From an uncultured Planctomycetia bacterium (GTDB lineage: Bacteria > Omnitrophota > Gorgyraeia > Tantalellales > Tantalellaceae), in the NCBI GenBank assembly GCA_964527765.1, contig CAZGQR010000007.1, forward strand, positions 38,100 through 100,295: a stretch of DNA of 62,196 nucleotides, written 5' to 3'. Below are positions 1 to 62,196 of this stretch, piece after piece. The notes below the pieces were generated by a model. That model did not search any database and was not told the DNA's origin. It was given only the letters and a program-made list of their open reading frames with translations. The translations under genes were made by a program, and so were the position numbers. Every line of letters starts with the position of its first letter. The stretch's first letter is position 1.

Positions 1-111
1 GGAAGAGGTTTTTCCGGCAGCATGAACAGGGCCGTCTCGAAGCATCCGATATTACTGCTGAACGAGCGAAGATGTTCAATAGATCAATGCGCTAAAAAAG
101 GAGGGCAAAAG

Positions 112-609
112 ATGAAAAAAATCATAGTGGCCTGCATCGCGGTTATTTGCCTGGCGCTGATCGGCGTTCAGCCGGCTTCCGCGTGGTGGGGGCGAAAATC
201 CGATGAATTCAAGGAAGTGGCGGCGGAGCTTTTAAAGGGAGGGGTCTCGGAAAAAGACATCAATAGCATGCAGGGATCCATGGAGAACATGTTCAGGAAG
301 GGCGCGAACAAGGAGGATGTAAAGACGGTCGTTTTAAATTTAACAAGGATGGGCCTGTTCGGAAGAGAGCTCACGGATTCCGTTAGCGACGTGAACGGCC
401 TGGTCAACGAAGGGGAAAACGTAAAGGACGCCGGCAATGCCGTCTCCAGGGCGGCGCACGCCGCCAAGCAGAAGGGCTTGAAGGGCAGGGCCCTGGCGGA
501 AGAAGTTCACAAGGCGATACGGCAAAGAAAGCAAGAGCGCGCCAAAACCAAACAGGCGAAGAAAGCGCAAAAGACAGCAAGAGGCAAAGGTAAGGGAGGT
601 AAAAAATGA
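112..609 (+). CDS. secreted hypothetical protein with Lys-rich C-terminus
   Basis: ATG 112 preceded by AAAGGAGGG. Signal peptide MKKIIVACIAVICLALIGVQPASA. ORF-track 22..609 trimmed to the RBS-supported start. Confidence 0.6.
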   Translation: MKKIIVACIAVICLALIGVQPASAWWGRKSDEFKEVAAELLKGGVSEKDINSMQGSMENMFRKGANKEDVKTVVLNLTRMGLFGRELTDSVSDVNGLVNEGENVKDAGNAVSRAAHAAKQKGLKGRALAEEVHKAIRQRKQERAKTKQAKKAQKTARGKGKGGKK

Positions 610-865
610 CAATCGCTTTTGACCCGGTGACCGTAATAAATATGGCTCTTTGCATCCTGATACTGCTTCTGGGGTGTCTGGGGTATAAAAAAATGCGGAT
701 AAATTTTCTCTTTTTATCGGTATAGCGTTCGGGCTTTTCGGCGTGTCACACACTATAAAACTCTTCGGCCTTACAAATGCCTTGATGGATTTCGTGATCG
801 TGATCCGGATACTTGCTTATTTGATAGTCGCATTCGCCCTGTACGGGATAGCGGTCAAACGATGA
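606..865 (+). pseudogene. small hydrophobic membrane protein interrupted by a frameshift in an A7 run (687-693)
   Basis: ATG 606 overlaps the upstream stop (ATGA). Frame 0 stops at 723-725. The -1 frame opens at 689 and runs to TGA 863-865, encoding ...IAFGLFGVSHTIKLFGLTNALMDFVIVIRILAYLIVAFALYGIAVKR. One extra A would give a continuous 86-aa protein. Confidence 0.4.
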
Positions 866-888
866 TCGGACAGAAAAAGGGAGTTGTC

Positions 889-1584
889 ATGAAACGATAC
901 AAAGCCATAACCGTTACGCTGCTTTTCATAATTTTTGTCTTTTCCGCCGCAGGCGCCGCAGGCGCCGACAACAAGTGGGAAGCCCTGGTCGAAAAATCAG
1001 GCAAGGTGCTGTCCGAGGTCCAGCAGATGCCGGATCAAAACGTCCCGGAAGACCTTATGAGGAAATGCTCGGCTATAGCGATATTTCCCTCCACCATATC
1101 GGCAGGCCTGGGAATAGGCGGAAAATACGGACAGGGCATAATCATGGTGCGAAATGAAAGAAGCGGCAGATGGTCGCCTCCGGCTGTCTTCACCATAGCG
1201 GGAGGAAGTATCGGCTGGCAGATAGGAGGGCAGGCAACGGACATCGTCCTGCTTATCATGAGCAGAAAAAGCGTGAAAGGCGTACTGGAAGGCAAATTCA
1301 AGCTGGGCGTGGATGCCGCTGTCGCGGCCGGTCCCGTGGGCAGGGACGCGCAGGCGGCAACGGACGCCAAGCTGGGCGGGATCCTGTCCTATTCCAGGAC
1401 CAGCGGGCTGTTCATCGGAGCCAAACTGGAAGGGGACGTCATCACCCAGCACTGGGACGGCAACAAGGAGCTTTACGGAAAAAGTCTGTCGGCAAAAGAG
1501 ATACTGCTGCAAAATAAAGCTAAAATGCCTAAATCTGCCGAGGGCTTGCTTAAAATATTGAAAAAATATCCCCACAAAAAGTAG
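889..1584 (+). CDS. SYLF (Ysc84/DUF500) lipid-binding domain protein, secreted
   Basis: RBS AAAAGGGAG upstream of ATG 889, followed by a signal peptide. Diagnostic stretch AIAIFPSTISAGLGIGGKYGQGIIMVR...WSPPAVFTIAGGSIGWQIGG...LGVDAAVAAGPVGRDA...ILSYSRTSGLFIGAKLEG. Confidence 0.85.
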   Translation: MKRYKAITVTLLFIIFVFSAAGAAGADNKWEALVEKSGKVLSEVQQMPDQNVPEDLMRKCSAIAIFPSTISAGLGIGGKYGQGIIMVRNERSGRWSPPAVFTIAGGSIGWQIGGQATDIVLLIMSRKSVKGVLEGKFKLGVDAAVAAGPVGRDAQAATDAKLGGILSYSRTSGLFIGAKLEGDVITQHWDGNKELYGKSLSAKEILLQNKAKMPKSAEGLLKILKKYPHKK

Positions 1585-1632
1585 TTATGTGATCTTTCGG
1601 AATGAATGTCTTAAAAAGAAAGGAGAACGAAC

Positions 1633-2307
1633 ATGAGAAACGCATTATGCGCCTTGATCGCAGTCATGTTCCTGGTCTCGTCGTCGATGTCTTTCGCCGA
1701 ATCGGAAGACGTGATGAAAGGGATGGGGGACAAACTGTACAGGGGCGCGATCAACACCTTCACCGGCTGGATAGAGATCCCCGCCCAGATAGCCAAGGGA
1801 TACCAATACGGCTTCATGGGTAAGGATAATACCGGCTTTGTCGGTGCCATAGGCGGCATATTCGCCGGCGTGGGAAGCGCCGCCGGGAGGACCATTTCCG
1901 GCGTGGGCGAGATGGTCGGCTGCTGGGCGCCCGATCCCGAAAGCAACGAAGGGATAGGGATACCCCTTGATGCCGAATACGCCTGGGAAACAGGCACACC
2001 GTATGATATGACCGACCCGAACTTCCAGGACGCGACGACCCGGCCCGTGCTGAAAAAACTCGGCAGAGGCCTGGGCAATGCGCTCTTCGGCGTAGCGGAG
2101 ATCCCCGGCCAGATAATGAAGGGCATCGAGGATAAGGCATGGGATGCCGGTATCCTCAGGGGTATATGGTACTGCCTCGGGCGCGAAGTGGACGGTGTGT
2201 TCGACATAGCCACTTTCATGCTCCCCGGCCCGCGGGACACCAAAGGCGAGCCCTTTGAAGAGGAGTGGCCCTGGACGGCCCTCGAAGAGAGAAAAGCGAA
2301 GAAGTAA
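1633..2307 (+). CDS. TIGR04073-like (exosortase-system-associated family) secreted protein
   Basis: Signal peptide. Two copies of the family-type motif: KLYRGAINTFTGWIEIPAQIAKG and KLGRGLGNALFGVAEIPGQIMKG. The family name is recalled, not searched. Confidence 0.5.
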   Translation: MRNALCALIAVMFLVSSSMSFAESEDVMKGMGDKLYRGAINTFTGWIEIPAQIAKGYQYGFMGKDNTGFVGAIGGIFAGVGSAAGRTISGVGEMVGCWAPDPESNEGIGIPLDAEYAWETGTPYDMTDPNFQDATTRPVLKKLGRGLGNALFGVAEIPGQIMKGIEDKAWDAGILRGIWYCLGREVDGVFDIATFMLPGPRDTKGEPFEEEWPWTALEERKAKK

Positions 2308-2467
2308 CAACCGCTTATCCCTGACAGCAGCCGGGGCTTACAGCTCCGGCTGCTGTTATCCTGAGCTGCCTTCCTGACGTAAAAATCTTTTATTTGCCAA
2401 AATCCAATAGAATATGGTAAACTTATTACACACTATATATGTGTATCCCTCAAAAGGAGGAGGTGCG

Positions 2468-2686
2468 GTGCAAAAACAGGCGGCGCAAAACTGCTGGCAA
2501 GTCTTTGGTTGCAAGAACGCAAAATGCCCGGCATACAAAAAAAACAATAACCCGACCAAATGCTGGCGACTGGCATCAAAATATACGGAAGACATACCTT
2601 CAGGCGTAAGAATAACCGGCGGCATAAAACGCTGCTGGGAGTGTTCATATTTCAAGCAAGTAAACCCCGAATTTTTCAGCGCCTGA
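2468..2686 (+). CDS. small Cys-rich protein, two-CW-domain-like
   Basis: GTG 2468 lies 5 nt after AAAGGAGGAGG. Motifs NCWQVFGCKNAKCPAY...KCW and RCWECSYF. ORF-track 2414..2686 trimmed. Confidence 0.45.
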   Translation: MQKQAAQNCWQVFGCKNAKCPAYKKNNNPTKCWRLASKYTEDIPSGVRITGGIKRCWECSYFKQVNPEFFSA

Positions 2687-2809
2687 TATCCGAAAAGCCC
2701 CCCTTCCCGAAAAATCTTTCTAAATCGAGCTTGTCCCTTGATATTCAGCCCCTGAGGTGGTAAATTTACATGGAGAGCGGAGCTGTGGATCAAGTTAAAA
2801 GGAATTTCC

Positions 2810-3391
2810 TTGAAAAATAATAACATAAGAACAATTCTGGTGATGTTCCTGTGCCTGGCACTGGCGGGGTGCGCGACCACTACTTCGCGATGCGGCTACA
2901 TGACCGGAAGCGTAAAAGAAATGCACCTCAAGGGACTTGATAGCAGCCAGGCGCTTGACCTGTTCCACCGCGTATATAATATGCCCGTGAAAGACAGGGA
3001 GGATGAGATCGCCAAGAACATAACAATAACGGCGTTCATGAAGGCCCTGAAATCCATGCATTCCGGGGAAATAAGGAATTCCGGAGCATTGAAACTGCAG
3101 TATGACAAAATAAATCTCAGAAAATGGAAAAGTGACGACCTTATGGGCATCTACCGGATCCTTAAGGACAGAATGATAGAAGACAAGGACAAGTCCGCAT
3201 CTTCTCCGAAGGAAAAAGCCGAAAAGGAAAACCTGGAGATAATACGTCTGACCGCGCTGTGCTCCATCGGCAATGAAATAAGCCGAAGGGACAGCGCTGC
3301 CGGCGGCTGGGCCGTGTTCGGGCAGGCTCTGGGCGCGGCAACGACCCTTGCGGTGCAGGCGGCGACGGTGCTGGCAGGATTCATGATATGA
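2810..3391 (+). CDS. lipoprotein, hypothetical
   Basis: Signal peptide with lipobox LALAGC. Hydrophobic C-terminal segment. Confidence 0.6.
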   Translation: MKNNNIRTILVMFLCLALAGCATTTSRCGYMTGSVKEMHLKGLDSSQALDLFHRVYNMPVKDREDEIAKNITITAFMKALKSMHSGEIRNSGALKLQYDKINLRKWKSDDLMGIYRILKDRMIEDKDKSASSPKEKAEKENLEIIRLTALCSIGNEISRRDSAAGGWAVFGQALGAATTLAVQAATVLAGFMI

Positions 3392-3434
3392 TCTAGTTAA
3401 AGTTAGTGCAAGCCAAAACAGAAGGAGGCAATTC

Positions 3435-3809
3435 ATGTTGAAGAAGCTCGTAAGCATGACGGTGGCGGTTCTTTTTGTCCTCTGCTGCAGTCTGTCCTAC
3501 GCGCAGGCCGCGAAGGAAGATTTCGACACCCAGCTGAGCAATCTGAACCAGCAGATGAAGGACACGAGAGACGATTACAAGCAGCAGATGAAGGATGCGG
3601 ACCAGCAGATACTGCAGCAGATGAAGGCCTTGGACCCGAAAGATAAGGCTGCGCGCAAAAAGCTTCTGGATCAAAAACGGCAACAGAAGGATAAACTGCA
3701 AAGAGCTTACCAGCAGAAGCAGCAATCGATAAGGGCGCAGATAAAACAGCTTAAGCAGGCCAATAAAGGCAGAATGAGAACCGTCCCGGGCTCCAAACCA
3801 TCCCGTTAG
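3435..3809 (+). CDS. secreted Gln/Lys-rich coiled-coil protein
   Basis: RBS GAAGGAGG. Signal peptide ending SYAQA. Repeated QQMKD motifs. Confidence 0.6.
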   Translation: MLKKLVSMTVAVLFVLCCSLSYAQAAKEDFDTQLSNLNQQMKDTRDDYKQQMKDADQQILQQMKALDPKDKAARKKLLDQKRQQKDKLQRAYQQKQQSIRAQIKQLKQANKGRMRTVPGSKPSR

Positions 3810-3938
3810 GGACGTTTTTCAAATTAAGTCCAGACCGTAAAAAAATCTGAACCTGGACCTGTCCCCGAGGTCAATCCTGGACCTGTCCCTGGGCTCAATC
3901 CTGGACCTGTCCCCGATAAAAAGGGGTGCAGGTCTGGG
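3809..3938. repeat. GGGACGTTTTTC...(CTGGACCTGTCCCY)x3 repeat element, 24-nt period, with a degenerate inverted copy
   Basis: GGGACGTTTTTC at 3809-3820. CTGGACCTGTCCC at 3853, 3877 and 3901. Inverted GCAGGTCTGGG at 3926-3938. The left 110 nt are a near copy of 5221-5330. Confidence 0.8.
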
Positions 3939-5208
3939 AATAAGTTCTGTAAGAGTATAACATCGCGAAGGCCAAGAAGAGAGTGCCGATCGAGATGTGT
4001 ATGAAATGCCACGTATTCACGACCGGCATAAAGTCAGTAAGATCGGTGCCGTACACAGACGTCAAAAGCATGTATGCTCCCAGAGCAGTGTAAAGAAGGC
4101 GTCTTTTCGCGCTTTTCAACGTAAAATAGATCGTAATACCCAGAGGGATTATAAGATTGATATAATACGCCCCCCAGGAGATGGGGGAGAAAAAGAGGGT
4201 GACCAATATCAATATCGATATTTCCAGGTACCTGAACCTTGTCTCATCCTGACTTCGCAAGAACTTTCCATACCATAAAGTCACCACGTATGCCAACAGT
4301 GTAAAGAAAGCGCTCAATGGATAAGCAAGCTGCGCCGGGGAAAACATTTCCTTTACGGTGCTGTTCTTCATGAGCTGGATAACGATCGCGTACACGAACG
4401 ACTGATTTTTATAATCCAGCAGCTGTGACGGCACGGACAATGTAAGGATATTAACCCAGCTCTTTATCATCTCAAATGCACCGCTCAGGCCGAGCGCGCA
4501 CGCGGGAACGAACAAAAAAGCCGCGAATGCCAGGGCCGTTGATACCAGCAGCTTTATTTTTCTCCTGAACAAAAAATAGACAAGCATCGGAACGAATAAA
4601 AGTTTCATCTGCAGTATCAGAGCGAATATGATACCGCACGCGGTCTCCCTGTTCCTGATATAAGAGATCAGGAACAACACGAAAAGAAAGGCGACTATTA
4701 TGTCCGTCTGCCCCTGTGCAACGTTCATAAAATAATATTTCAGCGTCCCTATGGAAACACCCCATAAGATGGCGAACCCATACTGCCGTTCAGCGTTAAA
4801 ATCATGACGGATACGGTTCGCCAGAAGAAGCAGCGCCGCCAGCAGCGTGACATTCAAAAGTATGGACCACCAGAAAAGTGCAGTGGCAGGATACAGGAAC
4901 CTGCTGAAAGGGATCATGATAAAAGCCGCGAAAGGTGAATACCTGAAGTGAAAAAATCCCTCTCTTTCATCATAGACAGGATATTGTCCCGGTTCCGCCG
5001 TCCCGGCAATATGCCGACTTAGATTTCCGGCAGCGATCCAGTACACTTTAAAATCAGAAAGGCCCGTCCACCCGTCCTCCCCGGGGAGATTACACGTATT
5101 CCTGTGCTGGTAGTAGATGTCTATAGTTAAGGAAAGTGCGGCGAAAACAATTACAAAAACAAGAATACTGCAAAAAAATCTTTTAGCAATCTTCATATCC
5201 TCCTCCAA
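3895..5208 (-). CDS. polytopic membrane glycosyltransferase, DUF2029/GT87-like (GT-C fold)
   Basis: 437-aa ORF with about 10 hydrophobic segments. Motif YPVYDEREGFFHFRYSPFAAFIMIPF. Paralogue of 5461..6816. The last 10 codons run into the repeat element. Confidence 0.65.
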   Translation of the reverse strand: MEEDMKIAKRFFCSILVFVIVFAALSLTIDIYYQHRNTCNLPGEDGWTGLSDFKVYWIAAGNLSRHIAGTAEPGQYPVYDEREGFFHFRYSPFAAFIMIPFSRFLYPATALFWWSILLNVTLLAALLLLANRIRHDFNAERQYGFAILWGVSIGTLKYYFMNVAQGQTDIIVAFLFVLFLISYIRNRETACGIIFALILQMKLLFVPMLVYFLFRRKIKLLVSTALAFAAFLFVPACALGLSGAFEMIKSWVNILTLSVPSQLLDYKNQSFVYAIVIQLMKNSTVKEMFSPAQLAYPLSAFFTLLAYVVTLWYGKFLRSQDETRFRYLEISILILVTLFFSPISWGAYYINLIIPLGITIYFTLKSAKRRLLYTALGAYMLLTSVYGTDLTDFMPVVNTWHFIHISIGTLFLAFAMLYSYRTYSQTCTPFYRGQVQD

Positions 5209-5220
5209 TATATTATACCA

Positions 5221-5407
5221 GGGACGTTTCTCAAATTAAACCCAGACCGTAAAAAATCCTGAAGCTGGACTTGTCCCCAGATCCGATCTCAGACCTGTCC
5301 CTATAATTCGTTCCCGGACCTGTCCCTCTTTTTATGCTTTAAGCTATTGGGGACAGGTCTGAGATTGAGCTTGGGGACAGGTCTGGGAACAAATCGAAAA
5401 ACGTCCC
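5221..5407. repeat. large imperfect inverted repeat built from GGGGACAGGTCY motifs, in a divergent intergenic region
   Basis: Reverse-orientation motifs at 5265-5278, 5290-5302 and 5315-5327. Forward motifs at 5349-5360 and 5373-5387. Outer arms GGGACGTTTCTC (5221) and GAAAAACGTCCC (5396-5407). Confidence 0.8.
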
Positions 5408-5460
5408 TAATTGCATCATGTGTCTTGTAAAAACCAGGCCGGTATAATATATTAGGATAT

Positions 5461-6816
5461 ATGCGGGTGCCAGTAATGCCCAGAAAAGCGTTCACCAATC
5501 TCTATGTATTCCTGATAGCGTTCGCGATAATCTCATTAAGCGCGGACATCTGTTTTTTGGGGAGGAATACCTCCGGGGAGCCGGGCATGGAAGGGTGGGA
5601 GGGCATGCCCGATTTCAAGGTATTCTGGGTCTCGGCGCGAAACCTTGACTACCGCATGAGCCCGGCAGCACAGGACCCTTCAGTAAAAAGCACCCTTCAG
5701 CGCAAGTACCCCGTCTACGACAAGAACGAAAGATTCTATCACTTCAGATATTCGCCGTTCATGGCGCTCGCCCTGATCCCGATAGGCAGGATAACCTATC
5801 CGGCCATGGCTCTATTCTTATGGTCCATATTCTGCAATATTATTTTTCTATCTGCCGTACTGCTTCTGACCAGACGGCTTTCCCGTGATTTCAATGCCCC
5901 GGATACCCACAGATACATCATCCTGTGGGGCGCATTCCTGGCGACAGCCAGATATTATCTGATGATCCTGGGGCAGGGGCAGACCGACGCCCTTGTCGCT
6001 TTTCTCTTCGTCGTATTCCTGCTGGCTTATCTGGACAAAAAAGAGATCCTATGCGGGGTGATACTCGCCCTTATATTACAAATGAAACTCCTGTTCCTTC
6101 CTCTCCTGCTTTACTTTTTGGTTAGAGGAAGGATAAAACTCCTGACGTCAACGATAGTGTCGTTTTTCGCGCTTTTATTCCTCCCGGCGTGTTTTATCGG
6201 GCTGAGTGAGACCATGGCACTCTTGAAAAACTGGATGGACATCCTGAGCATGACGGTCACGTCACAACTGTTGAACTTAAAAAATCAATCGATCGCATAC
6301 GGCATAAGCGTTCTTCTCCTCAAGAACAGTTACATAAAGGAAAACGTCCGTCCCGAATATCTGATATACCCCTTGAGCGGTTTATTCACGCTGTTTTCAT
6401 ATATGGCGATCCTGTGGTTCAGGAGATCCGCCAGAAATACGAACGAGATAAAGCATGACTATATCGAGATCTCGATGCTGCTCATCGTGTCGCTTCTTTT
6501 CGCTCCAACGTCATGGGAAGCTTACTACGTCAATCTCATAATACCGCTGGCAATCACGATACTGTTTACGCTCAGGAGCAGAAAAAGAGGTCTCCTGTGC
6601 GCCGCGATGGGCATGTATTTCATTTTAAGCTGCGCGATAGGCACCGACCTCACTAAATATATCCCCGGCGTGAACAGCTTTCGCTTTATAAATATCTCGC
6701 TGGGAACAATATTCCTGCTTTTCGCGATGATATATTCTTATATCAAAAACATTGGACAATCGGGAAATACACCTTATAATAGTAGCAGCTTATTTCAAGA
6801 ACCCGTTAAACCATGA
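5461..6816 (+). CDS. polytopic membrane glycosyltransferase, DUF2029/GT87-like (paralogue)
   Basis: 451 aa, colinear with 3895..5208 (YPVYDKNERFYHFRYSPFMALALIPIG; GQGQTDALVAFLFVVFLL). The start could instead be ATG 5476. Confidence 0.65.
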   Translation: MRVPVMPRKAFTNLYVFLIAFAIISLSADICFLGRNTSGEPGMEGWEGMPDFKVFWVSARNLDYRMSPAAQDPSVKSTLQRKYPVYDKNERFYHFRYSPFMALALIPIGRITYPAMALFLWSIFCNIIFLSAVLLLTRRLSRDFNAPDTHRYIILWGAFLATARYYLMILGQGQTDALVAFLFVVFLLAYLDKKEILCGVILALILQMKLLFLPLLLYFLVRGRIKLLTSTIVSFFALLFLPACFIGLSETMALLKNWMDILSMTVTSQLLNLKNQSIAYGISVLLLKNSYIKENVRPEYLIYPLSGLFTLFSYMAILWFRRSARNTNEIKHDYIEISMLLIVSLLFAPTSWEAYYVNLIIPLAITILFTLRSRKRGLLCAAMGMYFILSCAIGTDLTKYIPGVNSFRFINISLGTIFLLFAMIYSYIKNIGQSGNTPYNSSSLFQEPVKP

Positions 6817-7541
6817 GAATCGCAGCGATAATAATCCTTATATGTCTGGCTGTCCTGGCGGCGTTCTTTCTTTATCGCCTGGTGGTCCCTGAAAAAGAGA
6901 TCACCGTGGGATGGAGGGAGGATTTCGATTCCGTGTCCAGGTCCGGGAAGCCCGTCATTCCAAAATGGTGGAGATTGGCAAAAAAGCCGAATACGCCCCC
7001 GACTTCCTTTTCCGAAGTGATAAATAAAAAAGAAGGCCTGTCCTTCCTCCATATGGAGGCGGACAAAGCGAGTGCCGGTCTGGTCTGCTGGGCCAAGGGG
7101 ATCGACCTGAAAGAAACGCCTGTCCTGCGATGGCGTTGGAGGGTGACCGCCCTGCCGGAAGGAGCGGACGGCAGGGAAGCGGCCAAGGACGATCAGGCTA
7201 TCGGGATCTACGCGGGTACCGGGACCATGCTCAACAAGAAAACCGTATCATACAGGTGGGACACGGATACCCCGAAGGGGTCCGAGGGCAAGTGCGCCTA
7301 CGGTGAAGGGACGGTCAAGGTGAAATGGTACACCTTGCGGAATAAAGATGACGGCGAAAACAAATGGTTCGTTGAAGAACGCAATTTCGCCGAAGATTTT
7401 AAAAAGGCCTGGGGATATTACCCGAGAAAGGTCTATCTGAGCGTTTCCTGTAACAGCCAATATACCGGCACCAGGGCGGAGGCGGACCTGGACTGGATAG
7501 AATTCACCTCCGTCTCCGGCGGTGCAGAAAAAAATGATTAA
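6813..7541 (+). CDS. DUF3047 domain protein with N-terminal membrane anchor
   Basis: ATGA overlap with the upstream gene. Motifs PVLRWRWRVTALPEGAD...KDDQAIGIYAG and SYRWDTD...DLDWIEF. Confidence 0.75.
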   Translation: MRIAAIIILICLAVLAAFFLYRLVVPEKEITVGWREDFDSVSRSGKPVIPKWWRLAKKPNTPPTSFSEVINKKEGLSFLHMEADKASAGLVCWAKGIDLKETPVLRWRWRVTALPEGADGREAAKDDQAIGIYAGTGTMLNKKTVSYRWDTDTPKGSEGKCAYGEGTVKVKWYTLRNKDDGENKWFVEERNFAEDFKKAWGYYPRKVYLSVSCNSQYTGTRAEADLDWIEFTSVSGGAEKND

Positions 7542-8340
7542 AACTTTCCCGGAACATATAGTCAAACCGTCAGTGCTTGTAGAAACCGAGCGTTTCATGG
7601 TCAAGCTGGCGGAAAACCACGAAGAGGTCGAAAAAGCCCAGCGCCTCCGTTATGAAGTCTTTAATCTCGAGCAGGGAAGGGGCCTCGAAAGCGCCGAAAA
7701 ATACGGTATTGACTTTGATGAGTTCGATGAGCACTGCCTTCATCTGCTCGTGCTGAAAAAAGATTCCGACCGCGTGATCGGCACGTACCGCGCCCATCTC
7801 GGGTCTGTCGCCGATTCCGTAAAAGGTTTTTATTCTTCGAGGGAATACGAAATAAAGGGATTATACAGGATCGCGGACAAGTGCCTGGAGCTGGGGCGCA
7901 CATGCGTCTCTCCGGAATACCGTACCGGCGCCGCGGTCGGCCTTCTCTGGGGGGCGATCACCGAACTGTTGGTCAGAGCGAAGCTCAGGTACATGCTGGG
8001 GTGCGTAAGCCTGGAAGAAACAGCCCCCAAAATAGGGTGGGCCATATATGAATATCTGCGCCAAACCGGTTCAATATGCGAAGAATTCTCGGTTACCCCG
8101 CGCCCGGGATTCAAACTGGAACACCCTGTGTCCCATGAAATACAAAAAATCCTGTCGGATGAAAGCGCCCTTAAAAAACATTTCCCCCCTATATTCAAGG
8201 GCTATCTGCGACTCGGGGCGTGCATCTGCGGAGAACCCGCCCTGGACAGGGAATTCGGAACGGTAGATTTTTTCGTGCTGGTCGATATCAATAAGGTCCC
8301 GGATCGCTATACCCGGCATTTTAACTACAGGAAAACATAA
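7522..8340 (+). CDS. GNAT-family N-acyltransferase, OlsB/hemolysin-like
   Basis: AQRLRYEVFNLEQG...DEFDEHCLHLLV...VIGTYR...ELGRTCVSPEYR, typical of acyl-ACP amino-acid N-acyltransferases. Overlaps the upstream gene by 20 nt. Confidence 0.7.
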   Translation: MQKKMIKTFPEHIVKPSVLVETERFMVKLAENHEEVEKAQRLRYEVFNLEQGRGLESAEKYGIDFDEFDEHCLHLLVLKKDSDRVIGTYRAHLGSVADSVKGFYSSREYEIKGLYRIADKCLELGRTCVSPEYRTGAAVGLLWGAITELLVRAKLRYMLGCVSLEETAPKIGWAIYEYLRQTGSICEEFSVTPRPGFKLEHPVSHEIQKILSDESALKKHFPPIFKGYLRLGACICGEPALDREFGTVDFFVLVDINKVPDRYTRHFNYRKT

Positions 8341-8348
8341 CCCGCAAT

Positions 8349-9104
8349 ATGGCTTTTTTCCGCCGCTTATACAGGATCGCAGCTCTTGCGCTGTGGACTT
8401 CAGTTCTAACAGCCTTTACAATACCGTACCGCTTCGGAGGCTGGAAGGGGCGAAGAAAAATAAGCCGCATTGTCCACCTGTGGGCGAAAGGTGTCGCGAG
8501 GATCCTCAACCTGCGCATCAAAACATACGGCAACATCCACGACCTTCCCGCCGGTCTGGTAGTATCAAACCACCTGAGTTATATCGATGTAATCGTGCAC
8601 GGAACGGTCTTTCCTGTGCGTTTTACCTCGACAACAGAGATCGCGAAGTGGCCCGTCCTTGGAAAGATCGTTGACGTAAGTTACCCGGTATTGGTTAACA
8701 GGGAATCGAGGCCTGCCTCCCGCAAGGCTTCGAGAGACTTCGCAAAAACCATGAAACGCGGGATGTCTCTTATTGTTTACCCGGAAGGAACGAGCACAGA
8801 CGGAAAAAACGGCATCCTCCCGTTCAAATCCACCTCTTTTGAAGCCGCCGCTGCGGGAAACCTGCCGGTCCTTCCTGTTTTGACGCGTTACCGCGAACCT
8901 CCCGGAAGGCCTACCGTGTGCTGGTTCGGCGACATGACGCTGCTTCCGCATATGTGGCAGGTCCTGGGCTTTCCTTCCATAGACGCGGAACTGCACATCC
9001 TGCCGCCGGTCTCGCCTGAAGGAAGGTCACGGAAGGAGCTGGCATCTTGCGTGTACGAACTCATGGACCGCGAATACAGGCGCATAATAGCGGGGTCCGC
9101 ATAA
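8349..9104 (+). CDS. lysophospholipid acyltransferase (PlsC/OlsA-like)
   Basis: HX4D motif NHLSYIDV and PEGTST motif. Immediately downstream of the OlsB-like gene. Confidence 0.8.
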   Translation: MAFFRRLYRIAALALWTSVLTAFTIPYRFGGWKGRRKISRIVHLWAKGVARILNLRIKTYGNIHDLPAGLVVSNHLSYIDVIVHGTVFPVRFTSTTEIAKWPVLGKIVDVSYPVLVNRESRPASRKASRDFAKTMKRGMSLIVYPEGTSTDGKNGILPFKSTSFEAAAAGNLPVLPVLTRYREPPGRPTVCWFGDMTLLPHMWQVLGFPSIDAELHILPPVSPEGRSRKELASCVYELMDREYRRIIAGSA

Positions 9105-9162
9105 ACACCTTGACAAAAACCCGCGGTTGTGTTAAAATAATCAAAACTTAAGTGGAGAAAAA

Positions 9163-9306
9163 ATGAAAAAGACAGAAAATCTTAATGTTGCTGAGAGAGA
9201 TTTCACTCAGCCGGAAGATCAGGAACACGCAGAACAGAACTACGAAAAAATAGTCAGCTTCCTTCTAAACCGCTATCTCAAAGAGCGCGAGCAGGATAAG
9301 AAATAA
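9163..9306 (+). CDS. small acidic hypothetical protein (47 aa)
   Basis: AGTGGAGAAAAA upstream of the ATG. The ORF is below the track cutoff and has no recognisable family. Confidence 0.3.
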   Translation: MKKTENLNVAERDFTQPEDQEHAEQNYEKIVSFLLNRYLKEREQDKK

Positions 9307-9422
9307 AATTCGCTCCGCCCGCAAAATCACACCAAAATATTTGGAAAAGTGCCTCACCTTGCGTATAATAGGTAAAGAACCGTGCTTTATCTAAAAAATG
9401 CTTTGCCAGAAAGGCACCCGCG

Positions 9423-10172
9423 ATGAAAATACTCGCCATAATGGGCAGTCCCCGCAAGAAAGACAGTTACGGCATCTGCGAACTCTTCAGGGAAAATTTA
9501 AACGCCATAGAGCCTGTTGAATTTGAATACATGTTCCTCAGGGACCTGGGGCTGGAATTTTGCAGGGGGTGTTGCCTTTGCGCGGATAAAAGCGAGGGTC
9601 TCTGCCCCGCAAGGGATGTCACGCTTAAGATAGAACAGGCGTTGAACGGCGCCGACGCGGTCATTTTCGCTTCTCCGGTCTACGCGCACCAGGTCACGGC
9701 ACTGATGAAAAATTTTATAGACCACTCGTGCTATTTTTTCCACCGGCCGCGTTTTTTCGACAAAGCAGCGATAGTGCTGTCCACAACTGCGGGCACCGGG
9801 CTCAGTGACGTTTTGAGCTATCTTCAGCTGGTCGCCGTCGGCTATGGTTTTAATCTGGTGGGCAGGCTCGGGGTCAAGGCCCCGCTTTTTTACGCCGGCG
9901 GTGATTACAAAGATAAGACAATAAAACAGATACGGGAGCTTTCAGGAAAGCTCGCAGGCGCCGTTAAAACAAAAAAACGTCCTTCACCCGGCCTTTTTGA
10001 ACTCGTCATGTTCAGGGCCATAAGAAAGAAAGTGAAAGAAGAGGGGAATACCGAAAGCGTCAATTATAGATACTGGCAGGAGAGGGGCTGGTTCGACAGC
10101 AACTATTACCTGAAGGGCCCCGTAAGCCCGGTAAAAAACTTTATAGCGGGCATGATCGTGCGGCTTATATAA
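9423..10172 (+). CDS. flavodoxin-like NAD(P)H-dependent FMN reductase / iron-sulfur flavoprotein family
   Basis: MKILAIMGSPRKKDS..., CRGCCLC cysteine cluster, ADAVIFASPVYAHQVTALMKNFIDH. Confidence 0.7.
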   Translation: MKILAIMGSPRKKDSYGICELFRENLNAIEPVEFEYMFLRDLGLEFCRGCCLCADKSEGLCPARDVTLKIEQALNGADAVIFASPVYAHQVTALMKNFIDHSCYFFHRPRFFDKAAIVLSTTAGTGLSDVLSYLQLVAVGYGFNLVGRLGVKAPLFYAGGDYKDKTIKQIRELSGKLAGAVKTKKRPSPGLFELVMFRAIRKKVKEEGNTESVNYRYWQERGWFDSNYYLKGPVSPVKNFIAGMIVRLI

Positions 10173-10229
10173 AATGCCCGACATGTCCATGTCATGCGAA
10201 ACAGCGGGACAGACAAAAAGGAGGGCTTA

Positions 10230-10586
10230 ATGCTTTCTAAAATACTGGGCGCGATATGGATCCTTTTGGGCGTATTGTGGCTGATCAAACCCGAAAGCCT
10301 GAAAAACCGTCTTAAAAAGAAAATGAACCGCAGGATGAAACGTATCGTATACGGGTTCGTTCTGGTATTCGGGTTTCTCATGATCGGAAGCGTGTTTAAA
10401 ACTCCCGGCATCCTCGCAAAGATCATAGGAATAATCGGGCTGGTCCTTACGATAAAGGCCATTATCCTGATCACATCAAAGGCCTCCGAAAAGCTACTGG
10501 ACTGGTGGGCGGAAAAACCCCTGACCTTTTTCAGGATATGGGCCGCGGTCCTCCTGGCGATCGGCCTGATGCTTATGTTCGTATAA
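10230..10586 (+). CDS. small membrane protein, hypothetical
   Basis: ATG 10230 follows AAAAAGGAGGG. Four hydrophobic segments. Confidence 0.5.
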   Translation: MLSKILGAIWILLGVLWLIKPESLKNRLKKKMNRRMKRIVYGFVLVFGFLMIGSVFKTPGILAKIIGIIGLVLTIKAIILITSKASEKLLDWWAEKPLTFFRIWAAVLLAIGLMLMFV

Positions 10587-10630
10587 TACCCGTAGACAGC
10601 GGATACCTGTAGCCAAAAAGGAGAGCTAAA

Positions 10631-11146
10631 ATGAATTTACCGAGATCCGGGATAAAAATATTTATAATCCTACTTTTGCCGGCATTTTGTCTCGGCTTGT
10701 TTATATCCGCAACTGATGCTTTTCCTCAGACTGAAGCAGAAAAACAAGGTGAGGGAGCTTCTGCCGCAGAGACCGAATGGAGCGAAGATCTCGATAAAAA
10801 GCTCGAAAAGACCATACAGGTCCTCGACGCGGTAAAAAAGGAACTAAAAGATATCGAGAAGAGCGAGATGATCCAGGCAGCTACATCACAGCAGGGCGTA
10901 ACCGCAAAGAAGGAAAAAGACCTGACCCGCACGATCCAGCAGAGAATAAGCCTGATCATCAGATTGTGGGCAAAGGTAAAAAAGATTTTACGGGCGAAGG
11001 TCGGGGAACCGCAGCAAGAACCCGATATGCGGGAAGAATCACAGCTGACGAAGGAACTGAGCGCCCGGCTTGACAAGGCTATCGAAACAATGACAGCAGT
11101 AAAAAAAGAACTGGATAAAATAGAAGACGCGGAGAGACAAAAATAG
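10631..11146 (+). CDS. secreted coiled-coil protein, hypothetical
   Basis: RBS AAAGGAGAG and a signal peptide. Duplicated motif LDKxIxxxxAVKKELxxIE. Confidence 0.55.
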   Translation: MNLPRSGIKIFIILLLPAFCLGLFISATDAFPQTEAEKQGEGASAAETEWSEDLDKKLEKTIQVLDAVKKELKDIEKSEMIQAATSQQGVTAKKEKDLTRTIQQRISLIIRLWAKVKKILRAKVGEPQQEPDMREESQLTKELSARLDKAIETMTAVKKELDKIEDAERQK

Positions 11147-11259
11147 GGAGTTTTGCGGGATCCCCGGCGATATAAGGTATTTTTCGCCTTACCCTTTTCT
11201 TTTGCTAAAAAATCGTGTAAATTATATTCACTATATTTCCTTATTGAAAGGGGGATAAA

Positions 11260-11499
11260 GTGAAAAGGATAGTCATTTTAGTGGTCGTTGTATTTGCGTT
11301 GGGCGCGGTCTTCGCATACGCAGCTAATACCACCCAGGGCGCTTCTCCGAAGAAGAGCGGGTGGCAGGCTGTGTATGACGACATGGCCGACTGGGGCTGG
11401 AAGAAGAGTGACACTTCCGGCAAGACCAAGCCCAAAGAGAAAGCACCCGCTCCGAAGAAAGAAGAGACAAAGAAAAGCACTGGATCATCGGTCAAGTAA
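11260..11499 (+). CDS. small secreted Lys-rich protein
   Basis: GTG start after AAGGGGGATAAA. Signal peptide ...VFAYA. Followed by the terminator at 11533. Confidence 0.5.
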   Translation: MKRIVILVVVVFALGAVFAYAANTTQGASPKKSGWQAVYDDMADWGWKKSDTSGKTKPKEKAPAPKKEETKKSTGSSVK

Positions 11500-11532
11500 T
11501 AAAGAAATTTTCCAGCGCTCGCGAGCGCGAAA

Positions 11533-11575
11533 AAATCCCCCGGCAGGGGATCTTACCTGTCGGGGGATTTTCTTG
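11533..11575 (+). terminator. rho-independent terminator
   Basis: AAATCCCCCG (11533-11541) pairs with CGGGGGATTT (11561-11570), followed by a T-rich tail. Confidence 0.7.
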
Positions 11576-11683
11576 AAAAACGCCCGGGCCCGGCCACAAT
11601 ATTGGCGGAACCAGGCCCGGTGTGATAGAATAAAGACAGGTCAATATCCAGAGTCCGGAGATCGAAAAAAGGAGGGTTCGACA

Positions 11684-12166
11684 ATGAACATATTCGACTA
11701 CGCGATGCAGATGGAAAAGGACGGAGAGGAGCTATACCGTGACCTGGCCCAAAAGTCCGGCGATGAGGGGATCAAGCGCATATTCAACATGCTGGCGGAT
11801 GATGAGGTCAAGCACTACAGGGCCCTCGAAGATATGAAAAAGGAAAAGGAACAGGAGATAACCGATACGACGGTCCTGTCCGACGCAAAAAACATCTTTT
11901 CGCAGCTAAAAGAAGAGGGCAAATTTGAGTATGAACTCCCGCAGCTGGAACTATACAAAAAGGCGCAGGACCTGGAGAAAAAGACCGAGAGCTTCTACCG
12001 CGAGAAAGCCGAAGAGGCAGGGAAGGAATACCAGAAAGAGATGCTCCTGAAGATCGCCGAAGAAGAGAAAAAGCATTATTTTCTGCTCGATAACATGATA
12101 GAATTCGTGTCCAGGCCCCAGACCTGGCTCGAAAATGCCGAGTTTTACCACCTTGAGGACTATTGA
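11684..12166 (+). CDS. ferritin-like / rubrerythrin-family four-helix-bundle protein
   Basis: ATG 11684 after AAAAAAGGAGGG. Two E..H-type helices (DDEVKHYRALEDM and EEEKKHYFLLDNM). The upstream part of track ORF 11288..12166 is rejected. Confidence 0.7.
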   Translation: MNIFDYAMQMEKDGEELYRDLAQKSGDEGIKRIFNMLADDEVKHYRALEDMKKEKEQEITDTTVLSDAKNIFSQLKEEGKFEYELPQLELYKKAQDLEKKTESFYREKAEEAGKEYQKEMLLKIAEEEKKHYFLLDNMIEFVSRPQTWLENAEFYHLEDY

Positions 12167-12174
12167 GGATCAGT

Positions 12175-12888
12175 ATGGACGAATTTGAAACCAAAGTCCT
12201 GGAGGTGATCTCCAGGACCGAAAACGTCAAGAGCTTCCTGTTTGACCCGGGGAAAAACGCCGATTTCAAGCCCGGTCAGTTCTTTTTCGTCACGATCAGG
12301 GATAACGGGAAAGAACTCACAAAACATTTTTCATTCTCAAGCTCTCCGACCGAAAAAGACCATATTGAATTCACCAAAAAACTCAGCGAAAGCGATTACT
12401 CAAAGGCCCTGAACAAGCTGAAACCCGGCGATTGGGCAAAGCTGCGTCTCGCTTACGGCGAATTCACCTTCGAAGGAGAATACGAAAAGATCGCCCTTCT
12501 CACGGGCGGCATAGGCATAACCCCCTTTAAAAGCATCTGCAGGTTCGCGACAGACGAGGGTCTCCCGACGGACATCGTCCTGCTCTACGGGAACAACACG
12601 GAAGAAAACATTATTTTCCGGGAAGAATTCGACCGCATGGCGGAACAAAACAAGAACCTGCGCGTGGTCCACACTTTGACCTCGCCGGATATCGACAAAG
12701 CAGTCTGGAAGGGAAGAACGGGCCTCATAGACAGCAAAATGATAAGAGAGGAGATCCCGGACTTCAAAGAAAGGGTATTCTACTGCTGCGGCCCGCCAAA
12801 AATGGTCGAGCAGCTCGAGAGAACACTAAAAACGGAACTTGCCGTCCCGGACGAAAGATTAAAAAAAGAGAACTTCCCGGGATATTGA
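12175..12888 (+). CDS. FNR-like FAD/NAD(P)-binding oxidoreductase
   Basis: Motifs KHFSFSSSP, LLTGGIGITPF and YCCGPPKMV, typical of the ferredoxin-NADP reductase fold. Confidence 0.8.
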   Translation: MDEFETKVLEVISRTENVKSFLFDPGKNADFKPGQFFFVTIRDNGKELTKHFSFSSSPTEKDHIEFTKKLSESDYSKALNKLKPGDWAKLRLAYGEFTFEGEYEKIALLTGGIGITPFKSICRFATDEGLPTDIVLLYGNNTEENIIFREEFDRMAEQNKNLRVVHTLTSPDIDKAVWKGRTGLIDSKMIREEIPDFKERVFYCCGPPKMVEQLERTLKTELAVPDERLKKENFPGY

Positions 12889-12897
12889 TGAACCCCC

Positions 12898-13623
12898 ATG
12901 ACCGCAGAAAAAAAGAATATAACCCCGTCATTCCGTCTGACGGTCGCCGTCGCCGCGGCCCTTCTTCCCCTGATACTTCTGGGCCTCGGCATCTACGGGA
13001 CTTTTACTTTCAGTTTTTCCCTGCCTCTGCTCTGGCAGGTCGGCTTCCTCGGGGAAGGCATAAGCTCCGTGGGGCTCAAAAGAAGATCCCTGTGGCCCTC
13101 CGCAGCCGCAGGCGTCCTGACGGGACTGTTTCTGGCCTTTATCGGTGGTTTTATCCTGAAGATCCTGGGCCTGACGGGCTATCCCATAGACAAAGTGCAC
13201 GAAATAAACAATTTCCTCGGCACTTTCGGATTGAAGGTATCTTTCCGCGGAGAACTGGGATACCGGCTGCTGACAGCGGGGAAGGGGCTAAAAGAACTTC
13301 TCCTGTACCTGGGTTTTTCCGTTTTCCTTATCGGATTGGGCGAAGAAATATTCTGGCGCGGGTTCATCCAGAAAAAGATAATGAACGCCCTTCCGAAGAA
13401 CGCCTCCGTATGGATGGCAGCGGTCCTGTTCGGCCTGATCCACTTCTATGTGCTTCTTTTCATCCCCTTAAAGCAGGGGCTTTTTCTCATGGGCCTCATT
13501 ACGCTGGCCGGGGCGTTCTGGGGATACCTCTATGAATATTTCGGCAACATATGGGCTCCGGCCGTATCCCACGGCGTTGTCGCGTTCATAGTATGGAAAT
13601 ATTTCGTGTTTTCGACAGGTTGA
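12898..13623 (+). CDS. CPBP family intramembrane glutamic endopeptidase (CAAX/Abi)
   Basis: EEIFWRGF and FGLIHF motifs plus a C-terminal SHG motif. Polytopic. Confidence 0.8.
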   Translation: MTAEKKNITPSFRLTVAVAAALLPLILLGLGIYGTFTFSFSLPLLWQVGFLGEGISSVGLKRRSLWPSAAAGVLTGLFLAFIGGFILKILGLTGYPIDKVHEINNFLGTFGLKVSFRGELGYRLLTAGKGLKELLLYLGFSVFLIGLGEEIFWRGFIQKKIMNALPKNASVWMAAVLFGLIHFYVLLFIPLKQGLFLMGLITLAGAFWGYLYEYFGNIWAPAVSHGVVAFIVWKYFVFSTG

Positions 13624-13624
13624 T

Positions 13625-14653
13625 ATGACTTACAGGTTCAAGAAAGTATCGCCGGGGCTTGTTTTTAACGTCCTGATCAACGCGATAAAAAGAAAATTCT
13701 CGGCAAACGCGTTTTTCCGCCCCATACTGCCGAGCCTCTTCATAACTCTTCGCTGTAACCTCAAATGTTCTTACTGCGGCATGATCAAAAAAAGAGTAAA
13801 AGAACTGTCCACAAAAGACACTCTAAGGCTGCTGGAGAAGATCCGGCCGCACAACGCGGCGCTGAGCATAACCGGGGGAGAACCGCTGGTAAGGACGGAT
13901 ATCACGGATATACTTAAAAAAATAAAAGAGCTCAGGTTCGCTCCCGTTTTTTTTAACACGAACGCCTCGCTGCTTCATAAAAAAGAAGATATTCTCAAGT
14001 ATGTGGATTACCTTATTATCAGCCTGGATTCACTGAACGAGAATAAATGGGACAAGATCCTGGGGGTCAGGGGAGCCGCAAGAACGATCATCGGCAATAT
14101 CACGACATACTTAAAGGCGCAGGAAAGATACGGATTCAAGATGATCATCAACCCGGTAATAACGCCTGAAACCATCCCGGACATATACGAAGTATTGGAT
14201 TTTTGCCGGGGACACGATCTGCTCGTAAGCCCCGTGCCTGAAGACCAGTGGACCGCCATCAATACCGGTTTAATAAATAATCCGGAATATTACAGGCTGA
14301 TCGAGAATATAACCGCCATGAAGAAAAAAGGCAGTAAGAACATAATACTTTCCGATATCTTTCTGGATCAGATAATGAAGTTCGAAAGACACAACTGCTT
14401 TCCGACGCTGGTCCCGCGGATCTATCCGGACGGATCCGTTTTTTACCCATGCACGCCGATCGAAAAAATATACGGAAACCTTCTGGATTATCCCGATCTG
14501 AATAAAATGCTGGTAGAGGCATACAGAAAAGAAAAGCTCCCTGAATGTGTCTTTAACACGAAAAAATGCTTTATGTCCTGTTTCATGGAACCCGCAAATA
14601 TGATCGAACACCCCTTTTCCCTGATAAAACAGCAGTTGCGCCATATTAGATAA
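13625..14653 (+). CDS. radical SAM protein with Cys-rich C-terminal (SPASM/twitch-like) region
   Basis: CNLKCSYC cluster, GGEPL motif, and C-terminal cysteines CFPT...YPC...C...CFMSC. Confidence 0.8.
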   Translation: MTYRFKKVSPGLVFNVLINAIKRKFSANAFFRPILPSLFITLRCNLKCSYCGMIKKRVKELSTKDTLRLLEKIRPHNAALSITGGEPLVRTDITDILKKIKELRFAPVFFNTNASLLHKKEDILKYVDYLIISLDSLNENKWDKILGVRGAARTIIGNITTYLKAQERYGFKMIINPVITPETIPDIYEVLDFCRGHDLLVSPVPEDQWTAINTGLINNPEYYRLIENITAMKKKGSKNIILSDIFLDQIMKFERHNCFPTLVPRIYPDGSVFYPCTPIEKIYGNLLDYPDLNKMLVEAYRKEKLPECVFNTKKCFMSCFMEPANMIEHPFSLIKQQLRHIR

Positions 14654-14967
14654 CGAATGACCCGGCCTCGAAAATACGGGCTTTTAAGGGGTGATTTTGC
14701 GAAAACGGGCATATCCGCAGATCCCCGGAAAAAACCTCCGCTAAGGGCGATTTTGGCCGGATTTCGGCCATTTTTGAGCTTGTTTAAGGCCTAAATCATA
14801 GTTATTATAGCTGTAAAATTAATACACCCCGGAACTAAATATTTCGATTTTTAACAAAGAAAATCAATACCGTTTTTAAAATTGAAGCTAAAACCGCGAC
14901 CTGCGTTATTTGCTTGAAGTTTGTTTCATTGAGTTGTAATATGTTTCAGAGAAAAAAGGAGCGGCAC

Positions 14968-16086
14968 ATGAAATATATAGGATCATGTCTGGTAATGCTG
15001 ATGCTGGCGTGCGGGATCTGTTCCGCAGCTATTGTCGAAAAAGAAGTAATAGCGGAAGGCATGGCCGCGGCTAACAATCCTCATGCGCGCGAGGCGGCCG
15101 TGAACCGCGCCCTGCGTAAAGCAGTCGAGCAGGGCGTAGGGGTCATTATCGATTCGGAAACAATAGTGAAAAATTTTCAGCTGCTGGATGACCGGATATA
15201 TTCTTCCGTGAAAGGGTACGTCACGAGTTACGATGTTATCGCCGATAACGGCGGCGAGGGCGGCGTTTATAAGGTAAAGGTAAAAGCTAAAGTCGCCCTG
15301 GGCGCCTTAACGAAAGACGTTAAAGCGCTGGGGCTGGTAAAGAAGAAACTGAATTACCCCAGGGTAATGGTGCTCATTGACGATTATGTTGACGGGTTAA
15401 AACAGCCGCGGCATATCGCCTCGGCGGAAATGGAAAAAATATTTATATCCAACAAAGTGCCCGTTATCAGCAAGGATCAAATGGAACGCGTAAAGGTCAG
15501 GGACGCCACGCTATCTTACGGCGATCCGGAAAAAGCGGCCGCGCTAGGCAGGCGGTACGGCGCCGAGGTCGTGGTCGTCGGACAGGCTGCCGGCGAATTA
15601 ATAGACTCGAGCCGGCCGTACGGCGTGAACGTGTACGCGTACCAGGCGACCGTGGAAACAAAGGCGGTAAAAACGGATACCGCGGAGGTCATGGCAATAG
15701 ATTCCGCAAGCGAGACCGCGCGGGGAAGCGGGCGCATGCCCACGGCGAACAAGGCCTTACTGGCGGCGTCCCAGGCCGCGGCAAGAAGCATGATAAAAAG
15801 GATCGCTGAAGTCTGGCGCGGTGAAGTCTATAATGAGACTGCTATCCAGGTCATCTGCGAGAACGCCGATATGAACAATTTAGCATTGCTTAAGAACGCG
15901 ATCCTGGCAATAGACGGCGTAAAAGAGGTTAACGAGAAATCGCTGGCGAACAATGTCGCGGAACTGTCCGTGCGGTTTTTCGGGCCGCCGGATCAGTTTG
16001 CCGACGGGTTATCAGGAATAAAAGACCCGGTCATCGAGATCGCCGGTAAAACAGCGAACAGGGTGGACATAAGATTCCTAAAATAA
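14968..16086 (+). CDS. lipoprotein with FlgT_N/LPP20-like N-terminal domain
   Basis: ATG 14968 after AAAAAGGAGCGG. Lipobox LMLAC. VIAEGMAAANNPHAREAAVNRALRKAVEQGVG... resembles the FlgT N-domain. Confidence 0.55.
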   Translation: MKYIGSCLVMLMLACGICSAAIVEKEVIAEGMAAANNPHAREAAVNRALRKAVEQGVGVIIDSETIVKNFQLLDDRIYSSVKGYVTSYDVIADNGGEGGVYKVKVKAKVALGALTKDVKALGLVKKKLNYPRVMVLIDDYVDGLKQPRHIASAEMEKIFISNKVPVISKDQMERVKVRDATLSYGDPEKAAALGRRYGAEVVVVGQAAGELIDSSRPYGVNVYAYQATVETKAVKTDTAEVMAIDSASETARGSGRMPTANKALLAASQAAARSMIKRIAEVWRGEVYNETAIQVICENADMNNLALLKNAILAIDGVKEVNEKSLANNVAELSVRFFGPPDQFADGLSGIKDPVIEIAGKTANRVDIRFLK

Positions 16087-16105
16087 AGCAGGAAGGGAGA
16101 AGGTT

Positions 16106-17092
16106 ATGAGAGCAACAAAAACCGGTATCGCATTGATCTGTCTATTAGTCGCGGCATCGTTCATGGTGCCTGCCGATGCACACGCCCGGAAAGAACGGGA
16201 AGACAGAAGAAGCAGGAAGAGCAGCCAAAAATACAACTTAAGCAAACTGCCGCCGTTACAGGGGCCCAGGAAGAATATAGCTGTAATGGATTTTGAAAAT
16301 AAAGCCGGGGTAGGTTCGGAGTGGAATATAGGCAGCGGGATGTCCGAGATGCTAACAACCGCGCTTATAGACAGCGACAGGTTCGTTGTTGTGGAACGCC
16401 AGGCAATATCCGACGTCCTGGCAGAACAGGACTTCGGCGCCAGCGGCAGGACAAGGGAGGCCGGCGCGGCAAAGATAGGCCAGATGCTTAATGCGCAGGT
16501 GCTTGTCAGGGGCGCGGTAACGGAGTTCAGCACAAGAACCTCGGGCGCGGACACCGGTGTTTCCGTCGCGGGTATCGGCCTGGGGCTGTCAAGTTCAAGC
16601 GCGCACGTCGCGGTGAATATGCGGATATATGACGTTACTACCGGTGAGGTTATCGACAGCATCAGATGCGAGGGCAAGGCCACTGCCGGCGGCTTGTCCG
16701 CAAGTTACAGCGGCGCTTTCTCGGTCAACGGCGGCGGGTTCGCCAAAACGCCTTTAGGCAAAGCCACGCAAAAAGTCATCAACGAAGCGGTATACAAGAT
16801 CGCCCTGAGGATGGACAGCGTACCCTGGCAAGGCAAGGTCGTGACCATCAAGGATAATACGGTCTATCTGAACGTCGGCGAAAAATCCAATATCCTGCCC
16901 GGTAACGAGTTCGCGGTGTACAGAAAAGGCCAGGAACTGATCGATCCGGATACCGGTATTTCGCTGGGCAGCGAAGACGAAAAAATAGGGCGCGTGCAGA
17001 TACTTTCCGTTGAAGACAAGTTCTCCAAGGCGCAGATGGTATCGGGAAATATAGGTGCGGTCAAACGCGGTGATATTGTCAGGATGAACTGA
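16106..17092 (+). CDS. CsgG/HfaB-family outer-membrane secretion/assembly component
   Basis: Signal peptide. KNIAVMDFENKAGVGSEWNIGSGMSEMLTTALIDSDRFVVVERQAISDVLAEQDFG is the CsgG signature region. Confidence 0.75.
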   Translation: MRATKTGIALICLLVAASFMVPADAHARKEREDRRSRKSSQKYNLSKLPPLQGPRKNIAVMDFENKAGVGSEWNIGSGMSEMLTTALIDSDRFVVVERQAISDVLAEQDFGASGRTREAGAAKIGQMLNAQVLVRGAVTEFSTRTSGADTGVSVAGIGLGLSSSSAHVAVNMRIYDVTTGEVIDSIRCEGKATAGGLSASYSGAFSVNGGGFAKTPLGKATQKVINEAVYKIALRMDSVPWQGKVVTIKDNTVYLNVGEKSNILPGNEFAVYRKGQELIDPDTGISLGSEDEKIGRVQILSVEDKFSKAQMVSGNIGAVKRGDIVRMN

Positions 17093-17100
17093 TATCCGTT

Positions 17101-18147
17101 CTACAGGAGGGCTTCTTCGAAGTCCGAGAAATCCATCAGTGTCAATTCGTCCGCGCCGGACAGACATACCTTGCCGAATATATTGCCCGTAACGGGTGTT
17201 AAAGATTCTTTAATCTGCATGCCCCGGATCTCCACGGTCACCTGCGCGCTTCCGTCAGCATAATATCTCGTGCCGGTCTCTGTTGCGCCGCGCACTATAC
17301 CGTTGACCTTTACCTTCACGGCAGCATCTTTATCCGCATAATCTCCAAGAACAGTTGCCGAATCGATGACAGTCCCGTAGATCTTTGCGGTAAGATTCCT
17401 GTAAGCGTCCGTCACGGCGGCGCGGCGCGCGTCGATAAGGTCCCGGGGGTCATATGTCCTCAGGTATTCTTCTTCGGTTATCTCCCGCGTGCCTTTCGCG
17501 TTACCCGGCCCCAAAGAAGCGCCGGGCGCCCCCGGCGGAAATCCCGTGCCTGTAGCCCTTAAAACGGTCCTTTCCCACGGGCACAGTTCGCGCATCTGAA
17601 GTTCTTTTACGGACACGAACTTGTCCGGCTCTCTGAGGCTTTGCAATACTACGGAGCTCTCCAGCACGGCAAGGGCGGTTAACGCCTTTTCACTGTCATA
17701 GCTGACCGTGAATTTCGTGCCGCGCGCGCCGCAGACGGCCAGCGGTGTCCGCACCCTGAAAGTAGATCCCTCGGGCAGGTTCCGGAGGGAAGAGAATACG
17801 GCGCCGTCGATAAGTGTCAGTTTATCATCTTCTTTAAGCTGCACCACGACATGTGAATTAGGGCGCACGCTTACAATGTTAGTTTTTTCCGTGTCGAACG
17901 CCAGGTTGACATGCGAGTCGTCGCCGGTCTTGATGCTGCTGCCGGAACCGAGCGCCATGCCTTTTTCAGCTTTCTGCCAGGCCTGCTCGCCGGCCGTCAG
18001 AACATTCACATCACCGGAGGCGCTGTGAACCGTCACAAAAGATGAGGGCTCGGCGCAAGCCTTCCGGCAGACATTTGCCATGCATACAGCCAGCGCCAGG
18101 GCTAAGCCGCCCGCAATTATCTTTTTATTCAGTGTGGATATACACAT
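17101..18147 (-). CDS. FecR-domain plus LPP20-like domain periplasmic protein
   Basis: Signal peptide. N-terminal FecR-like region (GDVNVLTAGEQAWQKAEKGMALGSGSSIKTGDDSHVNLAF). C-terminal ARRAAVTDAYRNLTAKIYG... is LPP20-like. Confidence 0.65.
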   Translation of the reverse strand: MCISTLNKKIIAGGLALALAVCMANVCRKACAEPSSFVTVHSASGDVNVLTAGEQAWQKAEKGMALGSGSSIKTGDDSHVNLAFDTEKTNIVSVRPNSHVVVQLKEDDKLTLIDGAVFSSLRNLPEGSTFRVRTPLAVCGARGTKFTVSYDSEKALTALAVLESSVVLQSLREPDKFVSVKELQMRELCPWERTVLRATGTGFPPGAPGASLGPGNAKGTREITEEEYLRTYDPRDLIDARRAAVTDAYRNLTAKIYGTVIDSATVLGDYADKDAAVKVKVNGIVRGATETGTRYYADGSAQVTVEIRGMQIKESLTPVTGNIFGKVCLSGADELTLMDFSDFEEALL

Positions 18148-18188
18148 CCTGTCTTCTCACCCTGTTATCGGACCTGTAGTCCACGTGT

Positions 18189-18539
18189 TCATGTACGGTA
18201 TCCGGAGTTATCCGCCGCCTCCAGGGGGCGCGCATGAGGATATTCGTCATATTCCCCGTAAAGAACGCTATAATAGATATATCCTTTATTGTCGGTTTTC
18301 CGGACCTGGGCATCCCGTTCATGCCGGATCTGGGCATCCGCGGAGCCGCGCGCCGCTGTTTGCACGGCAGCGCTTGTCTCTTCCGGTCCTGCCACGCTTT
18401 CGCCGGCCGCCTGCCATCCCGGAGGAGGGGCCTGAGCCCTTTTAGTGTCGGCGGCTTCAGCGGAAACCCGCAGAGAGAACAGCAATATCATCACCGGCAA
18501 CATGATGTTCCGTGATACGCGAATAATATCTTTTTTCAT
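18189..18539 (-). CDS. secreted hypothetical protein
   Basis: ATG 18539 preceded by GGAGGA on the minus strand. Signal peptide ...SLRVSAEA. Confidence 0.45.
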   Translation of the reverse strand: MKKDIIRVSRNIMLPVMILLFSLRVSAEAADTKRAQAPPPGWQAAGESVAGPEETSAAVQTAARGSADAQIRHERDAQVRKTDNKGYIYYSVLYGEYDEYPHARPLEAADNSGYRT

Positions 18540-18719
18540 GAGGGTCCTCCGTCCGTAAATCATCGAATACAAACAGTATAGCATTTAGAGATGTTTTTTC
18601 CAACAAGAAGTAGCCGGCTTTTCTGCCGATGGACCCACCTTGAGCCGGTTTCATCCTAAGGATGGAAAAGCGCGGTGAAATGGTGGAATGCGGTTCACTT
18701 TTATAGTAAAATAAGTGCC

Positions 18720-20082
18720 ATGAATATCATTATTGTCGGCGCCGGGAATATCGGGTTCAACCTGGCAGAATATTTTTCGGTCATCGGCCATCACATTACG
18801 GTCGTGGACCAGGACAGGCTGCTCTGCGAACAGGTCAACAGCAAGCTCGACGTCTTCGTGGTCCCGGGCATAGGTTCAAGTCCCGCCGCTCTGGCGGAAG
18901 CGGGCATTGACTCCGCGGACATGCTTATCGCCGTGACCCCCAACGATGAGACCAACCTGCTGGCCTGTAATTTTGCCATGCAAAACGGCGTCAAGAAAAG
19001 GATCGCCAGGATCAAATCGCCCATCTACACGGCCAATACCCCCAACGTCAGCCTGGAAAAGACAGGTGCTACCAGCGTGGTCGAGCCCGAAAGGGGGGGT
19101 GGTCGAAAGGATCCTTCAGTACGTGGAACTGCCCAATGTGATGGAAACCGCCAATTTCCAGTCGAACCAGATCTATCTCCGCGGCTACAGGATAACCGAA
19201 GACATGCCGATCGCCAATAAAACCCTGATGGAAATAAAGATAATGGCCGAGACAAATCCGATCCTTTTCGTGGTGATCGTCCGCGGGGGAAGGAACATTC
19301 CTCCCGCCGGCGACCAGGTCCTCCTGCCCGGAGACAAGATCGTGGCTATTATGCCGAGGGAATCCTTTGCGACGTTCCGCGCCCTTATTAACAGCAAGGC
19401 CGTTAAAATGAACAAGATCGTCGTATCCGGCAATACTCTGACGGCCATACACCTTGCCGATGCCCTGAAACCGCTGGCCGAGAAAGTTGTCCTGGCAGAC
19501 CCCGATCACGATCACGGCCACATGGCCGCATCGATCCTGGAGGGGGTCGACGTGCTTTACGGCGACAGTACGGACGCCGGCGTCCTGGATGAGATCAACG
19601 TCAAAGACGCCGACTGTTTCATCGCCGCGGGGGACCAGGAAGACAATATCATGTCATGCCTTATGGCCAAAGCCGAAGGCGCCCGCATGGTCATAGCCAT
19701 AAGGGAAGACGACCGCTACAGCAGCCTGTTCGATTCCATCGGGCTGGATCATGTCATCAACACGCGCGAGATCACCCTGAACGCCATAATCGAGAGGATA
19801 CAGACGGTTTCCATAGGCACTTATCTGAAACTGAAATCCACCGATACGGATGTCATACGCCTCAAGGCGGGAAAACACAGTTCCGTCGCGGGCAAGCCCC
19901 TCAAAGAGCTTGAAAAATATTTCAGGAGATCGGTCATTATCGGCTGCATCATCCGCGAAGGGAACGTGATCATTCCCTGGGGCGGGACGGTCATCGAAAA
20001 AGGCGACGAAGCTATTATCTTTTGCAAAAAGGAACAACTTAAATCGGTCAATAAACTTTTCAATCCTCCCGTAAACGAATGA
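18720..20082 (+). pseudogene. trkA: Trk potassium uptake NAD-binding protein TrkA, reading frame broken in a G7 run (19093-19099)
   Basis: MNIIIVGAGNIG Rossmann start in frame 0 (track 18675..19220). The rest of TrkA (second KTN domain VVSGNTLTA..., RCK_C) is in frame +1 (track 18946..20082). Removing one G gives ...SVVEPERGVVERILQYVELPN... Confidence 0.8.
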
Positions 20083-21683
20083 ACCCTAAATTCATAACCT
20101 ATTCAGTCGGTAAACTGCTGGAGATCCTGGCGCTGATCCTGCTTATCCCGGCGGGAATAGCTTTTTTCGAGATCCAGCCGAGAATATTCCCGGACGTCTT
20201 TTTTGATCATAGATTGCTGGGATTCATTATCGCAATAATAAGTTCCCTGATCTGCGGAAATCTTCTTAAAATGATAGGCAGCAGGGAACTGATCGGTAAC
20301 GGCATACGCGACGGGTTCGCCATCGTGACCTTCGGCTGGATCATTTTAACGCTGTTCGGCTCTGCGCCTCTTGTGGTTTACTTCCTGTCAAAAGCGCCCC
20401 AGCTGAACTTCGACATCTTCACGCGGGCGTTCACCGACTCGTATTTTGAGATCATGAGCGGCTTCACGACGACCGGAGCGACCATCTTTAAAAACGTCGA
20501 GATACTGCCCCGGGGGATCCTTTTCTGGAGGAGCCTGACACACTGGCTCGGGGGCATGGGGATCATCACTCTCGCCCTGGCCATATTGCCGGTTTTCGGC
20601 ATCGCCAGTTACCAGATGTTCAGGGGCGAGGTACCCGGACCGACCGCGGAACGTCTCCGGCCGCGCGTTGCCCAGACCGCCAAGATACTCTGGGGGGCAT
20701 ACGCGGTCCTGACCCTGGCCGAGGTCATTCTTTTGAAATTCGGCGGCATGTCGGTTTTTGACTCGTTCTGCCACGCTTTCGGCACGATGGCGACCGGCGG
20801 CTTTTCCACAAAGAACGGCTCCATCGGTTCCTACAACTCCGACTACATAGACTGGGTGGTGATAATCTTCATGTTCTTCGCCGGCATGAATTTCGTCATC
20901 CATTACCGGGTGCTCTTTTTCCGAAAGCTTGACCTCATAAAAAATAACAGGGAGTTCCATTTCTACGCGGGCGTCCTTATCACGGCGATCTTGCTCGGAG
21001 CGATCGTCCTGAAGGTGGGGGGCATCGCCCCGGCGGAACAGATAAGGACGAGTTTCCGGAGCGAGCCATTGTCCGGGCAAGAGCTCGTTGAAAAAATAGA
21101 CACCGAGCAGGCGAAGGTGCACACCCCTTACGGTATCCTCAGGTACGTGACCTTCCAGGTGGTGTCCATAACCACGACCACGGGCTACTCCACGGCCGAT
21201 TCCGACATCTGGCCGAACTTCATCCGTTTCATGCTTGTGGTCCTCATGTTCTTCGGGGGATGCGCCGGCTCGACCGGCGGGGGCATAAAGATGATAAGGA
21301 TAATGGTGTTCCTGAAAACGGCGGCGCGCGAGATAAAGACCATCATCCAGCCCAGGATAATCGCTCCCATAAAGATCGCCGGAAAAGCGCTGGAGGAAAA
21401 GCAGGTGCTCAATATCCTGGGTTTTATAGCCCTTTTCCTGGGGTGTTTTGTCGTCTTCTCCGCGGCGATGAGCTATTTTATAAAGGATTTCACGACCGCG
21501 GTCGTATCCGTGGTAGCGACGATGTGCAATATCGGCCCCGGTCTTTCGGGCGTCGGGGCGGCGGAAAACTACGCCTGGATCCCGCTGCCCGGAAAATGGG
21601 TCCTGGTCGCCTGCATGCTCCTGGGCAGGCTGGAAATATATACGGTGCTTATAGCTTTTTCGCCGATCTCGTGGAAGAAATAG
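20079..21683 (+). CDS. trkH: TrkH-family potassium uptake membrane protein
   Basis: ATGA overlap with trkA. Selectivity-filter-type motifs MSGFTTTGATIF, TMATGGFST, ITTTTGYST and CAGSTGGGIKMIRI. Confidence 0.9.
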   Translation: MNPKFITYSVGKLLEILALILLIPAGIAFFEIQPRIFPDVFFDHRLLGFIIAIISSLICGNLLKMIGSRELIGNGIRDGFAIVTFGWIILTLFGSAPLVVYFLSKAPQLNFDIFTRAFTDSYFEIMSGFTTTGATIFKNVEILPRGILFWRSLTHWLGGMGIITLALAILPVFGIASYQMFRGEVPGPTAERLRPRVAQTAKILWGAYAVLTLAEVILLKFGGMSVFDSFCHAFGTMATGGFSTKNGSIGSYNSDYIDWVVIIFMFFAGMNFVIHYRVLFFRKLDLIKNNREFHFYAGVLITAILLGAIVLKVGGIAPAEQIRTSFRSEPLSGQELVEKIDTEQAKVHTPYGILRYVTFQVVSITTTTGYSTADSDIWPNFIRFMLVVLMFFGGCAGSTGGGIKMIRIMVFLKTAAREIKTIIQPRIIAPIKIAGKALEEKQVLNILGFIALFLGCFVVFSAAMSYFIKDFTTAVVSVVATMCNIGPGLSGVGAAENYAWIPLPGKWVLVACMLLGRLEIYTVLIAFSPISWKK

Positions 21684-21720
21684 GGCGGGCCGGAGGAAAC
21701 GCTTCTGAAAGGAGTGAAAG

Positions 21721-22863
21721 ATGTTCACGAAAAAATACAATAATTTCCAGCGGGAAGTGAAAAAACATATCGGCGGTCTCAAAAAGGAAAAGAAGATAAA
21801 CGAGTCCGAATTCGACGCCTTCGTCAAAAAGATACTGTCGAACAGAAAGCTGGATGTAGGCGGCAAGATCTACTGCCGCGACGGGTTCGCCTACGTCCAC
21901 AAGATAGACCAGCGCACTTACCAGATCCTGTGTTTTCAGATCAATTCCTTCGGCGCCGGGATCTTCGGCGATTCGATGGTGAAGCTCTGCACTCCGGTCA
22001 TGCTGACGGTCACGGCTCACGGGACTCACCGCCACCTGCAGCACGACCTGAAAGACACCTGTATTTCCGTCGATGAGCTCTATTTGGGGAAGCATTATTC
22101 GGGGAGTAAAGGCCCCCTGTGCGACAGGGACAAGTTCAATTCGCACGCGAAAACGCTGTTCCTTTCAAAAAACAATGTTTACTCCTTCAACCACCATATC
22201 ATCTACCAGCTGATGAACGCCAATTATCTCTGCCACCATATCGCTGAAGTGATGGGTTACGCCTTCGGAGCCCTTGACATGTACTGGACACGCAACAGAA
22301 ATCTCTTTCTTCTGGCGTCAGGATCGTGGTTCAACGAAAAAAGAGACAAGCTTTATATGAATATTATCGAGAACTTCTCGGGCGAGAAGATGAGCAGTCA
22401 CTTCCAGATCCCTCATTACGCCAAACTTGCCGAGGACGTCGAGAAGTTCAAGGAAGAGTTCGACAACCTGCTTTGCTCAATAAGCTACAGAAAGAACATG
22501 GAGACCTTCTATCTGCCCATAGGATACCAGGTGATCCGGAAGAAAAGGTTCAATAAGAACATCAACGTGATCACGAGCCAGCATATCCTTGAGCATGTTC
22601 TGACCAATTATTACAAGCGCAGAAATTCATTTGTCGTCGCGAACACGTTCCAGACGCTTGAATATCTGTCAAGGGCGCTGATCGCCAAAGTGGAAGGCAA
22701 GGAAGAGGCGTTCTCAAAATTCATGAAGACCGTCACCTCGTGCATAGGTTACTATCCGGAGCGGGATTTCGGAGAGTTTTACAAGAAAAAGGAAACCAAA
22801 TACCCCGTCTTTAAAAGCGAATATCACCACACAATGTTCTTCAGGGCGCCGGTGTTAAGATGA
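21721..22863 (+). CDS. cytoplasmic hypothetical protein, His/Cys-containing, no family recognised
   Basis: 380-aa ORF with RBS AAAGGAGTG. No hydrophobic segments. Confidence 0.6.
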   Translation: MFTKKYNNFQREVKKHIGGLKKEKKINESEFDAFVKKILSNRKLDVGGKIYCRDGFAYVHKIDQRTYQILCFQINSFGAGIFGDSMVKLCTPVMLTVTAHGTHRHLQHDLKDTCISVDELYLGKHYSGSKGPLCDRDKFNSHAKTLFLSKNNVYSFNHHIIYQLMNANYLCHHIAEVMGYAFGALDMYWTRNRNLFLLASGSWFNEKRDKLYMNIIENFSGEKMSSHFQIPHYAKLAEDVEKFKEEFDNLLCSISYRKNMETFYLPIGYQVIRKKRFNKNINVITSQHILEHVLTNYYKRRNSFVVANTFQTLEYLSRALIAKVEGKEEAFSKFMKTVTSCIGYYPERDFGEFYKKKETKYPVFKSEYHHTMFFRAPVLR

Positions 22864-23294
22864 CGAAGCAAGCAGGGAATATTTTTACCTCTTTCCGCAA
22901 GGCGTTCAGGGTGTTCGGCCAGATGCTCCCCGTATTGCTCGGGGTCATTCTGCTTCTGGGGCTTTTGCCCGCATTCGTGTCGAAAAAGATGATCTCCGCC
23001 GTGTTTACGGGAAGGGCATTGCAGGATACCGTGGTGGGGGCGGCTATCGGCAGCGTTGCGGCCGGGAACCCCATTACCAGCTATATCATAGGGGGAGAGC
23101 TTTTAAAGGAAGGCACGAGCTTATTCGCCGTCACGGCGTTCATAGTGGCGTGGGTCACGGTCGGCGTGGTCCAGCTTCCCGCCGAGATATCCGTTTTCGG
23201 GAAACGCTTCGCCGTCATCAGGAACTCCCTGAGCTTTATTCTGGCCATTCTGGTCGCGGCGGCGACGGTAACAACCCTGGCGGTGCTTCCATGA
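22860..23294 (+). CDS. permease half (DUF318/ArsP-like two-component membrane permease)
   Basis: ATGA overlaps on both sides. Four TM segments, with GNPITSYIIGGELL. Confidence 0.6.
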   Translation: MTKQAGNIFTSFRKAFRVFGQMLPVLLGVILLLGLLPAFVSKKMISAVFTGRALQDTVVGAAIGSVAAGNPITSYIIGGELLKEGTSLFAVTAFIVAWVTVGVVQLPAEISVFGKRFAVIRNSLSFILAILVAAATVTTLAVLP

Positions 23295-23803
23295 AAAACA
23301 GGTCCGGTTTTTATTTTCTGGGCTCTGTTACCGTCCTGTATCTCGCGCTCTGGGCGTCGAGCCCGGGAAAAACCTGCGATGCCCTCAAGGCCAGCGGGGC
23401 CATATTCATCCGCATAATTCCCGTACTGTTTTTTGTCCTTCTCCTGATGGGCCTGATCGATTACTTTTTCAGTCCGGAATCCATATCGCGGTACCTGGGC
23501 GAAAGATCCGGGATCAGGGGCTGGCTTCTGGCCATATCGGCAGGGGTCCTCAGTCACGGCCCCATATACGCGTGGTATCCCATGCTGAAGGACCTCCGCG
23601 ACAAAGGCATGAAAACCGGCCTGGTCGCGGTGTTCCTTTACAACAGGGCCATTAAGATCCCGCTGCTGCCGGTGTTGATCTACTATTTCGGCGTGGCATT
23701 CGCGGCGGTTTTGCTGGTCTACATGATCGCGGCCTCTGTTATTGAGGGAAAGATCATCGAGATCACGGAAAAAAGAGGAGAACAAACCTCGTTGTCCATT
23801 TGA
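23291..23803 (+). CDS. permease half (DUF318/ArsP-like)
   Basis: ATG 23291 overlaps the upstream stop. Polytopic; contains LSHGPIYAWYPML. Confidence 0.6.
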   Translation: MKNRSGFYFLGSVTVLYLALWASSPGKTCDALKASGAIFIRIIPVLFFVLLLMGLIDYFFSPESISRYLGERSGIRGWLLAISAGVLSHGPIYAWYPMLKDLRDKGMKTGLVAVFLYNRAIKIPLLPVLIYYFGVAFAAVLLVYMIAASVIEGKIIEITEKRGEQTSLSI

Positions 23804-23904
23804 CAATAGAGCCAGAATGTCGTAGCATAGTAAAACCATCCACGGAGACTGTTCGGCCGGAAAGGCCATAAAAGTTGAAAGCCACGAGATAAACAAGGAG
23901 AACC

Positions 23905-25251
23905 ATGCAGATAAAAACGGACGTACTGGTAGTCGGAGGCGGCCCCGCGGGCATAGTAGGCGCGGTCACCGCGAAAAAATACTACCCCGACAAGAAGATC
24001 ACGGTAATGAAGAAAACCAAAGAGGGGGTGATCCCCTGCGGCATTCCCTACATGTTCAGCAGCTTAAAGGACCCCGATGAGAACAGGCTGGGAACGGCCC
24101 CCCTGGAGAAGAACAATATCGAGACGGTCGTGGACAAAGCCGTAAAGATAAACCGCGGCAGCAAGGCAATAGAAACGGCATCCGGCGACCTGTTCAAGTA
24201 CGAGAAACTGATCATGGCCCACGGTTCCTCGCCCATCATCCCGCCCATACCCGGCATCGACAAAAAAGGCGTCTATCCCATCCACAAGGACATGCAGTAT
24301 CTCAAAGACGCCATAAAACAGATCAAGAAGGCAAAAAATGTCCTGATAATCGGCGGGGGTTTCATAGGAATAGAGTTCGCCGACGAGATCTCCAAAATAA
24401 AAGGGATCAACGTCCACCTGGTGGAGATGCTTCCGCACCTTCTGGCAAACTCCTTCGACCGGGAATTCTCAGATATCGCAAAGTCGAAACTGGACGCGGA
24501 GAACGTCCGGATAACGACCGGCACCAGCGTGAAAGAGTTGCTGGGCGACGAACGGGTGCAAAAAGCGCGCCTTTCCGACAAAAGGGAGATACCCGTGGAC
24601 GCCGTCATCCTCGGCGTCGGGGCGACGCCCAACACCGCTTTAAGCGCCGACGCGGAGCTGGACCTGGGCAAGGGGAAGGGAATATGGGTGGATGAATACA
24701 TGCGCACGATCGATCCCGATATATTCGCCATAGGCGACTGCGCCGGGAAAAGGGATTTTTATACCCGGAAGGACGCGCCGGTCATGCTCGCTTCGATAGC
24801 CACCGCCGAAGCCAGGATCGCCGGCGCCAATCTCTACCAGCTGAAAGTGATCCGCGAAAACAAGGGGACCATCGCCATTTATTCCACTTATGTCGACGGG
24901 GCGGTGCTGGGCTCAGCGGGACTCACGGAATCCAGCGCCAAAAGGGAGGGTTTCGAGATCGTGACCGGCAACGCCGAGGGAATAGACAAACATCCATCCG
25001 CTTTGCCCGGCGCGAGCAACGTCAAAATAAAACTGATCTTCTCGAAACAGTCGGGGATCATACTGGGCGGGCAGGTGGCCGGGGGCTTCGGCTGCGGAGA
25101 GCTGATAAACCTCATAGGGGTCGCCATACAGAAGAGGATGTCCGCGACCGAGCTTGAGACATTACAGATGGCCACGCACCCTTACCTGACGTGCGCACCG
25201 ACCGTTTATCCCGTCGTTCTGGCCGCCCAGGACGCCTCGGGAAAGATGTGA
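23905..25251 (+). CDS. FAD-dependent pyridine nucleotide-disulfide oxidoreductase (NADH oxidase/CoA-disulfide reductase-like)
   Basis: DVLVVGGGPAGIVGA, second Rossmann motif VLIIGGGFIGIEFA, and AIGDCAG. Confidence 0.85.
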   Translation: MQIKTDVLVVGGGPAGIVGAVTAKKYYPDKKITVMKKTKEGVIPCGIPYMFSSLKDPDENRLGTAPLEKNNIETVVDKAVKINRGSKAIETASGDLFKYEKLIMAHGSSPIIPPIPGIDKKGVYPIHKDMQYLKDAIKQIKKAKNVLIIGGGFIGIEFADEISKIKGINVHLVEMLPHLLANSFDREFSDIAKSKLDAENVRITTGTSVKELLGDERVQKARLSDKREIPVDAVILGVGATPNTALSADAELDLGKGKGIWVDEYMRTIDPDIFAIGDCAGKRDFYTRKDAPVMLASIATAEARIAGANLYQLKVIRENKGTIAIYSTYVDGAVLGSAGLTESSAKREGFEIVTGNAEGIDKHPSALPGASNVKIKLIFSKQSGIILGGQVAGGFGCGELINLIGVAIQKRMSATELETLQMATHPYLTCAPTVYPVVLAAQDASGKM

Positions 25252-25286
25252 TCCCTGTCATACTTTAAATCACAGGAGGTGTAAAA

Positions 25287-25640
25287 ATGCCCTGGGTTGA
25301 TGCGAATAAATGTACCGGTTGCGGGATCTGCGTCGAGAAATGCCCGGTAGACGCCATAACAATGGAAGACGAGAAGGCGAAGATAAACATGGACGAATGC
25401 ATTCGCTGCGGCATCTGCCATGATATCTGCCCGCAGGAAGCGGTACGGCACGACAGCGAGAAAACCCCCGAGAACGTAAAAGCCAACGTGGAAATGACGA
25501 AACGGCTCATGGAGGCCAACGCGAAGCACCTCGGCGATGTCAAAGAAAAAAAGAAATGCCTGGAAAGGATGAAAAAACATTTTAACAGGCAAAAACTTAT
25601 CGCGGAAAAGACCCTGGAAGAGCTTGAAAAATTGAAATAG
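25287..25640 (+). CDS. 4Fe-4S dicluster domain protein
   Basis: CTGCGICVEKCP and CIRCGICHDICP. Confidence 0.8.
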   Translation: MPWVDANKCTGCGICVEKCPVDAITMEDEKAKINMDECIRCGICHDICPQEAVRHDSEKTPENVKANVEMTKRLMEANAKHLGDVKEKKKCLERMKKHFNRQKLIAEKTLEELEKLK

Positions 25641-25648
25641 GGGAAAAG

Positions 25649-25858
25649 ATGCCTATCTATACCTACGTTTGCAAGGACTGCGGCGAACAATTCGATCTGC
25701 TGGTCGGAGTGACTTCGAAAAAAGCGGAACTCAAATGCAAGAAGTGCAGCAGCAGGAACATCCAAAAGATAATAGGGTCGTTCAGCATAGGCAGCTCCAA
25801 CGATAAAAGCGGTCTGGGTCCGAGCTGTCCGACCGGAACCTGCCCCACGGGTCTTTAA
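25649..25858 (+). CDS. FmdB-family zinc-ribbon protein
   Basis: MPIYTYVCKDCGEQF...CKKCSS, with a Gly/Cys/Pro-rich tail. Confidence 0.8.
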   Translation: MPIYTYVCKDCGEQFDLLVGVTSKKAELKCKKCSSRNIQKIIGSFSIGSSNDKSGLGPSCPTGTCPTGL

Positions 25859-25860
25859 GA

Positions 25861-25986
25861 TCAAAGCCTATCCTTCGTTTCGGCTTGTCCTGCCGTGGCT
25901 CCATCCATTAGCTTCTTAATGACTTTAAAGACAATCCGGAGCTGACCTTTTTTACCGAAATTCTTCCATTTTTTGAAGGGTGCCAT
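25861..25986 (-). CDS. possible small basic protein (41 aa)
   Basis: Minus-strand ATG preceded by AAGGAAG. Encodes MAPFKKWKNFGKKGQLRIVFKVIKKLMDGATAGQAETKDRL. Below the track cutoff and weakly supported. Confidence 0.25.
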   Translation of the reverse strand: MAPFKKWKNFGKKGQLRIVFKVIKKLMDGATAGQAETKDRL

Positions 25987-26008
25987 CAAAAAACTTCCTT
26001 GATTTTTG

Positions 26009-26038
26009 TTGACCTAACTAGCCCTTTTATGCTATAAT
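26009..26038 (+). promoter_or_regulatory. sigma70-type promoter with extended -10 for giant ORF 1
   Basis: TTGACC (26009-26014), 18-nt spacer, then TGcTATAAT (26030-26038). The core TGTTGACCTAAC...ATGCTATAATA is nearly identical to 46364-46396. Confidence 0.6.
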
Positions 26039-26143
26039 ACTCCGACTTTTTGTAATATTAATCAAAAATTAGCGGCTAAATATGTTCATATAACTATAAG
26101 AGCTGTTATATCTTAACAAATTTAGGCCGCAAAATAACTATTT

Positions 26144-29100
26144 ATGCGCCAAAATTATATTAAACATAGACTGTGGTTCAGGGTCGTAGCGTTAAGCATG
26201 GTCTGTCTTTTTATGCTTAATGATATTTCCTTCGCGGCCCCGGCCGGCATGGGACAAAAACCTCACCATGCGCTTTGTCCCGCCTCAAGATTCAACCCCA
26301 CGTCCGAAATATTCCGGGAAGACGCGGGAGGCCTCTACATAAGCTGCCTTATCGGCCGGGTCCTGCACCGTTACGGCAGCGGTATCAGCGCGAACGGCCT
26401 GAAAAGATTCATAGAAAAACACATTTCCCACATAGGCGATACTGACTTTAAATGGAGGGAGCTGTACAAGGAGGGGGCCACTTTCTGCGTCCCGTTCAGA
26501 AGAAAAGGCGGCGGCAAGAGCCGGACATTCCGTTATTACCTGCCCGGGGACAGGCCCGCGGAGGCGCTCGGTAAGGTCTCGGTACCCGTCGGAGAGGGAA
26601 GCGCGCGGGTCATCTTTGAAGGACAGGAAAAGATCGCGGCGCTGAAAAAAGAACTGGATGAACAGGAAACAAGATTCCCCCTCAGCAGCGGCACCGAAAA
26701 GATCTACACGATCGTCGGAGAGGTCGTGAAAGAGATGCTGGGCGAGAAATTCAAGGGCACCTACTGGGCCGCGGGGTGCGACGTAGGGCCCTGCGGGCAG
26801 ATCGGCGGGAACTGGAATTTCGTTTCGCTGAGCTACGACGAAAGCGCGGACAGCGGTTCCTTCCTGGCGGTTCTTGACAATGCCGACGAGGTAAAAAAGG
26901 CAGGTTACACTCCCGTCTCCTGGGACGTAACGAGCATGACCCTGCCGGAAAAGATCCCGCGCGGTTCCCAGGACGTGGCCCTTATCAAAACAACGGGTGT
27001 CTTGTGGCACGATGAAGATATCCGAAAGGGGCTCTGGCATCTGGCCACGGTATCCCTGAGGGACGGGGGCATCCTGATCGCGGATAAACCGCTGCCGGAA
27101 GAATACGAAAAACTTTACGAGCGGATAACGGACTGGGGAGGCATAAGCGGCTTCAGCGAGATCGCCACCGTAAAATTTCCCGACGGTTCAACTTTCGAAT
27201 ACATAAACGACAAGGTAAGGTTATACAAAAAGAAGAGCACCGCCTCTTTCCGGGGATGGAGAAAATTCTACAGGCGGCTCGCTTCGTACATAAAGGGCTT
27301 CGCGGCGGATATGCGCTGCAGGCTCCTCCAAAGCATCCTGCCTCAGCTGGCCCCCTCGGTCCCGATGTTCCTTCCCTTTTTTCCGGGGATCCCGGACTTC
27401 CTGAGCGCGAACGTGCTGAGCGGCGGCATGTTCCTGCTCGCCGGGGGATTGGAAAGAGAAGAGGAAGATAAGACCGGCGGCCCCGGAGATTCCCTGCAGA
27501 ACGGCCTTAATAAACTCACCGAACTCTCCGAATTATATGACGAGCTTCTTTTGGGGTTGAAAGACTTAAGGGCCGCCGCCGGCGACGCAGAGAAGATCTC
27601 CCCGATGTTAAAGAACCTGGACAGCGGGCTCAGCGGCGGGGTCATCAGCGACACCAAAAAACTCCTCTCTTTATTGAAAAAGCTGGAAAAATCGCAGGCA
27701 AAGAGCGCTGAAGACCTTCCTGCCGCGGCCATGATGGCCGTCCATGACATAACCGACGCGGCTTTGGGCTGCCGCTACTGCCTCCGGCAGATATCCTCGG
27801 AATTCAAAGGTGACCGGGCGAACCTGGGCAGGTATAACCGGATGATCTTCATGAAAGCGCTCCTGGTCAGGATCGAAAAAGCATGTGACGGCATCTTCAT
27901 GGGCGGGCGGATCGATGTGGATAAAACCTGGGTCAGTTTTGAGACAGAGACGGAACCGGATTCGGCTTTCCGGCGGAAAAAACCGGCGAAAGCGCCGAAA
28001 AGACCGCGGCCGGACAAAAAAAGGCGCCGGCGCGCCAAAAAAGAATACGAACTGCCGTCGGAACAGGTCCTGGCCGAGCTGCAGGATCTGGTCGGACAGG
28101 AAGACTATTCATCCGCCGAGGAGCTTCTTCTGGGAGAACTGGACTACGACCCCGAAAACGTGCATCTTCTGGCAGAACTGGCCCACCTTTATTACCAGAC
28201 GGATAATTTCCCCCAGGCAAAAGGGATCTGCGAGCAGGTCCTCGCAAGCGATCCGGATAATTTCCGTGCCCAGGACATCCTGCTGGAGATAAGCCTGACC
28301 GAATCAATGCCGGAAGAAGAGGAAGAGAAAGCGCCGGCGCTGCCCAAAACAGAAAAAGAGCCGATGCTGCCCAAACCAAGCGCGGAGATGAAAAGATTCG
28401 CCGAAAGGTATCCCGACAAGAATCCGCCGGAACTGCTGGAGATACTGGTGGCGGAAGAGAAGTGGAACCTGGCCGGCGAGCTTATAAACAGGATCAAAAG
28501 CGCGCAATACGCGGAAGGACTGGATATCGAAAGCCGGTACAGGATCGACGATCTGGAGAAAATAGTAGCGGAGGCGACGGAGGAGGAGGACCTGGAAAAA
28601 GGCAGATACAGATGGAGCACCCGAAGACAGGCGATAAAAAACATAAGATACGCCGTCGGCGCGAACCGGCCGGATATTATACAAAGATACGATAACATTG
28701 ATAGCCTCAGCCCTGCCCAGATAGAAGCATTAAGAATGGATATCTATAACATATCCTCGGGGCATTTCCGGCTCTGGGGCCTTAACAGTATTTTTGTTCA
28801 CCCGGATTATTTCGGAAGAAGCCACAGTACCGCTTTAATAGCCGCCTTCCCCGGGCTCGACCTTGATCCTCTGGGCTTTCAACTGGACCGGTCCAGCAGG
28901 GAGAAAGCCCTGGGATCGGCAAGATACGTCCTGAAAAGAGAAGCCCCTCACCTCGTGGACGCCTACGACAACCTGGAAAACCTCTCCGGCAGACAGAAAG
29001 AGGTCCAGATAGAAGCATTGAGAGAACAGGTATACCGGATAACCCATGCCCATTTCCAGGTCTGGGGGCTGAGAAGGATGCAATCGTCGGGAAAAAGAGA

Positions 29101-32100
29101 ACCGTATCTCGGAAGAAGCTATATCCAGGTCCTGGGAGCGGTTTTTCCCGAACTCGACCTTGACCCCCTGGGTTTTCAGCTGAACTGGTCCACCGAAGAA
29201 AAAGCCCTGGAATCGGTAAGATACGTCCTGAAGAGAGAAGCCCCTCACCTCGTGGACGCCTACGAAAACCTGGAGAACCTCTCCGGCCGGCAGAGAGAAG
29301 CCCAGATAGAAGACCTGAAAGGCAAGATATACAGGGTAATGCATGCCCATTTCCAGGTCTGGGGACTGGGCGCCATCATCAACAAAAAAATGGATTTTCT
29401 GGGGGGAAGCTTCATTACCGCCCTGATAAAGACATTCCCCGAACTTGACCTCGATCCCCTGGGATTCCAGCTCAAGTGGTCGACCAGGCGGGAAAGCATA
29501 AGATCGGTAAAGTTCGTGCTGAAAAGAGAAGTTCCCCACATAATGGAGAGATACGCGAACCTGGATGATCTCGATGAAGCCGAAATAGAAAGGTTAAAAG
29601 AAGACATATGCCTGATAACCTCAGCGCACTTCAAGGTCTGGAACCTGGCCCGCGTCCTGATCAGAAAAGCCGTACCTTATTTCAGAGGGAGCTATATCAG
29701 GGTCCTGCTGGCCGTATTCAAAGACGAGAGGCTGGGCCTCAGCGAGGAAGAGATAAGAGAGTTCAGGAAGCGCCGTTTCCAGAAACAATACTCCTGGCGG
29801 GAAGGGAAAGAGGCGGCGATAGCCAACATCAAGGACGCCCTGGAGCGCAACAGGCCCGATATCACTCAAAGATACGCCAAACTGAACGAGCTTACCCCGG
29901 AAAGAACAGAGAAATTGAAAGATGATATATACCGGATAACGGCGGGGCATTTCGGCGTGTGGGGCATCGACGCCGCTTTAAACAAAAAATATTCGGCTCC
30001 TTACTTCGGCGGCAGTTACATCAATGCCCTGATCGCCGCTTTCCCCGAACTCGGTCTCGATCCCCTGGGATTCCAGTTCAGGTGGTCAACCGAACAGGAA
30101 GGCATAGCTTCGGTAAGATTCGCCCTGGAAAGAGAAGTTCCCCACATAATGGAACGGTACAGGATGCTGTCCGCGCTCAGCGAAGACGAAATAGAAGAGC
30201 TGAAAAAGAAGATATACAAGATAACCAACGGACACTTTCTGATCTGGGGGATCAGGAGCGCCACCAACAGGCACAGAACGCCTTATTTCAAGGGGAGCCA
30301 TGTCAATGCCTTAAGGGCGGTATTCCCCGAACTCGATCTTGATCCCCTGGGTTTTCAGCTGGACTGGTCGAGCGAAGAGAGGGCGATAGCCTCGGTAAGG
30401 TTCGTCCTGCAAAGGGAAGCGCCCCATATAATCAGGGAATACGACGATCTGGCCTCCCTGGACCAGGGGCAGAGGGAACTGTTAAAAAGGCGGATATACA
30501 ATATAGATCAGGGGCATTTCCGGCTCTGGGGCCTCAACTGCGCCCTGAACAGCGCGCTGGTGCCTTATTTCGGGGGAAGCCATTCAAACGCCCTGATGAT
30601 GATGTTTCCCGAGCTTGACCTTGATCCCCTCGGTTTCAAACTGGACTGGTCAACCAGGAACAGAGGCATAGCTTCGGTAAGATTCGTGTTCATGAAAGAG
30701 GCCCCCCACATGATAGAACAATATGACAGGCTGGATAAACTGAACAAGAAGGAAATAGAAGAATTAAGGCAGGCCATCTATGGCATAACAATGGCACATT
30801 TCAGCGTCTGGGGGCTTTCCAGCGCCCTGGACAGAGACAAGACGCCGTACTTCAGGGGCAGCTACATCAATGCCCTGCTGGCGGTATTTGACGATCCCGG
30901 ACTGGGCCTGACCGGGGAAGAGTTTCGCGGGAAGCCGGCCGCGGAGACCGGTAAAGCCCCGCCTTCCGCCGCCAAAACCGCCCCCAGGTCCGCGCCCGCT
31001 GTCGACGAAAAGACCGCGGCCGCGAGGACAGCGAAGAAAATAATAAAGTGGTGCGAAACCGGCAGGGGCCTGAAGGCCGGCGACACCCTGGCGGCGAGGG
31101 TAGAAGGGGGGAGGTTCATACATATCCGGGCAGGAAGAAAAAAAGTCAAGCTGCCTTTTTACTCATGGAATAAAAAGGGGGAGGATATCGATGTCGTGCT
31201 CGTTGCCCGGAAAGACGTAAATCACGGCTTTGTTCTGAACTGTTACCGCGCCCGGGATTACCGCGCGGGGGACGCCTCCGTGCCCGAGGCCTCATTTATC
31301 TACTGTCCCGCCAAAAAGAAACCGCTCAGGATCCACCTGGGCGCTGCCGATATAGTGACGGTCTATCATTCCCGGCGCAGGATCAAATCGACGGGAAGGC
31401 CGTTCCGCACCCGGATAAATAAGGGCGGGGCCGTGCATGTTTCGACTTACAGCCGGAGGACCGGCTCGCTTATCCGGGCCAAACTGCTGGTCCTCAGAAA
31501 GAACCTCAGAGAAGGGGATCTCATCGGCAGGGAAGTGGTAGCGCTCGTCGAAGATGACAGGAACCACGGCCGGGTCATCAACGTCTATCTGGCCTCCGAA
31601 TACAACAACGGCAGAAGAGATAAGCCCGTGACCACTTACAAATATCATAAAAGACTGAAGCGCGGAAAATCCGTGCTGGTCGATCTCGCCGGCCTGGACG
31701 TGATAGCCGCCTACGAAGGCAGGAAACTGGAGCTGACCGGCAGGACGACCAGCGTAAACATCGAAAAGGGGAACTACGGTCACGGGGTCTGTTTTCTCTG
31801 GTTCATGAGCGGGACCCGCGATGAAAAGCGGGTGCAGTTCTCCATACCCAAGGAATACATGGAAAAAGGCGCCCTGGGAAAACCGGTCATCATAAGGGTG
31901 GAAAGGGACGTGAACCGGGGGCAGATCATCAACATCTACCTGGAGTCGGAATTCAACTCGCTGGACAACCCGGTCCCCTTAACCACTTACAAGTATTTCC
32001 CGGGACTGACCAGGCATTACAAGACCCTTACCAAGAGAGGCGTCTGCACCAACGTGGACCTGGCGGCTTTGGATATAAGAGACTACTATCGGGGCAAGAA

Positions 32101-35100
32101 CATAAAACCGGTCGCCGGCAGGGTCTTATCGGCGCCGATCACCTATTCCGCCCTGCATGATTCGTACAGGGCCGAGACCAAGAAAAGTTCCAGGTCATGG
32201 GAGGGCAGGATGATCTTTTCCCTGTCAGGAGAGGCCAACAGGATCTTTAAACCGGACAGTTTGCCCCAGGCCGCGGAAGTGGCCGTCAAGGAGGATCCGG
32301 ATTACGGGCCTTATATCGAAGTCTCTTACCGGGGGACCGTTCTTTCAACTTATTATTACTTAAAAGGTCCGGGTCAGTGTAAAACCGTCGATCTTTCAAG
32401 ACTGGCCCTTATCGATTACGCGTTGGGCAAAAAGAATGTCCACGGAAAGCCGGTGCGCCCGCGGCAATTCCGTTATCCGGGAAAAGTAACGGCCGGCGGC
32501 CGGGTGGGATTGGACCACCGGGACAGAAAATATACGGTGAAAAAGCTGGGAAAATCCCTGAAAGGCAAAGAGCCGGTTTTCGTCCCTGTGGAGGACGAGA
32601 AATACGGCTACCTGATCCAGGTCCATGACGCAGCGGAGTACGAGAAAAACACGGACAGGCGGCCCGAATGCGTTCTGCTGAAGGACGCCCGGACCGGCGC
32701 TCTCGTGCCTCCTTCCGTCAACCAGCAGGCCCAGCTGGAAAGAAAGAGACTGCTGGCGTCATTTATCAAAGATAAGGAAGCGATAAGACAGTTCGCCGAC
32801 CCGGAGGAGAAGCGGGCTTCGGTCCTTGAAGAGCTGGCGCGGTGTTCCGGACAGGAGCGTGAAGAATTGACCAAAGAGGTGAGCGAGATAGAGGAAAGGC
32901 CCGTAAAGGACGAGGAGGACCTGAGAACGGTCCTGGCCGGCTGGCTCGACGCCGGGCAGATGGCCGCGGTCTTGAACGCGGACAAGAGCGGGCTGCGTTT
33001 CAGGATAGAGGCCGGGGACATCAGGTCCTTTATCCATGTCGGCAGGGTCCGGCTGTTCCATCCCGTAAAAGTGCTGTCCGAATACATACATTACCAGGAA
33101 AACAAAAAGGAATTAATTGCCCGGCGGCAGTTAAAGGCGATCATACAGGCCCTGCACGATACCGATCCGGAAAAGTTCGCCGAATTCGCCAGGTTCATAA
33201 AAGATGAGGCGGGAGTCTCGGTCGGGGACGCTGATGAGGCCTGGAATGCCTGCAGGGAATGGTTCAACATCAGGACCTACGCGGAGCATCTCGGCCTGGA
33301 CCGCAATACCGTTAATAAGCTTATCATCGACCGCGACCTGAAGACATTCAGGATCGAAGCTTCCCGCGGCAAGCCCATCGAGCTGGTCTCGCCCAAAAGC
33401 GTTGACCGCACGGATAAGGAGATCAGGGACTTTTTAGACGACGTCGAGCGCTGGCATGAGGAGAACCTGGGAGCGGAGATAGAGATCCCCTCGCTCAAGG
33501 ATTTTTATAAGTGGACTCGGTTAATGGACTTACCGAAAATTTTCCCTTTTGTCGGGATATATACTTTCCGGAGGATGACGGACCTGAAGGCCTACAAGGC
33601 CCAGGTAAAACACCTGATCTTTCACGAGATCTACGTGCCGGCGGCGGAGGTGGCCAGGTTAAAGAAAGAAGTGGTCGATCTCCTCAGGGACAAAAAGACA
33701 TGGAAAACGATCAAGAAGCAAAAACTGGTTCCCCAGGGCCTGCCTCCCGGGGAACTGGATTACAGGCTCGCAAAGCGGATCCTCCGGCAGATCAGGAAAG
33801 AATGGCTGAGTATCGGGCAATTTTCCGCGAAGATCGGGCAATCGGACCAGACCGTAAGGACCCTTATCAGGCAAAAGGAAGTGGATCATGTCAAGCTGAG
33901 CATCTTCAGCTCCACCGGCGTCTACTACATAGCGCCGGAAGGCGTGAAAAAAATAAAGGACAAGGACAAAAAGAGCCTGGAGATCGCCCGCCGCTTCCTG
34001 GAAGAGAGATGCGGGGTAAAGACCGGCTCCCTGAGTAAGGTGAAAAGCCTGCTGGAGAAGCACTGCATGACCGCTCCCCAGGTCGCCGAGCGCCTGGGGA
34101 TCTGGCATCTTAAGCGCGCCAGTGCGCTACCCGATACCGTGGTCATAAGCTGGATCGGCAGCGAATCGCCCCTGGTCTACCTGCGAAAGCAGGATGCCGA
34201 AGAACTGATAAAGGGAGAGCAGGAAAAATTCAAGGCGGTAAAAGAGCAGATGGGGCGCTACAGCGACGTCTCCCATGTAAAGAACATAAGCGAACTCATG
34301 GAATTCCTGGAAAGCAGCTGGAAGACCGCCCGGCAATTGTCCGATGAACTTGGTTCGCCGTACTCCTCGATAATGGGAGCGTTCCACAAGGGCAGGATAT
34401 TCGCGGTCAGCACCGACTTCATCAATTACAAGAACAAGGTTTACTTTCCTCCTTCTACCAAAAGCATCGAGACCGCTCAGGAAGAACGGGAGCCGAAAGA
34501 AAAACAGGCAAAGCCCGCACCGGAAACTATCCGGGCGGAGCCCGCAGAGAAAGACCGCCTGAAAGAACAGCTAAGACGTTCCATTGCAGGAAAATTGAAA
34601 AAAGGCATTAACGATATAAAAGTAAATACCGGCTATCCCGGCCTGGTTAACATATACGATACATCGACCGGCGAGCTGATCGCACGCTTCAAGTATAGTG
34701 TCCGGCGTGATGACGAGTTTGGGATTACTATGTTTGTAAGCAGGCAGAATGTATATCAGTTTAAGCGCCACGGCATCATGAAGATAATACAAGCCTACCT
34801 TGTCCTCGTTCACAACGCCCGGACCATTTACTTTGACAGCGTTACGGATGACGGCATCAAATATGCCTACGGCTGTAAAGAGCAGGGATTTTTCAGCGAC
34901 GTGAAATTCTTTACTTCCGACAGTATCCGGGCGGTTGTTGATCGCCGCTATGCCGAACTTCTGTTAAAAGGGGAGAGCAATGTGTCGGCTGAATTTACCG
35001 CCGAAGATAAAGAGGCGCAGGACTTCATCGATACGGTCATCCTGCTCGCCGATGAAGCCAAAGGAAGAAAAGAGAAGATCATAATAGGCATCGACACCAG

Positions 35101-35605
35101 CTGGATACCCGGCATGCAAAGATCGGCCGTACAGGGGCTCCTGAACAAGCTGACCCACCTGTCGCAAAGAAGGGGCCTGAACAACGTCATCGTGGAAAGG
35201 GAGACGGGAGAAGACCTGTCGCGCCTGCTGTCGGAGAGGGCGGAAGAGACGGGCACTCCGCTTGCGAACATGATCATCCTCGGCGACCGGAAAGTGCTCA
35301 AGTCAAACGCGTTCGATCCGCTAAGGAACCCCGCAGGGGAGAAGACCGGGGCATTCTTCGCCGAGATAGTCCTGCCGGAGGATTTCCCGGAAACCGGCTA
35401 CGTACGGCTCCTTGAAATGCTCACGATAGCGCTCGACCTCGCTTTTGGAGAACAGGCGTCACTGGGCGATCCCTACATCAGGATAGTCAAGGATGCCGAA
35501 AGAACCGTTCAATTCATGCCCTTGCCCGACGCCAAACCCCTGGGACTCGACGATCTTAAAAAGAAATACCAATATCAGGCGCGAGTCGTAGCAGCCGCGG
35601 CATAA
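26144..35605 (+). CDS. giant multi-repeat protein (3153 aa) with N-terminal signal-anchor
   Basis: Uninterrupted 9.46-kb ORF. N-terminus KHRLWFRVVALSMVCLFMLNDISFAAP. SAM-methyltransferase-like segment, TPR-like segment, 8 x ~97-aa repeats, a beta-rich repeat array, HTH-like repeats, and a C-terminal tail ...ARVVAAAA. Confidence 0.85.
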   Translation: MRQNYIKHRLWFRVVALSMVCLFMLNDISFAAPAGMGQKPHHALCPASRFNPTSEIFREDAGGLYISCLIGRVLHRYGSGISANGLKRFIEKHISHIGDTDFKWRELYKEGATFCVPFRRKGGGKSRTFRYYLPGDRPAEALGKVSVPVGEGSARVIFEGQEKIAALKKELDEQETRFPLSSGTEKIYTIVGEVVKEMLGEKFKGTYWAAGCDVGPCGQIGGNWNFVSLSYDESADSGSFLAVLDNADEVKKAGYTPVSWDVTSMTLPEKIPRGSQDVALIKTTGVLWHDEDIRKGLWHLATVSLRDGGILIADKPLPEEYEKLYERITDWGGISGFSEIATVKFPDGSTFEYINDKVRLYKKKSTASFRGWRKFYRRLASYIKGFAADMRCRLLQSILPQLAPSVPMFLPFFPGIPDFLSANVLSGGMFLLAGGLEREEEDKTGGPGDSLQNGLNKLTELSELYDELLLGLKDLRAAAGDAEKISPMLKNLDSGLSGGVISDTKKLLSLLKKLEKSQAKSAEDLPAAAMMAVHDITDAALGCRYCLRQISSEFKGDRANLGRYNRMIFMKALLVRIEKACDGIFMGGRIDVDKTWVSFETETEPDSAFRRKKPAKAPKRPRPDKKRRRRAKKEYELPSEQVLAELQDLVGQEDYSSAEELLLGELDYDPENVHLLAELAHLYYQTDNFPQAKGICEQVLASDPDNFRAQDILLEISLTESMPEEEEEKAPALPKTEKEPMLPKPSAEMKRFAERYPDKNPPELLEILVAEEKWNLAGELINRIKSAQYAEGLDIESRYRIDDLEKIVAEATEEEDLEKGRYRWSTRRQAIKNIRYAVGANRPDIIQRYDNIDSLSPAQIEALRMDIYNISSGHFRLWGLNSIFVHPDYFGRSHSTALIAAFPGLDLDPLGFQLDRSSREKALGSARYVLKREAPHLVDAYDNLENLSGRQKEVQIEALREQVYRITHAHFQVWGLRRMQSSGKREPYLGRSYIQVLGAVFPELDLDPLGFQLNWSTEEKALESVRYVLKREAPHLVDAYENLENLSGRQREAQIEDLKGKIYRVMHAHFQVWGLGAIINKKMDFLGGSFITALIKTFPELDLDPLGFQLKWSTRRESIRSVKFVLKREVPHIMERYANLDDLDEAEIERLKEDICLITSAHFKVWNLARVLIRKAVPYFRGSYIRVLLAVFKDERLGLSEEEIREFRKRRFQKQYSWREGKEAAIANIKDALERNRPDITQRYAKLNELTPERTEKLKDDIYRITAGHFGVWGIDAALNKKYSAPYFGGSYINALIAAFPELGLDPLGFQFRWSTEQEGIASVRFALEREVPHIMERYRMLSALSEDEIEELKKKIYKITNGHFLIWGIRSATNRHRTPYFKGSHVNALRAVFPELDLDPLGFQLDWSSEERAIASVRFVLQREAPHIIREYDDLASLDQGQRELLKRRIYNIDQGHFRLWGLNCALNSALVPYFGGSHSNALMMMFPELDLDPLGFKLDWSTRNRGIASVRFVFMKEAPHMIEQYDRLDKLNKKEIEELRQAIYGITMAHFSVWGLSSALDRDKTPYFRGSYINALLAVFDDPGLGLTGEEFRGKPAAETGKAPPSAAKTAPRSAPAVDEKTAAARTAKKIIKWCETGRGLKAGDTLAARVEGGRFIHIRAGRKKVKLPFYSWNKKGEDIDVVLVARKDVNHGFVLNCYRARDYRAGDASVPEASFIYCPAKKKPLRIHLGAADIVTVYHSRRRIKSTGRPFRTRINKGGAVHVSTYSRRTGSLIRAKLLVLRKNLREGDLIGREVVALVEDDRNHGRVINVYLASEYNNGRRDKPVTTYKYHKRLKRGKSVLVDLAGLDVIAAYEGRKLELTGRTTSVNIEKGNYGHGVCFLWFMSGTRDEKRVQFSIPKEYMEKGALGKPVIIRVERDVNRGQIINIYLESEFNSLDNPVPLTTYKYFPGLTRHYKTLTKRGVCTNVDLAALDIRDYYRGKNIKPVAGRVLSAPITYSALHDSYRAETKKSSRSWEGRMIFSLSGEANRIFKPDSLPQAAEVAVKEDPDYGPYIEVSYRGTVLSTYYYLKGPGQCKTVDLSRLALIDYALGKKNVHGKPVRPRQFRYPGKVTAGGRVGLDHRDRKYTVKKLGKSLKGKEPVFVPVEDEKYGYLIQVHDAAEYEKNTDRRPECVLLKDARTGALVPPSVNQQAQLERKRLLASFIKDKEAIRQFADPEEKRASVLEELARCSGQEREELTKEVSEIEERPVKDEEDLRTVLAGWLDAGQMAAVLNADKSGLRFRIEAGDIRSFIHVGRVRLFHPVKVLSEYIHYQENKKELIARRQLKAIIQALHDTDPEKFAEFARFIKDEAGVSVGDADEAWNACREWFNIRTYAEHLGLDRNTVNKLIIDRDLKTFRIEASRGKPIELVSPKSVDRTDKEIRDFLDDVERWHEENLGAEIEIPSLKDFYKWTRLMDLPKIFPFVGIYTFRRMTDLKAYKAQVKHLIFHEIYVPAAEVARLKKEVVDLLRDKKTWKTIKKQKLVPQGLPPGELDYRLAKRILRQIRKEWLSIGQFSAKIGQSDQTVRTLIRQKEVDHVKLSIFSSTGVYYIAPEGVKKIKDKDKKSLEIARRFLEERCGVKTGSLSKVKSLLEKHCMTAPQVAERLGIWHLKRASALPDTVVISWIGSESPLVYLRKQDAEELIKGEQEKFKAVKEQMGRYSDVSHVKNISELMEFLESSWKTARQLSDELGSPYSSIMGAFHKGRIFAVSTDFINYKNKVYFPPSTKSIETAQEEREPKEKQAKPAPETIRAEPAEKDRLKEQLRRSIAGKLKKGINDIKVNTGYPGLVNIYDTSTGELIARFKYSVRRDDEFGITMFVSRQNVYQFKRHGIMKIIQAYLVLVHNARTIYFDSVTDDGIKYAYGCKEQGFFSDVKFFTSDSIRAVVDRRYAELLLKGESNVSAEFTAEDKEAQDFIDTVILLADEAKGRKEKIIIGIDTSWIPGMQRSAVQGLLNKLTHLSQRRGLNNVIVERETGEDLSRLLSERAEETGTPLANMIILGDRKVLKSNAFDPLRNPAGEKTGAFFAEIVLPEDFPETGYVRLLEMLTIALDLAFGEQASLGDPYIRIVKDAERTVQFMPLPDAKPLGLDDLKKKYQYQARVVAAAA
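28613..30925 (+). repeat. eight in-frame tandem repeats of ~291 nt (~97 aa) inside giant ORF 1
   Basis: Unit consensus WSxxxxxIxSVRFVLKREAPHIxxxYxxLxxLxxxxIExLKxxIYxITxxHFxVWGLxxALNxxxxPYFxGSYINALxAVFPELDLDPLGFQL. Units 2 and 3 share near-identical ~70-nt stretches (28921-28995 vs 29219-29293). Confidence 0.85.
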
Positions 35606-35619
35606 TCCCGCCTTCCCAT

Positions 35620-35648
35620 GGAACTTTTCTGAAAGACCCTTTGTCTAA
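35620..35648 (+). promoter_or_regulatory. ECF-sigma-type promoter (GGAAC-N18-GTCTAA)
   Basis: GGAACTTTT at 35620 and TGTCTAAGAT at 35642, about 24 nt before the CDS at 35672. Confidence 0.6.
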
Positions 35649-35671
35649 GATAGTAGAAAAGGGGGTGTATC

Positions 35672-36127
35672 ATGAAGAGACTATCGGTAATTTTGCTTGT
35701 TCTGGCGATCAGCATGACGCTCCTTTCGCCATGTTTGGCCCAGGAAAACTTCTCCGCGGCTATCATAAGATCGGGGCTTCTGGGGGCCGGGGCAGGAGCT
35801 ATCGGAGGGGCGGCGTCCGGCGCTAAGGGAGGCGACATCTGGAAGGGGGCCCTTGTGGGGGCAGGAGTGAATATTATAGGCGGGGCTCTTCTTGACTCGA
35901 TCACCCGGAAAACCACCGTGCAGACCCGGAGCTATGCCGCGCAGCCTCAGGCCTACGTCGTGCAAACGCAACCCGTAACATACTCGCAGCCCCAGGTATA
36001 TAGTACCCCTGTTGCACACAATAACACTAATAGCGCGCATAGCGATGCCTATCAAGAGGGGTATTATATGGGCTATAAAGAAGGGTATGCCCAGGGGTTA
36101 AAAGACGGCCTTAGGGAAAGCCAGTAA
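35672..36127 (+). CDS. secreted glycine-zipper protein
   Basis: Signal peptide. GLLGAGAGAIGGAASGAKGG...GALVGAGVNIIGGA. Tyr/Gln-rich C-terminus. Confidence 0.65.
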   Translation: MKRLSVILLVLAISMTLLSPCLAQENFSAAIIRSGLLGAGAGAIGGAASGAKGGDIWKGALVGAGVNIIGGALLDSITRKTTVQTRSYAAQPQAYVVQTQPVTYSQPQVYSTPVAHNNTNSAHSDAYQEGYYMGYKEGYAQGLKDGLRESQ

Positions 36128-36168
36128 GTCTTCCGGTGGATCGGAGTTTTGGCGCTTTCCCGCAGTTA

Positions 36169-36217
36169 TGCTATAATACGTGTAACTATGGAACTTTTTT
36201 CGTTTTTCACTGTCTAA
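36169..36217 (+). promoter_or_regulatory. tandem promoters of the sigma operon: extended -10 (TGcTATAAT) plus ECF-type GGAAC-N17-GTCTAA
   Basis: TGCTATAAT at 36169-36177. GGAACTTTT at 36190 and TGTCTAAAAT at 36211. Confidence 0.6.
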
Positions 36218-36234
36218 AATAGTGGACGGAAAAG

Positions 36235-36792
36235 ATGCAGAACATACCCGAAAATACACTGATAAGGGCCTCGGAAGGCGATATGGAAGCCTTCGAAGAG
36301 ATCTACAGGACAGCTTCCGGATATGTTTACACTATTGCCCTGAAGGTGACCGGGAACAGGGAAGATGCCGAGGAAGTCACACAGGACGTGTTCCTCAGCG
36401 TCCATAAGAATCTCGGGAGTTTTCGGTTCAGGTCCTCTTTTAAGACCTGGATATATAGGATCGCCACCAATAGGGCGATCAACTCCTACAGAAAGAGATC
36501 AAAGGAGCGCGGCAGGAAGGTGCCGTTCGATGACAAGATAGCCGCGGAAGAGGCAGGGGCGCCCGGGGTGAGCAGCCTTGACGAAGAACACCGTAAAAAA
36601 CTGGTAAACGCCATGCTTGAGAGCCTGCCGCTTGAGCAGCGCGCCTGCGTGGTCCTTAAAGATATCGAAGGGCTTAAGTACGAAGAAATAGCCCGCGTGC
36701 TCGGGATAAACATCAATACCGTAAGATCCCGGCTCAAAAGAGCGCGTGAAAAACTGGTCTCCCGGTACGGGGGGAGGGGGAGGAAGTCATGA
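36235..36792 (+). CDS. ECF (group IV) RNA polymerase sigma-70 factor
   Basis: Region 2 (EDAEEVTQDVFLSVHKNLGSFRFRSSFKTWIYRIATNRAIN) and region 4 (LPLEQRACVVLKDIEGLKYEEIARVLGININTVRSRLKRAREKL). Confidence 0.9.
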   Translation: MQNIPENTLIRASEGDMEAFEEIYRTASGYVYTIALKVTGNREDAEEVTQDVFLSVHKNLGSFRFRSSFKTWIYRIATNRAINSYRKRSKERGRKVPFDDKIAAEEAGAPGVSSLDEEHRKKLVNAMLESLPLEQRACVVLKDIEGLKYEEIARVLGININTVRSRLKRAREKLVSRYGGRGRKS

Positions 36793-37268
36793 AGTGCAAA
36801 AAAATACAAGAGCTGATCCTTACCGATTACACGGACGGAGAGATGACCGCATTCGACCGGCAAAAAGTGGCGGACCATATAAGGACGTGCGAAAAGTGCA
36901 GGGCGTTCGAGAAACGCCTTAAGGAGAACGTCGTCGCGCCCCTTCAGCGGACTGAACACGTTCAGCCGCCGGAAGAGGTCTGGTCGCGCATCAAGGGTGC
37001 GATCGAAGAGCCCGCGCGCGAAAGCGTCGCGGAAAGCGTCGCGGACTTCCTGAGGGGCCTTGTCGCCGTGAGAAAGCCCGTGCTTGTCGCGGCGTCCCTT
37101 CTTGTCCTGGTGCTTGTCGGAGGGATCTTCGCGAAGACGTACTTTACGGGGCGCGATACGGTGAACACGTACCTGGAAGAACAGATGGATTTCCTGGATT
37201 CGCTATATAACGGCAACGGCTATACGGATGAATATAACGCGTTCCTTACTGAAGATCTCTTTCTTTAA
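36789..37268 (+). CDS. anti-sigma factor, zf-HC2 type, single TM
   Basis: ATGA overlap with the sigma gene. HIRTCEKCRAFEKRL (Hx3Cx2C). TM segment VLVAASLLVLVLVGGIF. Confidence 0.8.
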   Translation: MKCKKIQELILTDYTDGEMTAFDRQKVADHIRTCEKCRAFEKRLKENVVAPLQRTEHVQPPEEVWSRIKGAIEEPARESVAESVADFLRGLVAVRKPVLVAASLLVLVLVGGIFAKTYFTGRDTVNTYLEEQMDFLDSLYNGNGYTDEYNAFLTEDLFL

Positions 37269-37270
37269 GC

Positions 37271-37299
37271 GGAACTTTTTTCGCTTCCTTCTTGTCTAA
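37271..37299 (+). promoter_or_regulatory. ECF-sigma-type promoter (GGAAC-N18-GTCTAA)
   Basis: GGAACTTTTTT at 37271 and TGTCTAAGAT at 37293, upstream of the Spy/CpxP-like gene. Confidence 0.6.
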
Positions 37300-37342
37300 G
37301 ATGGTGAGGAAGGAAAAGCGCTGACAAAAAAGGAGGCCGGAG

Positions 37343-37843
37343 ATGAAAACAATATTTAAACGATCTATGGTTTACATGAGCGTGGTGCTGATGCTTTTAG
37401 CCGCATCGACTTCATACGCTATGCCTGATTTTAAGGGCCCGCGGTCTGAAGGCAGAGAAGGGGAGAACCACGAGAAAAGATTCCAGGATATGACCGAGAA
37501 ACTGGATCTTTCCGAGGGGCAAAGGGAGCAGCTCAAGGCGCATCGCGACCAGCAGAAAGCCCGGATGAAAGAGCTGAAAGAGGAGCTAAGGACAAACTAC
37601 AAAACGCTCCGCAAGGAACTGGAAAACTACGATTCGGATGAAAGGATCGTGAAAGGCACCGCGGCAAAGCTGAAGACGATACAGGCGCAGCTTTTGGACC
37701 AGAAGGTGGATAATTTTCTCGCCATGAGAAAAATACTCACCCCGGAACAGTTCCGGAAGATGAGCGAGCTGAGAGAAGAAAGACGCGAGCAATGGCGCGA
37801 AAAGATGCAGAGCCGCAAGAAACACCCAGGCAAGCGTTTTTAA
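37343..37843 (+). CDS. periplasmic Spy/CpxP-family (LTXXQ) chaperone-like protein
   Basis: Signal peptide. LDLSEGQREQLKAHRDQ and LTPEQFRKMSELRE motifs. Confidence 0.75.
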   Translation: MKTIFKRSMVYMSVVLMLLAASTSYAMPDFKGPRSEGREGENHEKRFQDMTEKLDLSEGQREQLKAHRDQQKARMKELKEELRTNYKTLRKELENYDSDERIVKGTAAKLKTIQAQLLDQKVDNFLAMRKILTPEQFRKMSELREERREQWREKMQSRKKHPGKRF

Positions 37844-37868
37844 TATTTGCTTTGCCGCTTTATAAAAA

Positions 37869-37903
37869 ACCGGGACGGTCTATCAAAACCGTCCCGGTTT
37901 TTT
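37869..37903. terminator. bidirectional rho-independent terminator
   Basis: ACCGGGACGG (37869-37878) pairs with CCGTCCCGGT (37889-37898). Flanked by an A-run upstream and a T-run downstream. Lies between convergent genes. Confidence 0.8.
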
Positions 37904-37915
37904 ACGGTCCTCAAA

Positions 37916-38095
37916 TTATCCTCTTACAGCAGTGGTGGCCGTCGGGGTGGGCGTTGACGTCTGACCCCGGGTCTTTATCGTATTTATCACAGCGGCCTTT
38001 ACTTTCTGGTACGTATCCGCCTTGGCGCACGGCGCAGCTGCAAGGATAGAACATATCATGGCCAAAAGTATAATAACGGAAGCAAGCTTTCTCAT
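37916..38095 (-). CDS. small secreted protein (59 aa)
   Basis: Minus-strand AAGGAGG 5 nt before the ATG. Encodes MRKLASVIILLAMICSILAAAPCAKA... One codon below the track cutoff. Confidence 0.45.
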   Translation of the reverse strand: MRKLASVIILLAMICSILAAAPCAKADTYQKVKAAVINTIKTRGQTSTPTPTATTAVRG

Positions 38096-38204
38096 TACAA
38101 CCTCCTTGTTTAATCAGATCAATTATATCATATTTTTAAAATATATTGAGATATATTCTTTTGTGCGTTAAAATAGAACTGCTTATTTTAAAAAGGGGGT
38201 GTGT

Positions 38205-38585
38205 ATGGTCAGCGGGTTTTTAAGAACTGGAAAAAAGTATCTGGGTTTTTCGGTACTTTTCTTTTTCATTGCTCTATGTTTTTCGGGAAGTGCCGCGCTC
38301 GCTAAAACTTCCGACACCGTGAAAGACGGAGTCGGGGGAGGATTGGTCGGCGGGCTTGCAGGATCGCTGTTCGGATACGCCGGGGCAGGTGCCCTTATAG
38401 GCGGCGGTGTCGGTTTAGCTGCCGGAGCGCTCAGCGATTCCGAAAAGGACCAGGCAGAACAAAAACATCAGGAGGAATTAAAAGAAGCGTATCAGCAAGG
38501 GCTTAAAGACGGCGGCAGCGTGCATTACAAAGAAGGTTCCGATCGCAGCCACATCGACAGTTTCGGTGATAAATTAAAGAAGTGA
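38205..38585 (+). CDS. secreted glycine-zipper protein
   Basis: ATG 38205 after AAGGGGG. GGGLVGGLAGSLFGYAGAGALIGGGVGLAAGA. The C-terminus resembles that of 35672..36127 (YQQGLKDG). Confidence 0.6.
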   Translation: MVSGFLRTGKKYLGFSVLFFFIALCFSGSAALAKTSDTVKDGVGGGLVGGLAGSLFGYAGAGALIGGGVGLAAGALSDSEKDQAEQKHQEELKEAYQQGLKDGGSVHYKEGSDRSHIDSFGDKLKK

Positions 38586-38612
38586 TATACCTAAATATCC
38601 GGAGGAAATAAA

Positions 38613-39128
38613 ATGAAAAAAATAGCTATTGCGGCATTATCGATAGTATTTGTGATTTCGATGGCGGTAGCCCCTTCAGGCGCCCAGGGGATCCAGAGAA
38701 TAATCTATATGGAGGAATACGAGCCCATCTATTCAGTGGATATCGACAACAGGATCTGGGATATCGAGATCGATGACGGGGATATAACGGGTGTTTCAGA
38801 AGATGGGATGATGTGGTTCTTTCTCGGTGATGTAAAAGGCGCGAAAGACCTCAAGGAAGCGGCGAACGAAATAAACGAAGAGATCAAAAAGGATTTTACG
38901 AATATCAAGGTTACGCAAACCCTTGATGATTTTACGATCAACGCGCTGCCCGCATATTCGTACCAGGCTACTGCCAAGGCAAACGGGAAAGATGTCGTTT
39001 ACTTCGTGGTGCTGTTCCAGGTCGAGACTAATGAGATAGGAGTACTTCTTTTCGTTATGGATCCCTTAGCGGAAAAACTGCATTTCCATAAGATCATGAA
39101 GATGACGTTGTCTGTCGCCCGCCGTTGA
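38613..39128 (+). CDS. secreted hypothetical protein
   Basis: RBS GGAGGAAA and signal peptide ...APSGAQG. Confidence 0.6.
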   Translation: MKKIAIAALSIVFVISMAVAPSGAQGIQRIIYMEEYEPIYSVDIDNRIWDIEIDDGDITGVSEDGMMWFFLGDVKGAKDLKEAANEINEEIKKDFTNIKVTQTLDDFTINALPAYSYQATAKANGKDVVYFVVLFQVETNEIGVLLFVMDPLAEKLHFHKIMKMTLSVARR

Positions 39129-39203
39129 TAGAAGCACTCCGTACCTGAAAACTTAAGCGGGCTTCAAAAGAAAAAATGAACCTAAGTCACAGAGGGAGAT
39201 TTC

Positions 39204-40631
39204 ATGCAAAAAATTAACCGATCCGGCTTGATCATATTCTTTTGCACTTTCAGTTTTTTGCTGATATTAACAGCTGATGTCTCGTTTTCACAGGATACCA
39301 AGACCGTTGATACTAAAACTGCAGCTGTTAACAACAAGGAAGAAATAGAGGCCCTTGAAAAGAAGGAAGACAAGACCAAAGAAGAGATAAAACAGAAGGA
39401 AGAAGCCATAGAGAAGATCCAGCAGGAAGCAAAGAAAGTAAGTGAAGAGAAATTAAAAGCCGAACAAGAAGCGCTGCTAAAACAGCAGGAAGCTGACCTG
39501 GTGAAAGAAAAGGCGGAAGCCGTTAAAAAAGAGGCTGAAGCAAAACAGGACCAGAAACTTTTAGAAGAGGCCAAAAAGCTTGAAAAGGAAGCTCAGGTGA
39601 TAGAAGAAGCGGCGGACGTCGAGAGGGAAGAGCTCAAAATGGTAGAGCTCCAGGAACGGCTCGCCATACAGAAGCTTGATGCAAACCAGAAAAAGATAGA
39701 AGAGCTTAAAGAAGCCATACTAAGCATTAAGAGAGAAAAATCCCTTAAAAGGAGTCTAATAGAAAAACTAGGCGTTTCCGGCGCAAGTATTTTAATAGGG
39801 GTAGTGCTTTTCTTCTTATTGAATTTCGGAGTCAGTAAATTTGAAAAGATCTTCGTAAAAACAGACGAGATCCGGGAAGATGAACTCTCCTTAAGAATAA
39901 AAACTATAACCAAACTTCTTCATTGGCTTGGGGGTTTTATTATTTTTGGTATTGTTACTTTTATGATCCTCGAAACTTTCGGCTTCAGCCTGGGGCCGCT
40001 CCTTGCAGGGGCAGGAATAATAGGACTGGCTTTCGGTTTCGGGGGCCAATACTTGATAAGGGATCTCATCAACGGGATCTTTATCCTCATAGAAGGGCAA
40101 TACAGGGTAAACGACGTGGTAAAGATAAATGATATGGGCGGGCTGGTAGAGGATATAAACTTGAGGATAACGACTTTAAGGGACCTGGCCGGGCGGGTTA
40201 TTATCATTCCGAATGGGGAGATCAAAGCGGTGATCAATTATACCAGAGGATACGCACAAGCACTGCTTGATGTGGGAGTTGCATATAAAGAAAATGTTGA
40301 TAAGGTGATGGAGGTCATTAAACAGGTGGGCGAGGAAATGAGAGGTGATCCATATTTTGGAAAACTGATAATAGCCGATCTGGAGATGTTCGGCGTTGAC
40401 GATTTTTCGGATTCGGCCGTTGTGATAAAATTCAGGATAAAAACAAGACCTATAAAACAATGGGAAGTTTCCAGGGAGTTCAAGCGGCGCCTGAAGAACA
40501 GGTTTGATGAGCTCGGCATAGAGATACCGTTCCCGCACAGAACCGTTTATTGGGGGACGGACAAGGAAAACCAATGGCCGAAAGAGTACATGAAAGAACT
40601 TGTTGATCAATATAAGCAACATAAAAAGTAA
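39204..40631 (+). CDS. MscS-family mechanosensitive channel with long N-terminal Glu/Lys coiled coil
   Basis: GGQYLIRDLINGIFILIEGQYRVNDVVKI...GLVEDINLRITTLRDLAGRVIIIPNGEI. Confidence 0.85.
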   Translation: MQKINRSGLIIFFCTFSFLLILTADVSFSQDTKTVDTKTAAVNNKEEIEALEKKEDKTKEEIKQKEEAIEKIQQEAKKVSEEKLKAEQEALLKQQEADLVKEKAEAVKKEAEAKQDQKLLEEAKKLEKEAQVIEEAADVEREELKMVELQERLAIQKLDANQKKIEELKEAILSIKREKSLKRSLIEKLGVSGASILIGVVLFFLLNFGVSKFEKIFVKTDEIREDELSLRIKTITKLLHWLGGFIIFGIVTFMILETFGFSLGPLLAGAGIIGLAFGFGGQYLIRDLINGIFILIEGQYRVNDVVKINDMGGLVEDINLRITTLRDLAGRVIIIPNGEIKAVINYTRGYAQALLDVGVAYKENVDKVMEVIKQVGEEMRGDPYFGKLIIADLEMFGVDDFSDSAVVIKFRIKTRPIKQWEVSREFKRRLKNRFDELGIEIPFPHRTVYWGTDKENQWPKEYMKELVDQYKQHKK

Positions 40632-40657
40632 TACCGTAAGGCGCCGAGATCGGCTCC

Positions 40658-41413
40658 TTAAAGCTGGTGTTCGGTAACATTCCTCAGGTCTAAAAGGATG
40701 CTGGAAGGTTCACCGGAAGGGACTTTGAAAATATCCAGGTTAGCCAGAAGATGCACGGGCTTCTGGTCCTTTGTCGATCTTTTGACTATATAAAAAGTCT
40801 TATGGGTAACGGATAGGTCCGCCAGATCGTTCCTGTCAATGGAGACCGAAAAGTCGCGAAAGATATAATCAAGCAGGTTTATGTCTTTTTCTTGCGGGAT
40901 ATCAAGGCAATCGCGCGCGGAACTGTTGATCTCCTCGATCAGCCAGTCAGGGGAACAGATAATGACCCCGTCTACCGTTTCTTTTACAAGCGTATCCAGT
41001 TCTTCTTTCTCGCGAAGCTCTGTCCGGTAATAGCTTAAGTTGAGAGAAGTCCTGACCCTCGCTAAAACTTCATCAATGTCGAAAGGCTTTGTGATGAAAT
41101 CATCGGCGCCGGCTTCTATGCCCTTTATCCTGTACTCTTTCTCCTGATGACCCGTTATTATTATGATCGGGATCACCCGGGTCTTTTCATCCTGGCGCAT
41201 CCTTCTGGTCACCCATATCCCGTCCACGCCGGGCAGCGTTATATCAAGGATCACCAGGTCAAGGGATTCGGTCGCGACTATTTCCAGGGCATCCTCGCCG
41301 GAATGGGCCTTTATGACCTCATATCCCTTTTTGACAAGGAGCTTTTCCAGGAGAGCCACGACCTCATGGTCATCATCAACGACTAAGATCCTGGATTTCT
41401 TGTTTTTGTCCAT
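40658..41413 (-). CDS. response regulator (receiver domain) with uncharacterised C-terminal domain
   Basis: RILVVDDDHEV...LDLVILDITLPGVDG...PIIIITG...DFITKPF. Confidence 0.85.
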   Translation of the reverse strand: MDKNKKSRILVVDDDHEVVALLEKLLVKKGYEVIKAHSGEDALEIVATESLDLVILDITLPGVDGIWVTRRMRQDEKTRVIPIIIITGHQEKEYRIKGIEAGADDFITKPFDIDEVLARVRTSLNLSYYRTELREKEELDTLVKETVDGVIICSPDWLIEEINSSARDCLDIPQEKDINLLDYIFRDFSVSIDRNDLADLSVTHKTFYIVKRSTKDQKPVHLLANLDIFKVPSGEPSSILLDLRNVTEHQL

Positions 41414-41659
41414 CGGTAAAAGTGAAAAACCGTATTGTCAAAAAAGTGATCTGCTGCTTTATAAGGTTATGATACATCACCGGAACCCAAAACTCAAGAG
41501 GGGAGTATAGGATATTACACCGGGTCCACGCCATGATTTGCGGCCCTTCAAAGTGCCCCGTGATCCAATTATGGAATTTCTTGCCAAATCGTTTATTTGC
41601 CGTTAATATAATAATACTGTTTCATTGCGCCTGATCTGTGGCTGCGGAAAAGAGGTTTT

Positions 41660-42898
41660 TTGAACAGGAAGATACCGTTTACCCTTATCGTATCGATCGT
41701 GTTCCTGATCACGGGGAACCTTGTGGGCGCCGGGACCCTTGGTCTGCCCACGAAGACCGGCCTGGCCGGATTTCTCCCCGCGGCAACAGGGCTTTTCGTG
41801 ATGGGCGCGGCGATGTTCCTTACCGCGATGGTCCTTACGCGTGAAGTAACAAGGAAAGGGGACACGATATTCAATTATCCCAGCTTTTACCACATACATC
41901 TGGGGCTGGTGGGGAAATGGGTCGCCATCCTGACGAACCTTCTTATCCTGTACGGTCTTCTGACCGTTTACCTGTCCGGAGCAGCTACAATAATCACCAA
42001 TCTTTTACACCCCAAAATATCCAATGCCATGATAATGACAATATTCTTCGTGATCATAACCACCATTAATCTCACGGGGATGAACATAGTCGAGAAATAT
42101 AATTCGCTGCTGGTCATCCTGATGCTGGGAGTGTTCCTTGCCATGTTCGGGATGGCAGAGGCCCATGTCGATGTCAAACGCTTTGCTTTCGCGGACTGGA
42201 AATTCCTGCCCGCCACGATACCCATAATCCTGACCACTTACAATTTTCATACGATCATACCCATTGTCTGCGAGACGCTCGACTGGAGGGAACGCCTTGT
42301 AAGGAGGGTCATCCTTTCGGCCATGATCATAGGTTTCCTGTTAAGCGTGCTGTGGGTCCAGGTCAGCATCGGGGCGCTGCCTTTAGGCGGTTCCGATAAT
42401 AGTATCGCGACCGCTTTCAACAACAACCTGCCCGCGACGGTGCCTTTAGCGCAGACGCTGAACGCGCCTATTTTTATCACGTTCGCGATGCTTTTCGCTC
42501 TTTTCGCGATAGCCACGTCCTACATCGCCAATGGGACCGGACTCATGGCTTTCGTGAAAGACCTCTCGGTAAATCACCTGAAACTGTGCAAGACGCCCAA
42601 CAACTTTTTGATAGGGGTCCTTTCGTTCGGCCCGCCTTTCATAATAGCTCTTGCATGTCCGAACCTTTTTATGTCGGTCCTGGACCTGGTAGGCGGGTTC
42701 GGGGTCGTGATACTGTTCGGCCTGATGCCGAGCATTATACTGGTCATGCGCGCGGCCACTCCGTTAAAACGCCTGCTGGGCATCGCTCTCGTTATCCTGT
42801 TTCTTTTCTGTCTGGCTCTTGAGATGTGCCAGGAACTGGGCGTCCTCCCGATCAAGCCCGACGTCGAATACTGGAAATATAATTTCGTACACCGATAG
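41660..42898 (+). CDS. aromatic amino acid (Trp/Tyr) permease family transporter
   Basis: TTG start after GGAAAAGAGG. ITGNLVGAGTLGLPTKTGLAGF. About 11 TM segments. Confidence 0.7.
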   Translation: MNRKIPFTLIVSIVFLITGNLVGAGTLGLPTKTGLAGFLPAATGLFVMGAAMFLTAMVLTREVTRKGDTIFNYPSFYHIHLGLVGKWVAILTNLLILYGLLTVYLSGAATIITNLLHPKISNAMIMTIFFVIITTINLTGMNIVEKYNSLLVILMLGVFLAMFGMAEAHVDVKRFAFADWKFLPATIPIILTTYNFHTIIPIVCETLDWRERLVRRVILSAMIIGFLLSVLWVQVSIGALPLGGSDNSIATAFNNNLPATVPLAQTLNAPIFITFAMLFALFAIATSYIANGTGLMAFVKDLSVNHLKLCKTPNNFLIGVLSFGPPFIIALACPNLFMSVLDLVGGFGVVILFGLMPSIILVMRAATPLKRLLGIALVILFLFCLALEMCQELGVLPIKPDVEYWKYNFVHR

Positions 42899-43000
42899 AG
42901 AGAGATGCAATACCGTTTTTAAAAATAAAGCTAAAGCCGTGCCCGATCTTACAGGAAAGGGCCTTCCTTTCCGCCATTATTTATATATTTCACTTTTCTG

Positions 43001-43028
43001 TTGACTAATACATAAATTAGTCTATACT
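43001..43028 (+). promoter_or_regulatory. sigma70-type promoter of the cold-shock gene with long 5' UTR
   Basis: TTGACT (43001-43006), 16-nt spacer, TATACT (43023-43028). About 120-nt leader. Confidence 0.55.
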
Positions 43029-43150
43029 ATTATATGTAAGTAGTAGACAGGAGTTGCAGTTTAAACCACGAGGTTAGAAACATGCACCTTGTGGTTTTTT
43101 TTGACTGCGGCATCTACTACGATTTTTGGTTTAAAAAAGGAGAAAAAGTA

Positions 43151-43354
43151 ATGGCAACAGGAACAGTAAAATGGTTTAATGACTCAAAAGGTTATGGGTT
43201 CATTACGCCGGATGATGGAAGCAAGGACTGCTTTGTTCACCACAATGCGATCCAGGGCGAAGGCTTCAAATCTTTAAGCGAAGGACAAAAAGTCCAGTTT
43301 GACATCGAAGAGGGCGCCAAAGGTCCTCAGGCTGCAAACGTAGTAAAGATATAA
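43151..43354 (+). CDS. csp: cold-shock protein (CspA family)
   Basis: [35 protein letters not shown]... carries the RNP1/RNP2 motifs. RBS AAAGGAGAAAAAG. Confidence 0.95.
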
Positions 43355-43370
43355 CATAGCCCGCAAAATA

Positions 43371-43404
43371 AGGCCCGGCAAGAGATTGCCGGGCCTTTTC
43401 TTTC
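43371..43404 (+). terminator. rho-independent terminator
   Basis: AGGCCCGGCA (43371-43380) pairs with TGCCGGGCCT (43387-43396), followed by TTTTCTTTC. Confidence 0.8.
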
Positions 43405-43682
43405 AGTTCTTCGAGCTGACCATAAAAAAGCTTACAGGCGGCTTTTAGCATAATAACTTAAAACTGCCCGTATAGCCCAGCCCGTTCGAGATCAAAATAT
43501 ATATAAATATTTTTTCGACAATTTTAAACAATTTGAGCATATATATATGGAAGATGGGCGGTAGATTCGGCAGGTTTTCCTGTCAGCTAATGTTATTGGT
43601 GTAGGTGGTTTTTAGGGGGATCGCGTAAGGTTTGCCCGTGATCTTCTTGCTAATTCATGGCACAATACCTTATAATACCCAT

Positions 43683-43892
43683 ATGAAAAACTCTGATTTC
43701 AATAAAGAGTATGAAACGCTTAAAAGAAAATTCTCTATTCCCGACGGGGATAATTTAAAACAAATGCTCGCGACCGAAGAAGGGAAAAAAAGATATTCAG
43801 ATAGGGTAAAAAAGTGGGATAGCTTTAAAAAGAAGTGGAACATTGTATTTTTCCTTAAAGATAAACCCATTTTTAGAAAAAAATCACAATAG
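43683..43892 (+). CDS. small Lys-rich hypothetical protein, possibly leaderless
   Basis: TTGCTA, 18-nt spacer, TATAAT (43671-43676), with the ATG only 6 nt downstream. AT-rich. Confidence 0.35.
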   Translation: MKNSDFNKEYETLKRKFSIPDGDNLKQMLATEEGKKRYSDRVKKWDSFKKKWNIVFFLKDKPIFRKKSQ

Positions 43893-43961
43893 GAAAAAAG
43901 AGATCGGGAATACCCGGATTATGGGGGATATTTCTGGCGGCGGGACAGGAGGCACCGTACA

Positions 43962-44615
43962 ATGAGTGAGAGGAAGACAAAGGCGATAAAGAACATTGAA
44001 CAAAAGATGGAAGAGATGACCCCTGACAGTTTAAGATACAAGGTCCTTGAGAGCGCGAAGGATTTCAAGACGTCATGGATAGATCTGGGGCAGATCCTTT
44101 ACACGGTCTGGAAGGACAAGCTGTATAAAGATTGGGGATATAGTGAATTTGACGCGTTCACGTCAAAAGAGATAGGCATACAGAGGCAGACGGCCCTTAA
44201 ACTGCTCAGGTCGTATTCTTTCCTGGAGAGTTCAGAGCCCAGGTATCTGAAGAAGGATTATGTAGAAGGCGCTGCTGCCACGCAGGTGCCGACCTATGAA
44301 GCAGTGGATGTTTTGAGGCGCGCCAGTAATAACAAGGATATTGGGGAACGGGACTACTCGAAGATAAAGAAATATGTCCTTGAAGACGGAAAGGGCGCCC
44401 GGGACGTACAGAAAGATCTTACGAAAATTATCAGAGACAATGAACAGCTCGAGCCGGAAGAAAAGCATCAGAAGAAGAGGATCACGCGTCTGAGGCGCTT
44501 TTTAAGCCTCCTAAGGTCAATAAAAGTGGAGATCCAAAGCTCAAACGATCTGCCGGCAAAGATATCACTTCAGGCGGATAAGTTGATCGGGATGATCGAG
44601 GAGGAAGTGGGTTAG
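43962..44615 (+). CDS. hypothetical protein, possible DNA-binding
   Basis: RBS GGAGG. WIDLGQILYTVWKDKLYKDWGYSEFDAFTSKEIGIQRQTALKLLRSY is helix-turn-helix-like. No family was confidently recognised. Confidence 0.55.
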   Translation: MSERKTKAIKNIEQKMEEMTPDSLRYKVLESAKDFKTSWIDLGQILYTVWKDKLYKDWGYSEFDAFTSKEIGIQRQTALKLLRSYSFLESSEPRYLKKDYVEGAAATQVPTYEAVDVLRRASNNKDIGERDYSKIKKYVLEDGKGARDVQKDLTKIIRDNEQLEPEEKHQKKRITRLRRFLSLLRSIKVEIQSSNDLPAKISLQADKLIGMIEEEVG

Positions 44616-44646
44616 TAGATCCGGAGACACAAGAAAAGGAGGAAAT

Positions 44647-44841
44647 ATGGCTAATCTTATGGAAAGGGTAAAGAAATTCTCAGCTCCGATGTTTATTGTT
44701 TTTGTGCTTTCAAAGGTACTGGTTGGTATAGGCCTGGGGGTTTTGCTTGTTCAGTATCTTGCTCCGTACGGCTGGGCGATCCTTATAACAGGTGTGGTTA
44801 TATCATTTATCTGCATTCTCCTTGCTTTAAAGCAAGCGTAA
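44647..44841 (+). CDS. small two-TM membrane protein
   Basis: RBS AAAGGAGGAAA. Two hydrophobic helices. Confidence 0.5.
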   Translation: MANLMERVKKFSAPMFIVFVLSKVLVGIGLGVLLVQYLAPYGWAILITGVVISFICILLALKQA

Positions 44842-44864
44842 GGGCTTGCGGTGTGTCACCTTTA

Positions 44865-44889
44865 AACCGGTCGCAAATTGTGACCGGTT
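44865..44889. repeat. orphan ORF6N-type palindrome (AACCGGTCGCAA-A-TTGTGACCGGTT)
   Basis: 12-bp arms with one G-T pair. Lies between the stop of 44647..44841 and the stop of ORF6N copy 1. Related to the intragenic palindrome at 52653-52677. Confidence 0.75.
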
Positions 44890-44897
44890 CAGGACAA

Positions 44898-45434
44898 TTA
44901 ATCATGCTGAAAACCAATTCTGCGCTTTGGTTTTTCTGGCGGTGGCTCCATTAATCTACGAATTGCATCAAATATACTGCAAATCTCTTCATCATGTTCT
45001 TCGACTTTTCTTTCCAGTTCGCCTAGTTTATGCATCAGCTCCTTATGGGCAGAAATCATTTCCTTAAGCTTAACAAACACTCGCATAATAGCGATATTTA
45101 CCTGTATGGCTCGTTCACTATTCAATACACTGGAAAGCATCAGGATGCCATGTTCAGTAAATGCATATGGCAAATATCTCCTGCCCCCTCGTTTTGAGGT
45201 TTCAAATTGAAACCTCAAACTTTCGTCCTCTTTTTTGCTCAATTGGAACATAAAATCTTCAGGAAAACGACTCATGTTGCGCTTTACAGCCAGATTGAGG
45301 GACTTTGTCGGCACTCCATAGAGCTTTGCCAGGGTCCTATCCAACATCACTTTTTTGCCTCTGATCAGGAGTATTCTACTTTCGATAGTCTCCTGCGGAA
45401 CCAGACCTGCTGCCGAACTCTTCTTTTTAACCAT
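44898..45434 (-). CDS. ORF6N (KilA-N-like) domain DNA-binding protein, copy 1
   Basis: [46 protein letters not shown]...[34 protein letters not shown]...[20 protein letters not shown]. Confidence 0.85.
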   Translation of the reverse strand: MVKKKSSAAGLVPQETIESRILLIRGKKVMLDRTLAKLYGVPTKSLNLAVKRNMSRFPEDFMFQLSKKEDESLRFQFETSKRGGRRYLPYAFTEHGILMLSSVLNSERAIQVNIAIMRVFVKLKEMISAHKELMHKLGELERKVEEHDEEICSIFDAIRRLMEPPPEKPKRRIGFQHD

Positions 45435-45550
45435 AAAGACTCCTTACTTTTTACTTACATCAAAAACCCGGTCCTCCCGCGACCTGTTTATATAGACAAC
45501 TTTTTCACCTGAATTCTTTCAATCTTTTTCAGGGTGACCTTAAAAAGAGC

Positions 45551-46087
45551 TCATAGATCATGGCGAAACCCGATCCTGCGCTTCGGCTTTTCCGGAGGCG
45601 TTAATAACTGTTTTATGGCTTCAAAAACAACTTTGAATTGATGGTCATATTTTTTCTCCATATCCTCAATTTTTCGCTGCAGATCCGCATGCGTCAACAG
45701 CATTTTCCTTAGCCTGGTAAATACCCTCATGATCTGAATATTGACCAGTATGGCGCGCTCACTGTTTAGAACACTTGAAAGCATGGAAACACCTTGCTCC
45801 GTGAAAGCATAAGGCCTTCTTCTCAATCCCATTTTTTCTCGATTGGATATCACAATTTGTGATTTCCAATTTCCCACTTCTTCCTTAGTCAATTGAAACA
45901 TGAAATCCCCAGGGAAACGTGCTGTATTTCTTTTTACTGCCTGGTTTAATGTCCTTGTTTCTACGCCGTACAGCGCGGCCAAATCTCTATCAAGCATCAC
46001 CTTCTTCCCTCTAACCAAAAGTATTTTGCCTTCAATGGTTTCCTGCAGGACTAGGCCCGCCTCTGCCGATTTCTTCCTTTTTGCCAT
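45551..46087 (-). CDS. ORF6N domain DNA-binding protein, copy 2
   Basis: Same architecture as copy 1. Ends ...[21 protein letters not shown]. Confidence 0.85.
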
Positions 46088-46178
46088 GAAAACTCCTTGT
46101 CCTTTTGCGTAAAACCCGGTCCTCCCGCGACCTACCTATATAGACAACTTTTCCGCCTGAATTCTTTCAATTTTTTCA

Positions 46179-46290
46179 GGGTGGCACAAAAAGAGCATAA
46201 AACTGGCTGTCTAAGTTGGACGGTTCCAATATTAGCGAGCCCATCCGTCCAAAAATAGCATAAGTGGGCTTGCTGAGGAGGCTTGCTGGA
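46179..46290. repeat. junction motif GGTGGCACAAAAAGAGC plus conserved hairpin module (copy C)
   Basis: TTGGACGG (46216-46223) pairs with CCGTCCAA (46245-46252). AGCGAGCCCA and TGGGCTTGCT form a second complementarity. Homologous to 52223-52345 and 61309-61430. Confidence 0.8.
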
Positions 46291-46365
46291 TATTTGTGAC
46301 GCATAACTCTAATAAATACAACATATTACATCCCGTTAAGAATACAATACTCATCTCACTTTATG

Positions 46366-46394
46366 TTGACCTAACAAAGTGCAAATGCTATAAT
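46366..46394 (+). promoter_or_regulatory. sigma70-type promoter with extended -10 for giant ORF 2
   Basis: TTGACC (46366-46371), 17-nt spacer, TGcTATAAT (46386-46394). Confidence 0.6.
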
Positions 46395-46483
46395 AATTCA
46401 AGCTAGATAAAGGCAAACCTGTGGTGACATGGGGGCGCAAAATTAGGGGTCTAGAACTCAAAGGCATAAGTAATTTTAGACAG

Positions 46484-46521
46484 CCCGATTACCTGGAAAT
46501 GAGGTAATCGGGTTTTGTTTT
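46484..46521 (+). terminator. terminator-like hairpin inside the 5' leader of giant ORF 2 (candidate attenuator)
   Basis: CCCGATTACC (46484-46493) pairs with GGTAATCGGG (46503-46512), then TTTTGTTTT. Enclosed by AGGCATAA (46462-46469) and TTATGCCT (46520-46527). Confidence 0.5.
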
Positions 46522-46608
46522 ATGCCTGGGACACGAACTGATCATCTTTCCCCTAATAAGATGATTCAGTTCCCCAGGCAATAAAAAGAGAGAAGAAGCT
46601 AGAGAAAG

Positions 46609-49600
46609 ATGAGTAATTACAAAAATAGGCACAGGAAATGGATAAGGACCATAGCTATGGTCGTAGTGTGTCTGTTTTCCTCTATAAATATCACAACATA
46701 TGCGGATATAGCAGAGAGTACTTTAGCTCCAAAATTGCTTACGTCAAGCATAACTCAAAAAAATGATAGTGGAGTCGACACAAGAAAAGTGCTTTACCGC
46801 AAAGAAGGAGAAATAAATAAACTCTTTGATGCGGTATCAAGGGCGCATGAGATGGGGAAAAAGCCGGAGTGGGAAAAGGTCGGTAAAGAAGCTTCCCGAA
46901 TTAAGAAGAATTGGGTGGCCTGTTATATGGGGCCTTGGTTGGCGGAAATATATGCGGACCGAGTTGTCTCAGAAGACGAAGCCCTACATGCGCGGGAGGA
47001 TTTTCGTTTGAATTTCAAACAGGCCGTTGTCGGGATAAATAGGTCTCGGCAGGAGCCTATTCCAAACATGGATATAAACGATATACTTTTATATGCCGAT
47101 GAGGCGTTTAATACACTCATGAGATCAAGTTCCGATTCCGGATGGAAGCGACAACTCTCGCGGATCGAAATATGGGGATCGGAAAGCGCAGAGCATCTTA
47201 CTCTTTCCCCCGAGGGGGATGGCAGTATGGTTGTTATGGATGATAGTAAGCCTTTCAATGATGAGGAGATGAAGGTAGTTTATGAGGTGCTTGAGGAGAT
47301 TGAAGGATATTTAGAGGAATTAGGCTTTCCTGAGAATCATCCTAAAACCGGCGCGTCAATGAAACCGGATTACGAGCGATATGAGAATCAAAAACTGCCC
47401 GTATATAAAGTGATTTTACGCGCTTATGGCATGGAGGGATGGAATTACGAGTTTGAGAACATACACCAGGATGAGTATCCTCCGCTCATAGGCAAGAACG
47501 GGCAACCGCAACCAACAAGAAGTGAGATCATTAAAGTGATAGAACAAAAGTTCAAGGAAAGAGGCTGCATGGATTTCAGCGTGTCGTTGAACAGGAACAC
47601 GATCATCACGATAGTGAAGAAAGGTGTAACTAAGACCCGGGGCATCAGGAAACTTCTGGAAGAAGGGCCGGTAGTATATTTCGGTGATGAGACAGGGCTT
47701 GGAAATGACCGCGAAGTTTCAGAAATGGCTATAGGAGAAGATGCTCTTTTGACGGTAGGTCTTGATAAAAAGAAAAAAGTCGAGAAAAAAGAAAAGCCTT
47801 TCCCAAAAGGGGTAGCTTACACTGGTGGCTTGACCGAAGGGCTTAAGAAAGTGCTCAAGAGGTTCACCGAGATACTGAAAGAGAACAATACCGTAATGCC
47901 GGACAATAAGGCGATAGCCGAAGCTTTTATACAAGCGGTAAGGGATACGGCGGATTGGGCTTTACTGAAAGAGAAGGGTTATAGGGACGAGGTCGATAAA
48001 AAACTGGGATCTTTTCTGAAGGCGGCAAGCCGTTCAAAGAAGCCGATAAGTTTCGCGTTCGACAGCGACGGCACTCTTACAACCGGCAGAGGAGCTCCCA
48101 TCGATGAGGAAACGGGGAATATCCTGGCGGAGATGATGAGTTTTACCAAGGGTAAGATCGCGGTTTTGACGGGAAAGCTCAGGGAAGATCTTAGGGAATG
48201 CTATATACCTGACGATCTGTGTCTTATCGCGCATAAGAACAGCCTGATAACACGTGAAAGAAAAAGAGCTATCCCGGAAAAGTATCCAGGCACGGATGAA
48301 TTTGATGAATTTAAAAGAAAATATTTCGCTTGCTATACTCTTTTTGCCCATAAAGCAGTAAATGAATATATTAAAAGTCAAATTCCTCAAGAAGGCATAG
48401 AAGCTTTGCAGTCAAGAACTGACAAAGTTATTATTTCCGAGACTGAGCAGCAAGAAATTATTATTGTTGCCATTCCGGACTTATTAAAAAACACTGGTCA
48501 ACTCGCGCATATAGGACTAGGCAGCAGGAATGGCGTGCCCACTGCTTATGTCGATAGCACCTATTTTTACGATGAAGATGTGCTTGCTCATGAAAAAGAC
48601 GAGATTGCAAGTTGGGAGAGGAAAAGAAAAGAACTTGACCTTACATATAAGGAAATGCGGGAATGGATAAAAACAAATCCCGAAGCAAAGAAACTTGCCT
48701 CTGAATTTCATGCCTCTTCATATAGCCTGGAAAGCTCACATTCCCGAATTCAGGAAAAATACCAGAATCTATTGGATCTGGATAACATTTATGCTGCTTA
48801 TCTGGCCTATGGCTTCGATGTTGATGATAATGATGTGAATATCGCAGCCCATAAAAAGAAGAAAAGGGATGAGGCAATTTCTCCAGAGATAATAAAAATG
48901 GTTGTGGGTCAATGCCAGGGGATCGTACAAACGCTTGACATGTCGACCGGTGATAAATGCATAGAACGAGAGCTGAAAAAAATTAATAAGATTTTAAAAG
49001 AACGTCAAAATGACAAAGCGCTTATCTACGCACTGCTTGCAGTGGACATGTATGAAATTAATAAAGTTATCATGGACAATACCGATGACGATTCCTTATT
49101 TTTTTCAAACCCCATCCTTTTTGTGAACGACCACGTGAGAAAATCCGTTAAAGAGTTTGCAAGACAAATTAAAAATGCTGTTGCAAGCTATGAAAGAGAA
49201 AAATATTTTCCCGACAGTGACGTACGGGTTGTTGCCACTTATGCGGGGGGCATTGATAAAGATTTAAGATTCTTAAAGAAGAGCACTGACCAGATTTTTG
49301 AGATATTCCCTGAACTTCGAAGGGTTTTCTTGAATTTGCCAGCCATACTAATAAGGAATTTAAAATGGCCTCTTGCTGCATTTGATTGGGAAGGAGCAAA
49401 GACCATTAAAATATCAAAAGAGTTCCTGGACCTCGCAAAAAAGGATATTTCTATTTTCTACCTTCTGGGAAGTGCCATTGCGCATGAATTAGACCATGCC
49501 AGGTTTGACAGCAGTTATAAATTGGGAGACTTAATCGCATGGTCCGTTGAGTTTGAAAGGGAAGAGAAAAACCTTACTCCGATTACGCCAAATACTCTAA

Positions 49601-50889
49601 ACCCATTTGTATATTTTATGGAAATCTCGGCATGTTTAACAGATGCCAGATATACATTGACCCAAATGGAACGGCTAACGTCTTCCGAGCAAAAGGGTGT
49701 ACGAAAAAAGCTTAAATTACATATATCAAGAAATTTGGAAGGGGTAAAGTGCGCACTAAATGTCCTAAAAAGGCATAAAAAGGAAAAAATATTTACTAAA
49801 AAAGGTGAGCAATTACTTGTGGAGTATACCGAAAAACTGGATCAACTGGAAAAGGCATATGCAGATTCTCTAAAGAAGAAGACACCCACAGCTGTGGCTA
49901 AAAATGCTAAGGCGCGAAAAAAGGACAAAGGCTGTCCGGAGAAGCTCCTTGAGGATATCCGCAACAATGACATTCTACTGAGAAAGGCCCTAAGCGAAGA
50001 AGGCATATCAAGGCAGGAGATACTGGCTATCCGCGACTGGTCCGAGAGGACCGTGGACAGGGAAGTGGAGATCCTAAAGGCACTTGGCATATTTGTTCCT
50101 ATAGAAGAGAAGACCGGACATTACAAATTCAGCGATATGATGAAGGGTCCAAACGAAAATTACACTAAGACCATGATCAATGCAATAAATGACATAAAGT
50201 ACCAAGTTGGCCAAAAAGGCGAAGAAAGGCCGCTTAATCGCTACGATATCCCTAAAGATAAAAGACCTGCGGTAAAAGAGCTCATCAAAATGACTGTATT
50301 ACACCAAGCAAATCTCATGCAAAGGTCAGCTACCCTCGAGAATAAGGTTTTATGGCACATCATTGAACGTGACGTTTTATCTGACTCTCAAAAGAACTCT
50401 TTTGCTCAACAGATAAATACCGCATCAATGAAATCAGGTTCTCCTGAAAGAATATGGATCCTTAAAAGAGAGGAAACAATAAAAGAGGCTATCGCAAAAA
50501 TTAAGGCAATTTGTCCAAACGCTGTCTTCGACGTTGCTTTAAGCAGCCCGGATCATATAGAAAAAATACCGGCCCTGGAAGGGGAAAAAGAGATCAAAAT
50601 GCTTGTTTTTAAGGGGACAGCTGGAGATTTTAGTCAAATAGAGGGCGTAATAGCCGCTTTAAGGGCATTGCATCTCAAGAAAGAACAGGTCATACCGGCT
50701 CTTTTAAGAATATATTCAATTATGGCAGGGGCTCCCTATACCGGAGAGATCCCTTCGGAGGCCACACTGGAGGACGTAAGGGAATTCGCACGCAAGTTTA
50801 TATTTGACCTGCCGCCTGCAACAGAACTGCCTGTCGATGATATCCCGAAGCTTAACGAGAGACTAAAAGAGCTTCTTATAGCAGCTTAA
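46609..50889 (+). CDS. giant protein 2 (1426 aa) with N-terminal signal-anchor, HAD-like motifs and an HExxH motif
   Basis: 4.28-kb ORF. N-terminus NRHRKWIRTIAMVVVCLFSSINITTYADI. FDSDGTLT and GDETGLGNDRE. AIAHELDHARF (49483-49497). Tail ...LKELLIAA. Confidence 0.85.
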   Translation: MSNYKNRHRKWIRTIAMVVVCLFSSINITTYADIAESTLAPKLLTSSITQKNDSGVDTRKVLYRKEGEINKLFDAVSRAHEMGKKPEWEKVGKEASRIKKNWVACYMGPWLAEIYADRVVSEDEALHAREDFRLNFKQAVVGINRSRQEPIPNMDINDILLYADEAFNTLMRSSSDSGWKRQLSRIEIWGSESAEHLTLSPEGDGSMVVMDDSKPFNDEEMKVVYEVLEEIEGYLEELGFPENHPKTGASMKPDYERYENQKLPVYKVILRAYGMEGWNYEFENIHQDEYPPLIGKNGQPQPTRSEIIKVIEQKFKERGCMDFSVSLNRNTIITIVKKGVTKTRGIRKLLEEGPVVYFGDETGLGNDREVSEMAIGEDALLTVGLDKKKKVEKKEKPFPKGVAYTGGLTEGLKKVLKRFTEILKENNTVMPDNKAIAEAFIQAVRDTADWALLKEKGYRDEVDKKLGSFLKAASRSKKPISFAFDSDGTLTTGRGAPIDEETGNILAEMMSFTKGKIAVLTGKLREDLRECYIPDDLCLIAHKNSLITRERKRAIPEKYPGTDEFDEFKRKYFACYTLFAHKAVNEYIKSQIPQEGIEALQSRTDKVIISETEQQEIIIVAIPDLLKNTGQLAHIGLGSRNGVPTAYVDSTYFYDEDVLAHEKDEIASWERKRKELDLTYKEMREWIKTNPEAKKLASEFHASSYSLESSHSRIQEKYQNLLDLDNIYAAYLAYGFDVDDNDVNIAAHKKKKRDEAISPEIIKMVVGQCQGIVQTLDMSTGDKCIERELKKINKILKERQNDKALIYALLAVDMYEINKVIMDNTDDDSLFFSNPILFVNDHVRKSVKEFARQIKNAVASYEREKYFPDSDVRVVATYAGGIDKDLRFLKKSTDQIFEIFPELRRVFLNLPAILIRNLKWPLAAFDWEGAKTIKISKEFLDLAKKDISIFYLLGSAIAHELDHARFDSSYKLGDLIAWSVEFEREEKNLTPITPNTLNPFVYFMEISACLTDARYTLTQMERLTSSEQKGVRKKLKLHISRNLEGVKCALNVLKRHKKEKIFTKKGEQLLVEYTEKLDQLEKAYADSLKKKTPTAVAKNAKARKKDKGCPEKLLEDIRNNDILLRKALSEEGISRQEILAIRDWSERTVDREVEILKALGIFVPIEEKTGHYKFSDMMKGPNENYTKTMINAINDIKYQVGQKGEERPLNRYDIPKDKRPAVKELIKMTVLHQANLMQRSATLENKVLWHIIERDVLSDSQKNSFAQQINTASMKSGSPERIWILKREETIKEAIAKIKAICPNAVFDVALSSPDHIEKIPALEGEKEIKMLVFKGTAGDFSQIEGVIAALRALHLKKEQVIPALLRIYSIMAGAPYTGEIPSEATLEDVREFARKFIFDLPPATELPVDDIPKLNERLKELLIAA

Positions 50890-50901
50890 TCTTTATCTAT
50901 A

Positions 50902-51366
50902 CTAAATTAAGGACGGATCCACAAGATCCGTCCTTTTTTGTATGCAGGTGCTGCTAAGGTCAATATGCGTTAATAACATTTTGCGTAGTTTAATAAATGT
51001 TCTGATAATCTGTATGTTAACTTGAATAGCTCTCTTACTGTTAAGAACTGAAGAAAGCATGGCCACCCCGGGTTCGGTAAAAACATGGGGCGGATAACGC
51101 AAGCCCATTTTATCTGCAGAATTGGAGGTGACAAATTGGCACCTCCAATCTTTAAACTCCTGTTTTGACAATTGAAACATAAAATCAGAGGGAAATCTAT
51201 CAAGATTCCTGCGCACCTGCCGTTTTAAATATTTGGTCTCAACGCCGTAAAGAATTGCCAGATCCTTATCCAGCATTACCTTTTTACCCCTAAGTAAGAG
51301 TATTTTACTTTCTATGGTTTCCTGTGGAATAAAATTTGTTACTGCCGAATTCTTCTTTTTAGCCAT
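50902..51366 (-). pseudogene. ORF6N domain gene, copy 3, 3'-truncated
   Basis: Start ATG 51366 (RBS AAGGAAGGA). Homology to other copies ends at ...KMLLTHIDL (about 50955). The remaining codons read through the terminator of giant ORF 2. The conserved ...KPKRRIGF tail is missing. Confidence 0.7.
50911..50939 (+). terminator. rho-independent terminator of giant ORF 2
   Basis: GGACGGATC (50911-50919) pairs with GATCCGTCC (50925-50933), then TTTTTT. Confidence 0.8.
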
Positions 51367-51554
51367 TAAATCCTTCCTTGGTTCAGTTTTTATCTGCCAC
51401 ACTATTATAGACAACTTTCTCGCCGAAATTCTTTCATTTTTTTTGGGGTGACCATAAAAAGAGCATATAGAAATAAGAAGCAGGGTGGAACATCCGCAAG
51501 GAATATAGTATAATTGTATAGAAAATCGTAAAATAGGGCAGAAAGTCGCAAATA

Positions 51555-51890
51555 ATGAGGATCTGGGACATCTCGCCGCAAAAATTATGCCGCAACCATC
51601 TCCTGGCGGAACACAGGGAACTCCACGCCATATGGAACATCATAACCCAAAAAAGGAAAGGATACTCAAAACATCCCGAAACGTTAAGGTGGAAAGGGAA
51701 GCTGAAGGCCCTGTATCTCAGGCATGAAAGATTAGTCAAAGAAATGAAGAAAAGGGGCTATAATCATAAAAGCCCTTTATCCAGGAAGCTGGCGACGGGG
51801 AAAGCCGGGCAGGACACATACGTCGATTCACCCGAAACGCAGATCAGGATCCTCAAGAAGAAAAAATGCGAGTGCGGCCGGCAGCTTTAG
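51555..51890 (+). CDS. pyrimidine dimer DNA glycosylase / endonuclease V (T4 DenV family)
   Basis: MRIWDISPQKLCRNHLLAEHRELHAIW...GYSKHPETLRWKGKLKALYLRHERLVKEMKKRGYNHKSPL. Confidence 0.8.
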   Translation: MRIWDISPQKLCRNHLLAEHRELHAIWNIITQKRKGYSKHPETLRWKGKLKALYLRHERLVKEMKKRGYNHKSPLSRKLATGKAGQDTYVDSPETQIRILKKKKCECGRQL

Positions 51891-51928
51891 GATAAATTTC
51901 AAAAAAGCTATAACCACAAGGAGAAAAT

Positions 51929-52096
51929 ATGGACGAAAAACAGGCAAGGCTCATAACCGCGCCACTGGTGGGAACCGGGATCATACTTATAATGATGTCC
52001 GCTTTCGATATAGTCCCCGCATGGGACAATGTCCTGATCTTTATCGGGATAGCCTGTTTTATAGTGTCGTGGGTCATAAAAAGAATGGCAAAATAG
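51929..52096 (+). CDS. small two-TM membrane protein (55 aa)
   Basis: RBS AAGGAGAAAAT. Encodes MDEKQARLITAPLVGTGIILIMMSAFDIVPAWDNVLIFIGIACFIVSWVIKRMAK. Confidence 0.4.
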   Translation: MDEKQARLITAPLVGTGIILIMMSAFDIVPAWDNVLIFIGIACFIVSWVIKRMAK

Positions 52097-52097
52097 G

Positions 52098-52214
52098 ATG
52101 GACAAGATACGCTACGAACTCGACCCCTACAACCGCCTTATCCTTAATAGGACCGGCAAAAAAGGGCGCCTCACGAAGTTCCGGAGGGTCCTGGACGGCC
52201 GGTTCAGGATATAA
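52098..52214 (+). pseudogene. 5' fragment (38 codons) of the 58839..59852 gene family
   Basis: MDKIRYELDPYNRLILNRTGKKGRLTKFRRVLDGRFRI-stop. About 90 percent nucleotide identity to 58839-58955. Homology ends where the TTAGGGTAACCATAAAAAGAGC junction begins. Confidence 0.75.
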
Positions 52215-52222
52215 TTATTTAG

Positions 52223-52345
52223 GGTAACCATAAAAAGAGCATATAGAGGGCTGTTGAAGTTGGACGGCTCCGATATTAGCAGCCCATCCGTCCAAAAACA
52301 GCATAAGTGGGCTTGCTGAAGAGGGCTGGCTGGGTGTTTGGGGTG
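52223..52345. repeat. junction motif GGTAACCATAAAAAGAGC plus conserved hairpin module (copy E)
   Basis: TTGGACGG (52260-52267) pairs with CCGTCCAA (52288-52295). AGCAGCCCA and TGGGCTTGCT are also complementary. Confidence 0.8.
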
Positions 52346-52437
52346 TTATAGAAAGTTCTGTCATTCCCGCGAAAGCAGGAATCCATAAGCCCGGTTATTG
52401 GTGTAGGTGGTTTTTAAGGCGCATTTTGGTCACCAGT

Positions 52438-52873
52438 TTAATCATGGCGAAATCCTATCCTGCGTTTCGGCTTTTCTTCAACAGGCGGTTCGACTAGCCG
52501 CTGGATCGCTTCAAAGATCACTATAATTTCTTTATCATGGCGATCTACTTTCTCTTGCAGGAATTCAAGTTGCAGTAAAATTTCTTTGTGTTTAATTATA
52601 GTTTCACGCAATTTAACATAAGGGCATAGCGCCCGAATGTTTAAGCGAATTCAACCGGTGACAAATTGTCACCAGTTCGTCCCGTTCTTTTTTATTAAGC
52701 CTGAACATGAATTCCTTTGGAAACCGCTGAATATTACGCTTGACCTGCCGATTCAAATATTTCGTCTCTACTCCGTACAGCTCAGCGATGTCTTTATCTA
52801 TGATGACCTTTTGACTGCGTATCAAGAAAATCCTTTGCTCAACAACTTCTTGTGGAATCAATTCTTTAACCAT
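52438..52873 (-). pseudogene. ORF6N domain gene, copy 4, internal deletion and frameshift
   Basis: The N-terminal 86 codons (52613..52873) stop after ...LVTICHRLNSLKHSGAMPLC. The AFTE...LNS core is absent. The C-terminal ...[26 protein letters not shown] is retained in another frame (52438-52612). Confidence 0.75.
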
Positions 52874-53276
52874 AAAAGCTCCTTTTTTAAATCTTGCCTC
52901 TGCTTATATAGACAACTCTCTCACCGAATTCTTTCAATCTTTTTCAGGTGACCATAAAAAGAGCTTACAGGGAAGGGGGAGGCTTGTGCTGTGAAAAGTC
53001 CACCGGGTTCAGTGCGCAATGGGTTTAGTGAATAAAGTCCTTGAACCTGATTCAAAATAAGGTTGTTAGTTATTGACAGGTGATAAATTTACTTATTTTT
53101 AAATAGTTCGAGCGCGAGGACACGGCTAAAAAGCACATTTTGTATATCTTAACCAAACTTTATTATCTTGTTATATAAATTAAACTTTGCTAAACTAACT
53201 TTGTATAAGCTAACCTTGCTAAATTTTACTCTCCTCATAAAAGCGTTATTTTCTTTCTCAATGAAGGGGTAACATT

Positions 53277-56200
53277 GTGAAAAGAACAAAAAGACTTAAT
53301 TTCTTTAAAATAATATCTATTTTCCTTGTCCTCAGTTTCCCGTTCAATGACGCGGCCTTCGCGATACCGGAACTTTCCAATATGCAAAGTCCGTCAAGCC
53401 CGCTCCAGCCATGGACCTTTACTGATAATTTCCTTGTGAAGCGTGAAATACTCTCGGAACTATATAAAAGATCACGGCTAATATGGATCGCCAAATCGAA
53501 AAGATACCGCGATCTCCTGGAGCAACATAACGCCGGGGCGCTGCTCCTTCCTTCGGGCAGGTATTTGATGGCGCAAGAGACAATGAAGGACGACCTCTCC
53601 CTGATCAGCGCCGTTACCCATGAGGATTATGAGATACTCATGCAGCGCGAACAAAAATCAAAACCTGCCAGATATGAAAAAGTTATGAAAGAAGTCCTTG
53701 GAAATAACCAGATCAGGCGCGCTTATTTTTCGCTGCCCGGATGCGAAAAAGCGAGTGACAACGTGATTTTTAACGATCTGATCGCGAAGGGCTTCGAGCT
53801 TCTGTTCCTTGTTGAAAATTCCCTCGTCGATCCGCGGACAGAACTTTCCCCGGAAGAAAAAACATTTCTTAAGAATATACGACCCGTCCTGGAAGCAAGG
53901 GATAAAAAAGGCGCTTATGAGAATTTCTCTCCGGTCTTTTTTGACGTCACGGAAAGGTTAAAGACCGTAAAAGACGCGCAGGAAGACGCGGATCAAAGAT
54001 TTTATAAAAGCGCTTCTTCAAAGAGGCAAACGCCGGACAACGAACAAGATGCGTCCGACAAACGGTTCAAATCCATCCTGCGCGCTTTAAGGAAAAAAGG
54101 GTTTTATATCGCAGGGGCGGCTGTGGTGGGCGCGTTCCTGGCGCTGGGAAACGCAGCGGCGGAACCGACAAAGACACTGAAAGAACTTCCTTCGAATGAT
54201 GAAAAACTGCGGCTTATTTTTGAAAATGCTCAAGAAGGCAAATATTCCTACGCGACATTTTTTGACGAGCTCATAAAGATCGACGATTTTCGCGTGTTTA
54301 GATATCTCGCGGGGCTCATGGAAAAGCATGAAATGCCGGCCATTCGCGAGCTTGCTGTCGAAACCCTGGCACGGCTTAATGACGTACGCGGGCTCGGGCC
54401 GCTGTTAAGAGCAAAGCTTTACGATAAAGACCCCGCCGTGCGGAAAAAAGCGAAAGAAGTCATTAAAAAGTACGAATATCTGGACTCGCTCAGTGCCCTT
54501 ATAAATGTTCTTATACAGGAAGACGACCCGAACATGCGCGAGGAGGTCCTTGCCGCCCTGGAAAAGCTCGATGACCCGGAGGCAGTTGAAGCGCTTTACA
54601 GGTTAAAAAAATTCCGCTCCGAAGGGACGGGTCTGAGCCGGATGGAGGCGGAGAAGGTGCGTCAAAACGCCGAAAAAACCCTGAAAGCCCTGGAAAAACT
54701 GGATGTACCGCGGATAAAAGAAGCGTTATCGCTGCGTACTCTCCCCGGGGAAGTGAAGCGTGAATGGTGGGAAACAGCCCTTCTGGGGGCCATAGCGCTG
54801 TGCAGTTTGCTTATTTTCTGGAAGGTGTTTATCGGGATATATAGGTACCGCAGGCTGAAAAAACACCTGCGGCGCGCCGAAACCATAGATCAGCTCATTA
54901 AAACGATCAAGACGTACAGGGGCAAGGGAGGAGTGTTCACGGATTCCGCGATAATAGCGAAAGCCCGGGAGATAACGGATGGCCTTGCGGAAAAGGCGAA
55001 AACGCTGCAAGATCTTAGCGAAATCGAAAAACAATTAGAAGCATTAGAAAAGTGGTTTTCGTCAGACCACATATCGACGGTCAAGTCCGGGGAATTACAG
55101 TCCAGAAAGTGGCATCTAGAGCAGGTAAAAGTAACCGAATTGCGCACCGGGATGATCAAGCGTTTGCAGTCCGCCGAAACCATTGACGAGATCATCCGGA
55201 TAATCGAAGAAGACAAAGGGAGCAAAAAAAGTGTATTAACCGCCGAAGGCACAAGTAAAAGCATAACACCGCTTTTAACAACCGCTCTGGGAAAAATCAA
55301 AGATCTGGAAGACTTAATAAAGGTAGAAGAGAAAATAACAAGGATAAAAGGGTATTTTTCCTATGCTTCAAAATCCCTTTTCGCCCGGGATTTATTTCGA
55401 AAAAAAGAAGAAGAGTTCCTGCAAAAGGAGAAAGAGAGCTTTGCTTCAAAGTTGCGTTTGGCGGAAAGTAACGAAAAATTTGAACTGGTCTTAATGGAAA
55501 AACTTGAATCTGTCTGCGGCCACATCGATAAAGAACAGTTTTTCCTGAGAACCGCCATGGATCTCGCTCATACCTACGACAGGCTAAAGAGCGTTTGCGA
55601 GTTCAATCATACCCGGACGGGTTCAAATATCATAGGCGCCGGGGAAATAATTAAAAAGCTTGAATCGCTGGGGATCAAACCGTCCGACAAACAATTAAAA
55701 GCGTTTTTCATCGAACTGGTGTGGAAAGGCGCGGAAACGCGCGTTAAAATATTGCGGCAACTCGCCAAAAAATTCGACGAAGAGCGAAAGGCGGACAAAA
55801 AGCGAAAAGCGGATCGGGGTTTAACGGAATATGGCCGCTGGACCGATTACCTTTTCGGCGAAGACAAAGTCCCAAGAAAAAGCGCTGAAATCGCGAAACA
55901 AATAAAAGAGAACTTGTCCGGCATGGATATACCGCTCTTAGAAACAACCGCGCGCAAAGTAAGCTCTATGTCTACGGAAGAGGATGCCGCGACTCTCATC
56001 GAAATGTTCAATGCCATACACTTTGCCAATAAAATGGACGTGATCTTCAACCAAAACCGTCCGTACGCCAAGAGTTATGAAGAATCGAAGGACGAAAAGG
56101 ACCTTGATTTTGAGAATTATTGCGCTGGCCTGATCGAATCCTACGGCTTAATTTCCTTCAAGAATGAGGCCGGAAAGAAGGCGATGGTTGATTTTCTCGG

Positions 56201-58721
56201 CGGAGTAGCCGGAAACGGCCTTGATTACGCGGTTTATGTCAGGCAGGCGGCCGTTACCGCGCTCAGAAAGATCGGCGGCCCGGATGCGGAAACAGATGTT
56301 GAGAGCGTCATTGAAGATCCGGATATAATGACAAGAGAGGTCAGGGTAGAGAAGTGGCATTCGCAGGACAGGATAAAGCATGCGATCATTGACGGTCTTA
56401 AATTCGTGGCAGGCGAACAGGCCCTGCCCGGAACCGTGAAAGATATAGAGAATAATATAGATTACGTTTTTGACAGGATCCCGGGGCTGGTCGACTTTTT
56501 AAAAAAATACCCCTTGAGGTTATTCCGGATGAGAGACAAGCGGAAGATAGACTCGATCGTGCTCGGTGAGTTCAGAAAGTACTGGTTCAGGATACTCGGG
56601 TACGTATGGTTCTACGGCATAAGCGGCGGGGGCATGTTCGAGGCCTACAGGGAAATAGTGCTTCGACACCAGGATTCGCCGATAGACATGGGCGTGGCTG
56701 TTGAGCTTTTCACCAACAGGCATATTCTGGCAAGCGTACTGTATCATGAATACATGCATTACAAGGGTGAATTGAGCGAAGGCAAAACCCTTTTCAGGCA
56801 GATAAACTTCCTGAGAGAAATAATCGCCGGGGAAGGCCTTTCCGATCCTGCCGGAATGGCGAAAATGGAAAAACAGATCGCGGAGTGTATTACTGCGTTG
56901 GGATTATTGCCTCTTGGCCTGTTTCTCATGTTCCCGCACGATGAAAACTACAGAAAAAACCTGAACAGTTTCATATTATCGGCTTACGGTCCCGACGATA
57001 TGACAGACGCGGACATGCGCAAAGAAGCGGAAAGGATCATACAAAACGTAAAAGATTTCATCAACAGGGCGAACAAGAAAATAGAGATACAGAAACTTAC
57101 TGAACCTAACCTGCAATTCTACAAGCCCCTGACAGAAGAGCAGGAAAGCCAGATCATGACCTTCGTGAGGCTTTCCAAGCAGGTGAAAAACGCTGTCAGC
57201 GAAGCGGACTTCCGAAATATCCAGATAAACGACGAAAAAGCACTGGAATTATGGGAGGAATATCTGAAAAAAGGCGGCGGGTCCGTTTTAAAGTCGGACC
57301 TGATAGGCGACTTTGACTCGATCGTAAGGTGGGGACTTTCATCCGGCGGTATTCTGGACGGTCCCAAAAACCTTTTACGCGGCGACGTGAACGAACTGAC
57401 CGAGACCCATCCCGCGCTTGAAAAAGCCGCGAATGACGGCAGGATGTTCGCCGTGAGAGAGGACCAGGTCAGCAGCCTGCGCGAATCGGACAACGAGGCT
57501 CTGGCGTTGATCGTTACAGGGAACCTTGTCAATCTCAAGCACCCCGAGGGAACAAGAAACAAGATCCTCGAAAAGCTCAAGGACCCGATCTTCAGAAGGA
57601 ACATACTGGAAGGCCTGCGCATGATGAAGGATGCCGCGGGCGACCGCCTGCCTCAAAAGATACCCACCCGTTTATGCATAATCGTCGAAAAAGAAGACCA
57701 GCCAGCTGTAATATTCCGGGACAAAGACAATAATCTCATCGCTCATACCGGCAAAGGCTACAAGACAAACAGCCCCTATCATTCCATCTATGTCGGCTAC
57801 AGCGTGGTGGAATATGCCGCCGGCTCGGACAGGGAAGAGGACTTCAAAAGGATCATCCGCCATGAAATAAAAGATCTCCTGATCGGTCGTCATGATAGCG
57901 AGGACGAAGAGCTGGGAAAAATAGAACAATTTTACGACGATCTTATCTATGAACGATTGAAACATCTGAAACCGGTAGCGGACGCTTTTTATTATCTGGG
58001 AAAAGCGGCAAAAGAAACGGGTCTCAACAATTACACAAGCCGGTTAGGCGGCACTTGCCAGAAATCCTTCAACCGTTCGAACCTTCGGTACTGCATCCCG
58101 ATGGAAGTGTTCAAGAACGCGCCCGACGCTACGCTCGCATTGAAAAGGCTTGACATGCTAAACAATAAAAGAAGGGGGCAGGAGAAGATCGAACTTGAGA
58201 TCATCCTGACCGGCGTTACTGAGCATGACGAGGAATCGCTCGGCCGTTTCAACAGAAATGATATCAAGTGCGTGCTCGGGCTGCCTGACAACCTGAAGAT
58301 ATCCTTTATAAGATCGGAAGAAATGAGGTCGGCGGCAGAACGGACATTCAAAGATCTGAACAACCCATCAGACAGGATAGAAGTGATAAAATCGTTAGCC
58401 CTGCAGGTGAAGCCGCTCGCGGAAAACGAATATATGGCGATTGCTGAGGTCACAGGGAATGCCGATAGCATTGATCTTATAAGAGGCAAAACAGAACCGC
58501 AACTGGCAGACAACCTTTCATTAAGGGTGCTGGTCCGGCCGGAACGCGGAAAAAGCGCATTTTCGCTCGCCGCCGTAATAAACGGCTGGCTGAAAGAGCT
58601 TCACCGGGGCCGGACTTCCACGTTCGATGTTATCCTGCCTGTCATGATCTCTCCGCGTGAGATGATAGACCTTCTCGCTGAAAAAACGGAAAAAGCCTGG
58701 CGAATCTTAGCCTCAGCATAG
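53277..58721 (+). CDS. giant protein 3 (1814 aa) with N-terminal signal-anchor, two internal TM segments, HEAT-like repeats and an HExxH motif
   Basis: GTG start after GAAGGGG. N-terminus KRLNFFKIISIFLVLSFPFNDAAFAIPE. HEAT-like AIRELAVETLARLND...DPAVRKKAKEV...DPNMREEVLAALEKLDDPEAVEAL. VLYHEYMHYKG (56745-56759). Tail ...AWRILASA. Confidence 0.85.
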   Translation: MKRTKRLNFFKIISIFLVLSFPFNDAAFAIPELSNMQSPSSPLQPWTFTDNFLVKREILSELYKRSRLIWIAKSKRYRDLLEQHNAGALLLPSGRYLMAQETMKDDLSLISAVTHEDYEILMQREQKSKPARYEKVMKEVLGNNQIRRAYFSLPGCEKASDNVIFNDLIAKGFELLFLVENSLVDPRTELSPEEKTFLKNIRPVLEARDKKGAYENFSPVFFDVTERLKTVKDAQEDADQRFYKSASSKRQTPDNEQDASDKRFKSILRALRKKGFYIAGAAVVGAFLALGNAAAEPTKTLKELPSNDEKLRLIFENAQEGKYSYATFFDELIKIDDFRVFRYLAGLMEKHEMPAIRELAVETLARLNDVRGLGPLLRAKLYDKDPAVRKKAKEVIKKYEYLDSLSALINVLIQEDDPNMREEVLAALEKLDDPEAVEALYRLKKFRSEGTGLSRMEAEKVRQNAEKTLKALEKLDVPRIKEALSLRTLPGEVKREWWETALLGAIALCSLLIFWKVFIGIYRYRRLKKHLRRAETIDQLIKTIKTYRGKGGVFTDSAIIAKAREITDGLAEKAKTLQDLSEIEKQLEALEKWFSSDHISTVKSGELQSRKWHLEQVKVTELRTGMIKRLQSAETIDEIIRIIEEDKGSKKSVLTAEGTSKSITPLLTTALGKIKDLEDLIKVEEKITRIKGYFSYASKSLFARDLFRKKEEEFLQKEKESFASKLRLAESNEKFELVLMEKLESVCGHIDKEQFFLRTAMDLAHTYDRLKSVCEFNHTRTGSNIIGAGEIIKKLESLGIKPSDKQLKAFFIELVWKGAETRVKILRQLAKKFDEERKADKKRKADRGLTEYGRWTDYLFGEDKVPRKSAEIAKQIKENLSGMDIPLLETTARKVSSMSTEEDAATLIEMFNAIHFANKMDVIFNQNRPYAKSYEESKDEKDLDFENYCAGLIESYGLISFKNEAGKKAMVDFLGGVAGNGLDYAVYVRQAAVTALRKIGGPDAETDVESVIEDPDIMTREVRVEKWHSQDRIKHAIIDGLKFVAGEQALPGTVKDIENNIDYVFDRIPGLVDFLKKYPLRLFRMRDKRKIDSIVLGEFRKYWFRILGYVWFYGISGGGMFEAYREIVLRHQDSPIDMGVAVELFTNRHILASVLYHEYMHYKGELSEGKTLFRQINFLREIIAGEGLSDPAGMAKMEKQIAECITALGLLPLGLFLMFPHDENYRKNLNSFILSAYGPDDMTDADMRKEAERIIQNVKDFINRANKKIEIQKLTEPNLQFYKPLTEEQESQIMTFVRLSKQVKNAVSEADFRNIQINDEKALELWEEYLKKGGGSVLKSDLIGDFDSIVRWGLSSGGILDGPKNLLRGDVNELTETHPALEKAANDGRMFAVREDQVSSLRESDNEALALIVTGNLVNLKHPEGTRNKILEKLKDPIFRRNILEGLRMMKDAAGDRLPQKIPTRLCIIVEKEDQPAVIFRDKDNNLIAHTGKGYKTNSPYHSIYVGYSVVEYAAGSDREEDFKRIIRHEIKDLLIGRHDSEDEELGKIEQFYDDLIYERLKHLKPVADAFYYLGKAAKETGLNNYTSRLGGTCQKSFNRSNLRYCIPMEVFKNAPDATLALKRLDMLNNKRRGQEKIELEIILTGVTEHDEESLGRFNRNDIKCVLGLPDNLKISFIRSEEMRSAAERTFKDLNNPSDRIEVIKSLALQVKPLAENEYMAIAEVTGNADSIDLIRGKTEPQLADNLSLRVLVRPERGKSAFSLAAVINGWLKELHRGRTSTFDVILPVMISPREMIDLLAEKTEKAWRILASA

Positions 58722-58838
58722 ATCCGGATGATCCCCGCAGTTTGAGAAATTATTTAAAGAAAGCTATGGAGCGGGGGAGGAGTGTGGGTGTAAAATAGGG
58801 GTAGGAATTTAATCTTAAAAACGGCATAAATTACCCTC

Positions 58839-59852
58839 ATGGAAAAAATACGCTACGAACTCGACCCCTACAACCGCCTTATCCTCAATAAGGCCGGCAG
58901 GAAAGGGCGCCTTACGAAGTTCCGGAAGGTCCTGGACGGCCGGTTCAGGATCGACAGGAATAACACGCTTTCCTACCATGTAAAGGCCCCTTTATCCGGG
59001 AAAAAGAACATTCCCCATCAGATCAGACTGAAGGGTGAATGGAAGCTTACCGATGACCATGACCTCCGCCTTACCCTGGATAAGGAGGGGAGGGAGACCC
59101 TGGGGGATAAGATCACGCTTAGGGGCGAGATGCTGGAGGCAGGCAGGAATTCGCTCCTCTTCGCCGTCAGCACGAAAACCAGGGAAAATACCCGCCTCAC
59201 ATACGTCCTGGAGCTCGGGGGCTCCTGGAAGGCGGATAAGAATAACCGCCTGACCTTCCACGTAAAGAAGGAAAAGGGCAGGCATGATATCCTCACCTTC
59301 AAGGGCGCCTGGGAGATCAACAAGGACCACCAGATCATATACAACTATGAAAAGGCCGCCCTCATCAGGAAAAAGAAAGAGCTCCATACATTGACATTCA
59401 AGGGACACTGGGATATCAGGGACAAGTGCCGCATATCGTATGTATTAAGCGGGAGGACTGATTCTGCCTTTGATTTTAAGACGAGTGCCGGCGTCTTCAG
59501 GGATAATTATATTAAATACGAATTAGGGATAGGGTTGACTGGCAGAAAAGAGCCGGTAAAGCGGGCCGTTACTCTATTCGGCAGGTGGAAGCTTAAAAAA
59601 GGCACAGGGCTCACCTTTGAAGTGGAATACGGGGCTAAGAAGGTACAGAAAATAGTCTTCGGGGCGGAAGCCAAACTCACGGATAAAGACACGATCCTCT
59701 TCAAGCTCAGAAACGATACAGGCGCCAGGGACATAGGCGCGAGTCTGGAGCTTTCTCATAGAATATTAAAAGGCGACGGCGAAGCTTTCGTGCGTCTCCT
59801 TAGATCAGGCAGGGAATCAGCTATATACGCAGGGGCTGCCTGGAGGTGGTAG
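58839..59852 (+). CDS. beta-repeat hypothetical protein ending in an aromatic OMP-like tail (...YAGAAWRW), no signal peptide
   Basis: 337 aa with repeated LxFxGxWxLxxxxxLxF-type units. Both of its ends are duplicated elsewhere in the window. Confidence 0.75.
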   Translation: MEKIRYELDPYNRLILNKAGRKGRLTKFRKVLDGRFRIDRNNTLSYHVKAPLSGKKNIPHQIRLKGEWKLTDDHDLRLTLDKEGRETLGDKITLRGEMLEAGRNSLLFAVSTKTRENTRLTYVLELGGSWKADKNNRLTFHVKKEKGRHDILTFKGAWEINKDHQIIYNYEKAALIRKKKELHTLTFKGHWDIRDKCRISYVLSGRTDSAFDFKTSAGVFRDNYIKYELGIGLTGRKEPVKRAVTLFGRWKLKKGTGLTFEVEYGAKKVQKIVFGAEAKLTDKDTILFKLRNDTGARDIGASLELSHRILKGDGEAFVRLLRSGRESAIYAGAAWRW

Positions 59853-59981
59853 GGTAACTTTAGGAGGCGGGGGAAATAAATTGGAAAAGTACTTTATCAA
59901 GTGTATAATAAAATAAAGAACGGGTTAGAGTCGATCTTGGGATTATCCCGATAAATTACCACAAAAAGGGGGAAATCTGAT

Positions 59982-61145
59982 ATGAAATACTTAAAGAATT
60001 TAATTATATTTTTATTAATATTGAATGTTGCAACAGCTGCAGAAAGCAAATCGAAATATGCTCCATTTTCAGATAAAGCATATATTAAAGAAAATATTAG
60101 CGAAATCGGGATACTTGTCTCCGGTTTAGACACTCGTACTTTGCAGTACTTACTGACACTATACGACAAGGCATATAAATTAAAAACTAAACTTTATCCC
60201 ACATTACAAGGCGTTTTTTTAGCTATTAGAGACGGGTCTTTTAGAGTTTTTGATGACGGGGTTTCACCTATTCCTAGTTCCAAATTGATTAGTGGTGGTG
60301 GGACTGTATATGCCGGAATAAACAGCGATATTGCAGATGTTATTTCACGCAGTTTAAATGATCGAGGCTATGAATGCACTTATCTAAACCCAAAGGAGTT
60401 CATGAAAGATTATTATAACAAAAATACACTATCTGAAATAATCGATATTGCAAAACAACATATGCCGGAATTGGATGCGATTATATTTGTATTTTATACT
60501 GCATATGATAGTATTTCCCAGGGCAATATGATCCACAAGGGTCTTTTTGTATGTGCAGATTGTGTAATGTTTAGTACAGGTGAAGATAAAAAACGATTAT
60601 ATATAGGACAAGTGACAGCGAGTCCGTATGGTCTTCCTGAAGATCAACAACAGATTTATACAGTTAAAGATGCCCTTGGTTTTAAATCTCAAAGAATGGG
60701 TTTTACTCCGAGCGATGTGTATAAACTATTTCTTTCGGATTTATCACGCGAATTTTCGGATTCTTTTGACAAAACAGAAAAACAAACAAAACAAGTGTTT
60801 GCCGCGAATGACAAAGCAAAAAAACAAGTGTTTGCCGCAGTTAAGAATAAAAAACTCGCTTCTGAATTAGAGAAGTTGGTCAAGTGTGCTGATGACAACA
60901 CCGATAATTTCGAAAGCCTGGATCTGGGCGTAAATACAAGAGGTGGGCAAGAGATCAGAGTAAAAATAAAATCATCTGTATTATTAGAATTACCCGAACT
61001 TATGAAAAAATTGGACATTAAAGAAGACTCTTATGCGATGGAACAAATACATAGAAGAGAGTATGTTAAATTTATTGTGGACGTTTCCAGTGGAAAGTAT
61101 TCTTTTGATTACTCTTTGAGAAGCAGCAGTTTCGGAAGGTTCTAG
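59982..61145 (+). CDS. secreted hypothetical protein on a markedly AT-rich cassette
   Basis: RBS AAAGGGGGAAA. Signal peptide MKYLKNLIIFLLILNVATAAES. Composition is visibly more AT-rich than its surroundings. Confidence 0.7.
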   Translation: MKYLKNLIIFLLILNVATAAESKSKYAPFSDKAYIKENISEIGILVSGLDTRTLQYLLTLYDKAYKLKTKLYPTLQGVFLAIRDGSFRVFDDGVSPIPSSKLISGGGTVYAGINSDIADVISRSLNDRGYECTYLNPKEFMKDYYNKNTLSEIIDIAKQHMPELDAIIFVFYTAYDSISQGNMIHKGLFVCADCVMFSTGEDKKRLYIGQVTASPYGLPEDQQQIYTVKDALGFKSQRMGFTPSDVYKLFLSDLSREFSDSFDKTEKQTKQVFAANDKAKKQVFAAVKNKKLASELEKLVKCADDNTDNFESLDLGVNTRGGQEIRVKIKSSVLLELPELMKKLDIKEDSYAMEQIHRREYVKFIVDVSSGKYSFDYSLRSSSFGRF

Positions 61146-61160
61146 CGCCAATTTCATCTC

Positions 61161-61232
61161 GAGGCCTTCGTGCGCCTCCTTAGATCGGGCAGGGAATCAG
61201 CTGTCTACGCGGGGGCTGCCTGGAGGTGGTAG
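61161..61232 (+). repeat. direct repeat of the last 72 bp of gene 58839..59852 (copy 2)
   Basis: Encodes EAFVRLLRSGRESAVYAGAAWRW-stop, versus 59781-59852. In frame with the TAG stop of 59982..61145. Confidence 0.85.
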
Positions 61233-61308
61233 GGCTACAGGGACTGTCCCCACCCAAACCATATGCATCCTGGGGGACTGTCCCTTAAGAGGGTAGAGTT
61301 TGTTTTAG

Positions 61309-61430
61309 GGTAACCATAAAAAGAGCTTATAGGTGGCTGTAAAGTTGGACGGCTCCGGGTCTAGCAGCTGATCCGTCCAAAAACAGCATTAGTGGGCTTG
61401 CTCAAGGGGGCTAGCGGGGTTTTTGGGGGG
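61309..61430. repeat. junction motif GGTAACCATAAAAAGAGC plus conserved hairpin module (copy G)
   Basis: TTGGACGG (61345-61352) pairs with CCGTCCAA (61373-61380). Confidence 0.8.
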
Positions 61431-61447
61431 GCATTTTGGTCACCAGC

Positions 61448-61954
61448 TTAATCATGGTGGAATCCTATCCTACGCTTCGGTTTCTCTGGTGGTGATTCCA
61501 TTAATTTTTTTATGGCTTTAAAAACGATTTGAAACTGGCCGTCATATTTCTTTTCCATGGCTTCGATTTTTCGTCTAAGGCTTTCATGCGTAAAACCTAT
61601 TCTTCTCAAGTTCACAAAAACTCGCATGATTTGAATATTCACCTCAACTGCTCTCTCACTGTTAAGGACACTTGAAAGCATAGCGATGCCCTGTTCAGTA
61701 AAAGCGTATGGCACGTATCTTCTGCCGCCCCAACTTGAGGTCGCAAATTGCGATTTCAAGTTCGTAACTTCTTTCCTGGTAAGGGGAAACATAAAATCTT
61801 CGGGAAATCGTTTTAAATTCCTTTTAACCTGTTCATTTAAGCGACTGGTAGGAACACCATAAAGTTCCGCCAGGTCTTTATCCAGCATCACATTTCTGCC
61901 CCTTACCTGGTAAATCTTATTTTTCACGTTATTTGCTGAAATAATTTCCTTCAC
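61448..61954 (-). CDS. ORF6N domain DNA-binding protein, copy 5
   Basis: GTG start after GGGAGGA. ...[35 protein letters not shown]...[34 protein letters not shown]...[11 protein letters not shown]. Confidence 0.85.
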
Positions 61955-62078
61955 CTGGATCCTCCCTTAGATCTAAACACACATTGTATTCACTGCCTTT
62001 ACTTATACAGACACCGTTTTTCCAAAAATTCTTTCAAAATTTTTTCTATTTTCTTATAATATAGAAAGGGTAGGGGGC

Positions 62079-62136
62079 CCTCCTTAGATCGGGCGAGGAA
62101 TCGGCTGTCTATGCAGGGGCTGCCTGGAGGTGGTAG
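62079..62136 (+). repeat. direct repeat of the last 58 bp of gene 58839..59852 (copy 3)
   Basis: CCTCCTTAGATCGGGCGAGGAATCGGCTGTCTATGCAGGGGCTGCCTGGAGGTGGTAG. Confidence 0.8.
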
Positions 62137-62196
62137 AATGCTTGAACCGGTTTCATCGAACGAAGTTCTGGAAACCGGTTTAGAACATAATATTTA

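Follow-up and report, generated by a model that had tools for sequence, protein, structure and literature searches.

In Streptococcus thermophilus, arrays of ICEs of the ICESt1/ICESt3 type and of integrase-less CIMEs accrete in tandem at the 3′ end of the fda gene. Little is understood of the giant genes and accessory islands of the uncultured Omnitrophota. The window, which is the whole 62,196-nt stretch of Omnitrophota DNA analysed here, holds an island that resembles the fda arrays in its serial cargo blocks, after each of which comes a copy of the target gene's 3′ end. In both, an intact version of the gene heads the array and some blocks lack their own recombinase. Unlike the fda arrays, the island has no nearby integrase, its repeats are of unequal length and end with the stop codon, and the start of the gene is duplicated too, as a 5′ fragment. 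Its conserved boundary sequence is external to the gene and belongs to the motif (M) and hairpin module of the ORF6N unit.

Gene X and its duplicated ends

The intact gene, here called X, is located at 58839..59852 on the + strand and encodes an orphan protein of 337 aa, which is predicted to be all-beta and is conserved in Omnitrophota. No match to its product was found in Pfam, NCBIfam, PHROG or PDB searches. Full-length X is present as one copy per genome in 30 of 41 relatives and absent from the others, and its nearest homologue in the genome and metagenome collections has 73% protein identity. Beyond X and the fragments described below, the 1.56-Mb MAG contains no further X-like DNA.

A 5′ fragment, X_L (52098..52210, + strand), carries codons 1–37 and slightly more, followed by a TAA stop at 52212–52214, giving a 38-codon ORF. 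Its 113 nt differ from 58839–58951 at 9 positions (92.0% identity), and the homology begins exactly at the ATG. A 38-nt core (52107..52144, + strand; corresponding to 58848–58885) is the same in both 5′ copies and encodes the most conserved N-terminal residues. The amino acid states TGKK and KFRR of X_L are found in functional orthologues as well. The sequence-only reading had reported this 5′ repeat and its terminal stop correctly, and had placed the break of homology exactly at a junction motif, TTAGGGTAACC. The break is indeed near that junction, but homology to X ends at 52210 and not at 52214. The 9 nt past 52210 (ATAATTATT) are part of a variant motif module rather than of X, because the module copy just past the window end begins ATAATATTTAGGG.

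Two further fragments derive from the 3′ end, as had been described. The fragment tail2 (61160..61232, + strand) contains the last 24 X codons and the stop, and over 73 nt it is 90.4% identical to the end of the intact gene (tail1, 59780–59852); six of the seven differences fall at third codon positions (P = 0.007). The shortest fragment, tail3 (62080..62136, + strand), contains the last 18 codons and the stop and lies directly after the promoter of ORF6N copy 5. It is 87.7% identical to 59796–59852 of tail1 over 57 nt, and 91.2% identical to tail2. Substitutions in the tails are mostly synonymous, and the L-type and tail variant residues occur in functional orthologues. The repeats contain long identical runs of 38, 21 and 24 nt. 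Folding of the repeated ends was not better than that of shuffled sequences (z between −1.5 and +0.7).

Every repeat has the X start or stop codon exactly as one edge and a breakpoint as the other: the 5′ repeat opens at the ATG, and the 3′ repeats finish at the stop codon plus 3–8 nt. One gene-edge boundary and one breakpoint are what truncated gene copies would show. The duplicated ends are confirmed as genuine and as flanking foreign-looking cargo, and they must derive from recombination in which two or more copies or alleles of X took part.

ORF6N units, their boundary module and cargo

Read on the + strand, a unit opens with motif M and the hairpin module; a minus-strand ORF6N gene and then its promoter follow, and transcription of the cargo genes leads away from that promoter. 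A pyrimidine-dimer DNA glycosylase gene of the DenV type (51555..51890, + strand; Pfam Pyr_excise, E = 3e-29) is cargo located after ORF6N copy 3. A 55-aa hydrophobic ORF (51929..52096, + strand), annotated as a gene in public assemblies, lies directly upstream of X_L. Between the two 5′ copies of X we find the contents that the sequence-only reading had listed: the junction with motif M2 (TTTAGGGTAACCATAAAAAGAGC) and hairpin module (52211..52343, + strand), a broken ORF6N gene and a giant ORF. This ORF6N copy 4 (52438..52873, minus strand) is split into ORFs of 57 and 86 aa, the latter matching Pfam ORF6N, and by alignment to unit 5 it has an internal deletion. It is followed by an ORF6N promoter region with motif M3 (GGTGACCATAAAAAGAGC) (52902..52964, + strand; repeat families D3, D5, D8 and D9) and by giant ORF 3 (53277..58721, + strand), which encodes 1814 aa with HEAT repeats and a head and tail common to other giant proteins.

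The 3′ copies bracket an AT-rich gene and an ORF6N unit, also as claimed. The gene, gene2 (59982..61145, + strand; 35% GC), encodes 387 aa with a signal peptide, and over the C-terminal 100 aa the product matches the tail domain found in giant proteins. ORF6N unit 5 comprises motif M4 and its hairpin module (61304..61428, + strand), ORF6N copy 5 (61448..61954, minus strand; 168 aa; Pfam ORF6N, E = 6e-37), whose best match is to PHROG anti-repressor families, and a promoter region (61978..62043, + strand; repeat families D5 and D13). Past tail3 lies a hairpin-type repeat (62141..62190, + strand; CTTGAACCGG..TTCATCGAACGAAGTTC..), and the next motif and hairpin module starts in the last 6 nt of the window (62191–62196) and carries on in longer contigs.

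All four X-derived pieces are located 0–70 nt upstream of an M + hairpin module. X_L precedes M2, intact X overlaps half of a motif M, tail2 lies 70 nt before M4, and tail3 lies 54 nt before M5, as read in the longer contigs L046 and L047. The module also occurs without any X nearby, namely after the promoters of ORF6N-2 and ORF6N-6 and on both sides of a PIN cassette. Because it is present where X is absent, M + hairpin belongs to the unit and not to X. The TTAGGGTAACC junction, whose core had been suggested as a possible crossover point, is therefore the boundary or regulatory module of the repeated ORF6N unit and not an attachment site in X. That X pieces always stand before a module which itself can do without X argues for their being relics left at unit boundaries. 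Motif M contains the palindrome GGTNACC.

The sequence TAGGGTAAC (59850..59858, + strand) is the X stop codon overlapping the left half of motif M. This exact 9-mer occurs three times in the window, the other two being the junction motifs M2 and M4, so the match noticed in the sequence-only reading holds. It is very improbable that chance placed it behind the stop codon; the half-motif is the remnant of a unit boundary that the gene2 segment has cut. Units 4 and 5 share 85–92% identity in their M + hairpin modules, like the X fragments, but only 45–60% in their ORF6N bodies. Therefore the boundary segments were copied or exchanged later than the genes inside the units, and this higher identity of the modules also speaks for relics.

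In the relative G013, an ORF6N gene lies 75 nt upstream of X and points away from it. Its closest copy in the window is ORF6N-5 (69%), after which only the last 57 nt of X come here, whereas in G013 the whole gene stands beside ORF6N. An ORF6N-5-like gene next to X likewise favours the relic reading.

The order of the pieces permits another explanation, in which X_L and tail2 are the two ends of one disrupted X. The middle of that gene (nt 114–941) would have been replaced by an 8.95-kb segment containing M2 + hairpin, ORF6N-4, giant ORF 3, a second, intact and functional X, and gene2, with tail3 as a separate relic. Disruption would be tolerated because the insert carries an intact X. The 5′ end does lie left of the insert and the 3′ end right of it in the fitting orientation; divergence from intact X is similar for both (8.0% for X_L and 9.6% for tail2); and the L-type residues and the Val of tail2 match the closest relative, G021, just as the R-type residues and the Ile of tail1 match G014. 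This allele linkage rests on very few characters, however, both junctions would be illegitimate and without an identified mechanism, and the half-motif after intact X and the third tail need more events. We regard such a single insertion as quite improbable.

The modules could also be seen as more than boundaries. The ORF6N unit with M + hairpin might be the docking platform of an undescribed Omnitrophota cassette-capture system, in which a putative recombinase of an as yet unrecognised kind, or the ORF6N protein with host enzymes, would insert cargo at the module. Such cargo would include giant-protein, toxin-antitoxin and restriction-modification genes, and the X pieces would represent flanking sequence that came with the cassettes when these were first excised from an X-to-M junction. 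We consider this a rather doubtful possibility.

Assembly support, strain variation and recombinases

The arrangement in the window was found in at least 10 contigs of 50–200 kb from JGI assemblies and from ENA assemblies (k=141), with 0–1 SNP in 11.7 kb, and four short contigs lead from the small gene upstream straight across the 5′ fragment to the motif. Misjoining of strain variants during metagenome assembly could have been suspected, since the window's contig stops at a strain branch point and Logan graphs built at k=31 are interrupted at the 38-nt core. Each junction is nevertheless covered by contigs from several assemblers and samples, among them k=141 contigs longer than 100 kb and short ones that span the core. 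An assembly artefact is thus hardly credible as the source of the fragments.

Contigs L046 and L047 diverge precisely at the window end. Past that point the island varies between strains and encodes a PIN-domain protein, a HigB-like toxin and a type I restriction-modification system. Direct repeats of M + hairpin, 118 nt long and 91% identical, lie on either side of the 1.7-kb PIN cassette. Strain variation in the island falls at the modules, which again fits relics at unit boundaries.

One Logan k=31 contig shows an empty-site-like join in which X is apparently uninterrupted. The higher-k assemblies of evidently the same sample contain both occupied junctions, and in Logan contigs the 38-nt core stands as a unitig of its own, 38 nt long, with roughly double the depth. 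The occupied form is present in all 20 contigs with the upstream 55-aa gene except the Logan contig, whose hybrid X protein was found on no other contig. The join is almost certainly an artefact of a k=31 graph at low coverage. The case is a caution that such contigs can imitate an empty site. Neither the uninterrupted arrangement nor the excised circle that the sequence-only reading had suggested looking for could be demonstrated; the circle junction has no unique 31-mer.

Pfam searches of the window's ORFs revealed no integrase or transposase domain, and no recombinase gene was found in the 10 kb past the window end. The 93.6%-complete MAG yielded two Phage_integrase matches (Xer-like tyrosine recombinases, both ∼300 aa, on contigs C1 and C5, apart from the contig of the window) and no Resolvase match for serine recombinases; an IntI-type integrase was found in neither the window nor the MAG. 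Within ∼10 kb of X, duplicates of X ends were present in none of 21 related loci, which lends no support to the idea of X as an insertion hotspot. The lack of an integrase or transposase in the window and of X-end duplicates in related loci is in keeping with relics.

These results bear on successive insertion of integrase-driven elements at att sites in X, with later loss of the integrases. Copies of the 3′ end do separate tandem cargo blocks, and a preprint describes ORF6N/KilA-N pairs beside a tyrosine integrase in the integrative module of an Omnitrophota mobile element. Yet two different targets, the 5′ and the 3′ end of one gene, would be needed, the repeats end at gene boundaries, differ in length and have no significant structure, no integrase lies in or near the island, and the 21 related loci show no use of X as a target. 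Site-specific accretion therefore appears very unlikely. The proposed integration into X thus finds partial support: its site-specific form is left without a recombinase in the window, and its Campbell-type form is a serious though less probable rival of the leading explanation given below.

Origin of the X fragments and comparison with known systems

In the Campbell-type form, DNA from ∼90%-identical relatives would be imported by homology, entering either in circular form or as linear pieces with a single anchor of homology. Cargo and a piece of X would recombine with the resident gene by a RecA-type crossover, and a diverged partial X copy would be left on one side of each cargo block. Direct repeats of X segments do flank the inserts beside one intact copy; they are 57–113 nt long and 88–92% identical with long identical runs, the tail differences are mostly synonymous with variant residues matching functional orthologues, the cargo has a foreign-looking composition (as in gene2), direct repeats comparable in length and identity also border the PIN cassette of this island, and no recombinase is necessary. 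At least three separate events would however be required, all with short pieces of one 1-kb gene. No unoccupied or hybrid-repeat strain was found among the 20 upstream-gene contigs apart from the artefact, no circle was found, and no donor allele is present in the genome or metagenome collections, whose closest homologue is the distant one mentioned above. The module adjacency of every fragment would also be left unexplained. We consider this import unlikely, though it deserves serious attention.

Our leading explanation, which we hold with about even confidence, is that the X fragments derive from additional copies of X, whole or partial, and are relics at the unit boundaries of a hypervariable ORF6N array. 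They resemble scars left by the reshuffling of a variable island built from repeats rather than footprints of dedicated insertion elements. The anatomy of the locus, its recurrence across contigs, the lack of recombinases and the strain differences at the modules are observed directly; the order and kind of the events we infer as follows. The native position of X would be directly before the M + hairpin module of the next unit. The array would have grown by segmental duplication and by recombination with diverged copies, ORF6N units and cargo being duplicated or imported, and in the process either the part of X next to the module would have been copied with it or complete copies of X would have been duplicated. 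Every copy but one would then have been truncated: the left copy by a deletion from codon 38 to the module, another by a gene2 segment that replaced one unit and most of that X copy and cut inside M after TAGGGTAAC, and the copy beside ORF6N-5 by loss of all but 57 nt. A dedicated integrase would play no part.

Several complete X copies in one ancestor are an extra assumption of the relic reading, because all 30 X-bearing relatives are single-copy. The third-position bias and the residues shared with functional orthologues fit fragments imported from diverged functional alleles at least as well as decay in place, and no simple tandem duplication produces the 5′ fragment. The direct copies of the motif on both sides of cargo (M1/M2 and M3/M4) could be a sign of some site-directed process, and the ancestral or intermediate arrangement was found in no genome or metagenome searched.

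The duplicated gene ends are not a new mechanism. The locus shows how such an island is built, from repeated ORF6N regulator units with a conserved boundary module, between which giant-gene, DNA-repair and defence cargo is slotted, while relics of the neighbouring core gene X mark earlier rearrangements. The fragments serve as dated markers (8–12% divergence) for ordering events and give exact coordinates for asking whether the blocks still move.

Besides fda, three kinds of system invite comparison. In Campbell-type integration, or deletion between direct repeats, gene-homologous direct repeats likewise flank an insert and one gene copy is complete, but the repeats here are only 57–113 nt long with 88–92% identity, and neither an empty site nor a circle was shown. 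Integron gene-cassette arrays resemble the island in that varied cargo is parted by an imperfectly conserved hairpin module and strains differ by whole cassettes. Unlike integrons, the island has no IntI-type integrase, its modules are tied to a divergently transcribed ORF6N gene and measure ∼125–200 nt, its cargo ranges from 0.8 to more than 8 kb, and its insertion points are not uniform, being located at M in some cases and behind the hairpin in others. Mosaic islands or defence hotspots next to core genes, with their pseudogene relics and deletion scars, share with this locus the truncated copies of a flanking gene amid cargo of foreign composition, and a strain-variable content including toxin-antitoxin and restriction-modification genes. 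The present island differs from these in being built of repeated ORF6N genes with a conserved promoter, motif and hairpin, and in having genes for Omnitrophota giant proteins among its cargo.

Gene X and its partial copies

Gene X (58839-59852) encodes a protein of 337 aa and lies in the final 62 kb of contig C7 of the MAG (1.56 Mb in 19 contigs). A function for X was sought in databases, with no match in Pfam, NCBIfam, PHROGs or the PDB sequences, and the AlphaFold2 model from 10 homologues, predicted as all-beta, was unreliable (pLDDT 36). X was present in 30 of 41 related genomes, as a single copy each time, and all relatives bearing it are labelled Candidatus Omnitrophota.

As claimed by the sequence-only reading, both ends of X are duplicated. 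The first 113 nt of the gene recurred at 52098-52210 with 92.0% identity (9 differences), including an identical 38-nt core at 52107-52144. The start of the left type is marked by ATGGACAAG, and the continuation of the intact type by ..CCTCAATAAGG. The last 73 nt of X recurred at 61160-61232 (tail2, 90.4% identity) and the last 57 nt at 62080-62136 (tail3, 87.7%). In every repeat one edge was the start or stop codon of the gene and the other a breakpoint. Apart from these repeats and the intact gene, no X-like DNA was found in the MAG. The two 5′ copies enclose 6.6 kb containing a motif and hairpin module, a broken ORF6N gene and an 1814-aa giant ORF (giant3); the 3′ copies bracket gene2 (59982-61145, 35% GC) and an ORF6N unit. 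Folding of the repeated ends was no better than that of shuffled sequences, and an attC-like or other structure at these sites was rejected.

The 3′ end of intact X and tail2 differed at 7 positions, of which 6 were third codon positions (P = 0.007). Five of the 9 differences between the 5′ copies were at third positions, and the differing codons comprised three synonymous changes and five conservative replacements. The variant residues (TGKK..KFRR versus KAGRK..KFRK, and Val versus Ile in the tail) were all present in functional orthologues. From this pattern of codon positions and residues, either the fragments were for a time parts of functional genes, or the copy compared was kept under selection.

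Continuity of the arrangement in metagenome assemblies

The arrangement of X fragments is not an assembly error. Contigs from JGI and ENA assemblies (MEGAHIT, k=141) were retrieved by exact look-up of the encoded proteins. At least 10 contigs of 50-200 kb had the same arrangement, with 0-1 SNP across 11.7 kb, and four short contigs ran without interruption from ORF6N-3 or DenV through a 55-aa gene and the 5′ fragment to the motif. The sole break in the Logan k=31 contigs was the 38-nt core, a separate unitig at ∼2x depth. An artefact, to which such a break might point, has a negligible probability given this continuity.

An uninterrupted arrangement, the state expected before insertion into X, appeared once in the related data, in Logan contig SRR6963591_2238354 (locus L057, run X7, 1624 nt). 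Here the 55-aa gene was joined to a full-length X whose start was of the left (fragment) type and whose body was of the intact type. We initially read this join as a 6741-bp presence/absence polymorphism; the junction words were missing from runs X6 and X7, a result resting on the same clipped Logan contigs. It has since been dropped as evidence. Contig ends at 50855 and 56510 were common to JGI sample 3300017971, ENA ERZ27256798 and the Logan contigs of X6 and X7, so the JGI and ENA assemblies evidently derive from the sample of these runs. In the same-sample assemblies the 5′ fragment was joined to the motif (L041, L042) and giant3 was joined to X with the gene's own start (L061, L062), which overturned the join. 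Every segment was equimolar at ∼5x in X6 and X7, and the hybrid X protein occurred on no contig of the collection besides L057. The join is evidently a graph effect in the same sample: at low coverage short dead-end branches are clipped, and because no 31-nt word spans the 38-nt core, the k=31 graph connects the two edges left over. Thus no empty site, hybrid repeat or circle was demonstrated in the Logan, JGI or ENA contigs. Alternatively, a single insertion of 8.95 kb could have entered the resident X and brought a second X with it, in which case the 5′ fragment and tail2 would be what remains at either end of the disrupted gene; we consider this unlikely.

The 6.6-kb block had an excess depth of 1.2-1.45x, which was rejected as a circle signal because a minor haplotype shares ORF6N-4 and the head of giant3 with it. 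In this haplotype (12x versus 25-35x in run X2), an ORF6N promoter and motif run straight into the hairpin, ORF6N-4 and the head of giant3, before it branches off at 54406. Shared sequence in the tails of giant2 and of giant3 was considered as a reason for the contig breaks and rejected, as the two tails showed no homology.

ORF6N units, boundary modules and cargo

The five ORF6N genes of this genome all lie on the minus strand within one 19-kb stretch. Every one of them is accompanied by a conserved promoter region, after which comes motif M (GGTRACCATAAAAAGAGC; short form GGTNACC..AAAAAGAGC); M occurred 5 times against 0.01 expected. Within the window, M with an 87-nt hairpin was present at 46174-46300, 52218-52343 and 61304-61428, with another copy just beyond the end of the window. 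At ORF6N-2 and ORF6N-6 it directly followed the ORF6N promoter with no X nearby, and it was also found ahead of cargo and at both sides of a PIN cassette. These varied settings indicate that the module belongs to the repeated unit, probably as its boundary or regulatory element, and is not a site within X; the proposal that the motif marks a crossover point in X was accordingly not supported. The 9 nt that separate X homology from the motif (ATAATTATT) reappear as ATAATATT ahead of the next module and are thus part of the module.

All four X-derived pieces lie immediately upstream of a module of the M and hairpin type. The 5′ fragment adjoins M2. Intact X runs into the left half of M, TAGGGTAAC, with which its stop codon overlaps; this exact 9-mer has only 3 occurrences in the window, and the gene2 segment starts immediately behind it. 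The distance to the module is 70 nt for tail2 (M4) and 54 nt for tail3 (M5). In one relative (G013) all four ORF6N copies are clustered around X, and the copy closest to ORF6N-5 (69%) lies 75 nt upstream of X, facing away; behind ORF6N-5 itself, in the present genome, no more than the last 57 nt of X remain. The modules of units 4 and 5 were 85-92% identical, similar to the X fragments, whereas their ORF6N bodies were 45-60% identical. By this comparison, the boundary segments underwent copying or exchange more recently than the genes within the units.

Other repeats were seen near these sites. A hairpin repeat, CTTGAACCGGnTTCATCGAACGAAGTTC, lies once in the window (62141-62190, between tail3 and M5) and in six copies at the end of contig C2 (C2:208513-209058), four of them in tandem with a 38-nt period, surrounding a small excisionase/MerR-like HTH gene. 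Unit 4 contains an inserted REP-like hairpin, GTCATTCCCGCGAAAGCAGGAATCC (52361-52385), which draws 80-380x depth from metagenome contigs; G013 has a copy in frame inside the 3′ end of X (L016, 10515-10545), making the protein ∼10 residues longer.

Two 100-kb contigs, L046 (ENA k141_53008) and L047 (k141_181043), cover 6-10 kb beyond window position 62196. Both are identical to the window through its last base and then diverge within M5, which accounts for the end of the MAG contig at this point. An additional 1.7 kb in L047 contains a flavodoxin-like gene, an 80-aa ORF and a PIN-domain gene, between 118-nt direct repeats of M and hairpin (91% identical). Beyond ORF6N-6, the cargo of L047 consists of a HigB-like toxin and an HTH/M78 peptidase gene, and that of L046 of a 288-aa ORF, an HTH gene and type I restriction-modification genes (hsdM-hsdS-hsdR).

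The C-terminal domain of gene2 (residues 286-384 of 387) aligned with the very ends of giant proteins: its last 100 residues were 40-47% identical to the extreme C-termini of proteins of 1000-4100 aa from its own genome (C8:4368-4661) and five relatives. By this match, gene2 looks like a small or collapsed member, or a remnant, of the giant-protein cargo class. An in-frame fusion of gene2 to tail2 was rejected, although the frame is open across the TAG, because the alignment makes the gene's own stop its natural end. The closest relative, G021, whose X is 73% identical, also has a giant ORF next to the gene: on contig L013 this ORF (2-9838, >3278 aa, not related to giant3) stops 60 nt short of X (9899-10912). 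A giant gene directly upstream of X thus recurs in two genera.

Elsewhere in the window, a unit of ∼282-297 nt is repeated in tandem at least 8 times within giant ORF 1 (3153 aa), at 28700-30900, the copies being 60-83% identical. A c-di-GMP-I-GGC riboswitch match (46403-46497, 59.3 bits, gathering score 59) lies between a motif and hairpin module and giant ORF 2 (46609-50889); if real, the giant gene would be under c-di-GMP control. Public assemblies annotate a 90-aa cold-shock-domain gene that is overlapped by a borderline Rfam match to the cspA thermoregulator (42912-43400, 79.9 bits, gathering score 78). A GT87-family glycosyltransferase gene (3895-5208, minus strand) lies between 83-nt direct repeats at 3808-3890 and 5220-5302, which are 81% identical and have GGACCTGTCCC-type palindromes.

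Origin of the fragments and known systems

We give about an even chance to the reading that X natively abuts a unit boundary and that extra whole or partial copies were produced, all but one of which were truncated. In this scenario the island would have gained units and cargo through segmental duplication, and also through recombination with diverged copies, at the boundary module or close to it, generating the X copies in the process. The truncations, in no implied order, would be a deletion from X codon 38 to M2, replacement of half of M, a unit and X nt 1-941 by the gene2 segment, and a deletion of X nt 1-957 beside ORF6N-5. No ancestral form of the locus was found, nor a conserved neighbourhood of X to define one, the context differing in nearly every relative. 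Homology-driven, Campbell-type import from relatives ∼90% identical is a serious but less likely rival. It would agree with the identities of the repeats; scans of genomes and metagenomes for donor alleles or closer relatives of X gave nothing above 73% protein identity. Integration into X, as first proposed, is partly supported as a class of event, recombination, but not as a mechanism.

Nor did X behave as an insertion hotspot: its neighbours vary, and none of 21 related X loci had a duplicate of an X end. In one relative, whose X is 69% identical, two near-identical metagenome contigs are set apart by a block of 4.3 kb (L026 9375-13672 versus L027 11863-12010). The start of this block, 850 bp downstream of X, coincides exactly with the 3′ end of a tRNA-Ser, and the block holds four unknown ORFs and an ORF6N gene, with no integrase.

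No integrase, resolvase or transposase domain was found in the ORFs of the window, and no recombinase in the 10 kb beyond it. The MAG (completeness 93.6%) encodes two ∼300-aa tyrosine recombinases, both on other contigs and, judged by size and score, Xer-like; it has no serine recombinase.

The overall picture of the island is similar to tandem accretion of integrative elements at a gene's 3′ end and, more loosely, to integron arrays. Both are defined by features that this island lacks, namely a recombinase, a shared att site and reuse of the target, and integrase-driven accretion is accordingly very improbable. A preprint describes paired KilA-N/ORF6N regulators in the integrative module of an Omnitrophota mobile element, a report that would fit a mobile-element ancestry of the ORF6N units. 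The island is best filed as a mosaic accessory or defence island with pseudogene relics of a flanking gene, and its unusual point is the repeated ORF6N unit as a building block.
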